Below are positions 1-64,000 of a stretch of 64,000 nt of DNA, piece by piece. The notes beneath the pieces are model-generated. The model ran no database searches. It saw nothing but the letters and a program-made list of their open reading frames with translations, and was not told the origin of the DNA. Origin of the DNA: Thermodesulfobacteriota bacterium (lineage in GTDB: Bacteria; Desulfobacterota; Desulfobacteria; Desulfobacterales; SURF-7); contig JBMORA010000001.1 in NCBI GenBank assembly GCA_049320885.1, forward strand, positions 132,095 through 196,094. Reading direction: 5' to 3'. How positions within the stretch are numbered: the first letter of the stretch is position 1; the number at the start of each line of letters is the position of its first letter. The position numbers and the translations under genes are program-made.

Positions 1-2
1 CC

Positions 3-461
3 ATGGAGGATCATGTCAGTACCGGGCTGTGGCTGAAAAAGAAGACCGAACGGATCGCCACGGTCACCATGGCAACGGCGGGCATCAACCTGGGATTGAA
101 TTTTCTCCTAATCCCCCGATTCGGCATGTATGGAGCCGTAATGTCAACCCTGATTTCCTTTGTATCCAGAAATCTTGGGCTTTACCTCATGGCCAGGAAG
201 GTCTATCCGATACCGTTTGAATGGATGAAACTGCTCGGTGTTTTCACCTTGTGCCTGTTGTTATACCTGTTCAGCGAAACGCTGATGGGCGTGGAGCTTT
301 TCATGCGCACAGCTAGTAAAATCGGCTTATGGTTCGCATACCCTGTTGCTTTCATAACTATTTTTGTTGGTAAAACCGAACGCCAGAACGCCCTGGACGG
401 GCTCAAATCCCTCCTGACAACATCATCAAAAAAGGTCGGCGGCAAAAAGATTTCGGCGTGA
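3..461 (+). CDS. polysaccharide flippase (MOP/Wzx family), C-terminal fragment truncated by the window start
   Basis: The ORF is open to the window edge. Its hydrophobic multi-helix C-terminus (LGLNFLLIPRFGMYGAVMSTLISF...) is typical of MOP-family polysaccharide exporters. It is the first gene of a co-directional glycan operon. Confidence 0.6.
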   Translation: MEDHVSTGLWLKKKTERIATVTMATAGINLGLNFLLIPRFGMYGAVMSTLISFVSRNLGLYLMARKVYPIPFEWMKLLGVFTLCLLLYLFSETLMGVELFMRTASKIGLWFAYPVAFITIFVGKTERQNALDGLKSLLTTSSKKVGGKKISA

Positions 462-539
462 CCCTGCCATAACCTAATGAATCGTATCCGGATCAGGCAG
501 TACGGAATCAAGGACCGCCAGTAAGAGGAATTCTGTTCT

Positions 540-1766
540 ATGAATTTCGTAGAGAATATCAGAAAAAAAATGCCGCAAAACCTCTGGGAACTCCTTCCCA
601 TTGACCTGGAAGCGAAAAAAGAAGTATCGCAAGACAAGCAGGGTGGACGACAAAACGATAGGAGTGACAGAGATCACCTGCTTGAGACCATTAACTGGCT
701 TTGCAGAGCTCAGGATTCAAGCCCAGACGGCGGCGTCGCCAGGGGATATCACGCAACACGCTGGCGCGGATACCTGCCAAGGGGTTGGCAGGCCTCCTAC
801 CCGGAAACCACCGGATATATCATTCCCACCATGCTTGCGGCTTCGGACCACCTGAACCAACCGAACCTTCGGGATCGGGCTTTCCGAATGGCGGATTGGG
901 AAATCGACATCCAACTGCCGTCCGGTGCGGTAATGGGCAGCGTTGTCACTGCCCGCCCTCTTCCCGCTGTTTTCAATACAGGCCAGGTGATCTTCGGTTG
1001 GCTTGCGGTTTTTAAACTCACCAATACCGAAAAATATATCAAAGCCGCCGCTAAGGCAGCGGACTACCTGATGCAGGTTCAGGAATCCGATGGCGCGTGG
1101 CGCTCCGGCAATTCCCAATATGCACTTTCCTCTTCAACCGTATACAACACCCGGGCCGCATGGGCACTGATTGAACTCGGCCTGCATATGGATCATGCCG
1201 GGTATGTCACGGCAGGACGCAACAACATCGAATTCGCCTTGAAGCGACAAAAAGAAAACGGCTGGTTCAGCGACAATTGTCTCAGCGATCCCGCCAGACC
1301 GTTGTTGCATACCATTGTGTATGCCACCCGCGGCATTCTGGAGTCCGGTATGCGATTAAATGAAAACCGCTATGTTAACGCCGCCTTGCGGACATTGGAT
1401 GCCCTGTGCAATTGCCAGCGGGAGGACGGAGGCATTCCAGGCCGTCTGGATGAGCATTGGAATGCAATGGTTTCCTGGGATTGTGTAACCGGCGACGCCC
1501 AGGCCGCCATCGCCTGGCTGCGCGCAAACGCCCTTACGGGTGATCCAAAGTATCGGCTGGCAAGCCGAAAGGCCATCGATTTTGTCAAAAAAACCCAAAA
1601 CCTGAGGCACCCCAACCCCGGTATCCGGGGCGGCGTGAAAGGTAGTTTTCCCTTTGACGGTGAATACGGCCGATTCGAAATGCTGAACTGGGCGGCCAAG
1701 TTCTTTTGTGACGCCCTTTTGATGATCACCGACGAAAACCGGCCCCAAACAGGGATATGTGGATAG
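540..1766 (+). CDS. alpha/alpha-toroid protein with prenyltransferase/squalene-cyclase-type repeats
   Basis: 408-aa ORF with ATG at 540. It has recurring Q/E-x-x-DG-G/A-W-like motifs (SSPDGGVARGY, QESDGAWRSG, QKENGWFSD, QREDGGIPG), as in terpene cyclase/prenyltransferase repeats. Confidence 0.55.
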   Translation: MNFVENIRKKMPQNLWELLPIDLEAKKEVSQDKQGGRQNDRSDRDHLLETINWLCRAQDSSPDGGVARGYHATRWRGYLPRGWQASYPETTGYIIPTMLAASDHLNQPNLRDRAFRMADWEIDIQLPSGAVMGSVVTARPLPAVFNTGQVIFGWLAVFKLTNTEKYIKAAAKAADYLMQVQESDGAWRSGNSQYALSSSTVYNTRAAWALIELGLHMDHAGYVTAGRNNIEFALKRQKENGWFSDNCLSDPARPLLHTIVYATRGILESGMRLNENRYVNAALRTLDALCNCQREDGGIPGRLDEHWNAMVSWDCVTGDAQAAIAWLRANALTGDPKYRLASRKAIDFVKKTQNLRHPNPGIRGGVKGSFPFDGEYGRFEMLNWAAKFFCDALLMITDENRPQTGICG

Positions 1767-2758
1767 TAGGGATGGGAATGATCGCAACGACAAACAACAA
1801 GACGATGACTCCAGATGGGAACAGGAGTGAAATACGGAATGGCAACCGAAATCGATTCGCCTTCATGTTCTCCAACTGGTATTCCGGCGCAACGCTTCTG
1901 GCTATCCTGCTGAACAACCATTGCCGATTGACCTGCAATGGCGAAACCTTCCCATTCAAGGTCACGGATCTGGAAATTTACCGCTGCTCCTGCGGCAAGG
2001 ACCTGATGAGTTGCGAATTTTACAGGGTTGCGGGCGTGCATATGTTGGATAACCCGCAATTCCCGGAAAACAGAAATTTGTTTTCGATACTTCCCCGGTT
2101 TTCCCGTTTCAAGCCCATGGACCAATGGCTGAACAGCCTGAACTATCTGCCGGGGTTGCGTGACCTGATCATCCGAAAAAATCATGGTTATCGCAGCAGG
2201 GCAGCTGGATTCGTCAACGCTCATCGAGCTTTTTTTGATCGAAGCTGCGCTTTTGAAGGCAGTGATCTATACATAGACGGCACCAAGTCCGTCCGGCGAG
2301 CCGAGTTGTTCGCCCAATATCAGCCCGAACCTTTTCGCATTGTATACCTGTTACGGGATGGTCGCGGTTTTTGCAGGTCGTTTCTCAAAAATCGTAAGCT
2401 GGATAACACCCATCTGGCACTGGCGGCAAATACATGGCGGGAGTATATCCAGATGGTGGATCGATTTATCCTGCGCAACCCCGATATTCCGGTATTGATG
2501 ATTCGCTATGAAGATATCTGCCGAAATCCAGAGATGATCCTCTCCCAGGTCACCGACTTTCTGGAAGTGGAACGGGATCCGGCGATGCTGACCGATTTTT
2601 CCAGGGAATACCACATACTGGGAAATGTAATGCGCAAAGGGTTCAATGGACGTGTCACCGAGGATCTTTCCTGGCAAACGGTGTTCTCAGGAAAGGAAAT
2701 CGATGTGATGACAGCCATCATGAGGAGCGATTTGGTCCGGTTTGGATATATGGAATAA
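1757..2758 (+). CDS. sulfotransferase family protein
   Basis: RFAFMFSNWYSGATLL resembles the PAPS 5'-phosphosulfate-binding loop. IVYLLRDGRG resembles the 3'-phosphate-binding RD motif. The start is uncertain: ATG 1757 overlaps the upstream stop, with alternative ATGs up to 1805. Confidence 0.65.
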   Translation: MWIVGMGMIATTNNKTMTPDGNRSEIRNGNRNRFAFMFSNWYSGATLLAILLNNHCRLTCNGETFPFKVTDLEIYRCSCGKDLMSCEFYRVAGVHMLDNPQFPENRNLFSILPRFSRFKPMDQWLNSLNYLPGLRDLIIRKNHGYRSRAAGFVNAHRAFFDRSCAFEGSDLYIDGTKSVRRAELFAQYQPEPFRIVYLLRDGRGFCRSFLKNRKLDNTHLALAANTWREYIQMVDRFILRNPDIPVLMIRYEDICRNPEMILSQVTDFLEVERDPAMLTDFSREYHILGNVMRKGFNGRVTEDLSWQTVFSGKEIDVMTAIMRSDLVRFGYME

Positions 2759-2821
2759 TTCTTGTTGATGGAGTCATTAGCGCCAAAACTGTCAAGCCGT
2801 TCTGATAAACCGAAGGCAATC

Positions 2822-4126
2822 ATGAAAACATTGTTGATGATCAGTTACCCGTTTCCTCCCAATGCCACGGCGGGCGCTGTCCGCTCAGAGCGATTCGCCC
2901 GGTATCTCCAGGAATTCGGTTGGAGCATCGACGTGGTGAGCATCAAGCCAAGGGAGGATCTGTTCGCGGACACGGCCAGGGTCGCCAACCTGGGAGAAAA
3001 CGTCGGGCTTCATCTGACCTCCACGGTTGATCCCTGGCTGTGGGCCAGAAACAAGAATCCGAACAATAGAATCCTGCGGGTCCTGCGAAGCCTGATAATG
3101 GAACTCTCCGCCTTCCCGGATCATATGCTGTTCTGGGTCCCCTTCGCCGTCCGCAAGGGACTTGAAATCCATAAACGCAGTCCCGTGGACGCGATCTATA
3201 CCACATCGCCGCCCCACTCCACTCATCTGGCCGGGCTGCTGTTGTCCAAAAGGCTGAATATCCCCTGGGTGGCGGATTTCCGTGATCCCTGGACCCTGAA
3301 CGCCTATCGCCAGGAAGGCTTTCCGAAAAACACCCTGTCAAAACTGGAACGGTTTCTGGAAAGAAAGGTATATGAAAAGGCGGCCGTGATCCTGGCCAAT
3401 ACCCGCGCCAACCGGAAGAACCTGCTGGCCGCCTTTCCCTGGCTGGGTGAGGATAAAGTCCAGTACCTGCCCAACGGCTGGGAGGAGTTTCCCGACCAGT
3501 TCTATTCCAAGGGACGAAACGAGGTTTTCACCATCGTGCATGCCGGAACCTTCTACCCGCGCTTCCGTCCCTACGGCCTTTTTCATGCCCTGGCGACCTG
3601 GCGGGACGGGAAGCAGCCGCCGGCTGTTCCGGAACTGGACAAATCCATCCGCATTGTCCTGCTGGGCGCCAGAGATGCGGAAACCAGAAAGACCGTCCAG
3701 AATCTCGGCCTCGAAGACTGGGTGGAAATCAGGCCCTGGGTGGCTCTGGAGGAGGCCCGCAAAATCATGTGCAGCGCCGATCTCCTCTGGGCTACCCTGG
3801 GAACCGGCAGGGAGAGCGCCACCTATGTTCCTTCCAAACTGTTCGAATACATGGCGGCCCAAAAGCCGATCCTGGGTTTTTTCCCGGAAGGAGACGCCTC
3901 CGGCCTCATCCGGGAAACGCGCACCGGCGTGGTTTTCACCGCCGATGACCCGGGCCCGGTGATTGAATTCCTGTGGAAAATGAAATCCGCGCCGGCGAAT
4001 GAATGGAAGGGGGGAAGCCGAATCCATGACCCAAACGACCCCATGGCCGGGTATCATATCCGAGCCATTACCGGGAATCTGGCCGGTATCCTGGAGGAGA
4101 TTAGCCAGGGGAAAAGCCGGTCATAA
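2822..4126 (+). CDS. glycosyltransferase family 4 (GT-B fold)
   Basis: MKTLLMISYPFPPNATAGAVR N-terminus and a C-terminal EX7E-like region (PSKLFEYMAAQKPILG). ATG 2822 is preferred over the TTG 2762 extension. Confidence 0.8.
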   Translation: MKTLLMISYPFPPNATAGAVRSERFARYLQEFGWSIDVVSIKPREDLFADTARVANLGENVGLHLTSTVDPWLWARNKNPNNRILRVLRSLIMELSAFPDHMLFWVPFAVRKGLEIHKRSPVDAIYTTSPPHSTHLAGLLLSKRLNIPWVADFRDPWTLNAYRQEGFPKNTLSKLERFLERKVYEKAAVILANTRANRKNLLAAFPWLGEDKVQYLPNGWEEFPDQFYSKGRNEVFTIVHAGTFYPRFRPYGLFHALATWRDGKQPPAVPELDKSIRIVLLGARDAETRKTVQNLGLEDWVEIRPWVALEEARKIMCSADLLWATLGTGRESATYVPSKLFEYMAAQKPILGFFPEGDASGLIRETRTGVVFTADDPGPVIEFLWKMKSAPANEWKGGSRIHDPNDPMAGYHIRAITGNLAGILEEISQGKSRS

Positions 4127-4142
4127 AAAGAAAGGAAACCAT

Positions 4143-5501
4143 ATGCCTTCGCTGCATGGCCGCATCATTCATAAAATTCTGTTCCCATTGAATGAAAAAC
4201 GAGAGGGAACCAATATCCTGGGAGCCCTGGAGGTGCTCGAGAAAAGCCAGTACTGGTCACGGGAACGGCTGGCGGAGTGGCAGTTCAACCGCCTGAAGCT
4301 GGTGTTGAACCAGGCCTATGAGCACACGGTTTTGTACCGCAGGAGATTCGACGAGATCGGCTTTCACCCCCGGGATTTCCGCGATTTTTCGGATTTACGG
4401 AAACTCCCCCTGCTGCGAAAAATGGATTTGAAAAACCACCTGAACGAATTGATCGCCGACAACTATCCGGAAAAAGACATCCATGAAAGCACCACCGGCG
4501 GCACCACGGCGGATTATACGGTTTTTTACCGCGATAACGCGAGCCTGAACTTCAAACTGGCCTCCACCATGCGCCACGACCGCTGGTGCGGATGGGACAT
4601 CGGGGAAAAGGAGGCGATTGTCTGGCCGGCTTCCATTGATTTCCGCGGTGAAAAGAACTGGAAATCCTTTATCAGAAACCAGCTGCTGGACAGAAGATTG
4701 CGAATTTTCGCCGGCGTGCTGGATGAAAAGACCCTGCATGACATCTGCCGGCAACTGGAACGGTTCAGGCCTTGCCTGATGCGCGGATTCCCGAATCCCA
4801 TTTCCGTCATGGCGGATTTCATCGAATCCGGAAACCGCTATCATATCCAGCCGGGCGCCATCAAATCCGTTGGGGAGCCCTTGAGCAGCCGGGCCAGAGA
4901 ACAATTCAAAAAGGTCTTCCACTGCGATGTATTCGATTACTATCTGTCGCGGGAATCCGGCACCATCGCCAGTGAATGCGAGAAGCATTTCAAGATGCAC
5001 ATGAACGCCGAAACCCTCTATATCGAATTTTTAAAGAACGGTCAGCCGGTGGAAAACGGGGAATCCGGCGATGTGGTTGTCACGGATCTGTTCAACCTCG
5101 GAATGCCATTTATCCGCTACCAGGTAGGGGATATCGGCGCGCCGGTTCAGGGTTCATGCACGTGTGGACGCACCCTGCCGCTCATGGAAATGGGCGCCGG
5201 CAGGGAGTCGGATTACCTGATTTCCCCCCATGACGGCTCCCTGATCATGGGCCTTTCCCTCCTGGTGCCCCTGGTCGAAAACCCCAAAGTGGGCCAGCTC
5301 CAGATCATTCAGGACGAGCGCGATCATATCATCCTGCGGATCGCCAAGGACAAGGATTTCCAAACCGAAAACATGACGCTCCTCGAAAAGACCATCGGCA
5401 ATATCTTCCATGGGAAAATGCGGTTTACGGTCGAATTCGTCGACGCCATCCCCCATGACAAATCCGGGAAGTATCGTTTCGCCATTCGAAAAGAATTCTG
5501 A
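4143..5501 (+). CDS. CapK/PaaK-like adenylate-forming ligase (phenylacetate-CoA ligase / coenzyme F390 synthetase family)
   Basis: ATG 4143 is preceded by AAAGGAAA. ESTTGGTT and IRYQVGD motifs sit at the positions of the AMP-binding and YRTGD motifs of PaaK-like enzymes. The upstream part of ORF 3999-5501 overlaps the preceding gene and is rejected as coding. Confidence 0.7.
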   Translation: MPSLHGRIIHKILFPLNEKREGTNILGALEVLEKSQYWSRERLAEWQFNRLKLVLNQAYEHTVLYRRRFDEIGFHPRDFRDFSDLRKLPLLRKMDLKNHLNELIADNYPEKDIHESTTGGTTADYTVFYRDNASLNFKLASTMRHDRWCGWDIGEKEAIVWPASIDFRGEKNWKSFIRNQLLDRRLRIFAGVLDEKTLHDICRQLERFRPCLMRGFPNPISVMADFIESGNRYHIQPGAIKSVGEPLSSRAREQFKKVFHCDVFDYYLSRESGTIASECEKHFKMHMNAETLYIEFLKNGQPVENGESGDVVVTDLFNLGMPFIRYQVGDIGAPVQGSCTCGRTLPLMEMGAGRESDYLISPHDGSLIMGLSLLVPLVENPKVGQLQIIQDERDHIILRIAKDKDFQTENMTLLEKTIGNIFHGKMRFTVEFVDAIPHDKSGKYRFAIRKEF

Positions 5502-5502
5502 A

Positions 5503-6693
5503 ATGGATATGCGTGAACCTCCAGCAGCCATGCCATCCACCTCCCCGGGGCGCGGCATCCGCTTGACGGCGGTTGGCGATGTTTCCTTCCAGGGGAAAAA
5601 CGCCGACACCCCTGCCCTGTCCGCTTTTTCATCCATTTTGCCGTATTTTTCAGGGGACGCGAACCTGGTGATCGCGAATCTGGAAAACCCGGTCCTGGAA
5701 AACGGCGCCGCAACCCCCGGCAAATGCACCCTCCGGGGGGCTGTCGGCTGGGCCGATGTGATGAAGCAGGCCGGGATCCGGCTGGTATCCCTGGCCAACA
5801 ACCACATGATGGATTACGGCGCCGCAGGGCTATCCAGCACCATTGCCGCGCTGGAAAAGGCCGGCATCGATTTTGTCGGAGCAGGGGAAAACCGGACCGA
5901 AGCGCTTGCGCCCGTTTATATCGACCATCAGGGCCAACGGATCGCCTTTCTGGCCAGAAGCGATGTTTTTGTCGCCTCCCACTGCTTTGCCACCGACGAA
6001 CTCCCGGGCGTGGCCTTTTTCGACCTGGAGGAAACCAGGCGGAGCATCGCCGCCTGCCGCCGGCAATCGGATTTGGTGGTGCTTCTGCTGCACTGGGGCC
6101 TGGAACATTATCTCTACCCCTCCCCCGGACAGCGCCGGACTGCCGCGGAATTGATCAGCGCCGGCGCCGGCCTGATTCTGGGGCATCATCCCCATGTGTT
6201 GCAAGGCACGGAGCGCATCGGCAAAGGTCTGGTCTGCTACAGCCAGGGAAATTTTCTTTTTGACGAAGTGGAATGGTCGCTGCCGGATGGAAACGGCAAC
6301 AGACGGACATTGACGGTGCACTTGAGCGCGGAAAACCGCCGGGGCGGGATCCTGGGAGTCGAATGGATACCCGGAGAGGGGATCACGGCCACCGATTTTC
6401 ACCCCACCTTCATCCGGCCGGAGGGCTTGGTCGCGGCCGAGGATACAGTGGATCGACGCAGACATTATGACCGCTTGTGTTCCCGATTACACTGGCCCGG
6501 TTACGGGCTCTGGTGGCGGCTGTATTCCCTGAAACGGGAAATGGAACTGAGAATCCTGCCCCTCTTCCGGGACAAATTGACCTGGCGGAAATTGCGCAAA
6601 CTGCGGCTGCGTCATTTCCGGGAGCTGCGGGACAAGCTGCGCCGTTCCGCCAGGATATCCGCCGGGAAATCCAAAAGCCCCTATGATGGGTAA
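5503..6693 (+). CDS. CapA/PGA_cap family metallophosphatase-like capsule synthesis protein
   Basis: LTAVGDVSFQG, VIANLENP, SLANNHMMDYG, FVGAGEN and LLHWGLEH motifs match the CapA family layout. ATG 5503 lies directly after the upstream TGA (5499-5501). Confidence 0.75.
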   Translation: MDMREPPAAMPSTSPGRGIRLTAVGDVSFQGKNADTPALSAFSSILPYFSGDANLVIANLENPVLENGAATPGKCTLRGAVGWADVMKQAGIRLVSLANNHMMDYGAAGLSSTIAALEKAGIDFVGAGENRTEALAPVYIDHQGQRIAFLARSDVFVASHCFATDELPGVAFFDLEETRRSIAACRRQSDLVVLLLHWGLEHYLYPSPGQRRTAAELISAGAGLILGHHPHVLQGTERIGKGLVCYSQGNFLFDEVEWSLPDGNGNRRTLTVHLSAENRRGGILGVEWIPGEGITATDFHPTFIRPEGLVAAEDTVDRRRHYDRLCSRLHWPGYGLWWRLYSLKREMELRILPLFRDKLTWRKLRKLRLRHFRELRDKLRRSARISAGKSKSPYDG

Positions 6694-6695
6694 CT

Positions 6696-7745
6696 ATGCC
6701 ACTCGCGACCTCTGAGACGGACCCGCTCCTGATCCACTTCCTGACATCCGGGGAAGAACCGGATTTACTGCGTTTTTATCAGGCCAATCTGGATAGATAC
6801 GACCTGTTTCAGACGCTGTGGTCCTGGCGGAACGGCAATGCCGGCGCTTCGGGCGGCGAAACGGCCGTGATCGCCGGGCGGGAAAACCGGCTGGTGGGCG
6901 CCGTGGGTATTGTGCCGGTGGATATGCGGATCAACGGGGAGCCCATCCGGGCTTCCTGGCAGCAGGACTCGCTCATCGCCGCCTCGGAACGGGGAAAAGG
7001 CGTGGGCAAAAAGCTGGTATCGGCCGCGGCCGAACCTTACGACCTGGTCATGGCCAAGGGCACCAGCCGGGCCATGTATGGTTTGCGCAAAAGCATGGGC
7101 TACAGCGACGTGCCGTATTCGGATTATCTGCTGGCGGTAAATTCCCCGGAAACCCGCCTGAAGCATCCTGCCAAAAGCCTGCTGTTCCGGATGCTGTGGC
7201 TTTGGAAACAACTCCTGCCGCTTCCCCGGGAAAACGCCGATTTGCCGGTCAGGGAGATCAGCGCCTTTGAGGAGGCAGCCTACGACCACCTGGCCGAAAA
7301 AATGAGCCGCGGGGGGACGTTCGGTCCGTATAAAAGCGCGGCCTATCTGAACTGGCGATATATGGCCTGCCCGGTAAAACAGTACACGGTTTTTCAAGCC
7401 GGAAACGATGACCCTCGCGGCGCCGTTGTTCTGGGCTTTTCAGCAGAAGCCCCCATGGACGGCTGGGTGGTCGATTTGATCTGCCCTTCGGATGACAAAC
7501 AGTGCGCATGCCGGCTGTTGACCGCGGCCATGCGATTTTTCAAACAGCGACGGTTCAACAAGATCTGGACCTTTGCGACCCTGCCCGCAGCACGCCGGTG
7601 GCTGCTGCGTTTCGGTTTTGTGCCCACGCGGATTTCCCCCCGTTTTACCTGCAAATTCAAGGACGAGTCCCGAACGCCGGCCTCCTCTCCGGATATTCCA
7701 TGGAATATCTGGCACGGCGACGGGGATCTCGAACTATATCTCTGA
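6696..7745 (+). CDS. GNAT-family acyltransferase
   Basis: Acetyl-CoA-binding motif A-like SERGKGVGKKLV. The ORF is tightly packed in the operon. Confidence 0.6.
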   Translation: MPLATSETDPLLIHFLTSGEEPDLLRFYQANLDRYDLFQTLWSWRNGNAGASGGETAVIAGRENRLVGAVGIVPVDMRINGEPIRASWQQDSLIAASERGKGVGKKLVSAAAEPYDLVMAKGTSRAMYGLRKSMGYSDVPYSDYLLAVNSPETRLKHPAKSLLFRMLWLWKQLLPLPRENADLPVREISAFEEAAYDHLAEKMSRGGTFGPYKSAAYLNWRYMACPVKQYTVFQAGNDDPRGAVVLGFSAEAPMDGWVVDLICPSDDKQCACRLLTAAMRFFKQRRFNKIWTFATLPAARRWLLRFGFVPTRISPRFTCKFKDESRTPASSPDIPWNIWHGDGDLELYL

Positions 7746-7756
7746 GGCAACCGACT

Positions 7757-8869
7757 ATGAATGAAACCATCCGGTTGACCTATCTGGTGGATTTTTTCAG
7801 GACCGTGCAGGCCGGCACCGAAACGCAACTGGCGCATCTCCTGACCCATCTGCCCCGGACCGGATACCGCATTCATCTTCTCTCCTTTCAGGACAGCCCG
7901 TTTCTACAGGAAACCGCCCCGAAAATGTTCCCGGAAATCGCCATCACCACCCTCGGCGCCCGGGCGGACATGTCCAAATCCTTGTTTTCCCTGTGGCGCC
8001 TCTATCGGATTCTGCGGGATACCCGTCCGAATATGGTTCACACCTTTTTTCATGCCGCCAACAGCCTCGGAGTGATGATCGCCCGAGTGGCCGGTGTCCG
8101 CCAGGTGATTTCCTCGCGGCGGGACATGGCCTTCAATATCACTTCCCGGGATCTGGTGTTGCTACGGATCGCCGACAGATTCGTGTCCTGTGTCATCTGC
8201 AACGCCCGGGCGGTCCGGAACAAGGCCATGCAATCGGAAGGACTGCGGGAGGACAAGACGCGGATCATCTATAACGGCATCGCCGTGGAAAACTACTCTC
8301 CTTCGGATCGCATCTGTCAGGAGACCGCGCCGGTCATCGGGATCGTCGCCAATCTGAACCGGGAGGTGAAACGGGTGGATCTGTTCATCCAGGCAGCGGC
8401 CATGGTGCATCAAAGCCATCCCCGGGCCCGATTCTGGGTCGTCGGGGACGGCCATCTGCGTGCCGGCCTGGAAAAGCTGGCCCGGGAGTCGGGCCTGCAA
8501 TCCGCCATTCAATTTTGGGGCCGGCGGGCCGATGTTCCGACCTTGCTCAAGGAGATGTCCATCGGGGTGATTTGTTCCGATTCAGAGGGATTTTCCAATG
8601 CGGTCATGGAATACATGGCCGCCGGCCTGGCCGTCATCACCACGGATTCAGGCGGCGCCGGGGAAATCATCCGCCATGGCCAGACCGGGATGCTCGTAGC
8701 GCCAGGCGATGCGCCAGGTCTGGTCGCTGCCATCCGGCGGATGCTGGATGAGCCGGACGCAGCCGCCGATCTTGCCCGGGCCGGTCATGCAGCGGTCCAC
8801 AAACAGTTTTCCGTGGAGCGGATGCTCCAAGAAACCGACACGGTGTACCGGAATCTCATGCTGTCATGA
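7757..8869 (+). CDS. glycosyltransferase family 4
   Basis: MNETIRLTYLVDFF start. Typical GT4 C-terminal half (VICSDSEGFSNAVMEYMAAGLAVITTDSGGAGEII). The 5' part of ORF 7502-8869 overlaps the GNAT gene and is rejected. Confidence 0.85.
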   Translation: MNETIRLTYLVDFFRTVQAGTETQLAHLLTHLPRTGYRIHLLSFQDSPFLQETAPKMFPEIAITTLGARADMSKSLFSLWRLYRILRDTRPNMVHTFFHAANSLGVMIARVAGVRQVISSRRDMAFNITSRDLVLLRIADRFVSCVICNARAVRNKAMQSEGLREDKTRIIYNGIAVENYSPSDRICQETAPVIGIVANLNREVKRVDLFIQAAAMVHQSHPRARFWVVGDGHLRAGLEKLARESGLQSAIQFWGRRADVPTLLKEMSIGVICSDSEGFSNAVMEYMAAGLAVITTDSGGAGEIIRHGQTGMLVAPGDAPGLVAAIRRMLDEPDAAADLARAGHAAVHKQFSVERMLQETDTVYRNLMLS

Positions 8870-9897
8870 CCATCTCCAAACATCGCATCGCCCTGTGGAC
8901 CGGCCTTCCCGCGCTGCTGAATATCTATCACCGTCATAGGCTTCTGGTGGTGACTTATCACGGGGTGTATGGCGGCCCGGATGACGCCGGCCATGTCTAT
9001 CCAGACACGTTTGTGCACGTGGACCAGATGGAAGCGCAGCTGACTTATCTCCGGCGACGGTACCGGGTCATTTCTCCGGAAGAGCTGTTGCAATCCATAA
9101 AGTCCCGGACACCGTTGCCGGTGCATGCGGCCTTGGTGACCTTCGACGACGCCTATGTCAATTTCAAACGCCTGGCCTTTCCCGTTCTGAAGCGCCTGGG
9201 AATCACCCCCATTGTTTTTGTTCCCACCTATTATGTCGAAAACCAGGTGCCCCTTTGGTATGATCTGGTATGGTATTATTGTGGCCGTTCGCCGAGACCA
9301 GATTTGGAACCCATCGGCCGGAAATTGCGCATCCAATTACAAGACTTGCAGCCGGAGCAGATGTCAGCGGCCTGCCTCGGAGTTTTGAAACGTTTTGATT
9401 TCGCAGCCCGTTCTGAAATCATACAGGATATTTCCAATGCCATGAACCGCGATGGAATGTCCCCTGCGGAAGAGTTGGCCGATTTTTTGGTGCTGCAGGC
9501 GGATGAGTTGCGGGAATTGAGCAAGGAAGGGGTATGCTTCGGCGGCCACACCCATACCCATACCATACTGACCTCCATGGAGCACGCTGCCGCCCATGAG
9601 GAAATCCGCCTGAACAAATCCCGTTTGGAAACAATTCTGGGCCAAACCGTTCATTTTTTTGCCTACCCCAACGGCTCTGAAAACGATTTCACCCGGCAGC
9701 ATGAAAAAATGCTGCAACAGACCGGCTATGCGGGCGCTTTCACGCTGAATCAGACTCGCAGCAGTCATCCTGAAAATCCGATGGCCATTTCTCGCATTCA
9801 CGTTGCGCCGGAAGATACGATGGATTCTTTTCGAATGCATTGCACAGGGATCGTGCCGATCATTAATAAAGCCCGGTATCATTTGAGCTGCTCTTAA
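8866..9897 (+). CDS. polysaccharide deacetylase (NodB homology / CE4) family protein
   Basis: ALVTFDDAY motif 1 and GGHTHTH motif 2. ATGA start/stop overlap with the upstream GT4 gene. Confidence 0.8.
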   Translation: MTISKHRIALWTGLPALLNIYHRHRLLVVTYHGVYGGPDDAGHVYPDTFVHVDQMEAQLTYLRRRYRVISPEELLQSIKSRTPLPVHAALVTFDDAYVNFKRLAFPVLKRLGITPIVFVPTYYVENQVPLWYDLVWYYCGRSPRPDLEPIGRKLRIQLQDLQPEQMSAACLGVLKRFDFAARSEIIQDISNAMNRDGMSPAEELADFLVLQADELRELSKEGVCFGGHTHTHTILTSMEHAAAHEEIRLNKSRLETILGQTVHFFAYPNGSENDFTRQHEKMLQQTGYAGAFTLNQTRSSHPENPMAISRIHVAPEDTMDSFRMHCTGIVPIINKARYHLSCS

Positions 9898-9923
9898 TAT
9901 GAGCAGGGAGCCCATATTATTCC

Positions 9924-11384
9924 ATGGTTTTCAACTCACTGTCATTTTTTTTGTTTTTTAGTATTGTACTGGCTCTTTATTACAGCCTGCGGCATCACCT
10001 GCAGAATCGCATGCTGCTGGTGGCCAATTATGTTTTTTACGGCTGGTGGGACTGGAGATTTCTGTCCTTGATCATGATCATCACGGCGATAAACTACTAT
10101 TGCGGAAAGATGATCTTTCTTCACAACAACCGCCAGGGAAAAAAGAAATACCTGTATCTCAGTATTGCCGCGAACCTGGCGCCTTTGGCTTTTTTTAAGT
10201 ACTGCAATTTTTTTATCGGCTCTTTTGCCCAAATATTATCAACGTTCGGGTGGAGTGTCAGCCTGCCGGTATTACATGTCCTGCTGCCTGTCGGGATTTC
10301 TTTCTATACGTTTCAGGCCATGACGTATACCATTGACATTTACTATAATAAACTAAAGCCGGTTGATGATGTCCTTACCTTCGCCCTGTACGTGTCTTTT
10401 TTCCCTCAATTGCTCTCCGGCCCCATTGAGCGCGCCCGTGAGCTGCTGCCGCAGATAGAAAAACCGCGATCGTTTCAAAAAGAATCATTTATAAGCGGAT
10501 TGCAGCTGATCTATTGGGGACTTTTTAAAAAAATATTTGTGGCCGACAATCTGGGGGTCATTGTTGATCGCATCTATGCAGCGCCCTCGGCAAGCGGGAT
10601 GGAATATATCGTTGCAACCTGGGCATTTGCCTGGCAGCTATTCTGCGATTTTTCAGGATACACGGATATGGCCCGGGGGGTGGCCAAATGCATGGGGTTT
10701 GAACTGCAACGAAATTTTCGCCAGCCATATTTTGTAACCAATCCCAGCGATTTCTGGAGGCATTGGCACATCAGTTTCTCCTCCTGGCTGAGGGATTATC
10801 TGTATATCCCACTTGGCGGAAACCGGTTTAGAAAATACATGACCTATCGCAATCTCATGATCACCATGCTCCTGGGTGGTCTCTGGCATGGCGCCAACTG
10901 GACTTTTGTGCTATGGGGGGCCTTTCACGGCGCGCTCTTGTGTCTGTTTCGAATGGCAAGGGACTTCCAACTGACGGCAGAATCAAAACAACACTCGCCG
11001 GCAATTTATTTATTCAAAGCGTTCCTGATGTTTCAGATCACTTGTATCGGCTGGTTTTTTTTCCGAGCCACCGATATTCATCAAATCCTGATGATTTTTC
11101 AACAGATGTGGGCTTTTGAATTCCTCAGCTGGACAACGGATGAAAAGGCCCTGCAAGCCTTACGCGATGTTTTGTTCTTTGCAGGCGCCCCCTGTATCGT
11201 GATGGCGGCGGTTGCATTGAAAAATGCATCCCAATCGGAGGAAGCGCTGATCGGGTGCAGCAGCGACCTGGCCATACTGGATAAACAGCCTTTGGTGTTG
11301 AAAAGCGCTGCATATGGCGTTTTTTCTTACCTGCTGTGTTTTTACGGTGCCAAAGCACAATCCTTTATCTATTTTCAATTCTAG
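9924..11384 (+). CDS. MBOAT family O-acyltransferase (AlgI/DltB-like)
   Basis: Polytopic protein with the conserved His region FWRHWHISFSSWLRDYLYIPLGG, typical of AlgI-type MBOATs. Confidence 0.9.
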   Translation: MVFNSLSFFLFFSIVLALYYSLRHHLQNRMLLVANYVFYGWWDWRFLSLIMIITAINYYCGKMIFLHNNRQGKKKYLYLSIAANLAPLAFFKYCNFFIGSFAQILSTFGWSVSLPVLHVLLPVGISFYTFQAMTYTIDIYYNKLKPVDDVLTFALYVSFFPQLLSGPIERARELLPQIEKPRSFQKESFISGLQLIYWGLFKKIFVADNLGVIVDRIYAAPSASGMEYIVATWAFAWQLFCDFSGYTDMARGVAKCMGFELQRNFRQPYFVTNPSDFWRHWHISFSSWLRDYLYIPLGGNRFRKYMTYRNLMITMLLGGLWHGANWTFVLWGAFHGALLCLFRMARDFQLTAESKQHSPAIYLFKAFLMFQITCIGWFFFRATDIHQILMIFQQMWAFEFLSWTTDEKALQALRDVLFFAGAPCIVMAAVALKNASQSEEALIGCSSDLAILDKQPLVLKSAAYGVFSYLLCFYGAKAQSFIYFQF

Positions 11385-11433
11385 TCAATTCCTGTTGCCG
11401 ACTTGCTGAAAATGGTATCTATGCTGGAAACGA

Positions 11434-12600
11434 ATGGATCGCAGCTCCTCTACTTATAAGCAGTTCGAAAGTAAAAAAGGCCATCGGATTTTCCGTGCAA
11501 TTTTGGCCGTATCCTTTTTTTTTGTCAGCATGGAAATCACTGCCCGAATCGACGATTTTGCAAAATACCGTGCTCCGTTTTGGGAAAAGTATACTGCCGA
11601 TAGACTGCGTTCAAGAGATCGGAACGGAATTCGCCATAACGTACCCGGGAGTCGTTTTGAGAAATGGATCATCAATGCTTCCGGTTTTCGCGGTCCGGAA
11701 ATTGCTGTCAAAAAAAAGGCGGGAATCAAGCGAATTGTCTGCATGGGAACTTCCGAAACCTTCGGTTTATATGAACCCTCCGGTCAAGAGTGGCCGTCAC
11801 AATTATCCTCATTGCTGAGCAAATATCATGGATATGAAGTCATCAATACAGCCGTGGTAGGTCTCGAATTGGGCCTATACCAACCGTATATCCAGCAATA
11901 TATTATTAATTTTCAACCAAATATCATCATTCTGATGATCAACCCCTTTTCCTATGCCAGCGGGAGATATCGACGAGAAGCGGCATCTGAACAAGATCCA
12001 AATCACACTCCACAACAAGTGAAAAATCGACCGGGCATGGATTTATCGGGAGTTTCAGGGATTATCGATGGTTTGAGATTGCCGTCCAAGATGAAACAGA
12101 CATTCAAGCAGCTGATTCCGGAATCCGTATTGGCCACCTACCAACTATGGAATATGCGATGTCAAGTGAGTGCCATAGAGACTATTCGGTTGAAAGGAAA
12201 AAGCCCGAGCGATCACGCCTCCCCGGAAGGTCTCGCTCTCTTCCAAGCCAGAATCGAAGAGTTGATCAACTATCTGACTGAAAACCATATTAAAGTTATC
12301 CTGTGTTCTTACCCTGTATTGATCGATGCCGACAATATCGATCAATACCCGGCTGTCTTTTGGGACCATCGCAGATTCTACGTGGAACTTTCCTTTAAAG
12401 GGCTTATCGACGCTTCCATTCAATGTAATCAGGCCCTGCGGATCATGGCCGAAAGGCACCAAATCGCTTTTGTCGATCTTGACAGGGCAATTCCAAATGA
12501 TATGGACCATTTTGGGGATAATGTCCACTACACGGGTAAAGGCGCGAAACTTGTTGCCATGGAGTTGGAGAGGCAACTGGTTTCTGCACCCTCCATGTAA
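11434..12600 (+). CDS. membrane-anchored SGNH/GDSL hydrolase-type protein (probable O-acyl transfer partner of the MBOAT)
   Basis: N-terminal TM helix. Block I-like IVCMGTSETFG and block V-like GDNVHYT (DxxH). Positioned directly after the MBOAT gene. Confidence 0.65.
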   Translation: MDRSSSTYKQFESKKGHRIFRAILAVSFFFVSMEITARIDDFAKYRAPFWEKYTADRLRSRDRNGIRHNVPGSRFEKWIINASGFRGPEIAVKKKAGIKRIVCMGTSETFGLYEPSGQEWPSQLSSLLSKYHGYEVINTAVVGLELGLYQPYIQQYIINFQPNIIILMINPFSYASGRYRREAASEQDPNHTPQQVKNRPGMDLSGVSGIIDGLRLPSKMKQTFKQLIPESVLATYQLWNMRCQVSAIETIRLKGKSPSDHASPEGLALFQARIEELINYLTENHIKVILCSYPVLIDADNIDQYPAVFWDHRRFYVELSFKGLIDASIQCNQALRIMAERHQIAFVDLDRAIPNDMDHFGDNVHYTGKGAKLVAMELERQLVSAPSM

Positions 12601-12699
12601 ACAGCTTTATTCGTCGCATGCAACATACGTCTTCGGTGATCTGTTTTGCAACCAGCCGGGCGCCTGACCAAAAACCATTATTGAAAAAAGAGAACATCC

Positions 12700-14616
12700 A
12701 TGTGTGGCATATTCGGTCTTCTGAGCACCAAAACCGACCTCGATGTTAAAAAATTCAATCTTCCCTTTGAAACCGACATATTGCGGCATCGCGGGCCCGA
12801 CGACAATGGACACCACCTGGATCATAAGGTTTTTCTTGGTCATCGACGCTTAAGCATCATCGATCTGAACACGGGAAAACAGCCGATTTATAACGAGGAT
12901 CGTACGAAATGCATCATTTTCAACGGGGAAATTTATAATTTTCAAGCGGTACGCGAAATTCTTCAGCAGCGGGGCCATCGCTTCGCCACCGATAGCGATA
13001 CGGAAACCATTCTGCATGCATATGAGGAGTGGAGCACCGAATGCGTCGAAAAGCTCCGTGGCATGTTTGCCTTTGCCATCTGGGATGCTCCACGGCAAAA
13101 ATTGTTTATCGCCCGGGATCGGTTGGGAATCAAACCGTTATTTTATGCCATGTGGGATGGTGTCTTTTATTTTGCATCTGAAATGAAAGCAATCCTTCAG
13201 TTCCCTGAATTTCCCCGCGTAATGGATATGGATGCACTGGCGGCCTATTTCAGTCTGTCCTACATCCCGGCACCGCTGTCCATTTTCAGACAGATCCGCA
13301 AACTGGAACCCGGTCATTTCATGACAGTGGAAGGAGGCCGCCTCACCATCCGGAAATATTGGGACCTGCATTTTATTCCGGATCGTTCCCGAAATATGAA
13401 GAAAAGCATCGATGGTTTCATGGAACTGCTTTCAGAGGCTGTCCGGATGCACATGATCAGCGATGTGCCCCTGGGGGCTTTTCTCAGTGGTGGAATTGAC
13501 TCTGGCGCGATTGTGGCTCTGATGAGCCAGGTAAGCAATGCTCCGGTTAACACCACCAGTATCGGGTTCGGAGGTCAGGTGGGGGGCTATCTGGATGAAC
13601 GGGGATATGCCCGCCAAGTGGCCGCTCGATACGGAACCAACCACACCGAATATACGGTTGTTCCACAAGTTTCCGATATTATGCAAGATATAGTTCGCTC
13701 GTTTGATGAACCGTTCGCGGATCATTCCACGGTACCCTCTTTCTATTTATGCCAGAAAACACGTGAAAAAGTCACGGTCGCCCTTTCCGGATTAGGCGGT
13801 GATGAACTCTTCGGAGGCTATGAGCGTTATCTGGGGTTCAAGCTCAGTTCGCTCTATCACAAACTTCCGTCCGTTGTCCGCCGGAAAATCATTAAAAGCC
13901 TCATTGAAAAAATACCAGAAAGACCTGATGGACATTACACTGTCAACCATTTAAAACGGTTTGTACGTTCGGCCGATTTTGCACAGGATGACAGGTATTA
14001 TCAGTTTACTTCAATGCTTGGCACCATATCCGCCGGGAATCTGTTTGCGAACTTTAAAACATTTGAAAACGGCTTAGAGCATTGTCGGGAAATGATCACC
14101 CGTTATTTCAATGCCGATAATGCCACAGAGCCACTGGATCGTGTTTTTTATTGTGATATCAAGACGTATCTTCCGGAGGATATCCTGGCCTGTACCGACC
14201 GTATGAGCATGCGGCATGCCCTGGAGGCACGGGTCCCCTTCCTGGACCACAAACTGATGGAATTTTGCGCAACCATACCCAGTGAGATGAAAATCCATCT
14301 TTGGCGGAAAAAACATATATTGAAAAAAGCAATGGCGGACTTGCTTCCCGGAGAGGTCATCTCCCATAGGAAACAAGGTTTTGTGGGGCCGATGACCCAA
14401 TGGCTGAGAACGGATTTAAAGGAGTATGCCGAATCTGTCCTGAACGTACAGAATCTGGATAAACACGGCCTGTTCAATAAACGCATAATCCGAAAAATTT
14501 TGGATGAGCATTTCACTCGTGTTGAAATTCACGACAAATTAATCTGGTCATTGATGATGTTTCAAGTCTGGTATGAAACCTATATCGAAAATGATTATCC
14601 GGTTCACTCTGTCTGA
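12700..14616 (+). CDS. asnB: asparagine synthase (glutamine-hydrolysing)
   Basis: MCGIFG N-terminal nucleophile Cys2 and PP-loop FLSGGIDSGAIV. 638 aa. Confidence 0.9.
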   Translation: MCGIFGLLSTKTDLDVKKFNLPFETDILRHRGPDDNGHHLDHKVFLGHRRLSIIDLNTGKQPIYNEDRTKCIIFNGEIYNFQAVREILQQRGHRFATDSDTETILHAYEEWSTECVEKLRGMFAFAIWDAPRQKLFIARDRLGIKPLFYAMWDGVFYFASEMKAILQFPEFPRVMDMDALAAYFSLSYIPAPLSIFRQIRKLEPGHFMTVEGGRLTIRKYWDLHFIPDRSRNMKKSIDGFMELLSEAVRMHMISDVPLGAFLSGGIDSGAIVALMSQVSNAPVNTTSIGFGGQVGGYLDERGYARQVAARYGTNHTEYTVVPQVSDIMQDIVRSFDEPFADHSTVPSFYLCQKTREKVTVALSGLGGDELFGGYERYLGFKLSSLYHKLPSVVRRKIIKSLIEKIPERPDGHYTVNHLKRFVRSADFAQDDRYYQFTSMLGTISAGNLFANFKTFENGLEHCREMITRYFNADNATEPLDRVFYCDIKTYLPEDILACTDRMSMRHALEARVPFLDHKLMEFCATIPSEMKIHLWRKKHILKKAMADLLPGEVISHRKQGFVGPMTQWLRTDLKEYAESVLNVQNLDKHGLFNKRIIRKILDEHFTRVEIHDKLIWSLMMFQVWYETYIENDYPVHSV

Positions 14617-14673
14617 AAAATCCACTTTCCCATTCTTACAAGATGGGGTATATCTAAAAAACGGCATGTTCTC

Positions 14674-15606
14674 ATGACTCCAGTGACGATTTCCATATTA
14701 ACGTACAATCGAAGTTCTCTGCTGAAAATACTCGTAACGGATCTGACCGCGCTCTCCTATCAGCCCCTTGAAATTATCGTTGTCGACAACCATTCTGAGG
14801 ATGCCACGGAGCAGATCATGCGCACGGAATTCCCCGATGTGATTTATGAACGTACGGAAACGAATTTGGGGGCCGGGGCAAGAAACATTGGAATGAAGCG
14901 GGCAAGGGGCGATATCGTCATTACACTGGATGATGACGTTCGCGGTGTTACTGACACGGCAATTTGTGAAATCGTCCGATTGTTTCAAGGCCGCAACCGA
15001 TTGGCTGCCGTTAATTTTAAGGTATTGGACCATCAAACCGGCGAAATCTGCAATTGGGTGCACCATTGCCTTCCAGAGGGATTCTGTGGGAGAGAATTCA
15101 ACACCTACGAAATCACCGAGGGTGCTGTGGCCTTCCGGAAAACCGCCTTGGAACGAGCCGGGTATTATCCTCAACATTTTTTTCTCAGCCATGAGGGGCC
15201 TGACTTGGCCATGCGGTTGCTTGATCACGGTTATGACGTTATCTACTCGCCGAATATCGAGGTGATTCATTGCCACTCCCAGCTGGGACGAAAAACATGG
15301 ACCAATTATTATTATGACAATCGCAATTTATTGTGGCTGGCGGCTCGGAATTTTCCTTTATCCTATGCCATTGTTTATTTAATTCGTGGACTGGGGTCCA
15401 TGCTGGTGTATTCCATCCGGGATGGGTATTTCATTTATTGGCTCAAAGGTCTTCGGGACGGCTTCAGAGGCATGGGAGAGGCGTTGAGGGAGCGACGGGT
15501 ATTGCGGAAACGCACCATACGATTCCTTAAGGAAATTGACGAAAACAGGCCCGATATCCGCTATATGATTCGGAAACGTCTGTTAAAAAAAGGAATAAGG
15601 CTATAG
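14674..15606 (+). CDS. glycosyltransferase family 2
   Basis: ISILTYNR N-terminus, VVDNHSEDAT and TLDDDV (DxD) motifs. Confidence 0.85.
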   Translation: MTPVTISILTYNRSSLLKILVTDLTALSYQPLEIIVVDNHSEDATEQIMRTEFPDVIYERTETNLGAGARNIGMKRARGDIVITLDDDVRGVTDTAICEIVRLFQGRNRLAAVNFKVLDHQTGEICNWVHHCLPEGFCGREFNTYEITEGAVAFRKTALERAGYYPQHFFLSHEGPDLAMRLLDHGYDVIYSPNIEVIHCHSQLGRKTWTNYYYDNRNLLWLAARNFPLSYAIVYLIRGLGSMLVYSIRDGYFIYWLKGLRDGFRGMGEALRERRVLRKRTIRFLKEIDENRPDIRYMIRKRLLKKGIRL

Positions 15607-15895
15607 AGTTATTAATGGCAATTCAATCTTTCCCAAGGAACGGAAATTTCCATCTTGATCATAATGATGTTTGTAACCTTTTTTAGCCATAATGCAAAAA
15701 ATGAAACATCGGTTCTACCGAGTATGAAGCCGACACCCTTTCTTTTCATCCTGCTTCTATGCTATGAAGGAATAATGCGATTGCCGTTGTCCTTGACGGA
15801 TTATTGGGGAAACACACCAAGATCAATAAATAATCAGGTCTTAATGGTTGGACTGAATCACATGCAAGATGAATCGAGGCCACGGTTATTATCGA

Positions 15896-15910
15896 TGGCA
15901 CAATGCTTGC
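15896..15910 (+). promoter_or_regulatory. sigma-54 (-24/-12) promoter, TGGCACAATGCTTGC
   Basis: Exact fit to TGGCAC-N5-TTGC. It lies about 60 nt upstream of ATG 15971 in an A+T-rich 364-bp intergenic region. Confidence 0.7.
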
Positions 15911-15970
15911 TTTTATTATGGCAAACAAAGCATTTGTTGGATTTTTTTAATAGAGAAGGAGGCTACGGCT

Positions 15971-17035
15971 ATGTTTAGAAAAAGCTTATGCATGGGATTA
16001 ATACTGTTATTGTCCATCCCCGCGGTGGTGTTTTCTGCGCCATCCATCACCAGTGTTACGGGTACAATCGCCAAAGACGAAATACTGACCATTACCGGGG
16101 CGGCTTTTGGTACAAAGGCGACTCCCAAACCATTCAAATGGGATAATTTTGAAAAAGGAACGCTCGGAGCAAAAGTCGGTGCCCCCAGTTCATTGAGCGC
16201 GAATACGACAAATTGGATTCTGAAATCTTCCGGAGTCGCCGGTCGCGAACCGGTTTACAACGGTACCCAACTACGAAAGAACAGCGCGCGTTCCTCATAC
16301 CATAACATGTCGGTGCCTGACGAAAATTGTTATGGCAGTGGTTTGGGTATCGACTTCGCATCCGAAGATTTTATTTATCTGACCTGGTGGGGATATTATG
16401 AAGAGACAGGCAATCCGACCGACAACTGGAAATACTTCCGGCATTACGGCCCGCCGGTACATGGAATTACGAAATTGACTAGTCCCGTCTATTACATGGA
16501 GGGAATTGTAACCGATTATGTTAACAAATCCATACCCAACAAGCAATGGGTCAGAATAGAATGTGCCTATAAAGCAGGCCTGGACGGTGCCGCCAAATTC
16601 TGGCTTCACACCACTTCACCGGAATCAATCATTTTAAACAGCGATATCAGTGGAGATTACTCCGGATCGTTCAAAGAGCTGCGGATCATGGATTATTACC
16701 GACGCATGGCCGCGGGCTCCACTGTCGTGGATCGAGGCCTAAATGCATGGCTTGACGATGTGTACGTCGATACCACCCAGGCGAGGGTGGAAGCGGGGAA
16801 TATGGAAACCTGGTCCGGCTGTACTCACCGTGAAATACAGATTCCCTCTAAATGGGAATCGAATTCCATTTCGATAACCTTCAATCAGGGTTCGTTCGAT
16901 AACGGGAAAACGGTGTTTGTCTATGTGGTGGATGCCAATGGGAGCGTCAATACCCAGGGATATCCCGTAACCATCGGCGGTACTGCGGCAGCCACGGCTC
17001 CGCCGGCGACCACGTTAAGCATCTCGACCAATTGA
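15971..17035 (+). CDS. secreted protein with IPT/TIG-like terminal domains (function unknown; glycan-binding or lyase-like is possible)
   Basis: AAGGAGG lies 9 nt before ATG 15971. Signal peptide MFRKSLCMGLILLLSIPAVVFSAP. N-terminal SITSVTG...LTITGAAFG and C-terminal ISITFNQG...VYVVDANG...PVTIGG beta-sandwich-like segments. Confidence 0.6.
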   Translation: MFRKSLCMGLILLLSIPAVVFSAPSITSVTGTIAKDEILTITGAAFGTKATPKPFKWDNFEKGTLGAKVGAPSSLSANTTNWILKSSGVAGREPVYNGTQLRKNSARSSYHNMSVPDENCYGSGLGIDFASEDFIYLTWWGYYEETGNPTDNWKYFRHYGPPVHGITKLTSPVYYMEGIVTDYVNKSIPNKQWVRIECAYKAGLDGAAKFWLHTTSPESIILNSDISGDYSGSFKELRIMDYYRRMAAGSTVVDRGLNAWLDDVYVDTTQARVEAGNMETWSGCTHREIQIPSKWESNSISITFNQGSFDNGKTVFVYVVDANGSVNTQGYPVTIGGTAAATAPPATTLSISTN

Positions 17036-17064
17036 TCGTACCCTCGATCATTTTCAGCCATCAC

Positions 17065-17104
17065 AAAAAAGCAGGATCGACATTCCGGTCCTGCTTTTTT
17101 TTTT
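17065..17104. terminator. bidirectional rho-independent terminator
   Basis: A6-GCAGGAtCG-acatt-CCGgTCCTGC-T10 hairpin between the convergent genes ending at 17035 (+) and 17107 (-). Confidence 0.8.
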
Positions 17105-17106
17105 GT

Positions 17107-18192
17107 TCAGGGCGCCACAATATCCCAAATCCGTTTGGATGCCTTGCCGTCCCACTTCGGTGGCAGACGGCGGTCTTTCATATCACGGGTTTGGCTTTCT
17201 CGATAGGCTTTCAGAATTCCGTCCTTTGATGTTCCGGCAAGGATATTCGTTCCCTGTTCGATGGTGATGGGGCGTTCGGTATTGTCCCGGATGGTGACGC
17301 AGGGCACTCCCAGGGCAGTGGTCTCTTCCTGAAGACCTCCGCTGTCGGTGAGCACCACGGCCGCATCCTTCCACAGAAACAACGCTTCCCTGAAACCCAA
17401 GGGCGACAGCAGATGGATGCCCTCTGCGAATCGGATTCCAAACGTTTCTTTCATCTTGGCGGTTCGCGGATGGATCGGGAAAAGAATGGGTCTTTCCCCT
17501 GCAATCGTATTCAAGGCAGATGCGATTTCCATGAATTTTTCCCGATCATCCACATTGGAAGGCCGGTGGAGGGTCAGAAAAGCATAGCCGGGATTCTGTT
17601 TTTTCAGGGTGGCTGTTTCAAAGGTCCGTTCCGATTCCTGGTTCAGACGGGCATTCTGGTGGAGCAGGTTGTCCACCATGACGTTGCCCACAAAATGAAT
17701 GCGGCTTTCGGATTTGCCTTCCCGGACCAGGTTATTCCGGCCGCTCTCTTCCGTAACAAACAGAAAATCGGAAAGGACATCCGTGACCATGCGGTTGATT
17801 TCCTCCGGCATCTGCAGATCGAAACTTCTCAGGCCGGCCTCCACATGGGCCACCTGAATGCCCAGTTTCTTCGCCACCACGCTGCAGGCCAGGGTTGAAT
17901 TCACATCCCCCACCACCATCACCAGATCCGGCTTCTCCTGTTCGCACACTTTTTCAAATTCCACCATGATCCTGGCAGTCTGCACCGCATGGCTGCCGGA
18001 TCCGGCATTCAGAAAATGGACCGGCTGGGGAAGCTCCAGATCGTTGAAAAAAGTCTGGGACATATCATAATCATAGTGCTGGCCGGTGTGCACAATTCTG
18101 CAATCCACCAAAGACCGGGCCTTCGATTCCCGGTAAATCGGGGCGATTTTCATGAAATTCGGCCTGGCGCCGGCCACAAGCAGCACTTTCAT
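17107..18192 (-). CDS. wecB: UDP-N-acetylglucosamine 2-epimerase (non-hydrolysing)
   Basis: MKVLLVAGARPNFMKIAP, VVGDVNSTLA, HVEAGLRS and VLTDSGGLQEE motifs are characteristic of WecB/MnaA. Confidence 0.9.
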   Translation of the reverse strand: MKVLLVAGARPNFMKIAPIYRESKARSLVDCRIVHTGQHYDYDMSQTFFNDLELPQPVHFLNAGSGSHAVQTARIMVEFEKVCEQEKPDLVMVVGDVNSTLACSVVAKKLGIQVAHVEAGLRSFDLQMPEEINRMVTDVLSDFLFVTEESGRNNLVREGKSESRIHFVGNVMVDNLLHQNARLNQESERTFETATLKKQNPGYAFLTLHRPSNVDDREKFMEIASALNTIAGERPILFPIHPRTAKMKETFGIRFAEGIHLLSPLGFREALFLWKDAAVVLTDSGGLQEETTALGVPCVTIRDNTERPITIEQGTNILAGTSKDGILKAYRESQTRDMKDRRLPPKWDGKASKRIWDIVAP

Positions 18193-18311
18193 TCCGCATT
18201 TCCTTCTTTGTTGGTGTTATTTCTCCGATTATACACTTTGCCTGTCTCCGCGAAGACCTGTACTATAGAATAAACAGGTGAAAAGTGCAGCAATAAAATG
18301 ATCCGGCATTC

Positions 18312-19202
18312 ATGGAATTGAAACAACGGCTTTTTTCGAAATCTACCACGCTCTATTGGGCAGGCCCATGTCTCCTGATACTGGCGGTGATGGCATACGG
18401 TTATTGGCTGGAGCCTTTCTGGATCAGGACGACCCATGTGACCATCCCCGATGCACGGTTGAGCCGTATCCTGAAGGACAAAACCGTCATTCAGTTGAGC
18501 GATCTGCATATCGAGGGAATCGGCCGGCGGGAAAAGGCGGTCCTGCGGATATTGCAGGACTTGCGGCCGGATATTCTCCTGCTGACCGGAGATTATGTCC
18601 CATGGAAGGGCGACTACCGGCCGGCCCTGGATTTTTTATCCAGGCTGCGCGCCGGCACCGGGATATGGGCGGTCATGGGAGACCACGATTACAGTAATGA
18701 CCGGCAGTCCTGCCTGTTCTGCCATGAACCGGGAACCGGGAATCCCACACGGCGTCATCCGGTACGGTTTCTGCGCAATTCCCATGATACCATCGCCATC
18801 AACGGTGCCACCCTCTGCCTGTATGGCATGGATTCCGGCGACATGGATCAAATCACGGAAAAAGCAGGAGCGACATGGGTCGGTGACAACCACCCCCTTA
18901 TCGGGTTGGCCCATGACCCCTTATTGTTCGACACCGTTCATGATGATTCCGATATGGTTCTTCTGGCTGGCGACACCCATGGCGGTCAGATCGGATTTCT
19001 GAATGGTCTCGCCGGGTTTCTTGGATATGAAAAAAACGATCGTTATCATTACGGCCTGTTCCGCCATGGTAAAAAACAACTGTTCGTCAGCAGGGGAATC
19101 GGGACCAGCCATGTGCCGATCCGGTTGCTGTGCCGGCCGGAAATTGTCGTCTTGCATTTTGTCGATCCGGCGGAGCCCGGAACAACTCCAGGAGGCCGGT
19201 AA
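18312..19202 (+). CDS. membrane-anchored metallophosphoesterase (calcineurin-like)
   Basis: LSDLHIEG, LLTGDY, MGDHD and GDTHGG motifs, plus an N-terminal TM helix. Confidence 0.8.
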   Translation: MELKQRLFSKSTTLYWAGPCLLILAVMAYGYWLEPFWIRTTHVTIPDARLSRILKDKTVIQLSDLHIEGIGRREKAVLRILQDLRPDILLLTGDYVPWKGDYRPALDFLSRLRAGTGIWAVMGDHDYSNDRQSCLFCHEPGTGNPTRRHPVRFLRNSHDTIAINGATLCLYGMDSGDMDQITEKAGATWVGDNHPLIGLAHDPLLFDTVHDDSDMVLLAGDTHGGQIGFLNGLAGFLGYEKNDRYHYGLFRHGKKQLFVSRGIGTSHVPIRLLCRPEIVVLHFVDPAEPGTTPGGR

Positions 19203-19901
19203 ATGATCAAGGCACCTCACGCTGGATATGGAGCGGCCCATTCGTTCCTGCTGCTGCTGGCGCTGCTGATGTTGCGCGGCTGCGAACCCGGAATGGTGGA
19301 CGATGCGGTGCTCAACGATTTCGAGTCGGACGCGGATCTGGACGCGGTGCGCTGGACTTGCGGCCGGCTGTACGCCCTTTCGGAAAACCATGCCACGTCC
19401 GGACAAAAATCCCTGGTCATGACCCTGTATCCGGCTGCCTATCCGGGACTGGCCCTGAGGCTGCGGCAAACCGACTGGCGGGGATTCACCCATCTATGCA
19501 TGGATATCTTCAATCCCCAACCGGAGACATTGTCCATCACGATCCGGGTGGATGACCGCGAGGAGTATCCGCCATATGCGGATCGCTTCAATCAGAGCTT
19601 CTCGATGGCACCGGGTAACAATCACCTGGAGATACCGTTGAACAGCCTGATCACCTCCGGCTCCCGGCGGCCCCTGGACCTGGAAAACATCCGGCGGTTT
19701 TTATTTTTCATGGTGGATACGAAACAGATCTATCACTTCCATGTCGACAACATCCGTCTCGTGAATGTGCTATCCTTCAACACTGTTTCTCACTCAATCA
19801 CATACCGGACGACGGTCCACGTCCCGTTGTCATACAACACCCTGCCGGCATACTGCTTTGCCAGTTCCTTCCTGGTTGCCTCGTCCAGTAGAAATACATA
19901 G
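19203..19901 (+). CDS. putative lipoprotein with a CBM-like beta-sandwich domain
   Basis: LLLLALLMLRGC lipobox-like signal. The FESDADLDAVRW...ATSGQKSL...HVDNIRLV layout resembles carbohydrate-binding-module-like domains. The 3' tail overlaps the convergent gene, so the true 3' end is uncertain. Confidence 0.5.
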   Translation: MIKAPHAGYGAAHSFLLLLALLMLRGCEPGMVDDAVLNDFESDADLDAVRWTCGRLYALSENHATSGQKSLVMTLYPAAYPGLALRLRQTDWRGFTHLCMDIFNPQPETLSITIRVDDREEYPPYADRFNQSFSMAPGNNHLEIPLNSLITSGSRRPLDLENIRRFLFFMVDTKQIYHFHVDNIRLVNVLSFNTVSHSITYRTTVHVPLSYNTLPAYCFASSFLVASSSRNT

Positions 19902-21883
19902 TTTCTCTTCATCAGGACATCCGGGATCCGGTATCCCTGGTACACGGCTTCCACGGTCCTGACCCTTTCCTCGATCTCCGCCTTCCCCAGGTATTTGCCC
20001 ACCTTGCCGAAACGATACCCCTCTAAATAAACAGGCCGTTCCGCGAACGTACTGGTCTGGTAGGCCACGGGTCGGCCGTTTTTCAGCTGAATGAACGGCG
20101 TGACCACCATGGTGTCCCGGGGAGTGTTCTCGCGGATATATTGCAGGGCCGCGTAGAGTTTCGGGGTAATAGTCTGATGGGCTTTTCGATAGTCGGTTTT
20201 GGAAAATTTGGCATCCATGGCCTGCCCGATTCTGCCGTACATGAAAAAATTATACGCATAGTCCTTGCGCACCCAGTTCGGCAGGCTCACAAACGGCAAC
20301 GCCAGGATCACCAGTGCCCCGACCAATCCATACAGCCGGCCGTTTCGGTAATAATCGGCCAGCAGGAAAAACACGTTTTCCCTTGCCAGATAGGACACGA
20401 AAAACAGATCCAGCAGGAAAACCGCGCTGGTGATGAAATAGGCCGTATCCTGGGGCCCCAGTCGGATACTGTAGGTGATGGCCAGGGAGCCGAGGATAAC
20501 AAAGAGAATTTTGGTGTGATTCTCCTCCATACCAGCGGTTTTCATCCAATAGGGCACCAGCAGGCGGTATGAAAAATACAGCAACAGATAGATGGGCAAA
20601 ATGCAAATGGTAAATACGGCATGGGCCGGGAGTTGAAACGATTCCGGCACATATTTGTAAATCACGTCCAGAAACGGCCTGGAAAAGGCATTGCCGGTTA
20701 CGTATGAAAGCGGAACCAACCAGGCGCCGGACTTGCCCGCCACCTTATCCACCAGCACCTGCCCCCGAACCGGCAGCCAGAAAAAAGCGCCGTAGGCCGC
20801 GGCGAACCCCGTGAGGCCGCCGCCGATATCGGCCAGGTCCCGCCCATTGAACCGCTTCCGGGCAACCTGAAAAACTCCCCAGAAAAGCATACCGGCTGCA
20901 AGCGAGGCGCCGATGGAGCCTTTTGCCGCCGTGGCCAGAAAAAAGCCTGTCAGATAGACCAGGAGGCTGCCGGTTTTGGTATAGCGACCGCTATGGATCA
21001 TCAGATGGATCACCGTAAAAAGCAGGATAATCCCCATGAAATTGGTATTGCTGTTCAGATAGGAGTTGACCTTGACCTCATGAACCAGGGAGAAGCCCCC
21101 GCCGAAAAGCAGCACCGCCAGGCCATAAAATAGATAGGCCCGTTTACCCTTGACGAATTGTTGGAGAAGAAGCGCCATGTTCAGGATCAGAAACGGCACC
21201 AGCGGCACGAAACCATATTGCAGGCCCACCATATGAGGGACCAGTCCGGTCACAAGCGCCAGGTGCGCGCCGAGAATGTGCACCAGGATATGATAGCCGA
21301 CACCGGGACGACTCTCCACGTTCAGGGACTTGAGGGGAAAGTCCGACACCAGGGAGACCGTATGCCCCGCATTCCAGACATGATCATGGAAAATATCCAG
21401 GGGCAGCAGGCCGGGCGTTGCCCTGGACAGAAAAAACAGCCCGTTGAGAATCAGAACGAACAAGAGAAAAACCGCAAGGGTCCAGCCGGACAAAGCCGCG
21501 GCGGCGCGGAAATGGTATCCCGCGGCATCCCGGAAAAGGTTCCTGAACGGCCCGGCTAAAAATGCAAGCATTGGCCAGACAACCCCGTAATAAAAACCAG
21601 GGAGTCCCGTCAACTGGCCGGCAAGATAGGAGGCGCATACATTGGCCAGGCCGAAGATGGTCGCCAGGGGAAGGAGGGTGTCCCAGGCCGGTTGATGCGT
21701 GAAATCCCGCTGGAAAAACCGCAAAAAAACCAGGGCCATGATATATCCCGGCAGGAGCACTGCGACGAAAAAATGGCCCAGGGCCAGAAACACGCCGTCC
21801 AAACCGATGGCAAACAGATAAAAGAACGCCAGGTTGGCGGCCAGCAACCCAATGGAAACCCCGATGGCAAGAGCTCTCATCAT
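19790..21883 (-). CDS. large polytopic membrane protein with a C-terminal soluble domain (candidate GT-C glycosyltransferase or Wzy-type polymerase)
   Basis: About 14 or more hydrophobic helices followed by a ~150-aa soluble C-terminus. The start is taken at ATGATG 21883/21880, preceded by AAAGGAG. The CDS is confident; the function is only an architectural guess. Confidence 0.6.
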   Translation of the reverse strand: MMRALAIGVSIGLLAANLAFFYLFAIGLDGVFLALGHFFVAVLLPGYIMALVFLRFFQRDFTHQPAWDTLLPLATIFGLANVCASYLAGQLTGLPGFYYGVVWPMLAFLAGPFRNLFRDAAGYHFRAAAALSGWTLAVFLLFVLILNGLFFLSRATPGLLPLDIFHDHVWNAGHTVSLVSDFPLKSLNVESRPGVGYHILVHILGAHLALVTGLVPHMVGLQYGFVPLVPFLILNMALLLQQFVKGKRAYLFYGLAVLLFGGGFSLVHEVKVNSYLNSNTNFMGIILLFTVIHLMIHSGRYTKTGSLLVYLTGFFLATAAKGSIGASLAAGMLFWGVFQVARKRFNGRDLADIGGGLTGFAAAYGAFFWLPVRGQVLVDKVAGKSGAWLVPLSYVTGNAFSRPFLDVIYKYVPESFQLPAHAVFTICILPIYLLLYFSYRLLVPYWMKTAGMEENHTKILFVILGSLAITYSIRLGPQDTAYFITSAVFLLDLFFVSYLARENVFFLLADYYRNGRLYGLVGALVILALPFVSLPNWVRKDYAYNFFMYGRIGQAMDAKFSKTDYRKAHQTITPKLYAALQYIRENTPRDTMVVTPFIQLKNGRPVAYQTSTFAERPVYLEGYRFGKVGKYLGKAEIEERVRTVEAVYQGYRIPDVLMKRNYVFLLDEATRKELAKQYAGRVLYDNGTWTVVRYVIE

Positions 21884-22069
21884 GACTCCTTTTGTTCTGG
21901 TCTCCCGCCTTGGCGGAAGCAACGGAAGAAGGACCTGTCGGCGTGTCACTCTATAGAAGGAACGGGATTGTTATATTCCGACTTCTGATTCCTGTCTACT
22001 GACTTCTATGAAGTCAGCAAAGTTTTCTTGTGGATGGATATTTGGGGGGTTGACGGACAGGAGAATCGT

Positions 22070-22100
22070 GTTCCCCGTGCGCCATCGGCGCACAGGGAAC
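22070..22100 (-). terminator. stem-loop downstream of paralog 1 (terminator-like, no U-tract)
   Basis: GTTCCCCGTGCGCC-atc-GGCGCACAGGGAAC, 13 nt after the stop at 22113. Its core is shared with the hairpin at 24721-24750. Confidence 0.45.
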
Positions 22101-22112
22101 ACGGATGGAACG

Positions 22113-24296
22113 CTACCTCATGGAAGGCGGCAGTTGGGTGAAATCATAATATTCGTAAAGACCGGTGTGAACGGAATTGAGATAGGTCAGCAACTGCTGG
22201 TCTGTATACCCATCGACGACATAACGCTTGATGAATCCCGTTTCAGCGCCGTTTTGCGAATTCCAGTTGGTGTAGAACATCCGGCCCTGGTGGAAGGTGT
22301 CGATATAGTATTTCCCGGAAAAGCAGGTGTTGAAGAAGATCATCTTGTATTTGCAGTCTTCCGGCTGGATGTCCTTGCTGTTGGTGGCATCTATGATGGT
22401 CTTGTTGCCGTACCGGGAGTCCTCGAAATGGGACCGGTATTCGTCCTGGTTGTCGATGCGGGAGGACTGCCGGGTGTTGGCGGGGTTGACCGCGGACAGA
22501 TAATCCGCGATCATCCGGCCGCTGCCACTGCCGGTAAGGGTCACGGTGACCGCACCCTCCACCACCGGATAGGTGCCGATGGAAGCAGTCACATAATTGC
22601 CGGCCGGTGTGTCGGCGGGTTCCCGCTGGTTCAGGGTGACGGTCCCAAGCACGGTGTTGTTCTGTTGGATGGTGTAGGTCACGGCTGTATCATTGTTCGG
22701 ATCCGGGTCATAGGTGACGGAAAAATCATAGGTGCCGGCCGGATTTCTGGTAGGATAGAATGCCAGGGTATACGTGAAGGTGTCCGCAATCGTCTGGTTG
22801 GGGGTGAAACTGTAGGTATACCCGCGGAATCCATAGAGGGTGCTGTTTTTCTGCACCGCCCAGTTGCCGCTGTATTCCACGTGGCTGAATTCCGGTTTTG
22901 AGTTGACGATGAAATAACTCGGGTTGTTCACCGGATTCGGCTTGGCGCCCGTGGGGGAATACCAAGCCGAGCCGCTGCCCTGGAAGCGCTCGAGGTATTG
23001 GCCGTTGGACGAGGCTTCCACCCGGTAGTGGGTGGGATCGCCCGGCAGGGTATAGGTCAGGTAATAATTGTAAGCCGGCAGGCGGCCCGCCGGATCATCC
23101 CAGCCATAGGGCCATTTGGCGTCGCTGCCGTCCTGATAGATGGGCGTCCAGTTGGGATAGGCCTGGCTGTAGCGGAACCCGGCGGTGGTGACATCCACCA
23201 TGTCCGAGGAGCAGTTGAAGATCAGGTTGTCGTCCACATAACGCACATTCTGGAGCGCGGTGTTAAACGGCGGGAAGGTCAGGCCCAGACCGTAATTGGA
23301 ATGCCCGCGGATCAGGATCACGGCGCCCTCTTCCCGGACTGCAGCCAGGAATTGTTCCTTGGTCTTCACCGGGTGGAAGAAATAGGTCACCCCGTTTTTG
23401 GGACTGGTGTAACGCCAGATCCCGTCCACCTTGACGGCGCCGTAGCGCGACAGGCTCTGGCCGGCCACTTCCGCGAAATTGGAAATGCCGCCGTAAATTT
23501 CCACGCAGTAGATATTTTCCGACGCGGAGGTCAGTTTGATGTAGGCCTCCTTCACCATGGTATCGCTGCCGAACTCATTGGAAGCGGTCAGGCTGACGGT
23601 ATAGTCACCGTCTTGGTCATACACATGGGCCGGATTCTCCTCGAAGCTGGTCTGACCGTCACCGAAATCCCAATACCATTCGGTGGCCGCGCCGCCGGTG
23701 CTCAGGTCCGTGAACTGGATCGTGGCAGGCGCACCGCCGATGGTTTTATTGGCGGAAAACTCCGCCACCGGCGGCAGGGTGTTGATCACCTCGGTGAACT
23801 TCACCGCATCGGCGCAGGTGGTATAGGTGCTGTTGGTGCCGGTTATGGTGACTGTGTATACAATACCGGCCACGAAGGAATAGGTTCCAAGGACATTCCA
23901 TTGCCCGCCGTTGACGCGCTGGTTGACCCGGACCGTGGCGGTTCCGTTGGCATGCCGGATGGCAATGGGCGCGCTGGTCACCCGGTTGGCAAACACCGTC
24001 CACCAGGCGGAGACTTCATATTCGGCTGTGGTGGGCGGAATGAAGGTATAGGTATAGGTCGCATTGTTTTTGGCATAGATGCTGTCCACACCATAGGGAT
24101 CCACGCCGCTGGAAACCAGCCACGTACCGGTATAGGACGTTTCATTGTCGCCGTTGTCGATGATGATGTCGGCCGCGGCAGAGGCGAGCCCCACCACCAT
24201 AGACAGTGTTAACAGGATAAATATACTGAATATACGGGCCGGAACCGGCCTCCATCTCGCATTTTTCTTTTCCGTGATGTTTCTGAAAGTGTTCAT
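22113..24296 (-). CDS. secreted multidomain protein, paralog 1 (one CBD-like+PKD module plus a conserved ~470-aa C-terminal region)
   Basis: GGAG lies 5 nt before ATG 24296. Signal peptide present. IIIDNGD...GTW...PYGVDS...NGGQWN...CADAVKFTE domain (golvesin/Xly-type CBD-like). PKD domain (WDFGDGQTS...NPAHVY). C-terminal region ends LYEYYDFTQLPPSMR. Confidence 0.85.
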   Translation of the reverse strand: MNTFRNITEKKNARWRPVPARIFSIFILLTLSMVVGLASAAADIIIDNGDNETSYTGTWLVSSGVDPYGVDSIYAKNNATYTYTFIPPTTAEYEVSAWWTVFANRVTSAPIAIRHANGTATVRVNQRVNGGQWNVLGTYSFVAGIVYTVTITGTNSTYTTCADAVKFTEVINTLPPVAEFSANKTIGGAPATIQFTDLSTGGAATEWYWDFGDGQTSFEENPAHVYDQDGDYTVSLTASNEFGSDTMVKEAYIKLTSASENIYCVEIYGGISNFAEVAGQSLSRYGAVKVDGIWRYTSPKNGVTYFFHPVKTKEQFLAAVREEGAVILIRGHSNYGLGLTFPPFNTALQNVRYVDDNLIFNCSSDMVDVTTAGFRYSQAYPNWTPIYQDGSDAKWPYGWDDPAGRLPAYNYYLTYTLPGDPTHYRVEASSNGQYLERFQGSGSAWYSPTGAKPNPVNNPSYFIVNSKPEFSHVEYSGNWAVQKNSTLYGFRGYTYSFTPNQTIADTFTYTLAFYPTRNPAGTYDFSVTYDPDPNNDTAVTYTIQQNNTVLGTVTLNQREPADTPAGNYVTASIGTYPVVEGAVTVTLTGSGSGRMIADYLSAVNPANTRQSSRIDNQDEYRSHFEDSRYGNKTIIDATNSKDIQPEDCKYKMIFFNTCFSGKYYIDTFHQGRMFYTNWNSQNGAETGFIKRYVVDGYTDQQLLTYLNSVHTGLYEYYDFTQLPPSMR

Positions 24297-24408
24297 AGTC
24301 TCCGTTCTCCCATTGTTATCTTGATACAAACAAGGATCATCATGTTGCGTGAATCCGGCCCACATCCATGGGCCGCATCCTTCCTGCTTTATGTACGGCA
24401 TCAGTAGA

Positions 24409-24423
24409 GCAATAGGCATGCCA
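24409..24423 (-). promoter_or_regulatory. sigma-54 (-24/-12) promoter of paralog 1, TGGCATGCCTATTGC on the minus strand
   Basis: Fits TGGCA(C/T)-N5-TTGC. It lies ~113 nt upstream of ATG 24296. The same element recurs before paralogs 2 and 3. Confidence 0.7.
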
Positions 24424-24520
24424 CCCGCCCCTGCCGGTCACAAAGAAATCCATTGTTATATTATTATGTAATTTGAAATATTTATAATATTTCAAAATCG
24501 AGCGGTTCCGACATGCAACC

Positions 24521-24556
24521 GGCTTGTGTAATTGTTTTCCTATTTATCATGTACCA
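24521..24556 (-). promoter_or_regulatory. conserved upstream block (candidate enhancer/UAS) of paralog 1
   Basis: Core TTTTCCTATTTAT (24535-24547) is identical to 27859-27871 and lies the same 112 nt from the -24 element. Confidence 0.45.
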
Positions 24557-24720
24557 TTTTACCGATATGCAGCACCTTACCGACTCATTTCTGCAACCCC
24601 GTTCCGTTGCAGGGAGGCATCCCACTCATTTTTTGCAGCACCAGGGGGTATCCAGATGCTATCGTTGGAGTTTCTTGTGGATGAATGCGGCTGGCGCGGA
24701 TGGCCGGGTGGGATCGTGCT

Positions 24721-24750
24721 CCCCGTGCGCCTGACAAAGGGCGCACGGGG
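24721..24750 (-). terminator. stem-loop downstream of paralog 2
   Basis: CCCCGTGCGCC-tgacaaag-GGCGCACGGGG, 16 nt after the stop at 24766. Confidence 0.45.
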
Positions 24751-24765
24751 AACAGGGCTGGCCTG

Positions 24766-27615
24766 CTACCTCATGGAAGGCGGCAGCTTGGTGAAATCAT
24801 AGTATTCATACAGGCCCGGATGTACGGAATTGATATAGGTCAGCAATTGCTGATCCGAATATCCATCCACGACATAGCGTTTGATGAATCCCGTTTCCGC
24901 GCCGTTCTGCGAATTCCAGTTGGTATAGAACATCCGGCCCTGGTGGAAGGTGTCGATGAAATATTTCCCGGAAAAGCAGGTGTTGAAGAACATCATTTTG
25001 TACTTGCAGTCTTCCGGCTGGATGTCCTTGCTGTTGGTGGCATCCAGGATGGTCTTGTTGCCGTACCGGGAATCCTCGAAATGGGACCGGTACTCATCCT
25101 GGTTGTCGATGCGGGAGGACTGCCGGGTGTTAAGGGGATTGACCGCCATCAAATAGTCCGCGATAATCCGGCCGCTGCCGCTGCCGGTAACCGTAACAGT
25201 CACAGCCCCTTCCACCACGGGATAGGTGCCAAGGGAAACGATTACATACTTGGCTGCCGCCGTATCCGCGGGTTCCCGCTGATTCAGGGTCACGGTCCCG
25301 AGCACGGTGTTGTTCTGTTGAATGGTATAGGTCACGGCCGTGTCATTGTTCGGATCCGGGTCATAGGTGACCCGAAAATCATAGGTTCCTGCCGGATTTC
25401 TGGGCGCATAGAATGCCAGGGTATAGGTGAAGACATCTGCTCCCGTCTGGTTGGGGGTATAGCTGTAGGTATATCCTATGAATCCATAAAGCGAGCTGTT
25501 TCTCTGGGCGGCCCAGTTGCCGCTGTATTCCACGTGGCTGAATTCCGGTTTCGTGTTCACAATAAAATAACTCGGATTGTTCAACGGATCGGGCTTGGCA
25601 CCGGTGGGGGAATACCAGGCCGGGCCGCTTCCCGCGAAGCGCTCGAGGTATTGGCCGTTGGACGAGGCTTCCACCCGGTAATGCGTCGGATCGCCTGGCA
25701 GCGTGTAGGTCAGGTAATAATTGTAGGCCGGCAGGCGGCCCGCCGGATCATCCCAGTCATAGGGCCATTTGGCGTCCGTTCCGTCTTGATAGATGGGGGT
25801 CCAGTTGGGATAGGCCTGGCTGTAGCGGAACCCGGCCGTGGTCACATCCACCATGTCCGAGGAACAGTTGAAGATCAGATTGTCGTCCACATAGCGCACA
25901 TTCTGGAGCGCGGTGTTGAACGGCGGGAAGGTCAGGCCCAGACCGTAATTGGAATGCCCGCGGATCAGGATCACGGCGCCCTCCTCCCGGACCGCCGCCA
26001 GGAACTGTTCCTGGGTCTTGACCGGATGGAAGAAATAGGTCACGCCGTTTTTGGGGCTGGTGTAGCGCCAGAGTCCGTCCACCTTGACGGCGCCGTACCG
26101 CGACAGGCTCTGGCCCACGACTTCCGCGTAGTTGGTGATGCCGCCGTAGATTTCAACACAGTAGATGTTTTCCGACGCAGAGGTCAATTTGATGTAGGCC
26201 TCCTTCACCATGGTGCCGCTGCCGAACTCATTGGAAGCGGTCAGGCTGACGGTATAGTCACCGTCTTGGTCATACACATGGGCCGGATTTTCCTCGAAGC
26301 TGGTCTGGCCGTCGCCGAAATCCCAATACCATTCGGTGGCCGCGCCGCCGGTGCTCAGGTCCGTGAACTGGATCGTGGCGGGAGCGCCGCCGGAGGTTTT
26401 ATTGGCGGAAAACTCCGCCACCGGCGGCAGGGTGTTGATCACCTCGGTGAACTTCACCGCATCGGCGCAGGTGGTATAGGTCGTGGAAACGCCGGTTATC
26501 GTGACTGTGTAGACCATTCCGGCTACAAAGGAAAAGGTCCCCAGGGAATTCCATTGTCCGCCGTTCAGGCGCTGGTTGACATAGACGGTTGCTGTTCCGT
26601 TTGCATGCTGGATGCGTATCGGCGCGTTTGTGACCCGGTTCGAATAGTAAGTCCACCAAGCGGACACTTCATATTCGGTAGTGGTGGGTGGAATGAAGGT
26701 ATACGTATAGGCGGCATTGTTCTTGGCATAAACGCTGTCGACGCCGTAGGGATCCACCGCAGTGGAAACCAGCCAGGTTCCGGTGAAGGAAGTGCCATTG
26801 TCCCCATTGTCGATGATGACTTCACCCGGATCTCCGCCGGTTCCGGCGCTGATGGTGATGTAGGCCGTCTTGACAGCCGTATCGCTGCCGAATTCATTGG
26901 CGGCGGTGAGGGTCACGGTGTACACGCCTTCCTGCTCATATACATGGGCCGGATTCTGTTCGGTACTGGTCTGGCCGTCGCCGAAATCCCACAGCCAATC
27001 CGCAGGAATACCGCCCGTGCTCCGGTCGCTGAACTGGATGGTGGAAGGAACCCCGCCGGTGGTCCTGTCCGCTGAAAAATCGGCTGCCGGCGGTAGCGTA
27101 TTGATGATTTCGGTGAATTTCACCGCATCCGCGCAGGTGGTGTAGGTGCTGTTGGTGCCGGTGATGGTGACCGTGTACACAACCCCGGCGACAAAGGAGA
27201 AGGTCCCCAGGGAATTCCATTGCCCGCCGTTCAGACGCTGGTTGACATAGACGGTTGTTGTTCCGCTGGCGTGCTGGATGCGGATCGGCGCGCTGGAAAC
27301 CCGGTTCGAAAAATAGGTCCACCAGGCAGACACCTCGTATTCCGAAGTGGTCGGCGCCGTGAAGCTATAGGTATAGGTTGCGTTGTTTTTACAGTAGATG
27401 CTGTCCACGCCATAGGGGTTGACACCGCTCGATACCAGCCAGGTTCCGGTTGCGGAAGTCCCGCTGTCGCCGTTGTCAATGATCACATCGGCTGATGAAC
27501 TGGCGGCTCCGAACACCAGCGAAAGGGACAGCATGATCACAACCGGTAAAAAATAGGCGTGCAGCTGCCTTGGCCTCATTTTTTTCTTTTGCAAATTATT
27601 CTTGAATGAATTCAT
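24766..27615 (-). CDS. secreted multidomain protein, paralog 2 (two CBD-like+PKD modules plus the conserved C-terminal region)
   Basis: GGAGG lies 6 nt before ATG 27615 (MNSFKNNLQKKK..., matching the N-termini of the other paralogs). Same domain plan as paralog 1 with one extra module. Confidence 0.85.
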   Translation of the reverse strand: MNSFKNNLQKKKMRPRQLHAYFLPVVIMLSLSLVFGAASSSADVIIDNGDSGTSATGTWLVSSGVNPYGVDSIYCKNNATYTYSFTAPTTSEYEVSAWWTYFSNRVSSAPIRIQHASGTTTVYVNQRLNGGQWNSLGTFSFVAGVVYTVTITGTNSTYTTCADAVKFTEIINTLPPAADFSADRTTGGVPSTIQFSDRSTGGIPADWLWDFGDGQTSTEQNPAHVYEQEGVYTVTLTAANEFGSDTAVKTAYITISAGTGGDPGEVIIDNGDNGTSFTGTWLVSTAVDPYGVDSVYAKNNAAYTYTFIPPTTTEYEVSAWWTYYSNRVTNAPIRIQHANGTATVYVNQRLNGGQWNSLGTFSFVAGMVYTVTITGVSTTYTTCADAVKFTEVINTLPPVAEFSANKTSGGAPATIQFTDLSTGGAATEWYWDFGDGQTSFEENPAHVYDQDGDYTVSLTASNEFGSGTMVKEAYIKLTSASENIYCVEIYGGITNYAEVVGQSLSRYGAVKVDGLWRYTSPKNGVTYFFHPVKTQEQFLAAVREEGAVILIRGHSNYGLGLTFPPFNTALQNVRYVDDNLIFNCSSDMVDVTTAGFRYSQAYPNWTPIYQDGTDAKWPYDWDDPAGRLPAYNYYLTYTLPGDPTHYRVEASSNGQYLERFAGSGPAWYSPTGAKPDPLNNPSYFIVNTKPEFSHVEYSGNWAAQRNSSLYGFIGYTYSYTPNQTGADVFTYTLAFYAPRNPAGTYDFRVTYDPDPNNDTAVTYTIQQNNTVLGTVTLNQREPADTAAAKYVIVSLGTYPVVEGAVTVTVTGSGSGRIIADYLMAVNPLNTRQSSRIDNQDEYRSHFEDSRYGNKTILDATNSKDIQPEDCKYKMMFFNTCFSGKYFIDTFHQGRMFYTNWNSQNGAETGFIKRYVVDGYSDQQLLTYINSVHPGLYEYYDFTKLPPSMR
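26160..27491 (-). repeat. 2 x 666-bp in-frame tandem coding repeat (CBD-like+PKD module), boundaries approximate
   Basis: The IDNGD anchor codons recur at 26806 and 27472 on the plus strand, exactly 666 nt apart. Confidence 0.85.
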
Positions 27616-27732
27616 ATTCATCCTCCGATGGTTGTTGTCCCGCTTGGAAACAAGAATGCGCCATATTTTATGAATCCACCTGTCATCCATGTGGCGCGAA
27701 CTTCCTAATTTTTCCTGTATGAACGTTTTAAC

Positions 27733-27747
27733 GCAATAGACATGCCA
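27733..27747 (-). promoter_or_regulatory. sigma-54 (-24/-12) promoter of paralog 2, TGGCATGTCTATTGC on the minus strand
   Basis: Fits TGGCA(C/T)-N5-TTGC, ~118 nt upstream of ATG 27615. Confidence 0.7.
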
Positions 27748-27848
27748 GCCCCGATACCAAAAAATGACGGGAAAATCAATTTTAATTTCTATTTTATTCA
27801 AACGAGTTATAAAATATTGCCGTCCAGCCGCGCTGGCCCGGAAAGAAC

Positions 27849-27876
27849 TATGCAATATTTTTCCTATTTATTGTGA
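27849..27876 (-). promoter_or_regulatory. conserved upstream block (candidate enhancer/UAS) of paralog 2
   Basis: AACTATGCAATATTTTTCCTATTTATTGTG. It shares the TTTTCCTATTTAT core with paralog 1 and the AACTATGCA...TTCCTAT part with paralog 3. Confidence 0.45.
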
Positions 27877-28028
27877 AAAAATATACCGAAATAGCACCGG
27901 TCCGTTATAGTCCAAATTCTGATTGATCTCTATCGGCTTTTTTCAGATGGGAGCAGTCGCGGATGACAGGGAGGGTTCCGGTTTCCAGTGCATCCATCAA
28001 GGACGAACCGGAAACCGGGAATGGCCCG

Positions 28029-31000
28029 CTACCGCATGGAAGGCGGCAGTTTGGTGAAATCATAGTATTCATACAGGCCCGGATGAACGGAATTCACATA
28101 GTCCAGCAACTGCTGATCCGAATATCCATCCACCACATAGCGTTTGATGAATCCCATTTCAGCACCGTTTTCCGAATTCCAGTTGGTATAGAACATCCGT
28201 CCCTGATGGAAGCTGTCGATGAAATATTTCCCGGAAAAACAGGTATTGAAAAACATCATTTTGTATTTACAGTCTTCCGGACGGATGTCCTGGCAATTGG
28301 TGGTGTCCAGGATGGTCTTGTTGCCGTACCGGGAGTCCTCGAAATGGGACCGGTATTCGTCATTGTTGTCGACCGCGAAGAACTGCCAGGGGATGGCCGG
28401 ATTGAATGCCGCCAGACCATCCGCGATCATCCAGCCGCTGCCGCTGCCGGTCAGGGTAACGGTGACCGCGCCTTCCGCCACGGAAAAGGTTCCAAGAGAG
28501 GCGAGCACATAACTCCCGGCCGGTGTGCCGGCGGGTTCCTGCTGGTTCAAGGTCACGGTGCCGAGCACGGTATTGTTCTGTTGAATGGTGTAGGTCACGG
28601 CCGGGTCATTGGTCGGCTCCGGATCATAAGTGACTTTGAAGTCGTAGGTACCGGCTGGATTTCTGGGTGCGTAAAACGTCAGGGTATAGGTAAACGTATC
28701 GGCGATTGTCTGGTTGGGAGTGTAGCTGAAGGTATATCCCGCGATCCCATAAAGGGTGGCGTCTTTCTGCACCGCCCAGTTGCCGCTGTGCTCCACGTGG
28801 CTGTATTCCGGTCTGGTATTGGCGATGAAAACCTCCGGATTGCTCACCGGATCGGGCTTGGCGCCCGTGGGGGAATACCAGGCCGGACCGCTGCCGGCGA
28901 AACGCTCAAGGTATTTTCCGGTGGAGGAGGATTCCACCCGGTAGTGGGTGGGATCGCCCGGCAGGGTGTAGGTCAGATAATAATTGTAGGCCGGCGTGCG
29001 GCCCGCCGGATCATCCCAGGCATAGGGCCAAATGGCGTCCGTGCCGTCCTGGTAGATGGGCGTCCAGTTGGGATAGGCCTGGCTGTACCGCAGACCGGCC
29101 GTGCTGACGTCCACCATGTGGGAGGAACAGTTGAAAATCAGGTTGTCGTCCACATAACGCACATTCTGGAGCGCGGTGTTAAACGGCGGGAAGGTCAGGC
29201 CCAACCCGTAATTGGAATGCCCGCGGATCAGGATCACGGCACCCTCCTCCCGGACCGCGGCCAGGAACTGTTCCTGGGTCGTGACCGGATGCAGAAAATA
29301 GGTCACGCCGGTATTGGGATTGGTATAGCGCCAGATGCCGTCCACCTTGACGGCTCCGTACCGCGACAGGCTCTGGCCGGCGACTTCCGCATAATCGGTG
29401 ATGCCGCCGTAAATTTCCACACAGTAGATATTTTCCGACGCGGAGGTCAGCTTGATATAGGCCGCCTTCACCATGGTGTCGCTGCCGAATTCATTGGCAG
29501 CGGTCAGGCTCACGGTATACTCGCCCTCCTGCTCATACACATGGGCCGGATTCTGCTCGGTGCTGGTCTGGCCGTCGCCGAAATCCCACAGCCATTCGGT
29601 GGCGTTACCGCCGGAGCTCAGATCCGTGAACTGGATGGTGGCGGGTGCGCCGCCGATGGTCTTGTTCGCTGAGAAATCAGCTGCCGGTGGGAGCGTGTTG
29701 ATGATTTCGGTGAATTTCACCGCATCGGCGCAGGTGGTATAGGTGCTGTTGGCACCGGTGATGGTGACCGTGTACACAACCCCGGCGACAAAGGAGAAGG
29801 TCCCCAGGGAATTCCATTGCCCGCCGTTCAGACGCTGGTTGACATAGACGGTTGCAGTTCCGCCGGCATGCTGGATGCGGATCGGTGCGTTGGTGACCCG
29901 GTTCGAAAAGTAGGTCCACCAGGCGGAAACTTCATATTCAGCCGTGGTGGATGGAATGAAGGTATATGTATAGGCGGCATTGTTCTTGGCATAAACGCTG
30001 TCGACGCCGTAGGGATCCACTGCAGTGGAAACCAGCCAGGTGCCGGTGAAGGAGGTGCCATTGTCCCCGTTGTCGATGATGACTTCTCCCGGGTCTCCGC
30101 CCGTTCCGGCGGTAATGGTGATATAGGCCGTCTTGACAGCCGTATCGTTGCCGAATCCATTGGTGGCGGTGAGGGAGACGGTGTACACGCCTTCCTGCTC
30201 ATATACATGGGCCGGATTCTGTTCGGTGCTGGTCTGGCCGTCGCCGAAATCCCACAGCCATTCGGTGGGGATACCGCCCTCACTTTGATCGGTGAACTGG
30301 ATGGTGGCAGGAGCGACACCGGTGGTTCTGTCCGCTGAGAAATCGGCTGCCGGTGGGAGCGTGTTGATGATTTCGGTGAATTTCACCGCATCGGCGCAGG
30401 TGGTGTACGTGCTGTTGGCGCCAGTGATGGTGACCGTGTAGGTTATTCCGGCGACAAAGGAGAATGTCCCCAGGGAATTCCATTGGCCGCCGTTCAGGCG
30501 CTGGTTGACATAGACGGTTGTTGTTCCGCTGGCATGCTGGATGCGGATCGGAGCGCTGGAAACTCGGTTCGAAAAATAGGTCCACCAGGCAGATACCTCA
30601 TATTCGGACGTTTTCGGCGCCGTGAAACTGTAGGTATAAGCGGCATTGTTCTTGGCATAAACGCTGTCAACACCGTAGGGATCCAGCGCGGTGGAAACCA
30701 GCCAGGTTCCGGTTGCGGAAGTTCCATAATCCCCGTTGTCGATGATGATTTCCCCCGGGTCGCCGCCTGTTCCGGCGGTAATGGTGATGTAGGCCGTCTT
30801 GACAGCCATATCGCTGCCGTATTCATTGGCGGCGGTGAGGGTGACGGTGTACACGCCCTCCTGCTCATACACGTGCGATGGATTCTGCCCGGTGCTGGTC
30901 TGGCCGTCGCCGAAATCCCACAGCCAATCCGTGGGAATACCGCCCGTGCTCCGGTCGCTGAACTGGATGGTGGCCGGAACCATGCCGGTGGTCCTGTCCG

Positions 31001-31544
31001 CTGAAAAATCGGCTGCCGGCGGGAGCGTATTGACAATCTCGGTGAACTTCATTGCATCGGCGCAGGTGGTGTACGTGCTGTTGGCGCCGGTGATGGTGAT
31101 TGTGTAGGTAATTCCGGCGACAAAGGAGAATGTCCCCAGGGAATTCCATTGGCCGCCGTTCAGGCGCTGGTTGACATAGACGGTTGTTGTTCCGCTGGCA
31201 TGCTGGATGCGGATCGGGGCGCTGGAAACCCGGTTCGAAAAGTAAGTCCACCAGGCAGACACCTCGTATTCCGAAGTTGTCGGCGCCGTGAAACTGTAAG
31301 TGTAGGTGGCATTGTTCTTGGCATAAACGCTGTCAGCGCCGTAGGGATCCAGCGCGGTGGAAACCAGCCAGGTGCCGGTGGCGGAAGTCCCGCTGTCGCC
31401 GTTGTCGATGATGATGTCAGCCGCTTCACCGGCCGTTCCAGCCGCCAATGTCAGGACCAGCATGATAACCACATGGAACAAAGAGGTCTGTAACCGCCAA
31501 AGCCACATGTTGTTCTTTTCCGCGTTGTTTCTGAATCTGTTCAT
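28029..31544 (-). CDS. secreted multidomain protein, paralog 3 (three CBD-like+PKD modules plus the conserved C-terminal region)
   Basis: ATG 31544 (MNRFRNNAEKNN...). Signal peptide present. Three IIDNGD-initiated modules followed by the same C-terminal region as paralogs 1 and 2. Confidence 0.85.
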   Translation of the reverse strand: MNRFRNNAEKNNMWLWRLQTSLFHVVIMLVLTLAAGTAGEAADIIIDNGDSGTSATGTWLVSTALDPYGADSVYAKNNATYTYSFTAPTTSEYEVSAWWTYFSNRVSSAPIRIQHASGTTTVYVNQRLNGGQWNSLGTFSFVAGITYTITITGANSTYTTCADAMKFTEIVNTLPPAADFSADRTTGMVPATIQFSDRSTGGIPTDWLWDFGDGQTSTGQNPSHVYEQEGVYTVTLTAANEYGSDMAVKTAYITITAGTGGDPGEIIIDNGDYGTSATGTWLVSTALDPYGVDSVYAKNNAAYTYSFTAPKTSEYEVSAWWTYFSNRVSSAPIRIQHASGTTTVYVNQRLNGGQWNSLGTFSFVAGITYTVTITGANSTYTTCADAVKFTEIINTLPPAADFSADRTTGVAPATIQFTDQSEGGIPTEWLWDFGDGQTSTEQNPAHVYEQEGVYTVSLTATNGFGNDTAVKTAYITITAGTGGDPGEVIIDNGDNGTSFTGTWLVSTAVDPYGVDSVYAKNNAAYTYTFIPSTTAEYEVSAWWTYFSNRVTNAPIRIQHAGGTATVYVNQRLNGGQWNSLGTFSFVAGVVYTVTITGANSTYTTCADAVKFTEIINTLPPAADFSANKTIGGAPATIQFTDLSSGGNATEWLWDFGDGQTSTEQNPAHVYEQEGEYTVSLTAANEFGSDTMVKAAYIKLTSASENIYCVEIYGGITDYAEVAGQSLSRYGAVKVDGIWRYTNPNTGVTYFLHPVTTQEQFLAAVREEGAVILIRGHSNYGLGLTFPPFNTALQNVRYVDDNLIFNCSSHMVDVSTAGLRYSQAYPNWTPIYQDGTDAIWPYAWDDPAGRTPAYNYYLTYTLPGDPTHYRVESSSTGKYLERFAGSGPAWYSPTGAKPDPVSNPEVFIANTRPEYSHVEHSGNWAVQKDATLYGIAGYTFSYTPNQTIADTFTYTLTFYAPRNPAGTYDFKVTYDPEPTNDPAVTYTIQQNNTVLGTVTLNQQEPAGTPAGSYVLASLGTFSVAEGAVTVTLTGSGSGWMIADGLAAFNPAIPWQFFAVDNNDEYRSHFEDSRYGNKTILDTTNCQDIRPEDCKYKMMFFNTCFSGKYFIDSFHQGRMFYTNWNSENGAEMGFIKRYVVDGYSDQQLLDYVNSVHPGLYEYYDFTKLPPSMR
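29423..31420 (-). repeat. 3 x 666-bp in-frame tandem coding repeat (CBD-like+PKD module), boundaries approximate
   Basis: Anchor codons at 30069, 30735 and 31401, spaced exactly 666 nt. Confidence 0.85.
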
Positions 31545-31653
31545 TACGTCCGCCCCCGGGTTTGTTATCTGAATCACTAAATGGTTTTGCCTGTTACAGC
31601 GTCAATCCGCCAGCACCTATGGTATCTATTATCAATAGCGCCCCATCGCAAAA

Positions 31654-31668
31654 GCAATAGACATGCCA
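31654..31668 (-). promoter_or_regulatory. sigma-54 (-24/-12) promoter of paralog 3, TGGCATGTCTATTGC on the minus strand
   Basis: 15-mer identical to the paralog 2 promoter, ~110 nt upstream of ATG 31544. Confidence 0.7.
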
Positions 31669-31752
31669 GTGCCCCATGCGAGCCATAAAAAAACATTGTT
31701 CTATTTTACGGGGTTACAATGCGGGAAAAAAACGGCAGCTGTTTCAAGGGGA

Positions 31753-31784
31753 AACTATGCACTATTGTTCCTATGCTATGTACT
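31753..31784 (-). promoter_or_regulatory. conserved upstream block (candidate enhancer/UAS) of paralog 3
   Basis: AACTATGCACTATTGTTCCTATGCTATGTACT. It is related to the blocks upstream of paralogs 1 and 2, about 100 nt from the -24 element. Confidence 0.4.
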
Positions 31785-31832
31785 ATTTTTCGTATTATTA
31801 TATAAAATTTTAACCATATACAAACCTGCCCA

Positions 31833-31847
31833 CCTGCCTTAGGCAGG
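31833..31847 (-). terminator. weak stem-loop after the aminotransferase gene
   Basis: CCTGCC-tta-GGCAGG, 51 nt downstream of the stop at 31898, followed by T/A-rich sequence on the minus strand. The stem is short. Confidence 0.3.
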
Positions 31848-31897
31848 ACGCTATCCGTTGCCGGGCATCCTTCCCCCAGCCGTTTTTCCATCACGGA

Positions 31898-33040
31898 TCA
31901 GCGACTGGCAAAAAACCCCTTGATGGAATCCACCACCAGATCCTGTTCCTCGGATGTCAACTCATAAAAGAACGGCAACCGGAGAAGCCGGCCGCTCATG
32001 GTTTCCGTGACCGGCAATTGCCCGTCCGTATATCCCATGGACCGGCCGATGGGCGAAAGATGCAGCGGAAGATAATGGAAAACCGCCATGATTCCCTTTG
32101 TTTTCAAATAGGCCATGAGGGCATCGCGGGTATTTTCATCGTTCAGGATGATATAAAACAGGTGGCTGTTGCCCTGGCATTCGCTGGAAAGATAGGGCAG
32201 CCGGAGCTTGCCGTCGTTCACGAGGGGAATCAATGCCTTGAAATAATAATTGTAGAGTTCCTCCCGCTGGCTGTTGATCTTGTCCATGTTTTCCAGCTGG
32301 GCGAACAAAAAAGCGGCCAGCAGGTCGGAAGGGAGATAGGATGACCCCACGTCCACCCAGTTGTATTTGTCCACCTGGCCCCGGAAGAACTTGCTGCGGT
32401 CGGTCCCCTTTTCGCGGATGATTTCGGCCCGTTCGATAAATTTTGGATTGTTGATCGCAATGGCCCCGCCTTCGCCGCTGATGAAATTTTTCGTCTCATG
32501 GAAGCTGTAGGCCCCGATGTCGCCGATGGTTCCAAGGAATTTGTCCTTGTATTTGGCGTTGACGCCCTGGGCCGCGTCCTCGATGACATACAGGTTGTGC
32601 CGCCGGGCGATATCCATAATGACTCCCATATGGCAGCCCTGGCCGGCATAATGTACCGGGACGATGGCTTTCGTTCTTTCCGTAATCGCCGCTTCGATTT
32701 TGGTCTCATCAATGTTCAAGGTGTCGGGGCGGATGTCCACGAACACCAGCTTGGCCCCCCGCAGATAAAAGGCGTTGGCCGTGGAGACGAAGGTGAAGGA
32801 GGGCAATATCACTTCATCGCCGGGTCCGACTTCGCACAGCAGGGCGGCCATCTCCAGGGCGGCGGTACAGGAATGGGTCAGCAGGACCTTGGGGATATTG
32901 AATTTTCTTTCCAGCAACTCATGACATTTTTTAGTGAACAGACCGTCCCCGGCGATTTGTCCGCTTAACACCGACTGGGAGATGTAATACAATTCCTTGC
33001 CCACGATGAAAGGCTTGTTGAACGGTATACTGTAATCCAT
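31898..33040 (-). CDS. DegT/DnrJ/EryC1 family aminotransferase, WecE-like (dTDP-4-amino-4,6-dideoxyhexose transaminase type)
   Basis: MDYSIPFNKPFIVGKELYYI N-terminus and PLP-lysine region YSFHETKNFISGEGG, typical of WecE-type sugar aminotransferases. ATG 33040 is preferred over the longer ORF. Confidence 0.8.
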   Translation of the reverse strand: MDYSIPFNKPFIVGKELYYISQSVLSGQIAGDGLFTKKCHELLERKFNIPKVLLTHSCTAALEMAALLCEVGPGDEVILPSFTFVSTANAFYLRGAKLVFVDIRPDTLNIDETKIEAAITERTKAIVPVHYAGQGCHMGVIMDIARRHNLYVIEDAAQGVNAKYKDKFLGTIGDIGAYSFHETKNFISGEGGAIAINNPKFIERAEIIREKGTDRSKFFRGQVDKYNWVDVGSSYLPSDLLAAFLFAQLENMDKINSQREELYNYYFKALIPLVNDGKLRLPYLSSECQGNSHLFYIILNDENTRDALMAYLKTKGIMAVFHYLPLHLSPIGRSMGYTDGQLPVTETMSGRLLRLPFFYELTSEEQDLVVDSIKGFFASR

Positions 33041-33104
33041 GGCCGCGGCCCCTGTCTTGAACGTCGTGCTGGTTTTTGTGGACAAGTCGCCCTCCTCAGA
33101 TAAT

Positions 33105-34421
33105 TCAGATATATTCATGCCCGATTTTCGATACAATGAACGGCGTTTTCCCGCTGTTCCTTCTTTCCAACTGGGCAACGAGCTTATAATCGATTTTGAT
33201 CTCATTCCCCAATCGTTTCCGCAAGCCGGCCTCCAGGGCTTTTTTAGAATCCTCGCTGTAGCTGCCGTCGACGATCAGGTTCAGATAGATATGATCCACG
33301 GCGTCCTGCACGCACTGGGACAGCATCACCCCTTTTGCGCCGTCAACGGAGTGCTCCAGGACATTGCCCAGGTATCGGCCGTCGGGGGTGACGATATAAT
33401 CGTTCTGCCTCCCGACGATGGCTTTTATCTTGCGGAAATGCCGGCCGCATCGGCAGACGGCAGGGTCCTTATCCAATATAACCCGGTCGCCGGTTCGATA
33501 GCGGATCAAGGGCATGGCGTAGTTGACAAACCCGGTACCGATGAGTTCTCCTTCTCCGAGCCGGGAAGAGTCGTTGCCGGTTTCATCCACAATCTCGTTG
33601 TAGGCGAAATCCTCGCAGATATGTTTGGTCTGGTGACCGCATTCCGAAATGATGGTCACATTCTCATGATGGGAATAAAAATCATATACCTTGCAGCGGT
33701 AGGCTTCCTCCAGCAGTTTCCGTCTTTGTTCGGACAGGGTTTCGCCGGCGGTGACGATGGATGTAAGGGGCCGGATCGGTTTTCCCTGCTCCCGGGCGAA
33801 CCGGGCCAGCATATAAATGGAAAACGGATACCCGATAAAAACAGACGGACCGATCCGCGCAATCATGTCCAGCAGCGTTGCCGCCGAGTCTTTTTTCAAT
33901 TGCTTTGCATCAAATCTCCACAGCCGGGCCATGGGGTAGTGCTTGAAGAACGCCCCGGGATCATCAAATTTATAGCTCTGAAACGAAAACGTTTTTCTGC
34001 CGGGAAAGTGTCCGGCCCACTGATAGCTTCTCAGCACACAGGCCAGCTTTTGCGCTTTGGCCGCATGATCCACGATAAAATGAAGGGGCGTGCCGGTGGA
34101 GCCGCTGGTGGAATCCCAATTAATACCGTATTCGGCGGCATTTTCGGCAACAAACTCGTCTTGATGGGTCCGCAGGATCTCCTTGCTCAATAACGGGATT
34201 TTATGCATGTCCTGCCGGCCGCGGAAGGTGGAAGGGTCGAGTTGTATTTTGTTAAAAAGATTTCGATAATATGGAACGTTTGCAGCGGCATGGCGCACGA
34301 TGTTGATGAGCCGCTCATCCTGGTAGGCATGGATTCTCGCCCGATCCCATTTCTGGCTCGTCAAAAAGAAAAAATATTGCTGCGCCACCCTTGCCGCGAA
34401 ACCTAGTGTCGATGTGTTCAT
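33105..34421 (-). CDS. CapK/PaaK-like adenylate-forming ligase (second copy)
   Basis: AMP-binding-like STSGSTGTP and IRYRTGDRV motifs. AGGA lies 8 nt before ATG 34421. Confidence 0.75.
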   Translation of the reverse strand: MNTSTLGFAARVAQQYFFFLTSQKWDRARIHAYQDERLINIVRHAAANVPYYRNLFNKIQLDPSTFRGRQDMHKIPLLSKEILRTHQDEFVAENAAEYGINWDSTSGSTGTPLHFIVDHAAKAQKLACVLRSYQWAGHFPGRKTFSFQSYKFDDPGAFFKHYPMARLWRFDAKQLKKDSAATLLDMIARIGPSVFIGYPFSIYMLARFAREQGKPIRPLTSIVTAGETLSEQRRKLLEEAYRCKVYDFYSHHENVTIISECGHQTKHICEDFAYNEIVDETGNDSSRLGEGELIGTGFVNYAMPLIRYRTGDRVILDKDPAVCRCGRHFRKIKAIVGRQNDYIVTPDGRYLGNVLEHSVDGAKGVMLSQCVQDAVDHIYLNLIVDGSYSEDSKKALEAGLRKRLGNEIKIDYKLVAQLERRNSGKTPFIVSKIGHEYI

Positions 34422-34464
34422 CCCGGATTCCTTTTTACTGCTCACGGTTGCGGACAGACACCCA

Positions 34465-35703
34465 CTACCATTCAATACCCCGAATACCACCGGGTGTTGC
34501 GACTTCAATCACCAGCGTTTCCTGAACCTGCTTGATGGTTTCCTGCAAATCGTTCCGGTCCTTTCCGGCAACCAGAATCGGCCCGAGCCGCAGAGTCTTG
34601 TCTTTCAGTGGACTGATATGATTTCCCACCCGGATGTCCTCCAGGCTGACTTTTTTCACCCCCGGCAGGGAGCTGAGTTCCTCGATGCCGCTTACTCGCC
34701 GGATTTCCCCTTCCGGCAGATAAAAACAGAGATAACCCGAGGACCGGTGCTGGATATCGGCCTTGTCGATCCGGACCCTGCCGGAATCGGTGGCGCAGGT
34801 GATCAACAGTTCGTTGACATTGATGCCGGAAGCCAAGGGGACGAGATCCGAGGAAATGAAGACGCCGCCTCCCCGGATGGCGGTTTCCACCAGATGGACA
34901 TCGCCGGTGTCCGGATCGATGAGGTATTCGCTGTGGGTGTTGCCGAATTTCGGCGCGAAACTCTTGATCAGATGTTCGTTAATGTTCAATACTTTTTGCT
35001 GAATATCCCCCGGCAGCAGGGAGGGATACAGGGTTTGCTTGGGGATGAACATATCGGGAAGATGGAAATAATACCGGTCGCCGATGGTCAGGTTGGTAAA
35101 CTGGAAATCAAAGGCGAATCCCTGGACAACCACCTCTTTCCGGTTCGGCAGAAACTGCTCTACGATGGCGGTCTTGCAGGCGGAAAAGCCGATGGCACTG
35201 TTCAATTTGTCTTTCAGATCATGCCGGCCGTTGACCCTGCTGACGCCGCGGCTGCCCTGACTGTCCACCGGCTTCACAACCAGGGGAAAGCCCAGTTCTT
35301 CCGCCCGATCCCGGGCGTCTTCATAGGATTTGGACAGGAAATGCTTTGGCACGGGGACCCCGATGCTGTCGCAATATTCCCTCATCTGGAATTTATTGGT
35401 GAACCGCAGGGCGCAATCGTACCCGATCCCGGGGAGTCCCAGTTGCTCCGCAATATAGGCGGCCGTCAGAACCGGGATATCCGTCTGATCGGTCAAAATC
35501 CCGCAGATATTTTCGGCTTTCGCAACCCTCAGGATTTCATCCTGATCCCGCACGTCGATTTCACAGGCCTTGTCGGCGGTTTTGAATCCGGGATAATCCC
35601 CCTTCATGCTCACCGCGATGGTGAAGAAACCCATTTCCTGGGCCTGCCGGATGACCGGCACCTGACATTTTCCCGCACCTAAAATCATCAGTTTTTGTTT
35701 CAA
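34465..35703 (-). CDS. ATP-grasp domain protein
   Basis: MKQKLMILGAGKCQVPVIRQAQEMGF pre-ATP-grasp N-terminus. Central LGFPLVVKPVDSQGSRGV and C-terminal E.N.R-type region (LVETAIRGGG). TTG 35703 overlaps the upstream TGA; the alternative start is ATG 35688. Confidence 0.75.
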   Translation of the reverse strand: MKQKLMILGAGKCQVPVIRQAQEMGFFTIAVSMKGDYPGFKTADKACEIDVRDQDEILRVAKAENICGILTDQTDIPVLTAAYIAEQLGLPGIGYDCALRFTNKFQMREYCDSIGVPVPKHFLSKSYEDARDRAEELGFPLVVKPVDSQGSRGVSRVNGRHDLKDKLNSAIGFSACKTAIVEQFLPNRKEVVVQGFAFDFQFTNLTIGDRYYFHLPDMFIPKQTLYPSLLPGDIQQKVLNINEHLIKSFAPKFGNTHSEYLIDPDTGDVHLVETAIRGGGVFISSDLVPLASGINVNELLITCATDSGRVRIDKADIQHRSSGYLCFYLPEGEIRRVSGIEELSSLPGVKKVSLEDIRVGNHISPLKDKTLRLGPILVAGKDRNDLQETIKQVQETLVIEVATPGGIRGIEW

Positions 35704-36698
35704 TTATCGTTTCCCTCCGCTCCGGTTGCATCCGATATGGCCAGTTTCGGTGTTTGTTCACGAATCACATAGGGCGGTTTTCCCATGGTCCGAAAATGCA
35801 TCCTGGCCAGATATTCTCCGATGATGCCGATGGCAAACAACTGGAGACCGGCGAAGAGCGCGATTTCCGCCGCCATGAAGGCGAAGCCGGGGACATAGCG
35901 GGTCTGTATAATGCGCCGCACAATCACGTACACAAACATCAAAAAACCCATGAAAGAAGTAACCAGCCCCAGGGCGCTGGCGATCCGCAGGGGTAGCGTC
36001 GAATAGCCGGTCAACATATTGAAGGCCAGCAACATCAATTTGGTCAAGGAATAACTCGACCTGCCGACCTTGCGCGGCTGATGATCAACCGGAATATTGG
36101 TCACGCCGGCCACGCTCCACGACAACAACACATCGATGGACAACTGGGGATCGTTGAAATTCTGAAAGCCTTTCATCAGAATGGAACGAAAGGCCCGGAA
36201 TGCGCTGCTGTGCCCTCCCATCTCGGCGCCGAGCACCACTTTTAATATGCCTTTCAACATCCGGGACGAGAAATTGCGGGCCGCGCTGTGCTGCCGGACC
36301 CTCGGCTTGCCGTACACCACATCGTATCCCTCGACAAGCTTCGCGAGCAGGTTGGGAATTTCTTCCGGCGGATTCTGCAAATCGTCATCGATGGTGACGA
36401 TAAAATCGTATCTCGCGTTTTGAATGCCCGCCAGCAACGCATTATGCTGGCCATAGTTGTGCATCAAGGTCATGCCGCGGACCTGCTTATTCGAACGCGA
36501 CAAATCGGTGATCACCTGCCAGCTTCTGTCACGACTCCCGTCGTTGACGAATATGATCTCAAATCGATCCACCAGCGGCGTCAGTGCCAGACCGATCCTC
36601 TCGGCAAGCTCGGCCAGGGTCGCCTCGCTGTTATAAACCGGAACAACCACGGAAACGGAACTGGACGATAGAAGCTCATGTTTTTCGTTACCGGTCAT
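35700..36698 (-). CDS. GT2 polyprenyl-phosphate glycosyltransferase (ArnC/GtrB/DPM1-like)
   Basis: VSVVVPVYNSEATL, IFVNDGSRDRS and TIDDDLQNPPEE motifs plus two C-terminal TM helices. This architecture is typical of undecaprenyl-phosphate sugar transferases. Confidence 0.8.
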   Translation of the reverse strand: MTGNEKHELLSSSSVSVVVPVYNSEATLAELAERIGLALTPLVDRFEIIFVNDGSRDRSWQVITDLSRSNKQVRGMTLMHNYGQHNALLAGIQNARYDFIVTIDDDLQNPPEEIPNLLAKLVEGYDVVYGKPRVRQHSAARNFSSRMLKGILKVVLGAEMGGHSSAFRAFRSILMKGFQNFNDPQLSIDVLLSWSVAGVTNIPVDHQPRKVGRSSYSLTKLMLLAFNMLTGYSTLPLRIASALGLVTSFMGFLMFVYVIVRRIIQTRYVPGFAFMAAEIALFAGLQLFAIGIIGEYLARMHFRTMGKPPYVIREQTPKLAISDATGAEGNDN

Positions 36699-36743
36699 CC
36701 TTTACCTCGTATTTGTATCGGTTCTTCCCTTATGCCTGGTTGA

Positions 36744-38876
36744 CTACCAATACCAGCCGATCGTGCCGGTCACCCCCCGCACATTGTCATAGTCGACCTG
36801 GATGACAATCGGCCATTTCAGATACTCCGGGAAATAACTCAGCCCCCCGCCATAGAGGGCCTGAATTTTGCTGTCCGACGATTCCTCATAGATTCGCCCC
36901 GTGGCTTCCGAGCGGGAAAGCTCGCTTTCGGTGTATATGGTGCACCCGCCGATGGCCGACAGGTAGAGATCGGTGGAACCGATCTCCACCCCCAATTTGC
37001 CGAGCAGGCCGAATTCGGTTCCCTTTCTCTCACTCTCCAACCGGATGCAATCATCATTGGGACATGGCGAGGAAATCGTTGGCTCCGGGAGAGCCCTGTC
37101 GCTATGGGGAATAAACGGGATTCCGACTCCGAACAACAGGTTCAGATTGCCGAGGCGGATTTCATTGGCACCGGTTTCCACCGTGACATTAAATTCATCC
37201 GCCTCGCCGCCGCCGCCGCCGCCCGCGGCAAAATATCCTGCCCGGGCGGGAGTGGTCATGGACAGAAGCCCCACCAGCAGGAACGACCAAATGATCAGCC
37301 GGGTTCTCCTTGCGGCCCGTGCGGCCGCGATCACCAGGAATAGGGCGGACGCGAGCAGAAAGAGGCCATGCCGCCCTTCATATGCACTGTCTGATATGCT
37401 GGACGGCGACAGGGCGCCGATAAAGCAACCACCGATGTCCACAACGGGAAGCGCCTCGTCCGGCCGCACCGTAACGGTGGTCGTGTCCGTATGCGATATG
37501 CCGGATCCGGTTGAGACGGTTAACTGAAACTGGAGGACAACCCCACTGGCGCCTCCCAGGGGCGCCACAAAAGAGGCAACCCGGCCCTCCGGTTCTTTCA
37601 ACCTGACTGTGGGTCCGGAGGTTTGCCGCCATTGATAGACCGCGGTCCCGTCCGGATCATAGGAGCTGCTTCCATCCAACGTCACCTCCTGATCGGCGAA
37701 GGCTTCCTGATCCGCGCCGGCGTCCGCCACCGGGGGGTAGGACAGGCTCGATCCGGCTCCAGCAAAGGCCTCACCGGCAATCGGCTGGTATTCGACAACG
37801 GGTAAGCGGTAGTCATTGTTGTGATCATAAATCGAATTGTCGATGACTGTCGAATCGGCGGTCCCCCACCAGTTGCCGGTCATCGCCAGTGTGGACAGGC
37901 TTTCCGCCCAGTCGTAGGTATATACGATGTATCCGGGATAGCCCTCCAGACTGAAATTGTTTCCCGTGATCCGCAATTCAAAAGCGGCCGCGTCCGCAAC
38001 GCTGACGGCGATAAGACCGACGACGGAATGTTCGGCCTGCAACTCATTGGCGGTGATGCCGATTTCGGCCGGAGTTACCGGACCATCGGAAACAGTGGCG
38101 TTGAAAACAAGCCGCATAGCGCTTCCGATGGCATTCGAATCCGTGTCGACCACCGTATTGTTGACCACCTGAAGATCATGGGAACGGATGGAGAAATCCA
38201 AGGCCCGCTTGTTATTCAACAAATAATTGTCGGCGACAAGCCCTCCCTCGGCTGAAAACAAAATGCCGGTTGCATTGCCGTAGATCTGGTTTGAAACGAT
38301 CCGGATATCACCGCTGGGGGAAATGAGGTTGCTTGAATTGGCTGCGGCGGTGGATGAGATCCCCGCCGAGGAACTGAACCGAATCGCATTGCCGACAATA
38401 TAGGGCATGGCGTTGGCGGTGACAATCATCCCGGTGACATCGGGATCATTTCCGCCATACTCGACGATGCAATAGGCGATTACGCTTCCGGTTCCGGTGG
38501 ATTCGTTATAATCCCGGCTGCTGTCACTGAAGACAATCGCCCCCCAGGGAATCCGCCTGTCCAGACTGGTAAACACAATGGGGGTAGCGGGGGTTCCCCT
38601 GGCGACAAGGGTCCCCTCCACCCGGATGGTGTGCCCCCGGCTGCCGTCCGGACGCGGCGTGAAAATCACCTCCACACCGGGTTCAATGGTCAGGACGGCG
38701 CTCTGTTCGATCAGAACATCGCCGGTTATGACGATGGGGCTGTCCGATACATTCCAGCCGGTGTCCGAACTGATGACACCGTTGAAATTCATGGAGGCGA
38801 ACACGGATAACGGTCCGCCCGACACCAGGATCAGCATCAAGAAAGACCCGACGACAAGGCCTTTTCGTATTCGCAT
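36744..38876 (-). CDS. secreted right-handed beta-helix + PKD-like protein fused in frame to a TM/Arg-cluster segment and a C-terminal small beta-barrel
   Basis: GGAGG lies 5 nt before ATG 38876. Signal peptide present. Parallel beta-helix-like repeats (NNTVV, GNAIRF, SNQIYGN). PKD/REJ-like domain (VTLDGSSSYDPDGTAVYQWRQTSGP). Hydrophobic helix plus AARAARRTR. The last ~165 aa show an alternating beta-strand pattern ending GTIGWYW. Confidence 0.75.
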   Translation of the reverse strand: MRIRKGLVVGSFLMLILVSGGPLSVFASMNFNGVISSDTGWNVSDSPIVITGDVLIEQSAVLTIEPGVEVIFTPRPDGSRGHTIRVEGTLVARGTPATPIVFTSLDRRIPWGAIVFSDSSRDYNESTGTGSVIAYCIVEYGGNDPDVTGMIVTANAMPYIVGNAIRFSSSAGISSTAAANSSNLISPSGDIRIVSNQIYGNATGILFSAEGGLVADNYLLNNKRALDFSIRSHDLQVVNNTVVDTDSNAIGSAMRLVFNATVSDGPVTPAEIGITANELQAEHSVVGLIAVSVADAAAFELRITGNNFSLEGYPGYIVYTYDWAESLSTLAMTGNWWGTADSTVIDNSIYDHNNDYRLPVVEYQPIAGEAFAGAGSSLSYPPVADAGADQEAFADQEVTLDGSSSYDPDGTAVYQWRQTSGPTVRLKEPEGRVASFVAPLGGASGVVLQFQLTVSTGSGISHTDTTTVTVRPDEALPVVDIGGCFIGALSPSSISDSAYEGRHGLFLLASALFLVIAAARAARRTRLIIWSFLLVGLLSMTTPARAGYFAAGGGGGGEADEFNVTVETGANEIRLGNLNLLFGVGIPFIPHSDRALPEPTISSPCPNDDCIRLESERKGTEFGLLGKLGVEIGSTDLYLSAIGGCTIYTESELSRSEATGRIYEESSDSKIQALYGGGLSYFPEYLKWPIVIQVDYDNVRGVTGTIGWYW

Positions 38877-38966
38877 GCAACCTCCAGATATAGTGGCTTC
38901 ATTGTGTTAGCGGTCATCCAGCCCGATCCCGCGGCCTGTTCATTTCCATCATATGCCGGTTTCCGT

Positions 38967-40247
38967 TCACGGGTTTAACCGGACTTCCCGCTCGGGCTTC
39001 AGGGATACCGATAATATTCCGCGGTTCTCCACATAGTTGTTGGCGGTATCGTCCGAGTATAACTTCCGGAAAACGTATTCCAGCCGCACAGCCATCCAGG
39101 GCAATGCCTGATAAACCAGTCCGGCGTTGCTTCGCCATATGGTGTCTTCCCGCTCGGGAGCCTGGTCCATGTAGATGTTCCGGCGGTAACCGGTGCCGAT
39201 CGAACCGGACAGCCTTTTGCCCAGCTGCTGGCTCACGCTTCCCGACATATGATAAAAAGGGCTGAACCCCAGATTTTCAGCTCCATAAGAGGCGATATCA
39301 TACCCGACCTTGCCGGAGACGGCAATGGCGCTGCCTTCATCCCAGCTGTAGGCGCTTTCTATGGAGCCGACAATTCCGGTATCATCATCACCCGCCTCGG
39401 TGTCCCGGAAAAAATAACCGAAACTGGCCCCCAAACTTGAATTGGCTTGTTCCTTCCAGTCGAATCCCACCAGGGAACTGTGGACCTGATAGTCATCCCC
39501 CCCGGCCATGAAAACCGTATCCACGTGCGAATAGGCGATGTACCCCTCGAATTGACGCCCAAAACGCTTGATCAGACGCAGTTTGTTCATCACATCGTCA
39601 AAGTCTTCAGAAATTTCAAGGTCGTTACGTGTATATTTGCATTCCCATTCCAGGGCATATCGGCTGGGCGACATCCAGTACATGAGCAAAAGACTTGGTC
39701 GATAGTATTCCTTGTTTTCAAGACTCGGGTCTTCGTTGTCGATCAGATAGTATTCATACCGGAGTGCGATGGAATCGTTTTTGCCGAATTGATTCAGGAT
39801 GCCGAAACTGGCCGTATTGGTCTGATAGGGCTCGCGGCCCTGCCGGACGGTGAAATCCGTATCGGAAATCGGATCCTCCGTATACAGATACCGGTTTCCC
39901 AGTTCGATCCTGGTATTGTCGGTAATCTTGCCCCAGGCCCCGACGGCTGCGCTGTGGCGCAAAATGTTGTTTTCGGGGAAACGGGTATAGGAGGCGTAGG
40001 TCGGGTTGTAGGAAATGGTGAGGGCGCTGTTCCTCTCGTACATGCTCAAATCCACCCCCGGATTGAGTGTGGTGATATAGTCATATTCCTCATCCTCGGG
40101 GGTCAGGCTGGCATTGTCCGTGAAAGTGCTGCTGATGGTGAGTCCGGGCGTGAACTGAATGGTGGCGGCGGCTCTTGCCGTCATCAGAAGAAAGCACAGC
40201 ACAATAACGCCCAGATATCTCATGGCATGATAACTATATGAATTCAT
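38967..40247 (-). CDS. outer-membrane beta-barrel protein (EPS-locus associated)
   Basis: Signal peptide (LGVIVLCFLLMTARAAA). Y/G/S/N/D-rich alternating strands throughout. The start is uncertain (ATG 40247 or 40223; the TTG 40256 extension is unlikely). Confidence 0.6.
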   Translation of the reverse strand: MNSYSYHAMRYLGVIVLCFLLMTARAAATIQFTPGLTISSTFTDNASLTPEDEEYDYITTLNPGVDLSMYERNSALTISYNPTYASYTRFPENNILRHSAAVGAWGKITDNTRIELGNRYLYTEDPISDTDFTVRQGREPYQTNTASFGILNQFGKNDSIALRYEYYLIDNEDPSLENKEYYRPSLLLMYWMSPSRYALEWECKYTRNDLEISEDFDDVMNKLRLIKRFGRQFEGYIAYSHVDTVFMAGGDDYQVHSSLVGFDWKEQANSSLGASFGYFFRDTEAGDDDTGIVGSIESAYSWDEGSAIAVSGKVGYDIASYGAENLGFSPFYHMSGSVSQQLGKRLSGSIGTGYRRNIYMDQAPEREDTIWRSNAGLVYQALPWMAVRLEYVFRKLYSDDTANNYVENRGILSVSLKPEREVRLNP

Positions 40248-40529
40248 TGTGCGCAATAAATGTCGTTCTCTTCCAATCCGCTTGATTTACACGAATGCCG
40301 GACATTTCTTTCTTCCGCTCTCCGCGATTGATGACAATATGCATGAGACAAGCAGTTCCGCGCCCTGTTTTTCCTTGAAAAACAGACGCAAGTTCACCGA
40401 ACCCGGCATGGCGGCAGGGGGCTGTTTTCTCAAGTGCCCTTTTATATTAAAAAAACAATTACGTGTCAAGGAGATATCACCGATTTTTCCGGATAAATAA
40501 TATCATTGAGATATCGATGTCGATGCACT

Positions 40530-42101
40530 ATGATACTTCGCCAAAAAGGCGCGCAACGGGAATCAGGGAAAAGCGTGGGGAAGAACTCAGAAAAAAAACC
40601 AACCGGTGACGGATCGTTCGGCGTCAATGTGGCTTTAATGGCCGGTGGAACAACCTTTTCCAGCGCCCTGGTGTTCCTGGCCGAACCGGTTACGTCCAGG
40701 ATGTTTCCGCCGGAAGCCTTCGGGGCGGCGTCCACATTCTATGCCGGGGCGACCATTCTTGGCACCGTCGCTTGCCTGAGATATGAAATGGCCCTGCTGC
40801 TGCCGAAGGAGGAAGAAGATGCGGGCAATATCTTTTTTCTGTGTATTTTCATTCTCACGGCAATAACGGTCTTAGCCGGCATTTCGGTCTATGGCATCGG
40901 GCGGCATGTCCTGGCGCTGCTGCGCATGGAAGCACTCTGGCCTGCAAGCCTGTGGCTGTTCCCGGCCGCCGTATTTTTGACCGGACTGGATTTGCTGCTC
41001 CGTAGATGGCATACGCGTCAAAAGCGGTTCAACAGCATCGCCTTATCCCGCGCGATGCAATCCATCCCACGGGTCCTTGCGGAGGTCTGCGGCGGGGCGG
41101 CCGGTTTCATCAGCGCCACCAATTTTACTTCCTTCAGGGTTTTCGGACTCATCGGCAGCCCGTTGAATCTCTCCTATGCCTTCCTGAAGCACGATCTAAC
41201 CAGGGTGTATCAGCACTTTACGAAAGCAGGTTTGCTTGCCGCCGCCATTCGATACATCAAATTCCCGCTGTATGAATCCGCATCCGCCCTGGTGATGCTG
41301 CTGTCCTTATATTCACCCATCATTCTGCTGTCTTCCTTCTTCGGCCCCGACAAGGCAGGACTGTTTTCGAAGGCTTTTTACCTGTTGTATATGCCCATCC
41401 TGATAGTCGGAGACTCGACCAGCCAGGCGTTTTTTCAATTGTCCTCGCATAGAAAAGCCATGGGCAAGGAATTGGGCGCCGTGGTGGAATCGGTTCTTAC
41501 CAGAATGATCAGTATCGGCGTGCTTCCATTCTCCCTCATCGCTTTGGCAGGACCGAAGATCTTCAGCTTTGTCCTGGGCTCCTGGTGGTCCGAAGCCGGC
41601 ATATATGCCCAAATCATTTGCCCCTGGCTGTTCGTCGTGCTGTTGAACAATTCCATTTCAACCCTTTTCGGGACACTCGAACGTCAGGGTGCCGGCCTCC
41701 TGTTTAATCTCGTCCTCATTGCGTTTCGTTTGGGCGTTCTGTTCCTGGGGGGATTGCTGATAAAAGATGCGCTTGTCACCGCCATGCTTTTCACGGCAAC
41801 CAGCGTTCTGATCATCCTGCTGATGTCTTCTTATCTCATCCGGCAAGTCGGTTCATCCTACCGGCGGTTATGGCGGCATTTTTTCCAAAGCCTCCTGATG
41901 GCGTTCCCAACCCTGGTGATGACGGCCTTGGTCGACCGGGTTTTCAAGGCGCCACCCGGATATGTCTTTGTCACGGCTGTGCTTTCGTCACTGCCTTACC
42001 TCATGATGGTTTTTCGCTCTGATCCGGAATTACGGAATTTATCGCTGAATCTTCTGGAAAAACTGGGTGTACATGGTAAAAGAAATTCCGACAAAAATTG
42101 A
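40530..42101 (+). CDS. polysaccharide flippase (MOP/Wzx family)
   Basis: About 12-14 TM helices, typical size and layout. ATG 40530 taken as the start. Confidence 0.75.
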   Translation: MILRQKGAQRESGKSVGKNSEKKPTGDGSFGVNVALMAGGTTFSSALVFLAEPVTSRMFPPEAFGAASTFYAGATILGTVACLRYEMALLLPKEEEDAGNIFFLCIFILTAITVLAGISVYGIGRHVLALLRMEALWPASLWLFPAAVFLTGLDLLLRRWHTRQKRFNSIALSRAMQSIPRVLAEVCGGAAGFISATNFTSFRVFGLIGSPLNLSYAFLKHDLTRVYQHFTKAGLLAAAIRYIKFPLYESASALVMLLSLYSPIILLSSFFGPDKAGLFSKAFYLLYMPILIVGDSTSQAFFQLSSHRKAMGKELGAVVESVLTRMISIGVLPFSLIALAGPKIFSFVLGSWWSEAGIYAQIICPWLFVVLLNNSISTLFGTLERQGAGLLFNLVLIAFRLGVLFLGGLLIKDALVTAMLFTATSVLIILLMSSYLIRQVGSSYRRLWRHFFQSLLMAFPTLVMTALVDRVFKAPPGYVFVTAVLSSLPYLMMVFRSDPELRNLSLNLLEKLGVHGKRNSDKN

Positions 42102-42142
42102 TATCTCATCTGCCCCTTATCGTGATCAAGTAGGGTGATAAC

Positions 42143-43666
42143 ATGAAAGTAAACATGCGTTGCCACGAAGTGAAGGAACTGCCGAAACTGGCATGGATCG
42201 CCTCTCATGAACTTGGTTCCGGGACAATCACCGTCTGCCATGGTTCCGCCGTGGAATACGGAGATACCTGGATCGTGGAAGGCGTGTGGGACAATGACTT
42301 CCATTCGGCCGATTTTCACACAAGCGACATTTTTTTTGGCAGCGGCATCCGGGTCGACGACGAGACGATCCATTTCGTTCCCTCGAGGGCCTTGGTGGAC
42401 AGAATCGTATACTGCCGTAACGACCGGCGTCTGATCGTGTCCAACAGTCTCGTCGTGCTTATGGCCCATACCGGCGCACGCCTGAATCTGGAACATGATT
42501 ACCGGTCCGAAGCGTTCACGATCCTTGACGGCGTCAAAAAGTATAAACGGGAATTTTCCATCCTGCATCCGGAAATCACCTGCTTTTACCAGTTGTTCCG
42601 CCACAATCTCTTGGTTACCGGTGAGGCGATCTCCTTTTCGGATGAAAAGGAGTCCAGACCGATCCGCTCGTTCGCAGAATACCATGGTCTTATGACGGAA
42701 ACACTGGAGAGGATCAGGCGGAACTACGAAAGCAGCGACAGGAAGCACCCGGTTTCGACCTTCACCACCATGTCGTCCGGATACGACTCCACCGCCGTAT
42801 CGGCGCTCGTCAGCAAGATCGGGGTGGACGATTGTTTTACCAGTAAAATGAGCAATTCGATTCTGCCGGCCTGGCTCAGCCCCAGAATCGCCATGGACGA
42901 CGGAAGCCCCGTGGCCGAGTCCTTGGGCTATACCGTTCACTACCTGGATCATGACAACATTTCCGAGGACGAATTATACTTTCTGGCGGCAAGTTGCGCC
43001 GGGCCGGAGTCGGTTTATTATTCTTTGGCCCGGAAAATTTATTCCGATTGCCAGGTCGGATTGGTTTTCACCGGATATCACGGCGATGTCATGTGGGATC
43101 TGAAACTGAAACCCGGAGAATCCGGGGGCGACATCATACGTGGGGACACATCCGGATTCAATCTGGCGGAAATCCGCTTGAAAAGCGGGTTCATTCATGT
43201 GCCTGTTCCCTTCATGTACGCGAGCAGCGTCAAGGATGTTGTGGGAATCAGTCTGTCCGAGGAGATGTTTCCGTGGCGCCTGTTCAACGATTATGACCGG
43301 CCTGTCGCAAGACGCATCCTGGAAACTTCCGGCGTGCCTCGAAATTATTTTGGATTCCGCAAAAAAGGAGTCACCAGGTATTACAACTACCCCAAGAACA
43401 TGAAACTGAGAAGGCGGTTTTTCACGTTTCTGAAACAGCAGCAACAGACATCATCCCTCCTCGTTTATGCCTATGCTTTTTTCGTTCACTACCCCGTCCT
43501 GATCCTGATGGGCGTGCTGTACAATATCGGGCTTGGGAAAATCATCGACAAAAATCGGCGGCCGGGATTGGATTTGTCCAGGAAAATGTTCGTGTGGGCG
43601 GCCAATTCATTGGCTGAAACCACTGCTCACGACTGCAACGGATTCTCCATCGGTGAAGCTCCATGA
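42143..43666 (+). CDS. PP-loop ATP pyrophosphatase-like protein (asparagine-synthetase-related, without the Cys2 nucleophile)
   Basis: TTMSSGYDSTAVSALV resembles the SGGxDS PP-loop. The N-terminal half is the size of an Ntn amidotransferase domain, but the protein starts MKVNMRCH... with no Cys at position 2. Confidence 0.5.
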   Translation: MKVNMRCHEVKELPKLAWIASHELGSGTITVCHGSAVEYGDTWIVEGVWDNDFHSADFHTSDIFFGSGIRVDDETIHFVPSRALVDRIVYCRNDRRLIVSNSLVVLMAHTGARLNLEHDYRSEAFTILDGVKKYKREFSILHPEITCFYQLFRHNLLVTGEAISFSDEKESRPIRSFAEYHGLMTETLERIRRNYESSDRKHPVSTFTTMSSGYDSTAVSALVSKIGVDDCFTSKMSNSILPAWLSPRIAMDDGSPVAESLGYTVHYLDHDNISEDELYFLAASCAGPESVYYSLARKIYSDCQVGLVFTGYHGDVMWDLKLKPGESGGDIIRGDTSGFNLAEIRLKSGFIHVPVPFMYASSVKDVVGISLSEEMFPWRLFNDYDRPVARRILETSGVPRNYFGFRKKGVTRYYNYPKNMKLRRRFFTFLKQQQQTSSLLVYAYAFFVHYPVLILMGVLYNIGLGKIIDKNRRPGLDLSRKMFVWAANSLAETTAHDCNGFSIGEAP

Positions 43667-44589
43667 AATTTAAACGGTATCACAAATCCATGCAGCTGGA
43701 CGACTCCCAGATGATTCCGGAAGCCCCTTCCTGCGCCTTTTGCTTTTCCAAGGACAGGATTCCTGTCTGGGTCTTGCAGAACAATCCGGCGGTGACCTTA
43801 CTGCTTTGCCGAAATTGCGACGCCGTTTCCGCCTCGCGCATGCCGACCGGCGAGACCCTTTCCGATTTTTACAATGACTACTATGATGAAAAAAGTTACT
43901 ACGGAAAAGGGAACAAAGTTACCTTTGATTTGACCAATAAATTCGCCAAACACATTATGCGCCTAGCTGCCCGGCATCTGAAGCAAAATAAATTATCCCT
44001 CCTCGATTTCGGCGGCGGGGATGGATCAATGGCCGTGCAACTGGGGAAAGAACTCCTGAAAACGACCTGCTCCCAGATTCACATCACCGTAGTCGACTAT
44101 CATACCGTCTTGCCGGCTGTCGATGATGACAGGATTCAGCTTGAATTCGCCGCCGACCTCGCGGATGTCATATCTGACGGCTATCATTTGGTTATCGCCA
44201 GCGCGGTCCTGGAACATCTGCCCGAACCCGGGAAAACCCTCGCCCGATTATTGAGCCTGTTGAAAATTGACGGCCTTTTTTATGCCAGAACGCCGTATAT
44301 GCTGCCTTTCATGAGGGGCGCCCATTCAATCGGTCATGAATGGGATTTCCACTACCCGTCCCATCTTCACGATCTGGGCCCATTGTTCTGGAACAAGATT
44401 TTTCCGATCATCGATCCCGGGAATTCTTACAGGACACTTCGATCACAACCCTCCATCGTCGAAACCTCCTTCCGAAAACATTTTTTGCGGACACTGATCG
44501 CCTATGGGTTCAAGCTCCCTTGGTATTTGCTGGGAAACCGCTACAAGATGGTGGGGGGATGGGAAATTCTCACAATAAAATCACAATAA
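43663..44589 (+). CDS. class I SAM-dependent methyltransferase with an N-terminal CxxC...CxxC zinc-ribbon-like motif
   Basis: LLDFGGGDGSMAV (motif I) and VIASAVLEHL (motif III region). CAFC...CRNC at the N-terminus. ATGA overlap with the upstream gene. Confidence 0.75.
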   Translation: MKFKRYHKSMQLDDSQMIPEAPSCAFCFSKDRIPVWVLQNNPAVTLLLCRNCDAVSASRMPTGETLSDFYNDYYDEKSYYGKGNKVTFDLTNKFAKHIMRLAARHLKQNKLSLLDFGGGDGSMAVQLGKELLKTTCSQIHITVVDYHTVLPAVDDDRIQLEFAADLADVISDGYHLVIASAVLEHLPEPGKTLARLLSLLKIDGLFYARTPYMLPFMRGAHSIGHEWDFHYPSHLHDLGPLFWNKIFPIIDPGNSYRTLRSQPSIVETSFRKHFLRTLIAYGFKLPWYLLGNRYKMVGGWEILTIKSQ

Positions 44590-44660
44590 AAAAATAACGA
44601 AATCAAAACTTTATGCACATAAGAATCATCCGAGCGGCTGGATGATTTTACATTCTTAAT

Positions 44661-44708
44661 AAAAAAAAGGGTTGCGGTACTTGATTTCCCGCAAACCCTT
44701 TTGTTTTT
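44661..44708. terminator. bidirectional rho-independent terminator
   Basis: A8-GGGTTGCGG-loop-CCGCAAACCC-TTTTGTTTTTT, between the methyltransferase gene (+) and the tRNA (-). Confidence 0.75.
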
Positions 44709-44710
44709 TG

Positions 44711-44797
44711 TGGTGCCGAAGGGGAGACTCGAACTCCCACCGGGGACCCCCGACTAGACCCTGAACCTAGCGCGTCTACCAGTTCCGCCACTTCGGC
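44711..44797 (-). tRNA. tRNA-Leu (anticodon CAG), type II with long variable arm and encoded CCA
   Basis: The minus strand reads GCCGAAGTGGCGGAACTGGTAGACGCGCTAGGTTCAGGGTCTAGTCGGGGGTCCCCGGTGGGAGTTCGAGTCTCCCCTTCGGCACCA. It folds as a cloverleaf with anticodon loop TTCAGGG and closely resembles E. coli tRNA-Leu(CAG). Confidence 0.95.
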
Positions 44798-44900
44798 TTG
44801 ATCTGAAAGCAAAAAACTGTTTGCTTTCAAATTTGAGATACACTATGTATACTGATTTGATATGCCTGTCAAGCAGATTATCAAGGATTTGTAAGCAACC

Positions 44901-45836
44901 ATGAAACTAATTCAAAACATTTATGAATTCACCGAAAAACTCCCGAATGCGGTGGTTACCATCGGCAATTTTGACGGCGTTCACAAAGGGCACCAGGCCC
45001 TGCTGGCCGAAGTCAAACAAAAGGCGGCCGCCCTGTCCGGAACATCCGTTGCCGTGACCTTCGAGCCCCATCCGATTCATGTGCTCCAGAACAATACCTA
45101 CCTTCCCCACATCACGTTGTTCGACCAGAAAATGGAGCTCCTCTCCCAAACAGGCATTGACGTAACGGTCTGCATTCCCTTCACAAAAGAATTCGCCAAG
45201 CTGACCGCCAAACAGTTTGTGGAAGATATCCTCGTTCGTCGCATCGGCATGAAAGCCATTGTGGTGGGAAAAGACTATGCTTTCGGTAAAAACCGCGAGG
45301 GAAACGTCGCTTTTTTGCAGGCCTGCGGGGAGCAACTCGGATTTGAAGTCATTATCAAAGATTGGGAGCGATACGGGGGAAACAAAGCGGAAAGGATCAG
45401 CAGCACCCAGATCCGGGAAACCGTAATGGAGGGAGACGTGGAAAAGGCCCGGGATTTTTTGGGCCGCTATTATCAAATCCGGGGAACCGTGGAAAAAGGC
45501 CGCGACCGCGGTGGGAAATTACTGGGTTTCCCCACCGCCAATATCCGGCTGCAGGGCGAGCTCTGCCCGAAAAGCGGTGTCTACGCCGTAACCGTGGAAT
45601 GTGCTGGCGGCCTTTACAAAGGCGTGGCCAATATCGGATACAGCCCGACGTTTACCGACCACCTGTTTACCATCGAGGTTCACATAATGGACTTTAACGA
45701 CAATATTTATAACCAAACCATATACGTGAATTTCGTCAAACGGTTACGGGATGAAAAGAAATTCTCCGACATTGCCCAACTTTCCGTACAGATCAACCAG
45801 GATATCCTGGCGGCGAGACATCTGCTGAATGAATAA
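44901..45836 (+). CDS. ribF: bifunctional riboflavin kinase / FMN adenylyltransferase
   Basis: GNFDGVHKGHQ at the N-terminus and GRDRGGKLLGFPTAN in the kinase domain. Confidence 0.9.
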   Translation: MKLIQNIYEFTEKLPNAVVTIGNFDGVHKGHQALLAEVKQKAAALSGTSVAVTFEPHPIHVLQNNTYLPHITLFDQKMELLSQTGIDVTVCIPFTKEFAKLTAKQFVEDILVRRIGMKAIVVGKDYAFGKNREGNVAFLQACGEQLGFEVIIKDWERYGGNKAERISSTQIRETVMEGDVEKARDFLGRYYQIRGTVEKGRDRGGKLLGFPTANIRLQGELCPKSGVYAVTVECAGGLYKGVANIGYSPTFTDHLFTIEVHIMDFNDNIYNQTIYVNFVKRLRDEKKFSDIAQLSVQINQDILAARHLLNE

Positions 45837-46917
45837 AAAAATCATTCTCTCCCTTTTGTTCGGTGGCATTTTATCGATCATCACCCTGTATTTCGCATTC
45901 CGGAACGTGCCGTTCGCCGCACTGATCGATTATCTGGGTTCCATCAACTTCATCTGGATCATCCCCTCCGTTCTGTTTGTTTTGATCGGTTTCATGGGAC
46001 GGGCTCTGCGCTGGCAGGTTATTCTGCAATCCTCCCATCAGATTCGGTATTGGCGGGCCTTCCATCCCATGATGATCGGTTTCATGCTGAACTGCATACT
46101 GCCCGCCAGAATCGGTGAATTGGCCAGACCGGCGGTATTGCTCAAAAAAGACCATGTCCCGTATACCACCGGCCTGGCCACGGTAGCCACGGAAAGAGTC
46201 TTCGATCTGCTGATCATGATCACCCTGTTTACCATCGTATTCCTGAATGTCCGGATCGATCCGAATCTGGAAATACCCTTTGGTGCCTACAAGTTGAATA
46301 AGGATACGCTGGAAAGCATCGGCAGCGGGATGATCAAATTGTTATTGGTTCTGATCGCCGGCATTGTCATCATCAGCATCGACCGGGTGAAGACGGGCAT
46401 CATTCGGATCATATCGCGACTGCCAGACCTGTTTTTTGTTGCAGGTCCGGGCGCACAACAAATGATCTCCCGGTTCATTGCCCTGCCTCTTGTTCGGGTC
46501 GTCGAAAACGTCGCCGCCGGTTTCGTCCTGGTAAAAGATGGCAGGAGAATGCTGCTGTGCATTCTTCTGTCGTCCATCATATGGGTCATAAACGCCACCT
46601 CGTATTATCTGATGGCCCTGGGATGCCCGGACCTCGGACTTTCTCCCCTTGAAATCACGGCCGTCATGCTGATTATCTGCTTTTTCATTGCCCTGCCCTC
46701 GGTTCCGGGATTCTGGGGGTTGTGGGAAGCGGGAGGCGTGTTCGCCCTTTCGTTATTCTCCATACCAGCCAAGGACGCAGCCGGCTTTGCCCTTGCCAGC
46801 CATGCCGTGCAAATGTTCCCTGTCATCTTCATCGGCATGGTGTCGGCCCTGGTCTATGGCATCAATATCCGGGCCATACAAGTACAGCCAGTCAGTAACG
46901 GCGCAATGGATCCATAG
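45829..46917 (+). CDS. UPF0104 / lysylphosphatidylglycerol-synthase-TM-region-like membrane protein
   Basis: Polytopic protein with the RALRWQVIL and PARIGELARP motifs typical of this family. Confidence 0.65.
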   Translation: MNKKIILSLLFGGILSIITLYFAFRNVPFAALIDYLGSINFIWIIPSVLFVLIGFMGRALRWQVILQSSHQIRYWRAFHPMMIGFMLNCILPARIGELARPAVLLKKDHVPYTTGLATVATERVFDLLIMITLFTIVFLNVRIDPNLEIPFGAYKLNKDTLESIGSGMIKLLLVLIAGIVIISIDRVKTGIIRIISRLPDLFFVAGPGAQQMISRFIALPLVRVVENVAAGFVLVKDGRRMLLCILLSSIIWVINATSYYLMALGCPDLGLSPLEITAVMLIICFFIALPSVPGFWGLWEAGGVFALSLFSIPAKDAAGFALASHAVQMFPVIFIGMVSALVYGINIRAIQVQPVSNGAMDP

Positions 46918-46991
46918 CTTTTCTCCGGATATGCATTATCATACAATCGTCAGACCAATAAAATGGAAATTCATGATGAAAGGAATATGGA

Positions 46992-47504
46992 ATGGCCGTA
47001 CTTGAGATCCTAACCTATCCGGATCCATTTCTCAAAACCAGGACCCGCCCGGTCATTCAATTTGATGACAATCTCCAGGAACTTTTACGGAACATGGCCG
47101 ATACCATGTACGATGCTCCGGGAGTCGGGCTTGCCGCAACCCAGATCGGCTCGGATCAGAGCATCATCGTATTTGATCCGACCGCCGATAAGGAAAATCG
47201 TCCCTACCGGGTTCTGATCAACCCGAAAATCATTGCCGCCGAGGGGGAAATCATCTCTGAAAACGAAGGCTGTCTGAGCGTGCCGGAATTCAGGTCCGAT
47301 GTGAAACGATCCGAAAAAATGTTGGTGGAAGGCCTGGATGGCTGCGGGGCGCCTGTCAAGATCGAGGCGGAGGGTCTCCTGGCCATCATTCTGCAACATG
47401 AAATCGATCATTTGAACGGGGTCTTGTTCATCGACCGCATCAGCACGCTCAAACGGGAAATCTATAAACGCAAGGTCAGAAAGCAATTGAAAACCAGTGC
47501 CTGA
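46992..47504 (+). CDS. def: peptide deformylase
   Basis: GVGLAATQIG, EGCLSVP and HEIDHLNG motifs. Confidence 0.95.
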   Translation: MAVLEILTYPDPFLKTRTRPVIQFDDNLQELLRNMADTMYDAPGVGLAATQIGSDQSIIVFDPTADKENRPYRVLINPKIIAAEGEIISENEGCLSVPEFRSDVKRSEKMLVEGLDGCGAPVKIEAEGLLAIILQHEIDHLNGVLFIDRISTLKREIYKRKVRKQLKTSA

Positions 47505-48465
47505 TTCTTTGACCATCATATTCATGGGAACCCCGGCATTCGCCTTGCCGGCATTGACGGCGCTCCACCGGAGCCCCCACCGGATTTCCCTTGTGGTGAC
47601 CCAGCCGGACCGTCCCAAAGGGCGCGGCCGGAAACCCGTCGCCCCCCCGGTTAAAGTTGCCGCGGAACTGTACGGCTATCCGGTGGTGCAACCGGAGTCC
47701 GTCAAAACGGAAGCTTTTCTCCATCAAGTGGCGGCGCTGAAGCCGGATTTTCTCTGCGTGGTTGCCTTTGGTCAGCTGTTGCCCGAAGCTCTGTTGCGGA
47801 TACCTCGTTTTTCCGCCTTGAACATCCATCCCTCCCTTTTACCCAAATATCGCGGCCCGGCCCCGATCCAGTGGGCTATCCTGAATGAAGAACCGCAAAC
47901 CGGCGTCACCATCATGGCCCTTGACGCCGGAATGGATTCCGGGGACATACTGTTATCCGCGACCTATCCGATTCAAGCTGTCGATACGGCCGCCACCCTG
48001 CATGACCGTCTCTCGGAAATCGGGGCGAGCCTGCTCGTCGAGACCATCGACCGTTTTTCCAGGGGGACCATCAGGCCCATTCCCCAGGACTCCTCCCTTG
48101 CGACCTTGGCGCCGCTCTTACAAAAATCCGACGGGATGATCGACTGGCGCCGGCCGGCCTCACAAATCCATGCCCTCGTGCGGGCAATGGACCCGTGGCC
48201 CGGCGCCTTCACTTTCTGGCAGCAATCCCGTCTGAAAATCTTCTCCGTTCAACAGGCGGAAATGAGCGAACCGGCCGCACCCGGAACGGTCATTCGCGGT
48301 TTCGCGGAAGAACTCCGGGTAGCAACGGGAGACGGCGCCATTTCCATCCTGGAAATCCAGGGTGAATCCGGGAAACGAATGCCCGTGCAGCATTTTTTAC
48401 GCGGCAAAAACCTGCCGCCCGGAACAGTTTTTCAAATGGTTCTGTCCTCTGATGAAAAAAAATAA
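47497..48465 (+). CDS. fmt: methionyl-tRNA formyltransferase
   Basis: IIFMGTPAFALP and NIHPSLLPKYRGPAPIQ motifs; overlaps the def stop. Confidence 0.95.
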   Translation: MPDSLTIIFMGTPAFALPALTALHRSPHRISLVVTQPDRPKGRGRKPVAPPVKVAAELYGYPVVQPESVKTEAFLHQVAALKPDFLCVVAFGQLLPEALLRIPRFSALNIHPSLLPKYRGPAPIQWAILNEEPQTGVTIMALDAGMDSGDILLSATYPIQAVDTAATLHDRLSEIGASLLVETIDRFSRGTIRPIPQDSSLATLAPLLQKSDGMIDWRRPASQIHALVRAMDPWPGAFTFWQQSRLKIFSVQQAEMSEPAAPGTVIRGFAEELRVATGDGAISILEIQGESGKRMPVQHFLRGKNLPPGTVFQMVLSSDEKK

Positions 48466-49837
48466 CGCTTCCGGTCCGGACGATGCCCGCGGCATGGCCG
48501 TGATGATCCTCAACCTGCTGTCATCCTCCCGGACCACCCTCGATCAAGCCGTCGAGGAATACCTGACCCGGGACCGAATGCCGTCACACCGCGAACGCTC
48601 GCTGGCCATGGCCATTCTGTACGGTGTCATGCGGTGGCGCGCCAGGCTTGACCATATGATCCGCCATTTCTCCGCTACGCCGCTGAATAAAATCGATCCG
48701 GAGATTCTCAACATCCTGAGGATCAGTCTCTTTCAGCTGTTGTACCTAGACCGCGTTCCGACGTCCGCCGCCGTCAACACGGCGGTGGAACTGACCAAAA
48801 AATATGGCCGCCCTTATATCACGCGGTACGTGAACGGCGTCCTGAGAAATGCGGCGCGGTCTTTCCAAACGGTTCCGTTTCCTTCCATCGAGGAGGACCC
48901 GATTCAAGCCCTGGCGGCTGAGTACGCATTTCCCGCATGGCTCATGGAACGTTGGCTCCATCGATTTGGAATGGACCAAACCAGGAAGTTGTGTGAAGCC
49001 GTCAATACCATCCCCCCCATCACGATTCGGGTCAATCCATTGAAGACCTCCCGAGAAACCGTTTACGGAACCTTATCCCCCGCTGTCGAGAGCATCTCAC
49101 CGACGCCGTATTCACCGGAAGGCCTCCAGCTGTCCGGACCGTCGACCGCCATTCCGGATTTCCAGGAATTCAAGGATGGGCTCTTCCAGGTTCAGGATGA
49201 AGCCTCGCAATTGGTGGCCTATCTCCTCGCCCCCCGACCCGATGAAACAGTGCTGGACGCCTGTGCCGGCCTCGGCGGGAAAACAGCCAACATTGCCCAG
49301 ATGATGAACAACAGGGGCAGGCTGGTTGCCATGGATCTCAGCAGCGCCAAATTGAACCGTCTGGCAACGGAAATGAACCGCATGGGAATCTCCATGGTAT
49401 ATCCGGCGGCTCAGGATATACTGCTTGAATTCGGCCCGGAGGTTTTGTGCCAATATGACCGGGTTCTTCTGGATGCCCCCTGCTCCGGTTTGGGGGTCCT
49501 GCGGAGAAATCCGGATGGGAAATGGTCCGATGCCAAAAAAAAGCTGCTCCGCTTCCAGCGTAACCAGCTGGCCCTGATCAACCGTCTTGCGGCGCTGGTG
49601 AAACCCGGCGGGATCCTGGTCTATTCCGTTTGCAGTTTCGAACCGGAAGAAAATGAATTGCTGATCGAGACGTTTTTAAACCACCATCCTCAATTCTTCC
49701 TGGAAAAACCACCGGAAACGTTCCCGAATACGGCCCTTGGATTGATCGATTCCAGGGGCTTTCTGAAAACCTATCCCCACCTTCATCATACCGATGGTTT
49801 TTTCGGCGCCCGTCTGCGCAGAAAAACATCCAGTTGA
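48452..49837 (+). CDS. rsmB: 16S rRNA (cytosine967-C5)-methyltransferase
   Basis: NusB-like N-terminal domain. LDAPCSGLGVLRRNPD and VYSVCSFEPEENE catalytic motifs. ATG 48452 taken as the start. Confidence 0.9.
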   Translation: MKKNNASGPDDARGMAVMILNLLSSSRTTLDQAVEEYLTRDRMPSHRERSLAMAILYGVMRWRARLDHMIRHFSATPLNKIDPEILNILRISLFQLLYLDRVPTSAAVNTAVELTKKYGRPYITRYVNGVLRNAARSFQTVPFPSIEEDPIQALAAEYAFPAWLMERWLHRFGMDQTRKLCEAVNTIPPITIRVNPLKTSRETVYGTLSPAVESISPTPYSPEGLQLSGPSTAIPDFQEFKDGLFQVQDEASQLVAYLLAPRPDETVLDACAGLGGKTANIAQMMNNRGRLVAMDLSSAKLNRLATEMNRMGISMVYPAAQDILLEFGPEVLCQYDRVLLDAPCSGLGVLRRNPDGKWSDAKKKLLRFQRNQLALINRLAALVKPGGILVYSVCSFEPEENELLIETFLNHHPQFFLEKPPETFPNTALGLIDSRGFLKTYPHLHHTDGFFGARLRRKTSS

Positions 49838-49858
49838 TGGGGTTTCAAAAAAAGAGGA

Positions 49859-49887
49859 TTGACAGGTTCCGATTTCTCCATTAAAGT
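49859..49887 (+). promoter_or_regulatory. sigma-70-type promoter, TTGACA-17 nt-TAAAGT
   Basis: Consensus -35 at 49859-49864 and a -10-like hexamer at 49882-49887, upstream of rrf2. Confidence 0.55.
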
Positions 49888-49893
49888 TCACCT

Positions 49894-49918
49894 TTTCTTG
49901 ACCATGGTGATCAAGAAA
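49894..49918. promoter_or_regulatory. 25-bp imperfect palindrome (candidate Rrf2-type operator)
   Basis: TTTCTTGACCA-tgg-TGATCAAGAAA with one mismatch between arms. It lies between the -10 hexamer and the rrf2 start codon. Confidence 0.5.
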
Positions 49919-49933
49919 GGGGCTTGACGGACA

Positions 49934-50395
49934 ATGCTGATCACACAAAAATCACAATACGCGCTGAGAGCCTTATATGAGCTGGCCAGGCGCAGGGGTG
50001 ATGGCCCTGTCAAGATTTCCGAAATCGCCGGTGCCCAGAAGATACCTCATCGCTTTCTGGAGGTGATCCTGAGCCAGTTGCGACGCTCGGGCATGGTCGA
50101 TTCCAAACGCGGTTATCATGGTGGTTACGTTCTGAGCCGTGAACCGGAAAAAATTTCAGTCGGCGATGTCCTTCGATTTCTACAGCAAACCACCAGCCCG
50201 GAACAGTGCATTGCCTGCGAGACGAAATACAATTGCCCGTTCATGGGCGATTGTGTTTTCATGCCCATGTGGAATAAAGTGCGAATGGCCATTTTCGATA
50301 TCTACGACAAAACCACCATTCAAGAACTCCTCACAACAGACAAACGAACCAAAGTTGGATCGGGAAGAATCAGGAAAAAAACAGCCGCCAAATGA
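49934..50395 (+). CDS. Rrf2 family transcriptional regulator
   Basis: MLITQKSQYALRALYELA winged-helix N-terminus and a Cys cluster (C-x2-C-x5-C-x5-C region). Confidence 0.9.
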   Translation: MLITQKSQYALRALYELARRRGDGPVKISEIAGAQKIPHRFLEVILSQLRRSGMVDSKRGYHGGYVLSREPEKISVGDVLRFLQQTTSPEQCIACETKYNCPFMGDCVFMPMWNKVRMAIFDIYDKTTIQELLTTDKRTKVGSGRIRKKTAAK

Positions 50396-50409
50396 ATAAG
50401 GAAGTCAAC

Positions 50410-51978
50410 ATGAAGATGGGAATAGCGCTACGATGGAAGGGAATTTTTTGTATTATAGCCCTGTTGTCTATTTCAACCATCCGGGTTTCCGGAACCGAGA
50501 CCCAACAACAGGCGGATTCCGCACCCGATCCAGCCGGTATCATCTCCATCGATGGCATGAAAATTTTCGGCGATCTGGAACGACCCCCCGTTCTGTTTCA
50601 GCATGACCGGCATACAGCCGCCGTCCAAAAACAGGGAAAGGACTGCACGGTCTGTCATCTGCAACAGGAAGGCAACCTGCTGCTGCTTTTCAAACGCGCC
50701 GAAAACAGCGCCCCCAAGGCGGTGATGAATTTGTATCATGAGAACTGCATTGCCTGCCACAAGGAAACCGATGCAGCCAAACAGCCGTCAGGACCGGTGG
50801 AATGCGGCGGCTGTCATGTGGAGAAACCGACCGTTCAACCGGCTCAACAACCTGCGGGCATGGATAAATCCCTGCATTTCCGTCACAGCAAGGCCTTGGA
50901 AAACAAATGCGACAGCTGCCACCATGAGTACGACAGCGTGGCCAAAAAACTGATCTATGTCAAAGATGCGGAGGGTTCCTGCAGATTTTGCCATAAACAG
51001 GTCACCGAGGAAAACAGGATATCCATCTCGCTGGCCGCTCACAAGGCCTGTATCGGCTGCCATCTCAAAACCGCTTCCCGGCAGCAGAAAACCGGCCCCT
51101 TCACCTGTGCCGGTTGCCATAATGCGGAATCCCGGCGACTCGTTGAAAAAATCTCGCCGGTCCCGCGCATGGAACGCAAACAGCCGGATGTCGCGATGAT
51201 CAAAACCGGAAAAGAACAAGTCGAACATCGCATGAATTTTACCCCCTTCGACCATAAGGCCCATGAAAATTACAATGATACCTGCCGTGTCTGCCATCAC
51301 GCCGGGATGCAGGCCTGCAATACCTGTCATACCATGGACGGCAAAAAGGAGGGTGCGGACATTCGCCTGGAACAGGCCATGCATCGAATCAATGCCGATC
51401 CGAGTTGCATCGGTTGCCATACCCGGCAGCAGCAAAAAAGAGAATGCGCCGGCTGCCACGCCCTGATGTCCCCGGATGGCGGCAGCTCCGATGCGACCTG
51501 CGCCAAATGCCATTCCGCAATTCCCACGGCTGACCAACAATCCGTCACCCCGGAAGAAGAAAAAGCCGCTGCCGCGGCCCTTCTCGGCGCACGGACGTTC
51601 ATTACCGGATTGCCGGAAGAAAAAGACATCCCGGAAAAGGTTGTCATCAAAAGAATGTCCGACAAATATGAACCGGTGGAGCTCCCCCACCGGAAAATTG
51701 TAAAGACCCTGTTTGAAGAAATCAAGGACAACAAACTCGCCGGTTATTTCCATGCCAGACAGGAGACCATTTGTCAGGGATGCCACCATAACAGCCCGGC
51801 CTCGCTGAATCCGCCCCAATGCGTCAGCTGTCATGGGAAGCCCTTCAGCGATCCGGACGTTCTGAAGCCTGGTCTTCTGGGCGCCTACCATATTCAATGC
51901 ATGGAATGTCATAAAAAAATGGAAATTGACAAACCCGCGACTTGTACCGAATGTCATAAAAAAAAGAATACGAATTGA
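50410..51978 (+). CDS. hmcA: 16-heme high-molecular-weight cytochrome c
   Basis: I counted 16 CxxCH motifs. Signal peptide present. AAGGAAG lies 6 nt before ATG 50410. An alternative ATG at 50392 overlaps the rrf2 stop (ATGA). Confidence 0.9.
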   Translation: MKMGIALRWKGIFCIIALLSISTIRVSGTETQQQADSAPDPAGIISIDGMKIFGDLERPPVLFQHDRHTAAVQKQGKDCTVCHLQQEGNLLLLFKRAENSAPKAVMNLYHENCIACHKETDAAKQPSGPVECGGCHVEKPTVQPAQQPAGMDKSLHFRHSKALENKCDSCHHEYDSVAKKLIYVKDAEGSCRFCHKQVTEENRISISLAAHKACIGCHLKTASRQQKTGPFTCAGCHNAESRRLVEKISPVPRMERKQPDVAMIKTGKEQVEHRMNFTPFDHKAHENYNDTCRVCHHAGMQACNTCHTMDGKKEGADIRLEQAMHRINADPSCIGCHTRQQQKRECAGCHALMSPDGGSSDATCAKCHSAIPTADQQSVTPEEEKAAAAALLGARTFITGLPEEKDIPEKVVIKRMSDKYEPVELPHRKIVKTLFEEIKDNKLAGYFHARQETICQGCHHNSPASLNPPQCVSCHGKPFSDPDVLKPGLLGAYHIQCMECHKKMEIDKPATCTECHKKKNTN

Positions 51979-52039
51979 GTGCGCTTTGTCGCCATGAAAC
52001 GGACCCTGTCCATTTATGAACAACGTAGAGGTAAGATAA

Positions 52040-53158
52040 ATGGCCATATCTAGACGAAAATTTTTAGGCTGGATGGGTGCAGCAGGAATCGGTTCCACTA
52101 TCGGCAAATCCGCCGGGGCCGCCTCCACGGAACATTTCACCGGCCACCCGGACAGCTTCGGCGTATTGCATGATATCACCCGTTGCGTCGGGTGTCGCAA
52201 ATGCGAAGCAGCTTGCAATACCGTCAACCAGCTGCCGGCCCCTGCAAAACCGTTTGACGACTTGACGGTGCTGGATCACAAACGCGGCACCGCCAACGAC
52301 GCTTATACGGTTGTGAATCGATATGAGAATGCATCCAATCCCGCCGGCCTGCCGATTTTCAGAAAGATTCAATGCAACCACTGCCTGGAACCTGCCTGCG
52401 CTTCCGTATGTTTTGTCCGCGCTTTCCGGAAAACGGATAAAGGCCCGGTAGTATATGATGAATCGGTCTGCGTCGGTTGTCGGTATTGCATGGTCGCATG
52501 CCCGTTTGAAATTCCGACCTATGAATACGACCAACCGCTGACCCCGCGAGTGCTGAAATGCACCCTTTGCGCGCCTCGATTGGAACAAGGGCTGTTACCG
52601 GGTTGTGTGGAGGCCTGCCCGAAAGAAGCACTTACTTTCGGAAAACGTGATGACCTGATCCAGACCGCCAGGGAGCGCATCCGCAGATATCCGGGCAGAT
52701 ATATGGATCATATTTACGGTGAGAGCGAGATGGGAGGAACCAGCTGGCTCTATCTATCCGGGGTTCCCTTTGCATCCATCGGAATGCGGGAGGATTTGGG
52801 AATCAAGCCCGCTCCCGAACTGACCGCCGGCGCGCTCAGCATAGTCCCCATGGTGGTTGGATTATGGCCGGTTCTGTTGACCGGGGTCTATGCCATGAGC
52901 AAGCGCAAGGAAAAAATCGCCGACGAGGAAAAATCCGCCGCCGTTCTCGCGGCCATAGAGGAAACGGAAGACAACGCCCGCGCGAATCTGGCTCAGGCAT
53001 TGGAAAAAGCGAAGAAGGAAAAAGAAAAGGCCTTGGAACAGGCTGAAAAAGCCAAAGCCCAGGCCATCAAGCAAGCGTTGGAAGAAGCGGCGAAAACCCA
53101 AACCGGGAGCACTCAAGAACCTGGGTCTCAGCCGCAAGGTAAGGGGGAGGAGTCCTGA
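52040..53158 (+). CDS. hmcB: Tat-exported 4Fe-4S ferredoxin-type subunit with a C-terminal TM anchor
   Basis: [13 protein letters not shown] twin-arginine signal. Several CxxCxxCxxxCP clusters. One hydrophobic helix and a Lys/Glu-rich tail. Confidence 0.85.
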
Positions 53159-54330
53159 TGTCCGGAGAACGTACTGCTGTCAGCAAATCCATTTTCACAC
53201 CGTTCAATCTGATTGCCGGCGTTATCGTGCTCGTCGGGCTGTTCATCACCGTGCTGCGTTTTGTGAAGGGCCTGGGAGCGACGACCAACTTGTCGAACCA
53301 TACACCCTGGGGCATATGGATCGGTTTTGACCTGCTGGTGGGCGTAGCGCTGGCAGCCGGGGGCTACGTCACATCCGCCGCCGTTTATGTGTTCGGCATG
53401 AAGCGATATCATTCAGCTGTCCGCCCGGCTGTGCTGACCGGCTTCCTCGGATACCTGTTCGTCGTCATCGCGCTGCATTATGACGTCGGCCGTCCCTGGC
53501 GTCTGCCCTACCCTTTCATCGTCGGCTGGGGCACCACATCCCTGCTGTTTGAGGTCGGTCTTTGCGTAGCCCTCTATCTCACCGTTCTTTTCCTGGAATT
53601 TACTCCCGCTCCGCTGGAATGGCTGGGATTGAAAAAGACCCGCGACCTCGCGGTGAAACTGACCATGGTGCTGACCATTTTCGGTGTGGTTCTATCAACC
53701 CTGCATCAGTCATCCCTGGGCGCGCTTTTCCTGATTGCTCCCTCCAAGCTGCACCCCCTCTGGTATTCACCTTATCTGCCGGTTTTCTTTTTTGTTTCAA
53801 GCATTATAGCCGGCCTTTCCATGGTGATGTTCGAGGGTTCGCTTTCCCATAAGGCGTTTCATCATAAAATGGATGAGACCCATCTGGCCGAAAGCGACCC
53901 CCTGGTGCTCGGATTCGGGAAAGCGGCCGCTCTCGTCCTTGCCGGATATTTCACCATCAAAATCGTGGGACTCACGGCCGGAAACCACTGGCATCTGCTG
54001 ACAACCCCCTACGGGTACTGGTTTTTACTTGAACTGATCGGATTTGTTGCGCTACCTTGTTTTCTGTACGCCATCGGCGCAAGGGAAAAGAATGTCAAAC
54101 TCATCCGTTTCACCGCCGCATGGACAGTGGCCGGCATCGTTTTAAACCGTTTGAACGTATCGGTAATCGCATTCAATTATCATCTGCCGGCGAGCGAACG
54201 GTATGTGCCCCACTGGATGGAGATCGGCATCTCGGTTTTCATGGTGACATTGCTGATCCTTTTTTTCCGTTTCATCGTAACCCGGATGCCGATTCTGTAT
54301 GAGCATCCGGATTATAAAACCGGCCATTAG
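53158..54330 (+). CDS. hmcC: NrfD/PsrC-like integral membrane subunit
   Basis: Ten-helix-type hydrophobic protein directly following hmcB (TGATG overlap). Confidence 0.85.
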   Translation: MSGERTAVSKSIFTPFNLIAGVIVLVGLFITVLRFVKGLGATTNLSNHTPWGIWIGFDLLVGVALAAGGYVTSAAVYVFGMKRYHSAVRPAVLTGFLGYLFVVIALHYDVGRPWRLPYPFIVGWGTTSLLFEVGLCVALYLTVLFLEFTPAPLEWLGLKKTRDLAVKLTMVLTIFGVVLSTLHQSSLGALFLIAPSKLHPLWYSPYLPVFFFVSSIIAGLSMVMFEGSLSHKAFHHKMDETHLAESDPLVLGFGKAAALVLAGYFTIKIVGLTAGNHWHLLTTPYGYWFLLELIGFVALPCFLYAIGAREKNVKLIRFTAAWTVAGIVLNRLNVSVIAFNYHLPASERYVPHWMEIGISVFMVTLLILFFRFIVTRMPILYEHPDYKTGH

Positions 54331-54349
54331 CAAAGGGAAGGACCGTTAA

Positions 54350-54520
54350 ATGCATCCTGTCTTTTTTACACTGCATGATTTTTTATTGCATACGGAAAGC
54401 TTGACCTATTTGGTAATGTTGCTCTCCCTGCTGAGCTTCCTCGGTTTCTGGTTTTTTCTGACCGAACGGGACGATGAGGAGCGGGAGGAAAATCAACAAA
54501 AGCATCAGGGGCATCACTAG
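54350..54520 (+). CDS. hmcD: small single-TM membrane protein (HmcD-like), absent from the ORF track
   Basis: 56 codons. GGGAAGGA lies before ATG 54350. One hydrophobic helix (LTYLVMLLSLLSFLGFWFFL) and an acidic tail. It occupies the hmcD position between hmcC and hmcE. Confidence 0.6.
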   Translation: MHPVFFTLHDFLLHTESLTYLVMLLSLLSFLGFWFFLTERDDEEREENQQKHQGHH

Positions 54521-54555
54521 TTCCGCCACCTGTTCGTGTAAGTGTAGGAGAAATT

Positions 54556-55233
54556 ATGTACGAGATCGTTACCGGACCACTGGCTTGGCTGTCATTTCTC
54601 ATTTTTTCCATCGGGATATTGGTGCGTATCGTCCTTTATATCAAAGGGCTTGACTGGAAGCTTGACCGTGTCACCTATTCCGTCAACACGGCTTACGGCA
54701 TCAAGGGGGCTGTCCGCTCCATCCTGTTCTGGATCGTGCCCTTCGGCGCGAGAAGCTGGCGCACAAAACCTCTTTTTACCGTCATGGTTTTTACGTTTCA
54801 TATCGGTTTGCTGGTCACGCCTGTTTTCCTCATCGGACATAACCTCCTGCTCCAGGAACGCTGGGGAATCACCTTATGGACCCTGAGTGAGAATACCGCC
54901 GATCTCCTTACGTTGATCGTCATTATTTCAGCTGTTTTCTTGGCCCTGCGGCGGATCGCCCTCCCCGAGGTGCGCATCCTGACCACTGCATACGATTATC
55001 TGTTGCTCCTGATAGCAGTCGCGCCATTCATAACCGGCTTTTTGGCTCACCGCCAGGTGACGGATTACCAGTTCTGGCTTATTCTTCACATCCTGAGCGG
55101 TGAAATCTGGCTGATCGCCATTCCGTTTACCAAGCTTTCTCACATCGTCATGTTCTTTTTGTCCCGAGCCCAGATCGGCATGGATTTCGGCATCAAACGG
55201 GGGGGGATGAAAGGTCGGGGGATGGTTTGGTAG
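54556..55233 (+). CDS. hmcE: NarI/DsrM-like heme b membrane subunit
   Basis: Five to six TM helices with conserved His residues, placed before the HdrD-like subunit. Confidence 0.8.
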   Translation: MYEIVTGPLAWLSFLIFSIGILVRIVLYIKGLDWKLDRVTYSVNTAYGIKGAVRSILFWIVPFGARSWRTKPLFTVMVFTFHIGLLVTPVFLIGHNLLLQERWGITLWTLSENTADLLTLIVIISAVFLALRRIALPEVRILTTAYDYLLLLIAVAPFITGFLAHRQVTDYQFWLILHILSGEIWLIAIPFTKLSHIVMFFLSRAQIGMDFGIKRGGMKGRGMVW

Positions 55234-55272
55234 GATATTGTTGGACCATTAATCTTTTCGGGAATCGACACC

Positions 55273-56661
55273 ATGGCTGAAGGAAAACTTTGCAATCGAA
55301 AACCGGTAACCACCAAGGAAGAACTCCAGGCGCTTCTGGATGATAAAAACGGCATCCAGTATTATCAGGAAATGAATCAGCTCGATGTGGACCGCGGCGC
55401 TCTCTGGGACACGATTCAGAAAACCTGCAAATCGCGGCTAAGGACATGGCTCGAAATCTGTGCCCGATGCGGACTTTGCGCCGACAGCTGTTTTTTTTAC
55501 CTGGCGAACAAAAAGGACCCCAAACAAGTCCCCTCCTATAAAATCCAATCCACCCTCGGTGAAATCGTCCGACGGAAGGGCGACGTTACCAATGCTTTCA
55601 TGCAGATGGTAATGGATACGGCCTGGGGAAAGTGCACCTGCTGCAACCGCTGCGCCCTTTACTGCCCATTCGGAATCGATATGGGGGTCATGTTCGGATA
55701 CCTCCGCGGTCTTTGCTTTTCACAGGGATTCGTGCCATGGGAGTTGAAAATCGGTGCCGGAATGCATCGCATTTACAAAGCACAGATGGATGTGACTTCC
55801 GAAGACTGGGTGGAAACCTGTGAATGGATGTGTGATGAAAACCAGGAAGACTGGCCCGGTCTGGAGATCCCCGTCGACAAAGAGAATGCCGATTTTATCT
55901 ACACGGTCAATGCCCGTGAACCCAAGCATTATCCGGAGGATCTGGCGGAAGCCGCCATTTTGTTCCATATCGCCGGTGAAAACTGGACGGTGCCGAGTGA
56001 AGGATGGGAAGAAACCAGTCTGGCCATGTTCGCCGGCGACTGGGAAGGATGCCGGCAGCAAGTAACGGCCGTCTATGATGCCATGGAGCGATTGAAACCG
56101 AAACGGATGGTCGTGACCGAATGCGGTCATGCCTATCGGGCCACGGTGATTGAAGGGCCCTATTGGGCCGGTTTGAAAAGCGGGAAAACACCGGTTGAAA
56201 CGCTTCACTACGTCGAATGGGTGGCGGAAGCCTTGCGAACCGGCAAGCTGAAGATCGACCCCGCCAAAAAGATCAAGGAACCGGTGACCTATCAAGACTC
56301 GTGCAATTATATCCGCAATGCCGGGCTGAAAGATGCGGCCCGGTATATCATGAGTCAAATAGCGGAAGATTTCAGGGAAATGACTCCCAACAGGGAGCAT
56401 AATTTCTGTTGCGGCGGCGGCGGCGGGATGAACGGCCTCGGCCGCTACCGCAAGGAACGTAACATCGGTCTGAAAGTCAAGCGGGATCAAATTCTTGCCA
56501 CCGGCGCCAAACTGGTCATTTCTCCCTGTCACAACTGCTGGGATGCCATCAGGGATCTGGAAGAAGTGTATGAAATCGGTATCCGCTGGTCCTTCCTCAA
56601 ACCATTGTTGTTAAAAATGGTGGTCATCCCGGATCACCTCAAGCCGGAAGAAGAAGAATAA
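55273..56661 (+). CDS. hmcF: HdrD/DsrK-like iron-sulfur protein with CCG domain
   Basis: [11 protein letters not shown] and [12 protein letters not shown] cluster motifs, plus a CCGGGGG motif. Confidence 0.85.
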
Positions 56662-56690
56662 TAATCCACCCACCGCGAAAGTCGCCGAAA

Positions 56691-56721
56691 GGGAGCGTCG
56701 AAAGACGTCTCCCTTTTTTTT
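56691..56721 (+). terminator. rho-independent terminator of the hmc operon
   Basis: GGGAGCGTC-gaaa-GACGTCTCCC followed by T8. Confidence 0.8.
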
Positions 56722-56783
56722 CTTCCGCGCCTTGATCCGGTCCGCCCCTGCGGAAATGCGCCGAAAATGCATCGTTGAGCCGA

Positions 56784-56812
56784 TTGACATCTGCAAGGAT
56801 TCTGACTACAAT
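56784..56812 (+). promoter_or_regulatory. sigma-70-type promoter, TTGACA-17 nt-TACAAT
   Basis: Near-consensus hexamers with 17-nt spacing, 45 nt upstream of ATG 56857. Confidence 0.6.
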
Positions 56813-56856
56813 CCCCACCAAAACGTGACGCATCCGCCCCTATTACGGTTTTCATC

Positions 56857-57828
56857 ATGATCGCAAAAGTTTTCAGAATGGCGGCTTTATTCCTTGCCGT
56901 TTTCTTCGTCGCCGGGATGAGTGCCTATTTCGCGTTGACCGCGATCATCAGGACGGAAGAAACCGTGATCGTGCCGGATCTCACCGGCAAGAGCCTGGTG
57001 CACACCCTGGAACTGATGACGAAACTGGGACTGAACACCAAGGTGAAAGGATCGGAATACAGCGGTATGACCCCGAAACATCATATCCTGTTTCAGGACC
57101 CGCTGCCGGGCAGGAAAATCAAAAAGGGACGGGATATCCGTATCATCCTCTCAAAGGGGGCCAAATCCATAAAAATGCCGAATCTGAGAGCCCTCACCGC
57201 TCAGCAGGCCCAGCTCGCCATTGAGGAAAACGATCTCATTGCCGGAACGAATGCCTTTGTCTTTTCCCCTGTCTGGGAAAAAGATCAGGTAATCGCTCAT
57301 TCGCCACCGGCGGGAAACCGCATCCATCCTGGCGACCAGGTTAATCTCCTGATCAGCATAGGGGCTCGCCCAAAATTTTATATGATGCCGGATTTGAGAG
57401 ATTTATCGCTCGATGAAGCGGTGGCGCGAATTGCCAGAATCAGCATGCGCATCGGGGAAATACAATATATCTTCAAATCCGATCAGCCATTGAATACCAT
57501 TGTATCCCAAGAACCGCGGACCGGACAACGGATCCAGCAGGGAACACCGGTGGATCTCATCATAAACCGGCAGCAAACCCCTGAACCTCGTAAAATATCG
57601 AACTTGTTTTCAGGCCCGCGGTTGTTTCGATACCGGTTAGGCGAAGGATTCATGAAAAAACGTATCCGCGTCCAGGTCGAGTGCTTCGGTCTGTCCGCGG
57701 ATTTCCACAATAGCCTGGTCAAACCGGGAACCGAAATATGGTCCCTGGTGCCGAGCAATACCAAAGCAACGATGTTCCTGTACAGCAATGACAAACTGGT
57801 AACAGCGGAAGTATTTGACACCTGGTGA
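56857..57828 (+). CDS. membrane-anchored PASTA-domain protein (three PASTA repeats, no kinase or transpeptidase domain)
   Basis: N-terminal TM helix followed by three repeats of the P(D/N)L.G.....A...L type. Confidence 0.8.
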   Translation: MIAKVFRMAALFLAVFFVAGMSAYFALTAIIRTEETVIVPDLTGKSLVHTLELMTKLGLNTKVKGSEYSGMTPKHHILFQDPLPGRKIKKGRDIRIILSKGAKSIKMPNLRALTAQQAQLAIEENDLIAGTNAFVFSPVWEKDQVIAHSPPAGNRIHPGDQVNLLISIGARPKFYMMPDLRDLSLDEAVARIARISMRIGEIQYIFKSDQPLNTIVSQEPRTGQRIQQGTPVDLIINRQQTPEPRKISNLFSGPRLFRYRLGEGFMKKRIRVQVECFGLSADFHNSLVKPGTEIWSLVPSNTKATMFLYSNDKLVTAEVFDTW

Positions 57829-57870
57829 TCGAAGTGTTGTATCAACTCATATCAAAGGGGATGAAAAAAA

Positions 57871-58527
57871 ATGAAGTTAATAGCGCCATCCATTTTATCG
57901 GCCGACTTCACAAAATTGGGTGATGAAATCAAGGCGGTTGAGGACGCGGGAGCGGACTGGATTCACATTGATGTCATGGACGGACATTTTGTACCCAATA
58001 TCACCTATGGTCCGATCATTGTGGAAGCATGCCGGAGGGTCACGAACCTGCCGCTGGATGTGCATTTGATGATTGAAAAACCGGATTTGCTGATAAATGA
58101 TTTCATTTCAGCCGGAGCGGACCTGGTTTCCGTGCATGTCGAAACCTGCCCCCATCTGCATCGCTCCGTTCAGCTGATCAGGAATGCCGGAGCCAAGGCC
58201 GGCGTGGCCTTGAACCCGGCCACACCGGTTGCAGCCCTGGAATTGGTTTTAGAGCATCTTGATTTTGTACTGATCATGAGCGTCAACCCGGGATTCGGGG
58301 GACAATCCTTCATCCCGGAAACATTGGGTAAGGTCCGCCAGCTCAAGGATATGATCCGGAAAAAAAACCTGAATCCCCTCATCCAGCTCGATGGCGGCGT
58401 CAACGCCCAGACAATCGAAAAGATCGCCTCCGCCGGGACGGATGTATTTGTCGCCGGTTCAGCCATCTTCGGCAGCGGCCATTATGATGAAATCATTCAG
58501 TTGTTCCGTAAAACAATAGGCCGGTGA
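57871..58527 (+). CDS. rpe: ribulose-phosphate 3-epimerase
   Basis: HIDVMDGHFVPN, DVHLMI and MSVNPGFGGQ motifs. Confidence 0.95.
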   Translation: MKLIAPSILSADFTKLGDEIKAVEDAGADWIHIDVMDGHFVPNITYGPIIVEACRRVTNLPLDVHLMIEKPDLLINDFISAGADLVSVHVETCPHLHRSVQLIRNAGAKAGVALNPATPVAALELVLEHLDFVLIMSVNPGFGGQSFIPETLGKVRQLKDMIRKKNLNPLIQLDGGVNAQTIEKIASAGTDVFVAGSAIFGSGHYDEIIQLFRKTIGR

Positions 58528-58559
58528 CGACTCCCCCGGTACCCCAGGAGACAAACGAT

Positions 58560-59027
58560 ATGAAACAAGCAGATAGCGAAGCCTTCAGGGTGTTGGTGAT
58601 TCATGGTCCCAATCTGAATATGCTCGGCAAACGGGAACCCGAAATATACGGGACCGTCACGTTGGAGGACATCAATACCGGCCTTATCCGCCAGGGGAAA
58701 AAACTCGGTTTGCTGGTGGATGCCTATCAGTCCAACCATGAAGGCGCTATTGTCGATCGGCTCCAATCAGCCGCGGGCCGCTGCCATGGCGTTATCATCA
58801 ATCCCGCCGCGTATACGCATACCAGCATCGCCATCCGGGACGCATTGCTGCTGCTCAAGGTTCCCGTTGTGGAAATCCACCTGAGCAACATCTACAAACG
58901 GGAACCCTTTCGCCACAAGTCCATGATTGCGGACATCGCCACCGGTCAAATAACCGGCATGGGGGTTTTGGGGTATGAGCTGGCCCTCACGGCAATCGCG
59001 CAGATGATTCACCCGTCGAAAGGTTGA
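58560..59027 (+). CDS. aroQ: type II 3-dehydroquinate dehydratase
   Basis: VIHGPNLNMLGKREPEIYG, NPAAYTHTS and HLSNIYKRE motifs. GGAGA lies 8 nt before ATG 58560. The GTG 58524 extension is rejected. Confidence 0.9.
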   Translation: MKQADSEAFRVLVIHGPNLNMLGKREPEIYGTVTLEDINTGLIRQGKKLGLLVDAYQSNHEGAIVDRLQSAAGRCHGVIINPAAYTHTSIAIRDALLLLKVPVVEIHLSNIYKREPFRHKSMIADIATGQITGMGVLGYELALTAIAQMIHPSKG

Positions 59028-59040
59028 TCATCTCATTTTT

Positions 59041-60513
59041 TTATTGATATTGATCCAGCACTTGGCGCAAAAAAGCCGGCAGACATTCCTGGTTTTGTCG
59101 CAGATACGGCAAGGCCTGGGTCATCAGCACTTCCTCGGGAGACAGTCGATCCCATTTCAAAAGCCGCCTGTAATCATCGTAATACAACATCGGCATATAT
59201 ACGTCCGATTTCCCCTGCATAATATCATGACATAACCGGGCCATATATAAAACGGTCAGGTGCTCGAGTATTTCTTCCGGAATTTTTGACGGCGGCACAA
59301 AATCCGGATGGAATAAATATTCAACCGTTTGACAAACGCTTTCCGGCAGATCCCATTCTTGAACCAGCAGGGTTCCAATCTGGGAATGATCCAGTGTGTC
59401 GATGAAAACACCGATGCCGGGATAGTTGTTTTTCAAGAGGGCCATGACCAGTTGGCCGATATTGTATAGCAATCCGATTATTGCCACTTGAACCGGAGAA
59501 CCTTTTTGGGAGGAACCGGATATGGCGAAAGCGATATACGACATGGTTACCGACTGGGCATGCAGACGTTCCAGGTCGGGCAAATCCGGCATGCTGTGAC
59601 GAATTGCTTCCGCGACAAATGTCCGATACACTGTCTGAAAACCCATCTGCGATACGGCCGCGTTGATGTCCGGAAGCGGGTTGGGGAAAGCGAAATAGGA
59701 TGAATTGATTTTTTTCATGACCTCATCCACCAACTGCTGTTCCCCCGCTGTCAATTCCGCTATCAATACATTGATATCGGGGGACATACTGGCGATATCC
59801 CCCATTTTCCCGAAAAACGAACTCACAAACAGCGGCAACCTGGGAATCTTTTGAATAACCGCCTTGACCACTTCCGATCTTTCCAAATCCGGCCGTTGTC
59901 CGGCTTTCGCCGCGAAAAGGGCATCGGCCAAGCGGGCGTTTTTCGTTTGCAGCGTTATTTTTTGGTTTTCCAGTTGACTTAATTTTAAAGCAGACAGATT
60001 GTTCAGGCGTTTGTAAAAATAGAGCTGGGTCTGCTTTTCCAGGGAATTGATCGTCTCCTTGTCCAGAGCCATCACGGAAGCAGGAGAATCCGCAACCGCC
60101 GTGTTCGTACGCTTTGAGCGCGCGAAAGCGGTTTCCCCCATCCAGGTCCCGGCGCTCAACCTGATGACCTCCTCCGAACGATCATCGCCCATTTGAATGA
60201 TTTTGATTCTGCCTTCCAAAATCACGTAAATGCGTTGATCGATATCCCCTTCACGATACAGATAGTCGCCGGATTTCATCTTCAGAATATTGGCCATGCT
60301 GTAAAGTGTGTTCAGCTCTTTTTCGTCCAGCCCCTTGAAAATTGACTCGCGCTCCTGCTGCTTTGCCTCCGCTACCTTCGGGGTAGTCCCTTTTTCCACA
60401 ATCCGCTTGCGGCCATCGTCCTTGGCCGGCTTTTTTTTGGGCCAACCGATCGGGCTCATCATTCCTTTTCCCTTATCCTCAAAGTAATCCGTTTCAGATA
60501 TCTGCGAACTCAA
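59041..60513 (-). CDS. cyclic-nucleotide-binding domain + HDOD domain signalling protein
   Basis: cNMP-binding beta-roll (GDYLYREGD...IYVILEGRIKI...GETAF). The C-terminal half has an HDOD-like helical layout. The start is uncertain (TTG 60513 or ATG 60462/60459). Confidence 0.65.
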   Translation of the reverse strand: MSSQISETDYFEDKGKGMMSPIGWPKKKPAKDDGRKRIVEKGTTPKVAEAKQQERESIFKGLDEKELNTLYSMANILKMKSGDYLYREGDIDQRIYVILEGRIKIIQMGDDRSEEVIRLSAGTWMGETAFARSKRTNTAVADSPASVMALDKETINSLEKQTQLYFYKRLNNLSALKLSQLENQKITLQTKNARLADALFAAKAGQRPDLERSEVVKAVIQKIPRLPLFVSSFFGKMGDIASMSPDINVLIAELTAGEQQLVDEVMKKINSSYFAFPNPLPDINAAVSQMGFQTVYRTFVAEAIRHSMPDLPDLERLHAQSVTMSYIAFAISGSSQKGSPVQVAIIGLLYNIGQLVMALLKNNYPGIGVFIDTLDHSQIGTLLVQEWDLPESVCQTVEYLFHPDFVPPSKIPEEILEHLTVLYMARLCHDIMQGKSDVYMPMLYYDDYRRLLKWDRLSPEEVLMTQALPYLRQNQECLPAFLRQVLDQYQ

Positions 60514-60571
60514 CCATCACCGGCATCGAATCTCAATCCATATCGGCTTGATTCGGTATCATCATCCGATA

Positions 60572-62746
60572 TTACCAGCGTGCGGCAATGCTTTCGGATG
60601 AAAGCAGGATATAATCCGCTAAAACATTTCCACTTTCCGTCAGAATCGGATCGAATGACTCCTCCTTTTCCGGTTCCTGAATTTCTTCATTTTCCTCGTC
60701 TTCTTCGGCCTCCAGTTCCTCCGTCCCCTTCAACAATGGAAGGCCTTCCGCTTTTCTACGCATATTGGTCAGTTCCAGTCGCAATACATCCGCTTTTTTT
60801 CGTTCTTCAAGCCTTTTCTTTTCCTCCAGGGAAACCTGGGTCTGGCTTCTTGCTTCCTCCAGACGCTCCACCGCGGCCATCAAATAGCCAAACCCGGCAT
60901 CGGCCCGGATCCGGTCATCATGCAGTTTTTTCAAACGCCGTATTCGTTCTTCCAGGTCCGGATACGGTTGATAAGGCACCGGAGGAATGGAGGCCCATGG
61001 CAGTGCTTCTGGAAGAGCGCTTTCACCGATTTTGCTCTGGTCGTACAGGGATGGAAATTCGATATCCGGAACAATGCCCCTGTTTTGTGTACTTGCCCCG
61101 GATATCCTGTAAAACATGCCGTGGGTCAATTTCAATTGGCCCCGTTTCAGATTCTCCAGTGTTTGGACGGTGCCCTTGCCAAAAGTCCGGCTGCCGACAA
61201 CGATACCCCGGTGATAGTCCTGGACGGCGCCGGCGAATATCTCGGAAGCCGAAGCGCTGATTCGGTTGGTGATCACCACCAGCGGCCCGTCGTACAATAC
61301 CGCGGGATCAGGATCATTTAAAGCCCGGATTCGTCCCCGGTCGTCCTTCACCTGAACCACGGGACCGGATTCGATAAACAGACCGGTCAGCTGATTCGCC
61401 TCCTGCAACGCGCCACCGCCATTGTCCCGCAGATCAATGACGACCCCATCGATAGCTTCCTTTCGAAACTCCTCCAGGATTCGTCGCACATCCCGCGTCG
61501 TGCTGCGGAAATCCCTTTTGCCGTTTTGATAGGCTTCGAAATCAATGTAAAAGGTGGGGATATCGATGACACCGATTCGATGGGTTTTTCCCTCCCTGCC
61601 GTTCATGACCATAACTTTTTTCTTGACAGCCTGATCTTCCAGCTTGACCGTGTTGCGGGTGATGTTGACAATTTTTGTCTGGTGCTCATCAACCGCGTCC
61701 ACGGGAATAACCTCGAGCCGGACCACGGTTTCCTTGGGTCCGCGAATTAAATCCACGACATCATCCAGACGCCAGCCGACGACATCGGTCATTTCGCCGT
61801 CAAGGCCCTGGGCCACGCCGACAATGCGATCCCCGGGTTTGAGCAGACCGGATTTGTCGGCGGGTCCGGCTGCGATCAGGCGGACGATTTTTACATATTC
61901 ATCGCTGTTCTGCAGGACGGCCCCGATTCCCTCAAGGGAAAGCCGCATCATGATATTAAAGTTTTCCGTCAACTGGGGTGAAAAATACTGGGTATGGGGG
62001 TCATAACTCTGGGTATATGCATTGATGTATATTCGAAAAACATCTTCGCTGTTTCGCTGCTTTATCCGCGTCAGTTGATTCTCATACCGTTTCTTCAAGG
62101 TGCTGCGTATTTTCTCCAGAGGCTTTCCGGCAAGACGAAGATTCAATACTTCATTTTTCAAGCGTTTGCGCCACAGGTCGTTCATTTCCTGTTCATCGGC
62201 CGGCCATGGGACTTTCTCTCTTTCAATCTCAATCCGTTCATCGATCGAAAAATCCATTGACTCCAATTCGGTGTCAATTTGCCGGAGAACGAATTCAATC
62301 CGTTCCAGCACCCGGTGCTGATAGCGGTTGAAAATCAGATAAGCCGGTTGCAAATCGCCCTCGGACAACGCGTCGTCCAGTTGAAAACGAAAAGGCTCGA
62401 ACAGCTTGATATCGCTTCCAATAAAATAAAGATGCATGCGATCGAGCTCCGTCAGGTATCGATCATAGACCTTACTCGCAAACGCATCGTTTACATCCAC
62501 ATCCCTGAAATATCCCTGCTGGAGATAGGTGACAACCTCGACACTGGTTTTTGCATGCTGTTCCTCGGGAGCCAGTATGCCGGTGGAACGTTCGCTGAGA
62601 AAAGCCACATCTTCCGGAAAAGCCGACGGTTTGATCGACGAGCGCGCTTCCGTGCAGGCGATGAACAGCAGGGTGCTGCCGGCCACAACGCCGCATACCA
62701 GGCTGCCCACCAACAACTTGAGGATTACCCGATTCCGTATTTTCAT
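60572..62746 (-). CDS. prc: S41 carboxy-terminal processing (tail-specific) protease
   Basis: PDZ region. Catalytic Ser region NRISASASEIFAGA and Lys region RTFGKGTVQ. GGAGAA lies 7 nt before ATG 62746. Confidence 0.85.
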   Translation of the reverse strand: MKIRNRVILKLLVGSLVCGVVAGSTLLFIACTEARSSIKPSAFPEDVAFLSERSTGILAPEEQHAKTSVEVVTYLQQGYFRDVDVNDAFASKVYDRYLTELDRMHLYFIGSDIKLFEPFRFQLDDALSEGDLQPAYLIFNRYQHRVLERIEFVLRQIDTELESMDFSIDERIEIEREKVPWPADEQEMNDLWRKRLKNEVLNLRLAGKPLEKIRSTLKKRYENQLTRIKQRNSEDVFRIYINAYTQSYDPHTQYFSPQLTENFNIMMRLSLEGIGAVLQNSDEYVKIVRLIAAGPADKSGLLKPGDRIVGVAQGLDGEMTDVVGWRLDDVVDLIRGPKETVVRLEVIPVDAVDEHQTKIVNITRNTVKLEDQAVKKKVMVMNGREGKTHRIGVIDIPTFYIDFEAYQNGKRDFRSTTRDVRRILEEFRKEAIDGVVIDLRDNGGGALQEANQLTGLFIESGPVVQVKDDRGRIRALNDPDPAVLYDGPLVVITNRISASASEIFAGAVQDYHRGIVVGSRTFGKGTVQTLENLKRGQLKLTHGMFYRISGASTQNRGIVPDIEFPSLYDQSKIGESALPEALPWASIPPVPYQPYPDLEERIRRLKKLHDDRIRADAGFGYLMAAVERLEEARSQTQVSLEEKKRLEERKKADVLRLELTNMRRKAEGLPLLKGTEELEAEEDEENEEIQEPEKEESFDPILTESGNVLADYILLSSESIAARW

Positions 62747-62789
62747 GAAACATTCTCCACTATATCCGTACAATTGCCGATGCTGGTTT

Positions 62790-63242
62790 TCATATATCGG
62801 CATCGATGGCATAGGCCTCCAACTGTTCTGGAAGAACATAGCATCCCGATATCACCTTATTCCTGACTGAAATTCCAGCCTCATGAACAGACTCCGGACG
62901 ACCGGAAACCAACGGATGCCACCATTCCAATTCCTTTCCCTCCGCAAGGTATCGATAGGCACAGGTGAGCGGCATCCACTGGATGCTTTCGAGATTATGC
63001 GGCGTCAACCTCAGGCACTCCGGCTCTATCACCGATCTCGTTTCATACGATCCGCACCGGCACTCCCATGTATCCAGATGAGGGCAGGTAACACTGGTGT
63101 AAACAACCGCACCGGTATCCGGGTCTTCGATCTTTTCCAAACAGCACCGACCGCAACCGTCACACAAGGATTCCCATTCTGCATGGGTCATTTCCGAAAG
63201 CGGCTTGATTTTCCAGAAGGGCCGGTCATCGTTATCAGTCAT
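62790..63242 (-). CDS. YcgN-like (UPF0260) cysteine-cluster protein
   Basis: CDGCGRCC...C.HL....C.C motif pattern and ~150-aa size. Confidence 0.7.
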   Translation of the reverse strand: MTDNDDRPFWKIKPLSEMTHAEWESLCDGCGRCCLEKIEDPDTGAVVYTSVTCPHLDTWECRCGSYETRSVIEPECLRLTPHNLESIQWMPLTCAYRYLAEGKELEWWHPLVSGRPESVHEAGISVRNKVISGCYVLPEQLEAYAIDADI

Positions 63243-63547
63243 GGATGCCTTCTCATTTACAGGTATTCCAATTTTTTGATGGAAAATGGAACCAGCTGGA
63301 TCGATTCAGTGATAATATCATTATATCAATAGGATTACAAGACGTTCGAGCATGATGTCGTGTATTTTCCTGAAAATCCATTAAGAACCTGTTGCTTTTA
63401 TACCATCAGTCTGTTTACATTGGTTATGCTCGGTAACAGCAAACCTGTCGTTTGCACGTTCGGCGGGATTCAATGCCGGACGGAAACCGGCGCCACAACC
63501 GCCAAATTGTCACATAAAAAAGAATGTATGGAAGGCTTTAATACAAC

Positions 63548-64000
63548 ATGTCCGACAAACCGGTCACGATCGAGTCTGTTGCCTATGAACTTCCCCCCCA
63601 TCGCATCACTTCCGCATGGCTTGAAAATCAGATCAGTGGTCTGCTGAACCGCCTGCGTATAACGCCAGGCCAAATCCTGGCACTGACCGGGATTCGTGAA
63701 AGACGCTTCTGGGACCCGCATGTCACACCCAGCCAGGCAGCCACCATGGCTGCCCGAAAAGCAATTGAAAAAGCCGGAATTGCTTACCGGGATATCGGCG
63801 TCCTGGTCAGCACGTCTGTTTGCAAGGATTATATCGAACCTTCCGTGGCCTGCCTGGTGCACCACAATTTGCAGCTCTCTCCCCACTGCCTGAATTTTGA
63901 TATCGGCAATGCCTGCCTGGCATTCATCAATGCCATTACCATCGTCGGCATGATGATCGAAAAAGGTCAGGTGGAATACGGCCTGATCGTCGATGGAGAA
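63548..64000 (+). CDS. 3-oxoacyl-ACP synthase III (FabH-like) family protein, N-terminal fragment running off the window
   Basis: ATG 63548; the ORF is open to the window end. Thiolase-fold N-terminus with the active-site Cys context FDIGNACLAF. Not listed in the ORF track. Confidence 0.7.
   Translation, partial: MSDKPVTIESVAYELPPHRITSAWLENQISGLLNRLRITPGQILALTGIRERRFWDPHVTPSQAATMAARKAIEKAGIAYRDIGVLVSTSVCKDYIEPSVACLVHHNLQLSPHCLNFDIGNACLAFINAITIVGMMIEKGQVEYGLIVDGE

Follow-up and report, generated by a model that had tools for sequence, protein, structure and literature searches.

Secreted modular enzymes that combine carbohydrate-binding modules (CBMs) with PKD domains are common, and exopolysaccharide (EPS) loci encode exported enzymes such as PelA, PslG, AlgL and PgaB (glycoside hydrolases, lyases and CE4 deacetylases) that act on the nascent or secreted polymer. 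The closest enzyme-attached glycan binders with a beta-jelly-roll fold are those of the Paenibacillus xanthan lyase (6F2P), MiXBM (7EHG) and the CBM35, CBM6 and CBM36 families. The CBM class of the Golvesin_C domain includes xanthan-binding modules (PMC10049358) and proven lectins (PMC9166713). The latter work describes the Bacteroides proteins Cbeg4/Cbeg5 (CBM6-CBM35-CBM36_like_2) as lectins; they are secreted and share the CBM class of golvesin and xanthan lyase. A similar modular plan is found in the clostridial collagenases ColG and ColH, outlined in PMC4356367 as secreted paralogous enzymes that join a catalytic module to varying numbers of PKD-like and binding domains.

Here we describe three tandem genes (A, B and C) from a 64,000-nucleotide stretch of DNA (the window) of a Thermodesulfobacteriota bacterium. 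In contrast to the xanthan lyase, MiXBM and the CBM35/6/36 proteins, their products carry the CBM up to three times, separated by PKD spacers, and bear a further copy inside a catalytic-like domain. Compared to Cbeg4/Cbeg5, they add a conserved enzyme-like core. The PKD domains of ColG/ColH match those of the window proteins by sequence, but the catalytic module of the collagenases (an M9 metallopeptidase) is unrelated, and their binding modules sit at the C-terminus, with collagen rather than glycan as ligand. The locus logic is similar to that of PelA, PslG, AlgL and PgaB, whereas the core is related to none of these enzymes in sequence or fold. Our search of the literature on golvesin-type bacterial proteins and ATP-grasp-decorated EPS found nothing on the present architecture.

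A sequence-only reading had proposed three co-directional minus-strand genes, and we found the ORFs at exactly the coordinates it gave (Table 1). Their translations start with the expected signal peptide, including an AxA site. The proposed module count of one, two and three agrees with the number of IDNGD, TTCADA and WDFGDGQTS motifs: one set in A, two in B and three in C. The spacing of 666 nt is exact, corresponding to a period of 222 aa without indels between copies; only the absolute positions of the IDNGD anchors had been misplaced by 8 nt and are 24161, 27480/26814 and 31409/30743/30077. A repeat search recovered six in-register copies with start spacings of 2653, 666, 2597, 666 and 666 nt; Tandem Repeats Finder, with its period limit of 500, did not report the 666-nt repeat. 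Since repeats of 666 nt and of about 2.6-3.3 kb crowd together here, the 1-2-3 arrangement might be suspected to result from misassembly, with a repeat collapsed or expanded, but this is hardly credible. The copies are 74-90% identical (at least 10% nucleotide difference between all of them) and all in frame, with pairwise dS values of 0.36-1.05 and dN/dS of 0.10-0.27, indicating purifying selection. Therefore, the six module copies are old duplicates under selection. Moreover, the signal peptides of A, B and C are distinct (57-63% nt identity), the intergenic regions have diverged, and independent assemblies also show tandem pairs and variable module numbers.

Table 1. Features of the gene trio and neighbouring elements (window positions; empty cells, nothing reported)
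Feature	Position	Strand	Description	Basis
Gene A	22113..24296	-	727 aa: signal peptide, 1 module, split core domain	ORF, translation, Pfam
Gene B	24766..27615	-	949 aa: signal peptide, 2 modules, split core domain	ORF, translation, Pfam
Gene C	28029..31544	-	1171 aa: signal peptide, 3 modules, split core domain	ORF, translation, Pfam
Module A1	23505..24170	-	aa 43-264, core-proximal type; Golvesin_C 23793-24167, PKD 23532-23774	
Module B1	26824..27489	-	distal type; Golvesin_C 27112-27486, PKD 26851-27093	
Module B2	26158..26823	-	proximal type	
Module C1	30753..31418	-	distal type	
Module C2	30087..30752	-	distal type; nearest copy C1 (89% nt identity, dS 0.36)	
Module C3	29421..30086	-	proximal type, mosaic with distal-like tracts	intermediate identities and dS
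Core N-lobe, gene A	22890..23519	-	aa 260-469	AF2 pLDDT 90, conservation
Core N-lobe, gene B	25543-26172			
Core N-lobe, gene C	28806-29435			
Inserted ("fourth") CBM, gene A	22449..22889	-	Golvesin_C-like jelly-roll in core, aa 470-616	Pfam, Foldseek, profile
Inserted CBM, gene B	25102-25542			
Inserted CBM, gene C	28365-28805			
Core C-lobe, gene A	22116..22448	-	aa 617-727; His623 (H364), Cys658 (C399, in FFNTCFSG)	
Core C-lobe, gene B	24769-25101			
Core C-lobe, gene C	28032-28364			
Polytopic membrane protein, downstream	19790..21949	-	719 aa, no Pfam match	conserved neighbour of nearest relative
Sigma-54-type -24/-12 element, gene A	24409..24423	-	TGGCATGCCTATTGC; 113 nt upstream of ATG	
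Sigma-54-type element, gene B	27733..27747	-	TGGCATGTCTATTGC; upstream of gene	
Sigma-54-type element, gene C	31654..31668	-	TGGCATGTCTATTGC; upstream of gene	
Perfect 11-bp stem-loop	24721..24750	-	CCCCGTGCGCC...GGCGCACGGGG; directly past gene B stop, no T-run after	

The modules had been read as a CBM-like domain plus a PKD domain, and Pfam reports Golvesin_C and PKD_4/PKD above its cutoffs in one, two and three copies. Golvesin_C (PF25275) scores 119, 200 and 269 bits in A, B and C (cutoff 31.6) with two, three and four stretches, respectively, and PKD (PF18911/PF00801) scores 59-185 bits (cutoff 27), the motif WDFGDGQTS being present in every module. The N-terminal Golvesin_C matches the C-terminal module of the xanthan lyase 6F2P by sequence (E = 2e-18). 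Each module consists of a Golvesin_C (CBM6/35-like) and a PKD domain, the N-terminal copies being assigned by sequence only. The two subtypes distinguished by the earlier reading are well separated, with 83-87% nt identity among the proximal modules (A1, B2, C3), 86-89% among the distal ones (B1, C1, C2) and 74-83% between both sets, and the AGTGGDPGE linkers are present in the module translations. Its suggestion of growth by module duplication is supported by a tree: set against the modules of P0005 and P0006, which are the nearest relatives, the six window modules form one clade. For the distal types relative to A1/B2, dS is about 1.0, with intermediate values for C3 (0.49-0.65), and the gene triplication has a dS of about 0.5. 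The distal/proximal split apparently predates the gene triplication, and therefore the one-module gene A may represent a secondary loss instead of the starting state. The split between C1 and C2 is the apparent youngest duplication. The PKD part of B2 is 95-96% identical to that of A1 over 300 nt, and this stretch is likely a gene-conversion tract.

The C-terminal region had been described as a conserved block of about 470 aa. Its conservation is evident (463 aa, 84-88% nt identity), but it is not a single block: an alpha/beta core of about 310 aa is interrupted by a CBM. This is reflected in the number of Golvesin_C stretches found by Pfam, which is N+1 in each protein; the extra copy, a divergent one, is located within the C-terminal region and ends 7 residues before His364. 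Its profile matches residues 913-1039 of 6F2P (E = 3e-22). In our AF2 model, which was built on a 24-sequence alignment from representative hits (pLDDT 90, pTM 0.86), the insert is a beta-jelly-roll with a pLDDT of about 90, and Foldseek matches it to 7EHG (MiXBM), CBM35/6/36, 2CDP, 2VZP, 2W3J and 6F2P, with E values of 1.5e-6 to 2e-4 for the xanthan-lyase, MiXBM and CBM35/6/36 folds. The N-lobe of the core has the order b-a-b-a-b, ending in GH(332)SNYG, followed by the motifs YVDD(356), PAYNYYLTY and AWYSPTG (gene A). No characterised family had been recognised for the whole protein by the earlier reading either, and indeed no sequence family in Pfam or NCBIfam and no PDB sequence matches the core: Pfam searches at E<=10 with 23 core sequences and a PDB profile search gave none. 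With the whole model, the best 50 matches listed by Foldseek against the PDB were all to CBMs and none to the core, and CBM matches likewise filled the best 50 listed against BFVD. Because the core has neither a sequence relative of known function nor a listed fold match, its chemistry is unanchored. The proteins lack the PEP-CTERM/exosortase signature of a C-terminal PEP motif, TM helix and basic tail and end in YDFT(Q/K)LPPSMR within the folded core; we see in them neither an anchor nor a route of export across the outer membrane.

The architecture is not restricted to this locus. An exhaustive search of representatives revealed a core family of more than 300 clusters from anaerobic lineages, including Desulfobacterota, Planctomycetota, Nitrospirota and other anaerobes. 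In 13 representatives the core is without insert, while elsewhere the insert site carries variable domains; P0046 (374 aa) consists of the core only, with neither insert nor CBM. Across the family, the number of N-terminal CBMs varies between 0 and 6, and tandem pairs are common. Residue conservation was counted in about 106-110 representatives. His73 (105/106), Asn75 (104/106), Asp96/97 (D97 in 107/108), Asn151 and Tyr156 (107/107 each), His364 (107/110) and Cys399 (109/110, with Ser as sole exception) are near-invariant, and all 11 residues of the checked polar set (His, Asn, Asp, Asp, Asn, Tyr, Arg, Trp, His, Cys, Gly) are retained in 76 complete sequences across phyla. The conserved His/Asn/Asp/Tyr/His/Cys set looks like an active site; alternatively, the His/His/Asp/Cys set could be a metal site.

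The trio had also been placed inside a glycan locus, and the window locus does encode proteins of this polysaccharide type: glycosyltransferases (GTs), MBOAT, GDSL, AsnB, epimerase, DegT, ATP-grasp and CapK-like ligases, a flippase-like protein and the PEP-CTERM-associated outer-membrane protein TIGR03016. The loci of the nearest relatives are syntenic with the window, and the 719-aa membrane protein is 53% identical to the gene product following P0006 in its locus (L052). We considered this membrane protein as an oligosaccharyltransferase with A-C as N-glycoprotein substrates and rejected the idea: it has no STT3/PglB signal, N-x-S/T sequons are not enriched (13, 12 and 13 in A, B and C vs. 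9.1, 11.4 and 13.8 in shuffled sequences), and D/E-x-N-x-S/T sites number zero in all three proteins. Among 47 distant loci, ATPgrasp_ST occurs in 17, mostly immediately downstream, and another ATP-grasp in 13, together with GNAT-like (12), CapK-like (10), Wzy_C (9), GT2 (9) and Wzt/ABC-2 (9/8) proteins; in 14 of them, a neighbouring gene combines Golvesin_C with a GDSL esterase.

Each of the three genes has its own predicted sigma-54-type promoter. The sequence TGGCATG(T/C)CTATTGC is located 110-118 nt upstream of each ATG (consensus used: TGGCAC-N5-TTGCW, -24 GG/-12 GC), and the window contains three matches vs. 0.12 expected. None of the scanned window ORFs encodes an AAA+ enhancer-binding protein, which is possibly located elsewhere in the genome. 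As a family-wide trait, such promoters had to be dismissed, since they were found in 0 of 57 genes of the distant loci and only in the window and the two nearest relatives. The RBS of gene A, upstream of its ATG, is GGGAGAACGGAG, and the ATG of gene B (27615) follows GGAGG by 8 nt.

Our preferred reading, to which we give a little less than an even chance, is that A, B and C are enzymes tethered multivalently to the polysaccharide which the locus itself makes, and that they serve its maturation; this polysaccharide is probably decorated with amino acids. The proteins would be exported by Sec under sigma-54 control and, as part of the EPS locus, act on its product. The arm of one, two or three Golvesin_C units with PKD spacers would bind the polysaccharide, and its length might set avidity and reach. 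The alpha/beta core would be the catalytic domain, with His73, Asp96/97, His364 and Cys399 as candidate active-site residues and the inserted CBM holding the glycan next to them, near His364. The likeliest substrate would be a sugar polymer with amino-acid or acyl decoration, because ATP-grasp amidoligase, GNAT, CapK/PaaK-like adenylating, AsnB-like amidotransferase and DegT proteins are recurrent neighbours; the likeliest chemistry would be of the Cys/His type, with amides or esters being cleaved or transferred, i.e. trimming or cross-linking. It is rather improbable that the core goes further and founds a new class of cysteine-dependent enzymes, with a CBM inserted at the active site, in which glycopeptide-matrix maturation occurs beside ATP-grasp/GNAT/CapK amidoligases, peptide- or amino-acid-decorated surface polysaccharides are trimmed or cross-linked in a transpeptidase-like manner outside the cytoplasm, and the 1-2-3 arms serve as depth rulers.

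A clan-CD-like Cys/His fold is suggested only by the order of secondary structure elements in the AF2 model (b1-a1-b2-a2-b3-His73 ... b4-Cys399-a-b5-a-a-b6). As in legumain (C13), gingipain/PorU (C25) and caspases (C14), the near-invariant His precedes the near-invariant Cys, each would follow a hydrophobic strand in a b-a-b sheet (VILIRGH, MIFFNTC), and the C-x-S/T-G motif resembles ACESG of legumain, as verified in the legumain sequence. The core might hence be a highly derived cysteine peptidase of this clan that acts on proteins while its CBMs anchor it to the matrix, whether to process matrix proteins, to degrade proteins as nutrients or to conjugate proteins to glycan in a PorU-like or GPI-transamidase-like manner. 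We regard this as unlikely. The H-G dipeptide of the clan is missing, with Ser (75), Ala (30) and Gly (1) after His73 in 106 representatives, and His and Cys are 326 aa apart (about 175 aa insert-free) compared to roughly 30-60 aa in the clan. Furthermore, the Pfam (E<=10, 23 members) and PDB sequence searches returned no clan-CD match (C11, C13, C14 or C25), hhalign against human legumain gave a probability of 0.4%, and no clan-CD entry is among the best 50 Foldseek matches listed or has an E value below about 3e-4.

The two to four CBM-like domains per protein with their PKD spacers, the existence of stand-alone lectins of the same class in Bacteroides (PMC9166713) and the missing match to any known catalytic family in Pfam and PDB searches would also suit a non-catalytic role of the proteins as lectins or adhesins, cross-linking or organising the EPS, in which case the core would be structural or metal-binding. 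For this, we see a small chance: a polar set of 11 residues intact in 76 complete sequences across phyla is what one would sooner expect of an active site, core-only members such as P0046 occur, and the 14 loci mentioned above pair the same CBM with an esterase. The xanthan lyase and xanthanase that carry the nearest CBM relatives would rather point to a polysaccharide depolymerase of a new kind, either lyase or hydrolase, adjusting the chain length of the cell's EPS or foraging on foreign acidic polysaccharide. Depolymerase-type enzymes are common in EPS loci, and the invariant Asn, His, Tyr, Arg and Trp resemble the catalytic sets of lyases. However, there is no CAZy-type Pfam match, and we know of no PL or GH design with an alpha/beta three-layer topology and an invariant Cys, so that the chance of this explanation appears slim.

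Taken together, new here is a catalytic-looking domain outside the curated families that occurs in more than 300 clusters from several anaerobic phyla, repeatedly in surface-polysaccharide loci. Once its chemistry is assigned, it would provide a new domain family for annotation and a missing step in the EPS or capsule maturation of sulfate reducers, syntrophs and Planctomycetes, which in sediments, digesters and tailings ponds form biofilms and granules. The 1-2-3 arm series within one genome represents a natural experiment on the tuning of an enzyme by the number of its CBMs.

Genes A, B and C are three co-directional paralogs that contain one, two and three copies of a 666-nt module, as the sequence-only reading had claimed. 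The IDNGD, TTCADA and WDFGDGQTS motifs recur at exactly 222 aa, and an independent repeat search recovered six in-register copies (start spacings 2653, 666, 2597, 666 and 666 nt) as well as three copies of the 3' region. All six modules are 222 aa long, without indels. The two proposed subtypes were also recovered: numbered from the N-terminus, the core-proximal modules A1, B2 and C3 share 83-87% nucleotide identity and the distal modules B1, C1 and C2 86-89%, compared to 74-83% between the types, with C3 being a mosaic. An assembly artefact is a highly improbable explanation of the 1-2-3 arrangement, since pairwise dS values of 0.36-1.05 and dN/dS values of 0.10-0.27 identify the modules as old duplicates under purifying selection rather than a mis-assembled repeat. 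When compared with the modules of the nearest relatives, P0005 and P0006, the six group together as a single clade, so the expansion occurred in this lineage. The module types are further apart (dS ~1.0, A1/B2 versus distal modules) than the genes are (~0.5), so the simplest history would begin with an ancestor of two modules, followed by a loss in A and a gain in C. Modules A1 and B2 are 87% identical overall but 95-96% identical along a tract of ~300 nt, which suggests recent gene conversion between the paralogs. The antisense ORFs opposite the three genes, up to 796 aa long, mirror the repeat structure, and GC skew is positive over 22-32 kb; these ORFs look like by-products of codon composition and are not genes.

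Features of the window, in window coordinates
Feature	Position	Strand	Remarks
Polysaccharide locus	1 to ~44.6 kb
Sulfotransferase and two PaaK/CapK-like adenylating enzymes (ligases)	1757-2758, 3999-5501, 33105-34508	+, +, -
ORF with internal Met at 15971	15869-17035	+
Fourth sigma-54-type element	15896-15911	+	TGGCACAATGCTTGCT; ~60 nt upstream of Met 15971
Membrane protein	19790-21949	-	719 aa; polytopic, soluble C-terminal domain; directly downstream of gene A
Gene A	22113-24296	-	727 aa, ORF call
Gene B	24766-27615	-	949 aa, ORF call
Gene C	28029-31544	-	1171 aa, ORF call
Antisense ORFs	22008-22901, 22998-24212, 24685-27075, 27963-29672	+	opposite A-C
A1/B2 tract	23525-23836 (A1), 26178-26489 (B2)
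Sigma-54-type elements	24409-24423 (A), 27733-27747 (B), 31654-31668 (C)		110-118 nt before each ATG
21-nt tandem repeat, two copies	31755-31795		CTATGCACTATTGTTCCTATG; upstream of gene C
Protein with K319L-like PKD domain	36744-38876	-	710 aa
Rrf2-family regulator, HmcA-B-C-E-F	49934-56661	+	complete sulfate-respiration complex

Pfam assigned Golvesin_C (PF25275) and PKD (PF18911/PF00801) to every module, in agreement with the carbohydrate-binding-like plus PKD make-up read from the sequence. The Golvesin_C part matches the C-terminal module of the Paenibacillus xanthan lyase 6F2P (E 2e-18), and the PKD part matches a surface-layer protein as well as PKD domains of collagenase. InterPro names this type of carbohydrate-binding module (CBM) CBM6-CBM35-CBM36_like_2, a class that includes Bacteroides lectins (PMC9166713) and relatives of xanthan-binding modules (PMC10049358). 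In the Pfam scan, each protein has one Golvesin_C stretch more than it has modules, the extra copy lying inside the C-terminal region. The translated N-termini bear the predicted signal peptide, in which a basic n-region is followed by a hydrophobic core with an AxA site (e.g. LASA|AAD). No lipobox, twin-arginine motif or PEP-CTERM tail was found in the three translations.

When the C-terminal region was searched exhaustively against 1.84 billion representatives, 313 matched (96 at E <1e-30). The region is indeed conserved, but not as the single block originally described: its core comes in two parts (query residues 1-~207 and ~365-468), separated by a variable insertion site. This site is empty in 13 representatives, holds one Golvesin_C in 21, as in the window genes, and is longer in 55, where the Pfam-scanned examples carry Golvesin_C and further PKD domains. 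A separate HMM census covered 68 full-length representatives; 60 of them have Golvesin_C in the insert and 44 have two PKD domains there. A confident AlphaFold2 model of the C-terminal region (pLDDT 90, pTM 0.86; 24-sequence alignment) opens with b1-a1-hairpin-b2-a2-b3, up to G72-H73-S-N75-Y-G. Then come a conserved irregular stretch (YVDD96/97, PAYN151YYLTY156, AWYSPTG), a jelly-roll (213-356) and a last part in which H364 precedes b4, with C399 at its end, and then helix-b5-helix-helix-b6. All Foldseek matches listed fall on the jelly-roll (7EHG MiXBM, CBM35/6/36, 6F2P). Core-only sequences matched neither Pfam, even at E<=10, nor PDB sequences, and the whole proteins gave nothing relevant in NCBIfam.

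Conservation was counted over about 106-110 representatives, with denominators varying per residue: H73 (105/106), N75 (104/106), D96 (105/108), D97 (107/108), N151 and Y156 (both 107/107), R178 (104/109), W186 (108/109), H364 (107/110), C399 (109/110, the single exception being Ser) and G412 (110/110). All eleven are retained in 76 complete sequences and in A, B and C; H410 is not conserved. This appears to be an active-site pattern. Our leading reading, still a tentative one, is that A-C are enzymes that are exported, tethered to polysaccharide and active on the polymer of the locus itself. Their CBM and PKD units would form an arm for multivalent polysaccharide binding, and the inserted CBM would present the glycan to the Cys/His/Asp site, where amide or ester cleavage or transfer would be the likely chemistry. 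Domain anatomy, conservation, family, synteny and promoters were observed directly; catalysis, substrate, localisation and the part played by arm number are inferences. It is unlikely that the core is instead a clan-CD-like protease acting on proteins. The order of His (b3) and Cys (b4), each after a hydrophobic strand, and a C-x-S/T-G motif are reminiscent of legumain, gingipain and caspase; however, the His-Gly dipeptide of the clan is missing, His and Cys are much too distant from each other, profile similarity was undetected, including by hhalign against human legumain (sequence verified against 4AW9), and no clan-CD structure occurs among the top Foldseek matches listed. The resemblance is thus a lead, not a classification. 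That proteins with such conserved residues are non-catalytic lectins or adhesins is more doubtful still, and a core representing a new depolymerase slightly more so again. A metal site formed by the His/His/Asp/Cys set is possible.

The upstream regions of A, B and C share a TGGCATG(T/C)CTATTGC block corresponding to the sigma-54 -24/-12 consensus (three matches within the window, 0.12 expected), with a conserved AT-rich block further upstream. Since each gene has its own element and a perfect 11-bp stem-loop follows the stop of gene B, the three are probably separate sigma-54 units. Similar elements occur at the nearest relatives and are absent upstream of distant family members. The tandem repeat upstream of gene C lies between its AT-rich block and -24/-12 element. 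Elsewhere in the locus, Met 15971 opens a clear signal peptide (MFRKSLCMGLILLLSIPAVVFSA) and is probably the true start of this ORF, whose product would be a further secreted protein under sigma-54 control; apart from a weak TIG hit, this product matched nothing in Pfam.

The glycan-locus setting noted earlier was borne out. The polysaccharide genes encode GT4 and GT2 transferases, polysaccharide deacetylase, MBOAT, GDSL proteins, AsnB-type amidotransferase, UDP-GlcNAc 2-epimerase, DegT aminotransferase, ATP-grasp ligase, a flippase-like protein and the PEP-CTERM-associated outer-membrane protein TIGR03016. The sulfotransferase and PaaK/CapK-like enzymes suggest that the polysaccharide may carry sulfate and acyl or aminoacyl groups. 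The 710-aa protein, which over residues 253-480 is similar to the C-terminal part of myxosortase-/rhombosortase-dependent M36 metallopeptidases, is another secreted locus protein. The Hmc complex shows that the host is a sulfate-reducing member of the Desulfobacterota. The gene for P0005 (65% identity) directly follows DegT, alongside CapK, ATP-grasp, methyltransferase and flippase genes, in an order syntenic with the window. At P0006 (locus L052), a 701-aa membrane protein comes next, 53% identical to the 719-aa window protein, followed by Wzy, flippase, PGA_cap, GT4 and CapK genes. The 719-aa protein, which belongs to no Pfam or NCBIfam family, is a conserved partner.

A one-genome-per-species scan yielded 47 core-family loci, each in a MAG from an anaerobic lineage (Syntrophorhabdus, other 'Deltaproteobacteria', Anaerohalosphaeraceae/Phycisphaerae, Thermodesulfovibrio/Nitrospirae, Verrucomicrobiota, Acidoferrum and Synergistales); all named members are annotated 'hypothetical' or 'PKD repeat protein'. 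Of 68 full-length representatives, 14 have no N-terminal Golvesin_C domain, 20 have one, 12 have two, 17 have three, 4 have four and 1 has six; two tandem co-directional paralogs occur in 10/47 loci. The 1-2-3 series is therefore a clear local example of a pattern seen throughout the family. In a 'delta proteobacterium' MAG (L040, 6651-14936), the family genes look broken into several short ORFs, which may be pseudogenes or frameshift errors of long-read assembly. Golvesin_C (and BACON) is paired with a GDSL esterase adjoining the family gene in L043 (13023-15137) and 13 other related loci, so this CBM is common to different enzymes of such loci. The most frequent neighbours in the 47 distant loci are the sugar-transfer-associated ATP-grasp PF14397 (17 loci, mostly immediately downstream), Golvesin_C-GDSL esterases (14), a second ATP-grasp (13), GNAT-like proteins (12), CapK-like ligases (10), Wzy_C and GT2 (9 each) and Wzt/ABC-2 exporters (9/8). 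In many family loci the gene content, with its ATP-grasp amidoligases, points to probable amide-linked decorations. Taken together, the neighbours in relatives and distant loci identify the core family as a recurrent accessory of surface-glycan loci.

Follow-up and report, generated by a model that had tools for sequence, protein, structure and literature searches.

The sequence element at positions 24423-24408 and two sister sites in the 64,000-nt stretch of DNA analyzed here (the window, C1:132095-196094) are very likely functional RpoN -24/-12 promoters, through which three paralogous genes for putatively secreted proteins would be switched as independent but coordinated single-gene units. 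The window belongs to a metagenome-assembled genome (MAG) of 5.6 Mb that is 98% complete and whose closest DNA occurs in a biofilm metagenome. The genome carries rpoN, recognized through one PF04552 match (C64:151275-151751, 210 bits) within a 510-aa open frame. Additionally, Sigma54_activat (PF00158) has 47 matches genome-wide, 42 of them strong, corresponding to approximately 42 genes for enhancer-binding proteins (EBPs). All PF00158 matches on contig C1 fall outside the window, in agreement with the preliminary description of this DNA, which had reported that no EBP gene is present there.

The three genes lie one behind the other on the minus strand. Paralog 1 (22113..24296) encodes 727 aa, paralog 2 (24766..27615) 949 aa, and paralog 3 (28029..31544) 1171 aa; each product comprises a signal peptide, one, two, or three Golvesin_C+PKD modules, respectively, and a C-terminal region of ~470 aa. 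These C-terminal regions are 83-92% identical to one another, show no family match, and returned nothing in a sequence search of the PDB. In the run from which the MAG probably derives (X1), the Logan contigs over window positions 22300-31300 are broken up, many of them fit two places, and one joins 26921 to 30829; the module count of one, two, and three therefore rests on the MAG assembly. The paralogs end in ...YDFTQLPPSMR, the extreme C-terminus of paralog 1 being encoded at window 22116-22145 (minus strand). Most of the homologs P0001-P0010 (34-100% identity) share a near-invariant end, ...(D/N)F(T/N)x(L/K)PPS(M/L)(R/Q), directly before the stop codon, and P0008 is two residues longer (PPSMRIR). 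This LPPSMR-type C-terminus could serve as a sorting or processing tag, one that is not PEP-CTERM.

Genes for glycosyltransferases, a polysaccharide deacetylase, an MBOAT acyltransferase, a flippase, and a DegT aminotransferase are found nearby, along with genes for a TIGR03016-like outer-membrane protein and an XrtA/PEP-CTERM-type amidotransferase that scores below its cut-off. An exosortase gene (EpsH, PF09721) is located at C1:122482-123222, ~9 kb before the start of the window, with a second at C18:23857, and there is a PEP-CTERM gene near C1:115 kb. In this context of sugar genes and exosortase, the window belongs to a large exopolysaccharide locus linked to an exosortase. Downstream of paralog 1, a gene at window 19790-21949 (minus strand) encodes a 719-aa multi-pass membrane protein without a Pfam or NCBIfam match; on the contigs of L006 and P0004, the same position is taken by a gene for 701-704 aa without a Pfam match, and genes for Wzy_C and a flippase come after it.

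On the minus strand, the letters from 24423 down to 24409 read TGGCATGCCTATTGC, and the next base, at 24408, is T, giving the element TGGCATGCCTATTGCT (24408..24423). The GG of the -24 element occupies 24422/24421 and the GC of the -12 element 24410/24409, and 113 nt separate the C of this GC from the A of the paralog 1 ATG (24296-24294). Both the sequence and the distance are exactly as the preliminary description had put them, as is the correct -24/-12 spacing, with GG and GC 10 bp apart. That description had also called the site near-consensus, and the GG-N10-GC geometry is indeed exact, the single departure from the textbook TGGCAC-N5-TTGCW being a C to T change. The site fits the consensus of this genome, TGGCAT...TTGCT, better than the textbook one, and the paralog 1 site matches the genome's own consensus fully. 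Transcription would be predicted to start at ~24397, leaving a 5' UTR of ~100 nt.

The further claim that the same element precedes the other two paralogs is borne out by near-identical copies on the minus strand. The paralog 2 promoter, TGGCATGTCTATTGCG (27732..27747), consists of the 15-mer TGGCATGTCTATTGC at 27747-27733 followed by G and lies 118 nt 5' of ATG 27615, whereas the paralog 3 promoter, TGGCATGTCTATTGCT (31653..31668), has the same 15-mer at 31668-31654 followed by T and lies 110 nt 5' of ATG 31544. The corresponding predicted starts are ~27721 and ~31642. All three elements are thus placed on the coding strand, in non-coding DNA, 110-118 nt 5' of the start codons.

The abundance and spacing of such elements were compared with expectation both in the window and across the genome. 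The exact pattern TGGCAY-N5-TTGC occurs four times in the window against 0.44 expected, a count reached by 0 of 100 shuffles, and all four matches are intergenic and face a signal-peptide gene. A loose pattern allowing up to two mismatches is not enriched in the window (24 observed versus 31.8 expected) and was therefore discarded as evidence. Across the whole 5.6-Mb genome, TGGCAY-Nx-TTGCW was found 51 times at x=5, compared with 3-12 times at each of the remaining spacings (x = 0 to 11); similarly, TGGCAT-N5-TTGCT was found 33 times, compared with 0-4 at other spacings. Owing to this N5-specific excess, about nine in ten N5 matches should be real RpoN sites. The genome consensus was taken from the same matches, with T as the sixth base in 36 of 51 and as the final base in 47 of 51. 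The preliminary description had proposed scanning with an RpoN position weight matrix (PWM); when the matrix was trained on other sites only, with the three paralog promoters left out, the promoters of paralogs 3, 1, and 2 ranked 60, 129, and 153 of 11.2 million genome positions.

A fourth sigma-54 promoter is located on the plus strand at window 15896-15911. It has the perfect core TGGCACAATGCTTGCT, holds genome-wide PWM rank 8, and lies 60 nt before ATG 15971, the start of a gene for a 354-aa signal-peptide protein without a Pfam or NCBIfam match. A connection of this promoter to the enhancer of the paralogs through CTATGCTATG was considered, and the enhancer PWM gave it no support. Since no match to the paralog enhancer PWM accompanies it, a different activator probably serves the promoter at 15896.

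Upstream of the promoters, a second conserved feature was identified. Each of the five canonical promoters, namely those of the three paralogs and of the orthologs L020 and L006, is preceded by two or three copies of the 17-mer GGwAAAAAwwTTACAyA, which are mostly direct repeats 21-23 bp apart, with the proximal copy 103-117 bp upstream of TGG. The candidate enhancer of paralog 1 (24524..24563, minus strand) contains two direct 17-mers, GGAAAACAATTACACAA at 24540-24524 (-117 from TGG) and GGTAAAATGGTACATGA at 24563-24547 (-140). That of paralog 2 (27848..27887, minus strand) contains GGAAAAATATTGCATAG at 27864-27848 (-117) and GGTATATTTTTTCACAA at 27887-27871 (-140). Paralog 3 has three direct copies (31755..31814, minus strand) at 31771-31755, 31792-31776, and 31814-31798, corresponding to -103, -124, and -146 with a spacing of 21-22 bp. 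These candidate upstream activator sites, at -103 to -146, fall inside the range of ~80-150 bp typical of sigma-54 systems. The layout of paralog 1 recurs in the orthologs L020 and L006, and L020 has an inverted third copy in addition.

A PWM built from the 17-mers was trained on these promoters, and its scores on them are consequently circular; the distal 17-mer of paralog 3, which was outside the training set, scored 17.7. Scores of at least 18 were obtained at 11 genome positions, of which six are the window's own copies and five lie elsewhere. The best outside match (23.3) is placed 157 nt upstream of the -24/-12-like element of a PEP-CTERM gene, and by our own calculation from the PWM counts the chance of such a placement is ~1 in 1000. 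Several other candidates were set aside. Searching the genome with a strict 20-mer enhancer PWM yielded no further copy, the match at C12:148823 lying inside an EBP coding region and being attributed to chance, as was a 17-mer match inside an EBP coding region at C1:109481. An enhancer-like match at 7373-7389 has no sigma-54 site downstream, and EBP genes near the enhancer-like matches C18:88909 and C62:34476 were too weak as candidates to be named as the activator.

Between enhancer and promoter, the spacers contain tracts of 70-92% A+T. The tract of paralog 1 (24459..24498) is 92% A+T over 40 nt, and the equivalent tract of paralog 2, which starts at 27779, is 88% A+T. Such a tract is probably a bendable spacer. 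No match to the IHF consensus WATCAANNNNTTR with up to one mismatch was found in the spacers. The three sites are real and very probably functional sigma-54 promoters, each with a conserved candidate enhancer.

Because the three copies go back to a single duplication, they do not count as independent samples, and independent evidence was sought elsewhere. The Golvesin_C-PKD family is absent among 60 relatives and present in metagenomes. L020 has a single-copy gene with 83% C-terminal identity and the same synteny, a DegT gene followed by the family gene; its upstream element is TGGTATGACTATTGCT. L006 to L008 show 61% identity in the C-terminal region and have TGGTACGAACCTTGCT 100 nt before the ATG. 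In both the L020 and the L006 lineage, GG-N10-GC is retained in the same place, and substitutions fall at tolerated positions. Among the three paralogs themselves, the intergenic alignment has 25% invariant columns overall, and no 15-mer in it is better conserved than the sigma-54 core, in which 14 of 15 columns are invariant. This support owes its independence only to the two ortholog lineages and to the contrast that the diverged flanks provide.

These comparisons bear on the idea that the motifs are mere passengers of a recent tandem duplication, alike only on account of the youth of the copies and without promoter function, and that the genes are transcribed from another promoter. The duplication unit does take in intergenic DNA, the 3' regions of paralogs 1 and 2 are homologous, and the C-terminal regions are as similar as noted above, all of which passengers would share. 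Nevertheless, the core has kept 14 of 15 columns while its flanks have diverged, the single-copy orthologs of two other lineages have changed at tolerated positions only, and the spacing-specific excess across the genome makes a chance match unlikely. Moreover, no sigma-70-like -35/-10 pair was found on the minus strand of the three intergenic regions as an alternative. We therefore regard the passenger explanation as very improbable and favor functional sigma-54 promoters.

The distant homologs in L012, ~40% identical, include three paralogs with intergenic regions of ~440 nt. At L012:2379, 7193, and 10729, TGGCATG-N4-nTGAT is found 151-155 nt before the ATG, with A in place of the canonical C at -12, and a weak enhancer-like GGTAGnnnATTACnTAA occurs at -95 in two of these three paralogs. 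Apart from this non-canonical -12 element the layout is unchanged, and the promoter is therefore not canonical throughout the family.

Whether the array works as separate units or as one operon depends on what lies between the genes. The intergenic regions measure 469, 413, and 353 nt, and very stable, G+C-rich hairpins begin within ~10 nt of each stop codon. The hairpin 3' of paralog 1 (22067..22103, minus strand) has 17 bp, is G+C-rich, lies 10 nt past the stop codon, and carries no U-tract; when folded, the surrounding 93-nt fragment has an MFE of -35 kcal/mol (z = -5.9). A 15-bp hairpin 3' of paralog 2 (24717..24754, minus strand) is homologous to it, indicating that the duplication unit includes the 3' end, and a third hairpin follows the stop codon of paralog 3 (27978..28018, minus strand). 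Two further minus-strand hairpins are terminator-like and have T-runs: a weaker one downstream of paralog 3 (27901-27885) and one 3' of the upstream aminotransferase gene (31825..31847), which would insulate the array from the sugar genes. Since the main 3' hairpins lack U-tracts, some read-through is possible, and termination between the units is not assured.

Such read-through, whether it begins at the paralog 3 promoter or in the sugar genes upstream, could extend to the 719-aa gene and make the array effectively one operon to which the internal promoters add little. All genes are co-directional, the 719-aa gene has no promoter match of its own, and the paralogs of L009 are packed 22-40 nt apart, without space for promoters, as would be expected from an operon. 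However, each copy has kept a full enhancer-plus-promoter cassette under apparent selection, the intergenic regions of 350-470 nt are long, the post-stop hairpins are very stable (z down to -5.9), T-run terminator-like sites occur at 27901-27885 and 31847-31825, and no intergenic RNA contig was found. A single operon consequently appears unlikely. The preliminary description had held the genes to be independent units and not members of a single operon. The individual enhancers and promoters, the intergenic regions, the hairpins, and the absence of sigma-70-like pairs support this claim well, with the qualification that read-through between units may occur.

Searches of the leaders and genes against Rfam were empty, and folding an alignment of the three leaders gave -1.7 kcal/mol and no conserved structure. 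The RNA data consisted of assembled contigs of environmental metatranscriptomes from other samples. RNA contigs of 99-100% identity from soil and wetland samples partly cover the coding sequence of paralog 1, and one contig of 94% identity, from a relative, spans 24156-24384, its end falling 13 nt inside the predicted transcript; the upstream intergenic regions are covered by none of these contigs. These contigs are weakly compatible with the sigma-54 start model.

Giving every gene a separate sigma-54 promoter with an enhancer upstream is a familiar design, tightly switched, that has precedents in similar loci. PEP-CTERM genes, as described by Haft 2006 (PMC1569441), form single-gene operons with large upstream regions and a sigma-54 motif ~71 nt from the start codon; a 17-nt motif, sometimes repeated and ending in TTTACA, is separated from the sigma-54 motif by ~63 nt (63 +/- 11), and PrsK, PrsR, and PrsT are associated with the system. 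RpoN dependence and a mapped start have been shown for pepA of Aquincola tertiaricarbonis (PMC9850573). In D. vulgaris, PrsR (DVUA0057) binds PEP-CTERM genes by DAP-chip (PMC3333781), and predicted DVUA0057 sites have been published (PMC4641369). The cassettes described here resemble those of PEP-CTERM genes in several respects. Their products are secreted signal-peptide proteins encoded in or beside an exosortase-linked polysaccharide locus, the genes are single-gene units whose upstream non-coding DNA exceeds 200 nt and includes a sigma-54 motif, and a repeated 17-nt motif ending in TTACA lies ahead of a -24/-12 element, the leader then being 70-120 nt long.

Given this likeness, the promoters might belong to the canonical PEP-CTERM regulon, with the repeats acting as the "motif 1" bound by PrsR under the sensor PrsK. 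The layout of Haft 2006 and the exosortase gene linked to the locus would fit, as would the position of the best outside enhancer match, one of only five scoring at least 18, upstream of a PEP-CTERM promoter. The PEP-CTERM genes of this genome point the same way: an enhancer-PWM match better than most mononucleotide shuffles was obtained in five of six PEP-CTERM promoters, and our own Fisher combination of these shuffle counts gave p ~1e-4, a value that is indicative only because the enhancer PWM is A/T-rich.

Other properties argue against PrsR itself. In this 98%-complete genome, the best score for PrsR (TIGR02915) was 425.7 bits against a curated cut-off of 502.6, and that for PrsK (TIGR02916) was 103.1 bits against 300; likewise, a tblastn search with D. 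vulgaris PrsR produced no outlier ortholog, the best match being just 40% identical. A PWM of 28 published DVUA0057 sites (TGTCGGA-N5-TTACA) scored above shuffles on none of the five promoters. Unlike the PrsR motif, the repeats of the paralogs have a degenerate left arm and a gap between GG and TTACA that is longer by one base, so that the TTACA arm alone is shared; they are separated from the promoter by 86-100 nt, compared with the ~63 nt published for PrsR motif 1. The paralogs also lack the PEP-CTERM domain (TIGR02595), the seven TIGR02595 matches of the genome being other genes; unlike PEP-CTERM genes, the cargo here is Golvesin_C-PKD proteins ending in ...DFTxLPPSMR. We consider membership in the canonical regulon highly unlikely. 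Since the features that define the PrsR regulon fail here, the cassette is best regarded as PEP-CTERM-like in its working without being a member of that regulon.

Of the genome's seven PEP-CTERM genes, all but one are preceded by a -24/-12-like element at 70-110 nt from the start codon; these six include the genes at C1:297146-298700, C1:114551, C48:24728, C54:18470, and C47:13259. The C47 promoter contains GGAAAAAATTTACACAA, a near-perfect inverted copy of the enhancer of the paralogs. It is conceivable, although we would sooner expect otherwise, that the LPPSMR Golvesin_C-PKD proteins form an undescribed class of exosortase-locus matrix proteins, co-regulated with PEP-CTERM genes by a PrsR-independent sigma-54 activator that recognizes GGwAAAAAwwTTACAyA; this would amount to a second, "PEP-CTERM-box-like" circuit in several uncultured lineages.

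The promoters can also be placed among sigma-54 systems more generally. As in NtrC-class promoters (TGGCAC-N5-TTGCW), the GG-N10-GC geometry is exact, the upstream site lies at the usual distance, and the spacer is A+T-rich. In contrast to that class, however, the upstream sites are mostly direct repeats rather than the usual TGT-N11-ACA palindromes, no IHF consensus is present, and the activator is not encoded beside its targets. The association of sigma-54 with the bacterial exterior has been put forward by Francke et al. 2011 (PMC3162934) and Kazakov et al. 2015 (PMC4641369). The present targets, being genes for extracellular or matrix components, conform to this theme, and the genome is rich in EBPs, as in sulfate reducers.

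Sequence features, statistics, and conservation are the basis of the model that we propose, and binding, looping, the start site, and the dependence on RpoN and an EBP are accordingly given as expectations. From the known behavior of sigma-54, the holoenzyme would sit on the promoter as a closed complex and fire only upon ATP hydrolysis by an AAA+ EBP, which would be encoded elsewhere among the ~42 candidates. This activator would bind the tandem 17-bp repeats, 21-23 bp apart and centered 100-150 bp upstream, and would contact the promoter by looping across the A+T-rich spacer. The entire cassette, comprising enhancer, spacer, promoter, leader, gene, and 3' hairpin, appears to have been triplicated in tandem, and through this triplication of the whole cassette each secreted Golvesin_C-PKD protein would be switched independently but coordinately. 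Overall, the arrangement is probably the PEP-CTERM-gene design of Haft 2006 applied to another cargo family and operated by a different activator.

Our understanding of sigma-54 itself is unchanged by these findings, and their novelty is modest: a PEP-CTERM-style cassette would serve another family of secreted proteins through a different activator, in a genome without PrsR and PrsK. The candidate enhancer provides a defined sequence that can be used to seek this activator among the 42 EBPs. On this reading, three secreted proteins that look abundant, encoded in the polysaccharide locus of a biofilm organism, would be switched tightly on and off in response to a signal.

Follow-up and report, generated by a model that had tools for sequence, protein, structure and literature searches.

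A bacterial open reading frame joining a beta-helix/PKD passenger to a predicted small outer-membrane barrel, probably parted at an internal signal peptide

In viruses, polyproteins are routinely separated at an internal signal peptide, which happens very rarely in bacteria. The Bradyrhizobium japonicum protein FbcH, said to have been studied by Thony-Meyer et al. in 1991, is reportedly a cytochrome b/c1 precursor that is cut at an internal signal peptide. The literature that we searched contained nothing on bacterial polyproteins of this kind, fbcH included. The MYXO-CTERM/MrtX, JDVT-, Synerg- and CGP-CTERM sequences are Cys-containing tripartite C-terminal signals that are processed by CPBP 'myxosortases' (10.1101/2023.06.07.544157; PMC11980579). 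The CFI-box, a putative sorting motif, has been catalogued by NCBI curators (NF041763) and received no mention in the literature searched. Here, we compare with these systems a fused gene of a bacterium related to sulfate reducers, located in a window of 64,000 nucleotides, which is the whole stretch of DNA that was analyzed.

The open reading frame P0001 (36744..38876, minus strand) encodes 710 amino acids and consists of a passenger, a hairpin of two hydrophobic helices and a barrel. Every part named in the original prediction is present, with corrections to two points, a Gly6 run and a tripartite sorting signal. The same order of parts is kept in about 30 fused homologues from other Desulfobacterales. 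A polyprotein that is cut into two paired envelope proteins is the best explanation and a probable one. The fused gene is located in an exopolysaccharide locus. An outer-membrane barrel of 429 aa resembling BBP2_2 and TIGR03016 is encoded upstream (38967..40256, minus strand), and was rejected as a universal partner, with its position directly upstream conserved only in the closest subfamily. PF28492 is among the precomputed Pfam matches of P0001 and of some homologues.

The passenger and the barrel

The first 27 residues (38796..38876, minus strand) read as a likely Sec-type signal peptide, as originally predicted, with an initial MRIRK, a hydrophobic core and a putative cleavage site between VFA and S. 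AF2 modelled residues 5-20 of this segment as a helix. The head of the passenger (residues 29-365; 37782..38792, minus strand) is a right-handed beta-helix-like region with an NWWG cap, for which the AF2 model shows short stacked strands at a pLDDT of mostly ~85-95; its beta-rich part extends over residues 29-~335. In HMM searches, the NosD match of the window protein itself was weak, and homologues as well as split orthologues matched PF13229 (Beta_helix) and PF05048. A K319L-like PKD domain follows at residues 386-470 (37467..37721, minus strand), with a PF22352 match at E 4.7e-14 and a Foldseek match to the PKD structure 2yrl. The beta-helix and the PKD/REJ-like domain, both proposed from the sequence at the outset, are thereby recovered, and the passenger is a predicted secreted protein of sugar-binding type.

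Residues 547-710 (36747..37238, minus strand) are confidently modelled as an 8-stranded, OmpA/OmpX-like outer-membrane beta-barrel, an assignment drawn from AF2, Foldseek and relatives. The AF2 model of the barrel only (164 aa) has eight strands with a pLDDT of 89.9, and its best PDB matches were the OmpA TM domain, Ail, OmpX and NspA (Foldseek TM 0.4-0.55, probability 1.0). In the predicted barrel, strand 1 is rich in Gly, a long loop contains IPHSD..CPNDDC and the C-terminus reads GTIGWYW, which is an instance of the family signature G-x-[IV]-G-[WF]-x-[WF]. Structure prediction thus agrees with the earlier expectation of a C-terminal barrel ending in GTIGWYW and smaller than that of a type Va autotransporter, with eight modelled strands versus twelve and no match of the window protein to the autotransporter barrel PF03797. 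The Gly6 run (residues 552-557) had been taken for a linker, a view that we abandon, as these residues form part of beta-strand 1 and the pattern G-G-G-x-G-G is invariant, stand-alone barrels included. Relatives of the module number 131 and are mostly stand-alone proteins of ~175-200 aa that match from profile position ~52-60, corresponding to the start of the second hairpin helix. The barrel represents a family of outer-membrane proteins that is absent from the searched Pfam and NCBIfam libraries, with weak matches to the OmpA HMM in 2 of 18 members.

The hairpin and the probable processing of the product

Passenger and barrel are joined by a hairpin of variable sequence, the physico-chemical pattern of which is kept among the fused sequences. 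The fused forms, comprising 24 close homologues and the more distant P0121, P0122, P0124, P0127-P0130 and L012, share one order: C-F-[IVL] and a spacer lead to a hydrophobic helix, a positively charged loop and another helix, after which come a small-x-small site followed by G-[YF] and finally the barrel. The first helix (TM1, residues 504-519; 37320..37367, minus strand) is a putative stop-transfer segment within a modelled helix at 496-520, and is separated from the motif by a spacer of 13 aa (~10-22 aa counted from the Cys in the family as a whole). An uncharged hydrophobic stretch resembling TM1, unconserved in sequence, was found in 30 of the 32 fused sequences; in the other two, the motif choice of the script failed. 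The basic loop RAARRTR (residues 520-526; 37299..37319, minus strand) is likely cytoplasmic based on its charge pattern, and the net charge of the loop ranges from +2 to +6 in all 32 sequences. The second helix (TM2, residues 527-546; 37239..37298, minus strand) ends in P-A-R-A ahead of G-Y, and the segment runs RAARRTR / LIIWSFLLVGLLSM / TTP-A-R-A, then G. TM2 carries the Sec/SPase I pattern of a positive n-region, a hydrophobic core and small residues at -3/-1, which is kept in 32/32 fused sequences, with A/A at -3/-1 in 28 of these. TM2 aligns column for column with the signal peptides at the N-termini of stand-alone barrels (Met-Lys/Arg, hydrophobic core, AxA). The second signal-peptide-like stretch of the original prediction is hence, by alignment, a homologue of these signal peptides with its AxA site retained. 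A twin-arginine signal at RRTRLI was considered and dropped, as the RR pair is unconserved among homologues. Weak matches to the NF058595 'lipo-invert' tail (E 0.085-0.24) over the hairpin in 2 of 18 members were set aside as compositional similarity; the literature searched contained nothing on 'lipo-invert'.

The cell most likely cuts the product of the open reading frame in two, because the barrel has its own export signal in the second helix. The passenger would be exported via Sec by its N-terminal signal peptide until TM1 stops the transfer, leaving the Arg-rich loop in the cytoplasm. TM2 would then act as a signal peptide and resume export, and signal peptidase I would cleave after ARA, between residues 546 and 547. 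The released product of 164 aa might proceed to the outer membrane via BAM and fold into the 8-stranded barrel, with the passenger remaining tethered to the inner membrane through the TM1-loop-TM2 hairpin. Two products from one open reading frame is the best supported of the three readings first put forward, based on the homology of TM2 and the kept AxA site, which together point to cleavage. Another of these readings, a novel arrangement for self-anchoring display at the surface, is a conceivable alternative.

Barrels might instead stem mainly from internal initiation at a near-cognate CTG, ATC or ATT following AAGGAGA, yielding the signal peptide together with the barrel, which we regard as unlikely. 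This Shine-Dalgarno-like AAGGAGA (37305..37311, minus strand) lies in frame, 6 nt before CTG-ATC-ATT, where CTG is codon 527. At the homologous spot, L008 and L009 have GGAGA, 8 nt and an ATG (MRHR...), and L004 carries an ATG in frame (MKLAAIL...). However, the loop in the window lacks ATG, GTG and TTG, and L005 (P0003) has neither a sequence resembling a Shine-Dalgarno nor a start codon there; internal initiation is therefore no requirement that the family conserves. The fused chain, for which the same hairpin logic is needed, would in any case result from full-length translation, and the relics of ribosome binding sites and ATG codons are equally explicable as remnants of an earlier separate gene.

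Cleavage of the polyprotein is a prediction and internal signal peptides are able to act as uncleaved anchors, which would allow for a single chain that the hairpin holds in the inner membrane and whose C-terminal beta-domain is periplasmic rather than an outer-membrane barrel. Such an uncut chain is quite improbable given the conserved AxA site before G, the stand-alone homologues that are ordinary signal-peptide precursors of outer-membrane proteins, the C-terminal aromatic signature and the OmpA/OmpX-like 8-strand model. Moreover, the modelled helix at 526-540 is followed by strand 1 at residue 546, and the barrel would be unable to reach the outer membrane uncut because no linker spans the periplasm. 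Self-export akin to type V secretion, with the barrel carrying a covalently attached passenger over the outer membrane, would fit the order of parts in type Va proteins, in which an N-terminal signal precedes a beta-helical passenger and an aromatic-ended C-terminal barrel. This is nonetheless very unlikely, as two hydrophobic helices and a positive loop are found where a pore-filling linker is expected, most relatives encode the halves in separate genes, and the strand number and the missing PF03797 match disagree as well. An assembly or sequencing artefact joining two ordinary genes through a frameshift or the loss of a stop codon, for which split versions of the pair in relatives might speak, deserves practically no credence, because the fusion is conserved and the reads agree: some 30 independent sequences obtained from various samples have the same open junction (24 close homologues by alignment), the source-sample contig is identical across the entire gene at a depth of 21.7, and pieces from an independent sediment metagenome are 100% identical over 37302-37452, which covers part of the junction.

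Split orthologues, the CFI-box and co-occurring genes

The early suggestion of a fusion of two genes, which fails in the sense of an artefact, does stand in the evolutionary sense, as split orthologous pairs exist. At 13 distinct loci (L007, L010, L011, L013-L015, L017-L021, L043 and L048), the gene directly upstream of a stand-alone barrel encodes a homologous passenger. The split passengers have a Sec signal, a beta-helix and a K319L-PKD, are 30-52% identical to the window passenger and end in ...GCFI. Most of them carry no TM/Arg segment after the motif. L007 encodes CFI, a TM helix and a basic tail followed by a stop, a form that is a plausible precursor from which the loss of one stop codon might have created the fusion. 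Orphan barrels without a CFI passenger were found at L022-L028 and L040.

The motif GGCFIGALS (residues 482-490; 37407..37433, minus strand), overlapping IGGCFIGAL at 481-489 and initially described as a Gly/Cys motif, is a sub-threshold copy of the already catalogued CFI-box. C484 and F485 are invariant alignment columns of the family. The NF041763 model scored 11.9 bits for the window motif, below the cut-off of 15.9, with 12.2-14.3 bits for the tails of split orthologues and 16.3-22.5 bits for other proteins of the same genome, at least nine of which have a CFI-box tail at their end. The C-F-I core of the window protein is internal, 226 residues before the end, whereas most split orthologues stop 3-9 residues past the core. 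The tripartite appearance of a sorting signal is present in this protein, with C484, the helix at 504-519 and RAARRTR, and 184 residues beyond the Arg cluster place the segment away from the extreme C-terminus. Across the family, though, the conserved unit at the motif is C-F-[IV] only and the TM/Arg part is not universal. The proposed likeness to exosortase or rhombosortase substrates holds only in part: PEP and GlyGly motifs are absent from the segment, TIGR02595 gave no match, and residues 470-561 had no match at E<=10 to NF041770 (CFI-box-CTERM, a 69-position domain), MYXO-CTERM or other sorting-domain HMMs. A search for exosortase genes elsewhere in the genome found two, and the upstream neighbour of the fused gene is TIGR03016-like.

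Two further roles of the motif were considered and discarded. Autoprocessing between G and CF as in Hedgehog or intein-like proteins was dropped, as the motif is followed by a polar spacer and TM helices, and the C-terminal domain models as a barrel rather than a Hint fold. An intermolecular disulfide between passenger and barrel was suggested by the barrels first seen with a CF passenger, all of which contained a Cys in the long loop (CP[HN]) or else in a C-terminal GWCW, whereas orphan barrels had it in neither place. It was rejected as a general mechanism by L048, where a GCFI passenger is paired with a barrel devoid of Cys, and by L040, a loop-Cys barrel without a passenger.

Once exported, the passenger might next be processed at its Cys-Phe-Ile box by machinery shared with the other CFI-box proteins of the genome. 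The candidate machinery is a pair consisting of a HEAT-repeat membrane protein and a CPBP protease, encoded on contig 21 (9066-10897) next to a T2SS gene. Two CPBP genes (PF02517) are present in the genome, this one and another, neither near the window, and control genomes commonly have CPBP genes as well. A conserved CPBP/Rce1 gene adjoining the module was looked for and not found; none occurs within 6 kb of barrel loci except at L004, where it is of a different type. Across 301 genomes of the order, the 14-position CFI-box model, which is insensitive, had matches at E <= 0.1 in 121 genomes, 115 of them above the curated cut-off. In tests on these 301 genomes that ignore phylogeny, a CFI-box was found in 21 of 25 genomes with the barrel (OR 9.2, p 5e-6) and was associated with the HEAT partner of the CPBP protease (OR 11, p 3e-19). 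The HEAT protein was found in 22 of the 25 barrel genomes, and the three genomes missing it are 53-81% complete. CFI-box sorting does not generally involve the barrel, because 100 genomes with a CFI-box have no barrel and orphan barrels exist. The barrel might rather be a dedicated outer-membrane partner of this passenger. More tentatively, the barrel could be a dedicated receptor or anchor for one CFI-box client, for which a polyprotein cut by signal peptidase would provide passenger and anchor at 1:1, a proposal that we consider possible but doubtful.

Significance and comparison with known systems

An outer-membrane barrel made via an internal signal peptide, if true, would represent a new route of outer-membrane protein biogenesis. 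Should the barrel indeed serve as an anchor, it would be the first known case of an outer-membrane protein of bacteria arising from an internal signal peptide, and the passenger-barrel Rosetta stone together with the HEAT-CPBP pair would provide the first genetic handle on surface attachment by the CFI-box. The split or fused pair is the first candidate functional partner for this widespread tag, and the co-occurrence with the pair of HEAT-repeat membrane protein and CPBP protease points to a testable candidate processing enzyme. Given the exopolysaccharide setting, the pair may therefore explain the surface retention of a glycan-acting beta-helix protein in sulfate-reducing biofilm bacteria.

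Among the systems compared, type Va autotransporters share the signal peptide, the beta-helix passenger and an aromatic-ended C-terminal outer-membrane barrel. They differ in having 12 strands rather than 8 and PF03797, whereas the window protein has halves that are separable genes and, between them, a TM hairpin that includes an internal signal peptide. The OmpA N-domain, OmpX, Ail and NspA share the predicted 8-strand fold and the C-terminal aromatic residue (...GWYW), but there is no family-level sequence membership, and the window family has the Gly-rich strand 1 (G-G-G-x-G-G), a D-Y-D-N-R-R-G hairpin and one long loop conserved as IPH.D..LP..T...CP[HN].[DE]. PEP-CTERM substrates of exosortases differ from the window segment, which lacks both P-E-P before the TM helix and a TIGR02595 match. 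The Cys-type tripartite signals are closer in the succession of an invariant Cys motif, a TM helix and an Arg cluster facing the cytoplasm, in PKD-rich exported proteins as bearers and in the presence in the genome of a CPBP protease adjoining a T2SS gene. In contrast to these signals, the spacer between motif and TM helix is 13 aa long, the TM helix has no conserved residues, no HMM matches, the segment is not C-terminal in the window protein, and the motif persists in orthologues without any TM/Arg segment. As in CFI-box proteins (NF041763), an invariant Cys-Phe-Ile comes after an acidic/Gly-rich linker that trails the final Ig-like domain of a protein exported via Sec, and tails occur here in a short flavour as well as a flavour with TM helix and basic tail (L070, L007). 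The window motif differs in being internal and followed by a second, predicted cleavable signal peptide and a barrel. Like FbcH, the fused gene would be one bacterial open reading frame for two envelope proteins that are parted at an internal signal peptide after a TM segment. The proteins are unrelated, and both FbcH products reportedly reside at the inner membrane, whereas the second product here would go to the outer membrane.

Architecture of the fused protein

The most likely reading of P0001, encoded on the minus strand at 36744-38876, is a polyprotein split by signal peptidase into a CFI-box surface protein and a small outer-membrane barrel partner. The 710-aa ORF contains its parts in the order originally predicted. 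A Sec-type signal peptide (residues 1-27, from sequence) precedes a beta-rich region (29 to ~365) modelled as stacked short strands, with pLDDT mostly 85-95 and a weak NosD match; homologues of this region match PF13229 and PF05048. A K319L-like PKD domain follows (386-470, E 4.7e-14), completing the N-terminal passenger. The model then places a disordered stretch containing IGGCFIGAL (476-500), two helices, TM1 and TM2 (496-520 and 526-540), with RAARRTR between them, and eight beta-strands (546-709). A homologue search recovered 24 close relatives. They are ~990 aa long and 46-58% identical across the whole alignment, and the majority come from Desulfobacteraceae MAGs and metagenomes. P0001 is a natural short form, as all close homologues carry an extra ~280 aa inserted within the beta-helix, a block of 3-4 PKD repeats whose absence maps to window ~38090-38120 (residues ~255-268). 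PF28492 is a precomputed Pfam match of P0001 and several homologues; the Pfam copy searched locally lacks this family.

The predicted C-terminal barrel of about 165 aa is borne out by modelling. Residues 547-710 modelled separately form eight strands (pLDDT 89.9), and the closest PDB structures are the OmpA transmembrane domain, Ail, OmpX and NspA. The barrel alone matched nothing in Pfam and NCBIfam at E<=10. The run of six glycines proposed as a linker instead sits in strand 1 of the model, and G-G-G-x-G-G is invariant across the whole barrel family. The barrel occurs in 25 of 301 sampled genomes of the order (18/156 genera), mostly as one copy per genome, in 9 fused and 19 stand-alone frames. 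In a few relatives of the barrel (P0138, P0149 and P0151), a periplasmic-looking N-terminal domain of ~100 aa abuts strand 1 directly, without a hairpin, which resembles the layout of OmpA in reversed order.

Split orthologues and the CFI-box tag

The halves also exist as separate genes. Among loci collected from genomes and metagenomes with the barrel profile, 13 distinct ones (L007, L010, L011, L013-L015, L017-L021, L043 and L048; the repeats L045, L049 and L050 were left uncounted) encode a Sec-signal protein with beta-helix and multiple PKD domains (Pfam) directly upstream of a stand-alone barrel, on the same strand and usually 10-80 nt distant. These passengers are homologous to that of P0001 (30-52% identity) and end in [ST]-G-C-F-I-[SG]-T. 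Most stop 3-9 residues after C-F-I. A tail of ~35 residues without a TM helix continues in L011, L013 and L045, and L007 carries a spacer, a TM helix and a basic tail before its stop. Of these, only the L007 type could yield a viable fusion by stop-codon loss. TM1 and a positive loop are found in every fused form because, without TM1, the barrel signal peptide would serve as a stop-transfer anchor, leaving the barrel stuck in the cytoplasm.

The Gly/Cys motif of P0001 is probably a copy of the CFI-box putative sorting motif of NCBIfam (NF041763; 14 positions, cut-off 15.9 bits), although its 11.9 bits fall below the cut-off, as do the 12.2-14.3 bits reached by the tails of the split orthologues. 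The same genome has at least nine further large ORFs whose C-terminal end is a linker, acidic or rich in Gly, plus C-F-I-[SGT]-[STA]-[LM], or in a looser form C-F-I-[SGT]-x-[LM] (L064, L065, L066, L067, L069, L070, L072 and L073, on contigs 17, 49, 59, 34, 57, 44, 7 and 42). Seven of the nine have 0-8 residues beyond the matched motif, then a stop; in L070 a spacer, a TM helix and RKKRR come after it, and in L066 a stretch resembling a TM helix. In this tag the TM/Arg part thus appears optional and C-F-I obligatory. The varied tails suggest, therefore, that the tripartite look, first compared to exosortase or rhombosortase signals, is genuine yet is one variety of a tag already catalogued but unstudied. 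HMM searches of P0001 gave no PEP-CTERM, GlyGly-CTERM, MYXO-CTERM or NF041770 match. The genome does encode two exosortases (EpsH; C1:122482-123222 and C18:23857-24621), for which a search had been proposed. One of these genes is 10 kb ahead of the window start, next to the exopolysaccharide locus that holds the P0001 gene.

No convincing terminator was found around the gene, which lies within a minus-strand run. Its upstream neighbour encodes a 429-aa BBP2_2/TIGR03016-like outer-membrane barrel and keeps this adjacent position in the closest subfamily only; downstream lie genes for an ArnC-like GT2, an ATP-grasp enzyme, a PaaK-like ligase and an aminotransferase. Eight split loci (L010, L011, L013, L015, L017, L018, L020 and L021) have TolC-like OEP, HlyD and GAF-HlyD genes downstream of the barrel. 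A second outer-membrane channel gene adjoins the pair in both the split-type (TolC-like) and the window-subfamily (BBP2_2) arrangement. Elsewhere in the window (22113-31577, minus strand), three tandem paralogous secreted proteins (768, 1029 and 1182 aa) have a C-terminal domain in common and bear on it 1, 2 and 3 copies, respectively, of a CBM-like plus PKD module; they lack CFI-box and barrel.

Junction hairpin and proposed processing

Between the invariant C-F and the barrel, the 32 fused sequences measured vary in sequence and keep a pattern. A polar spacer leads to a hydrophobic stretch free of charges, then to a loop whose net charge is +2 to +6 (32/32), then to another hydrophobic stretch, 13-23 residues long. 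The -3/-1 positions are small (A/A in 28/32), and G-[YF] comes next. Searching 1.84 billion representative proteins with a profile of the C-terminal module retrieved 131 relatives. The majority are stand-alone, 175-200 aa long, and match the profile from position ~52-60, where TM2 starts, through to its end; further fused forms of 350-1790 aa retain the same hairpin. The stand-alone N-termini (Met, Lys/Arg, hydrophobic core, AxA) align with TM2 column for column. The second signal-peptide-like stretch noted originally is accordingly predicted to be the barrel's own signal peptide, and the junction is built like a stop-transfer/re-start hairpin.

Sec would export the passenger, TM1 would halt transfer and TM2 would start export again, with predicted SPase I cleavage at 546|547 and insertion of the barrel by BAM. 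Comparative sequence evidence for the anatomy behind these steps is strong. We further infer that processing of the passenger, still tethered by the hairpin, takes place at or beyond the CFI-box, and that its partner barrel then displays or holds it. According to published work, CPBP/Rce1-like "myxosortases" cleave tripartite signals that contain a Cys, with subsequent passage to the surface via T2SS (10.1101/2023.06.07.544157; PMC11980579). At locus L068 of this genome (contig 21, 9066-12313 and 15641-16688), the gene for a HEAT-repeat membrane protein and that for a CPBP/Rce1-like protease overlap, and a T2SS-F gene comes next. A CFI-box protein ending in ...NNGGGCFIGTLR, followed by a PlsC-type acyltransferase gene, lies 5 kb from these genes. 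Across the 301 genomes, with kinship ignored, CFI-box and HEAT presence are associated (OR 11, p 3e-19), 21 of the 25 genomes with the barrel also have the CFI-box (OR 9.2, p 5e-6), and 22 of the 25 have HEAT, the three misses being 53-81% complete. The HEAT-CPBP pair is thus possibly the machinery processing CFI-box proteins. With 25 genomes against 121, the barrel is much less common than the CFI-box and would therefore be a client-specific partner rather than core machinery.

Alternatives and standing of the architecture

Internal initiation might also yield the barrel. The window gene has an in-frame AAGGAGA 6 nt ahead of CTG-ATC-ATT, and L008 and L009 have GGAGA with ATG at the homologous spot, but L005 has nothing of the kind; such starts may add to polyprotein processing and cannot replace it. 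A chain that stays uncut is disfavoured, as the modelled TM2 leads into strand 1 without a linker and an uncut barrel could not reach the outer membrane from an inner-membrane helix. Type V-like self-export is also disfavoured. An artefact, from a lost stop codon or a frameshift, is disfavoured by the junction being open in frame in all 24 close relatives, by a source-sample contig identical across the entire gene, and by 100%-identical fragments from an independent sediment metagenome spanning the CF motif, TM1 and the loop.

The architecture is real, conserved and unusual. Of the readings first offered, two products from one ORF is the most likely, with cleavage predicted from the TM2 alignment; a fusion of two genes agrees with the split orthologous pairs, though not as an artefact. 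The polyprotein offers a clear starting point for experiments, and its parts are of known kinds, combined in a new way.
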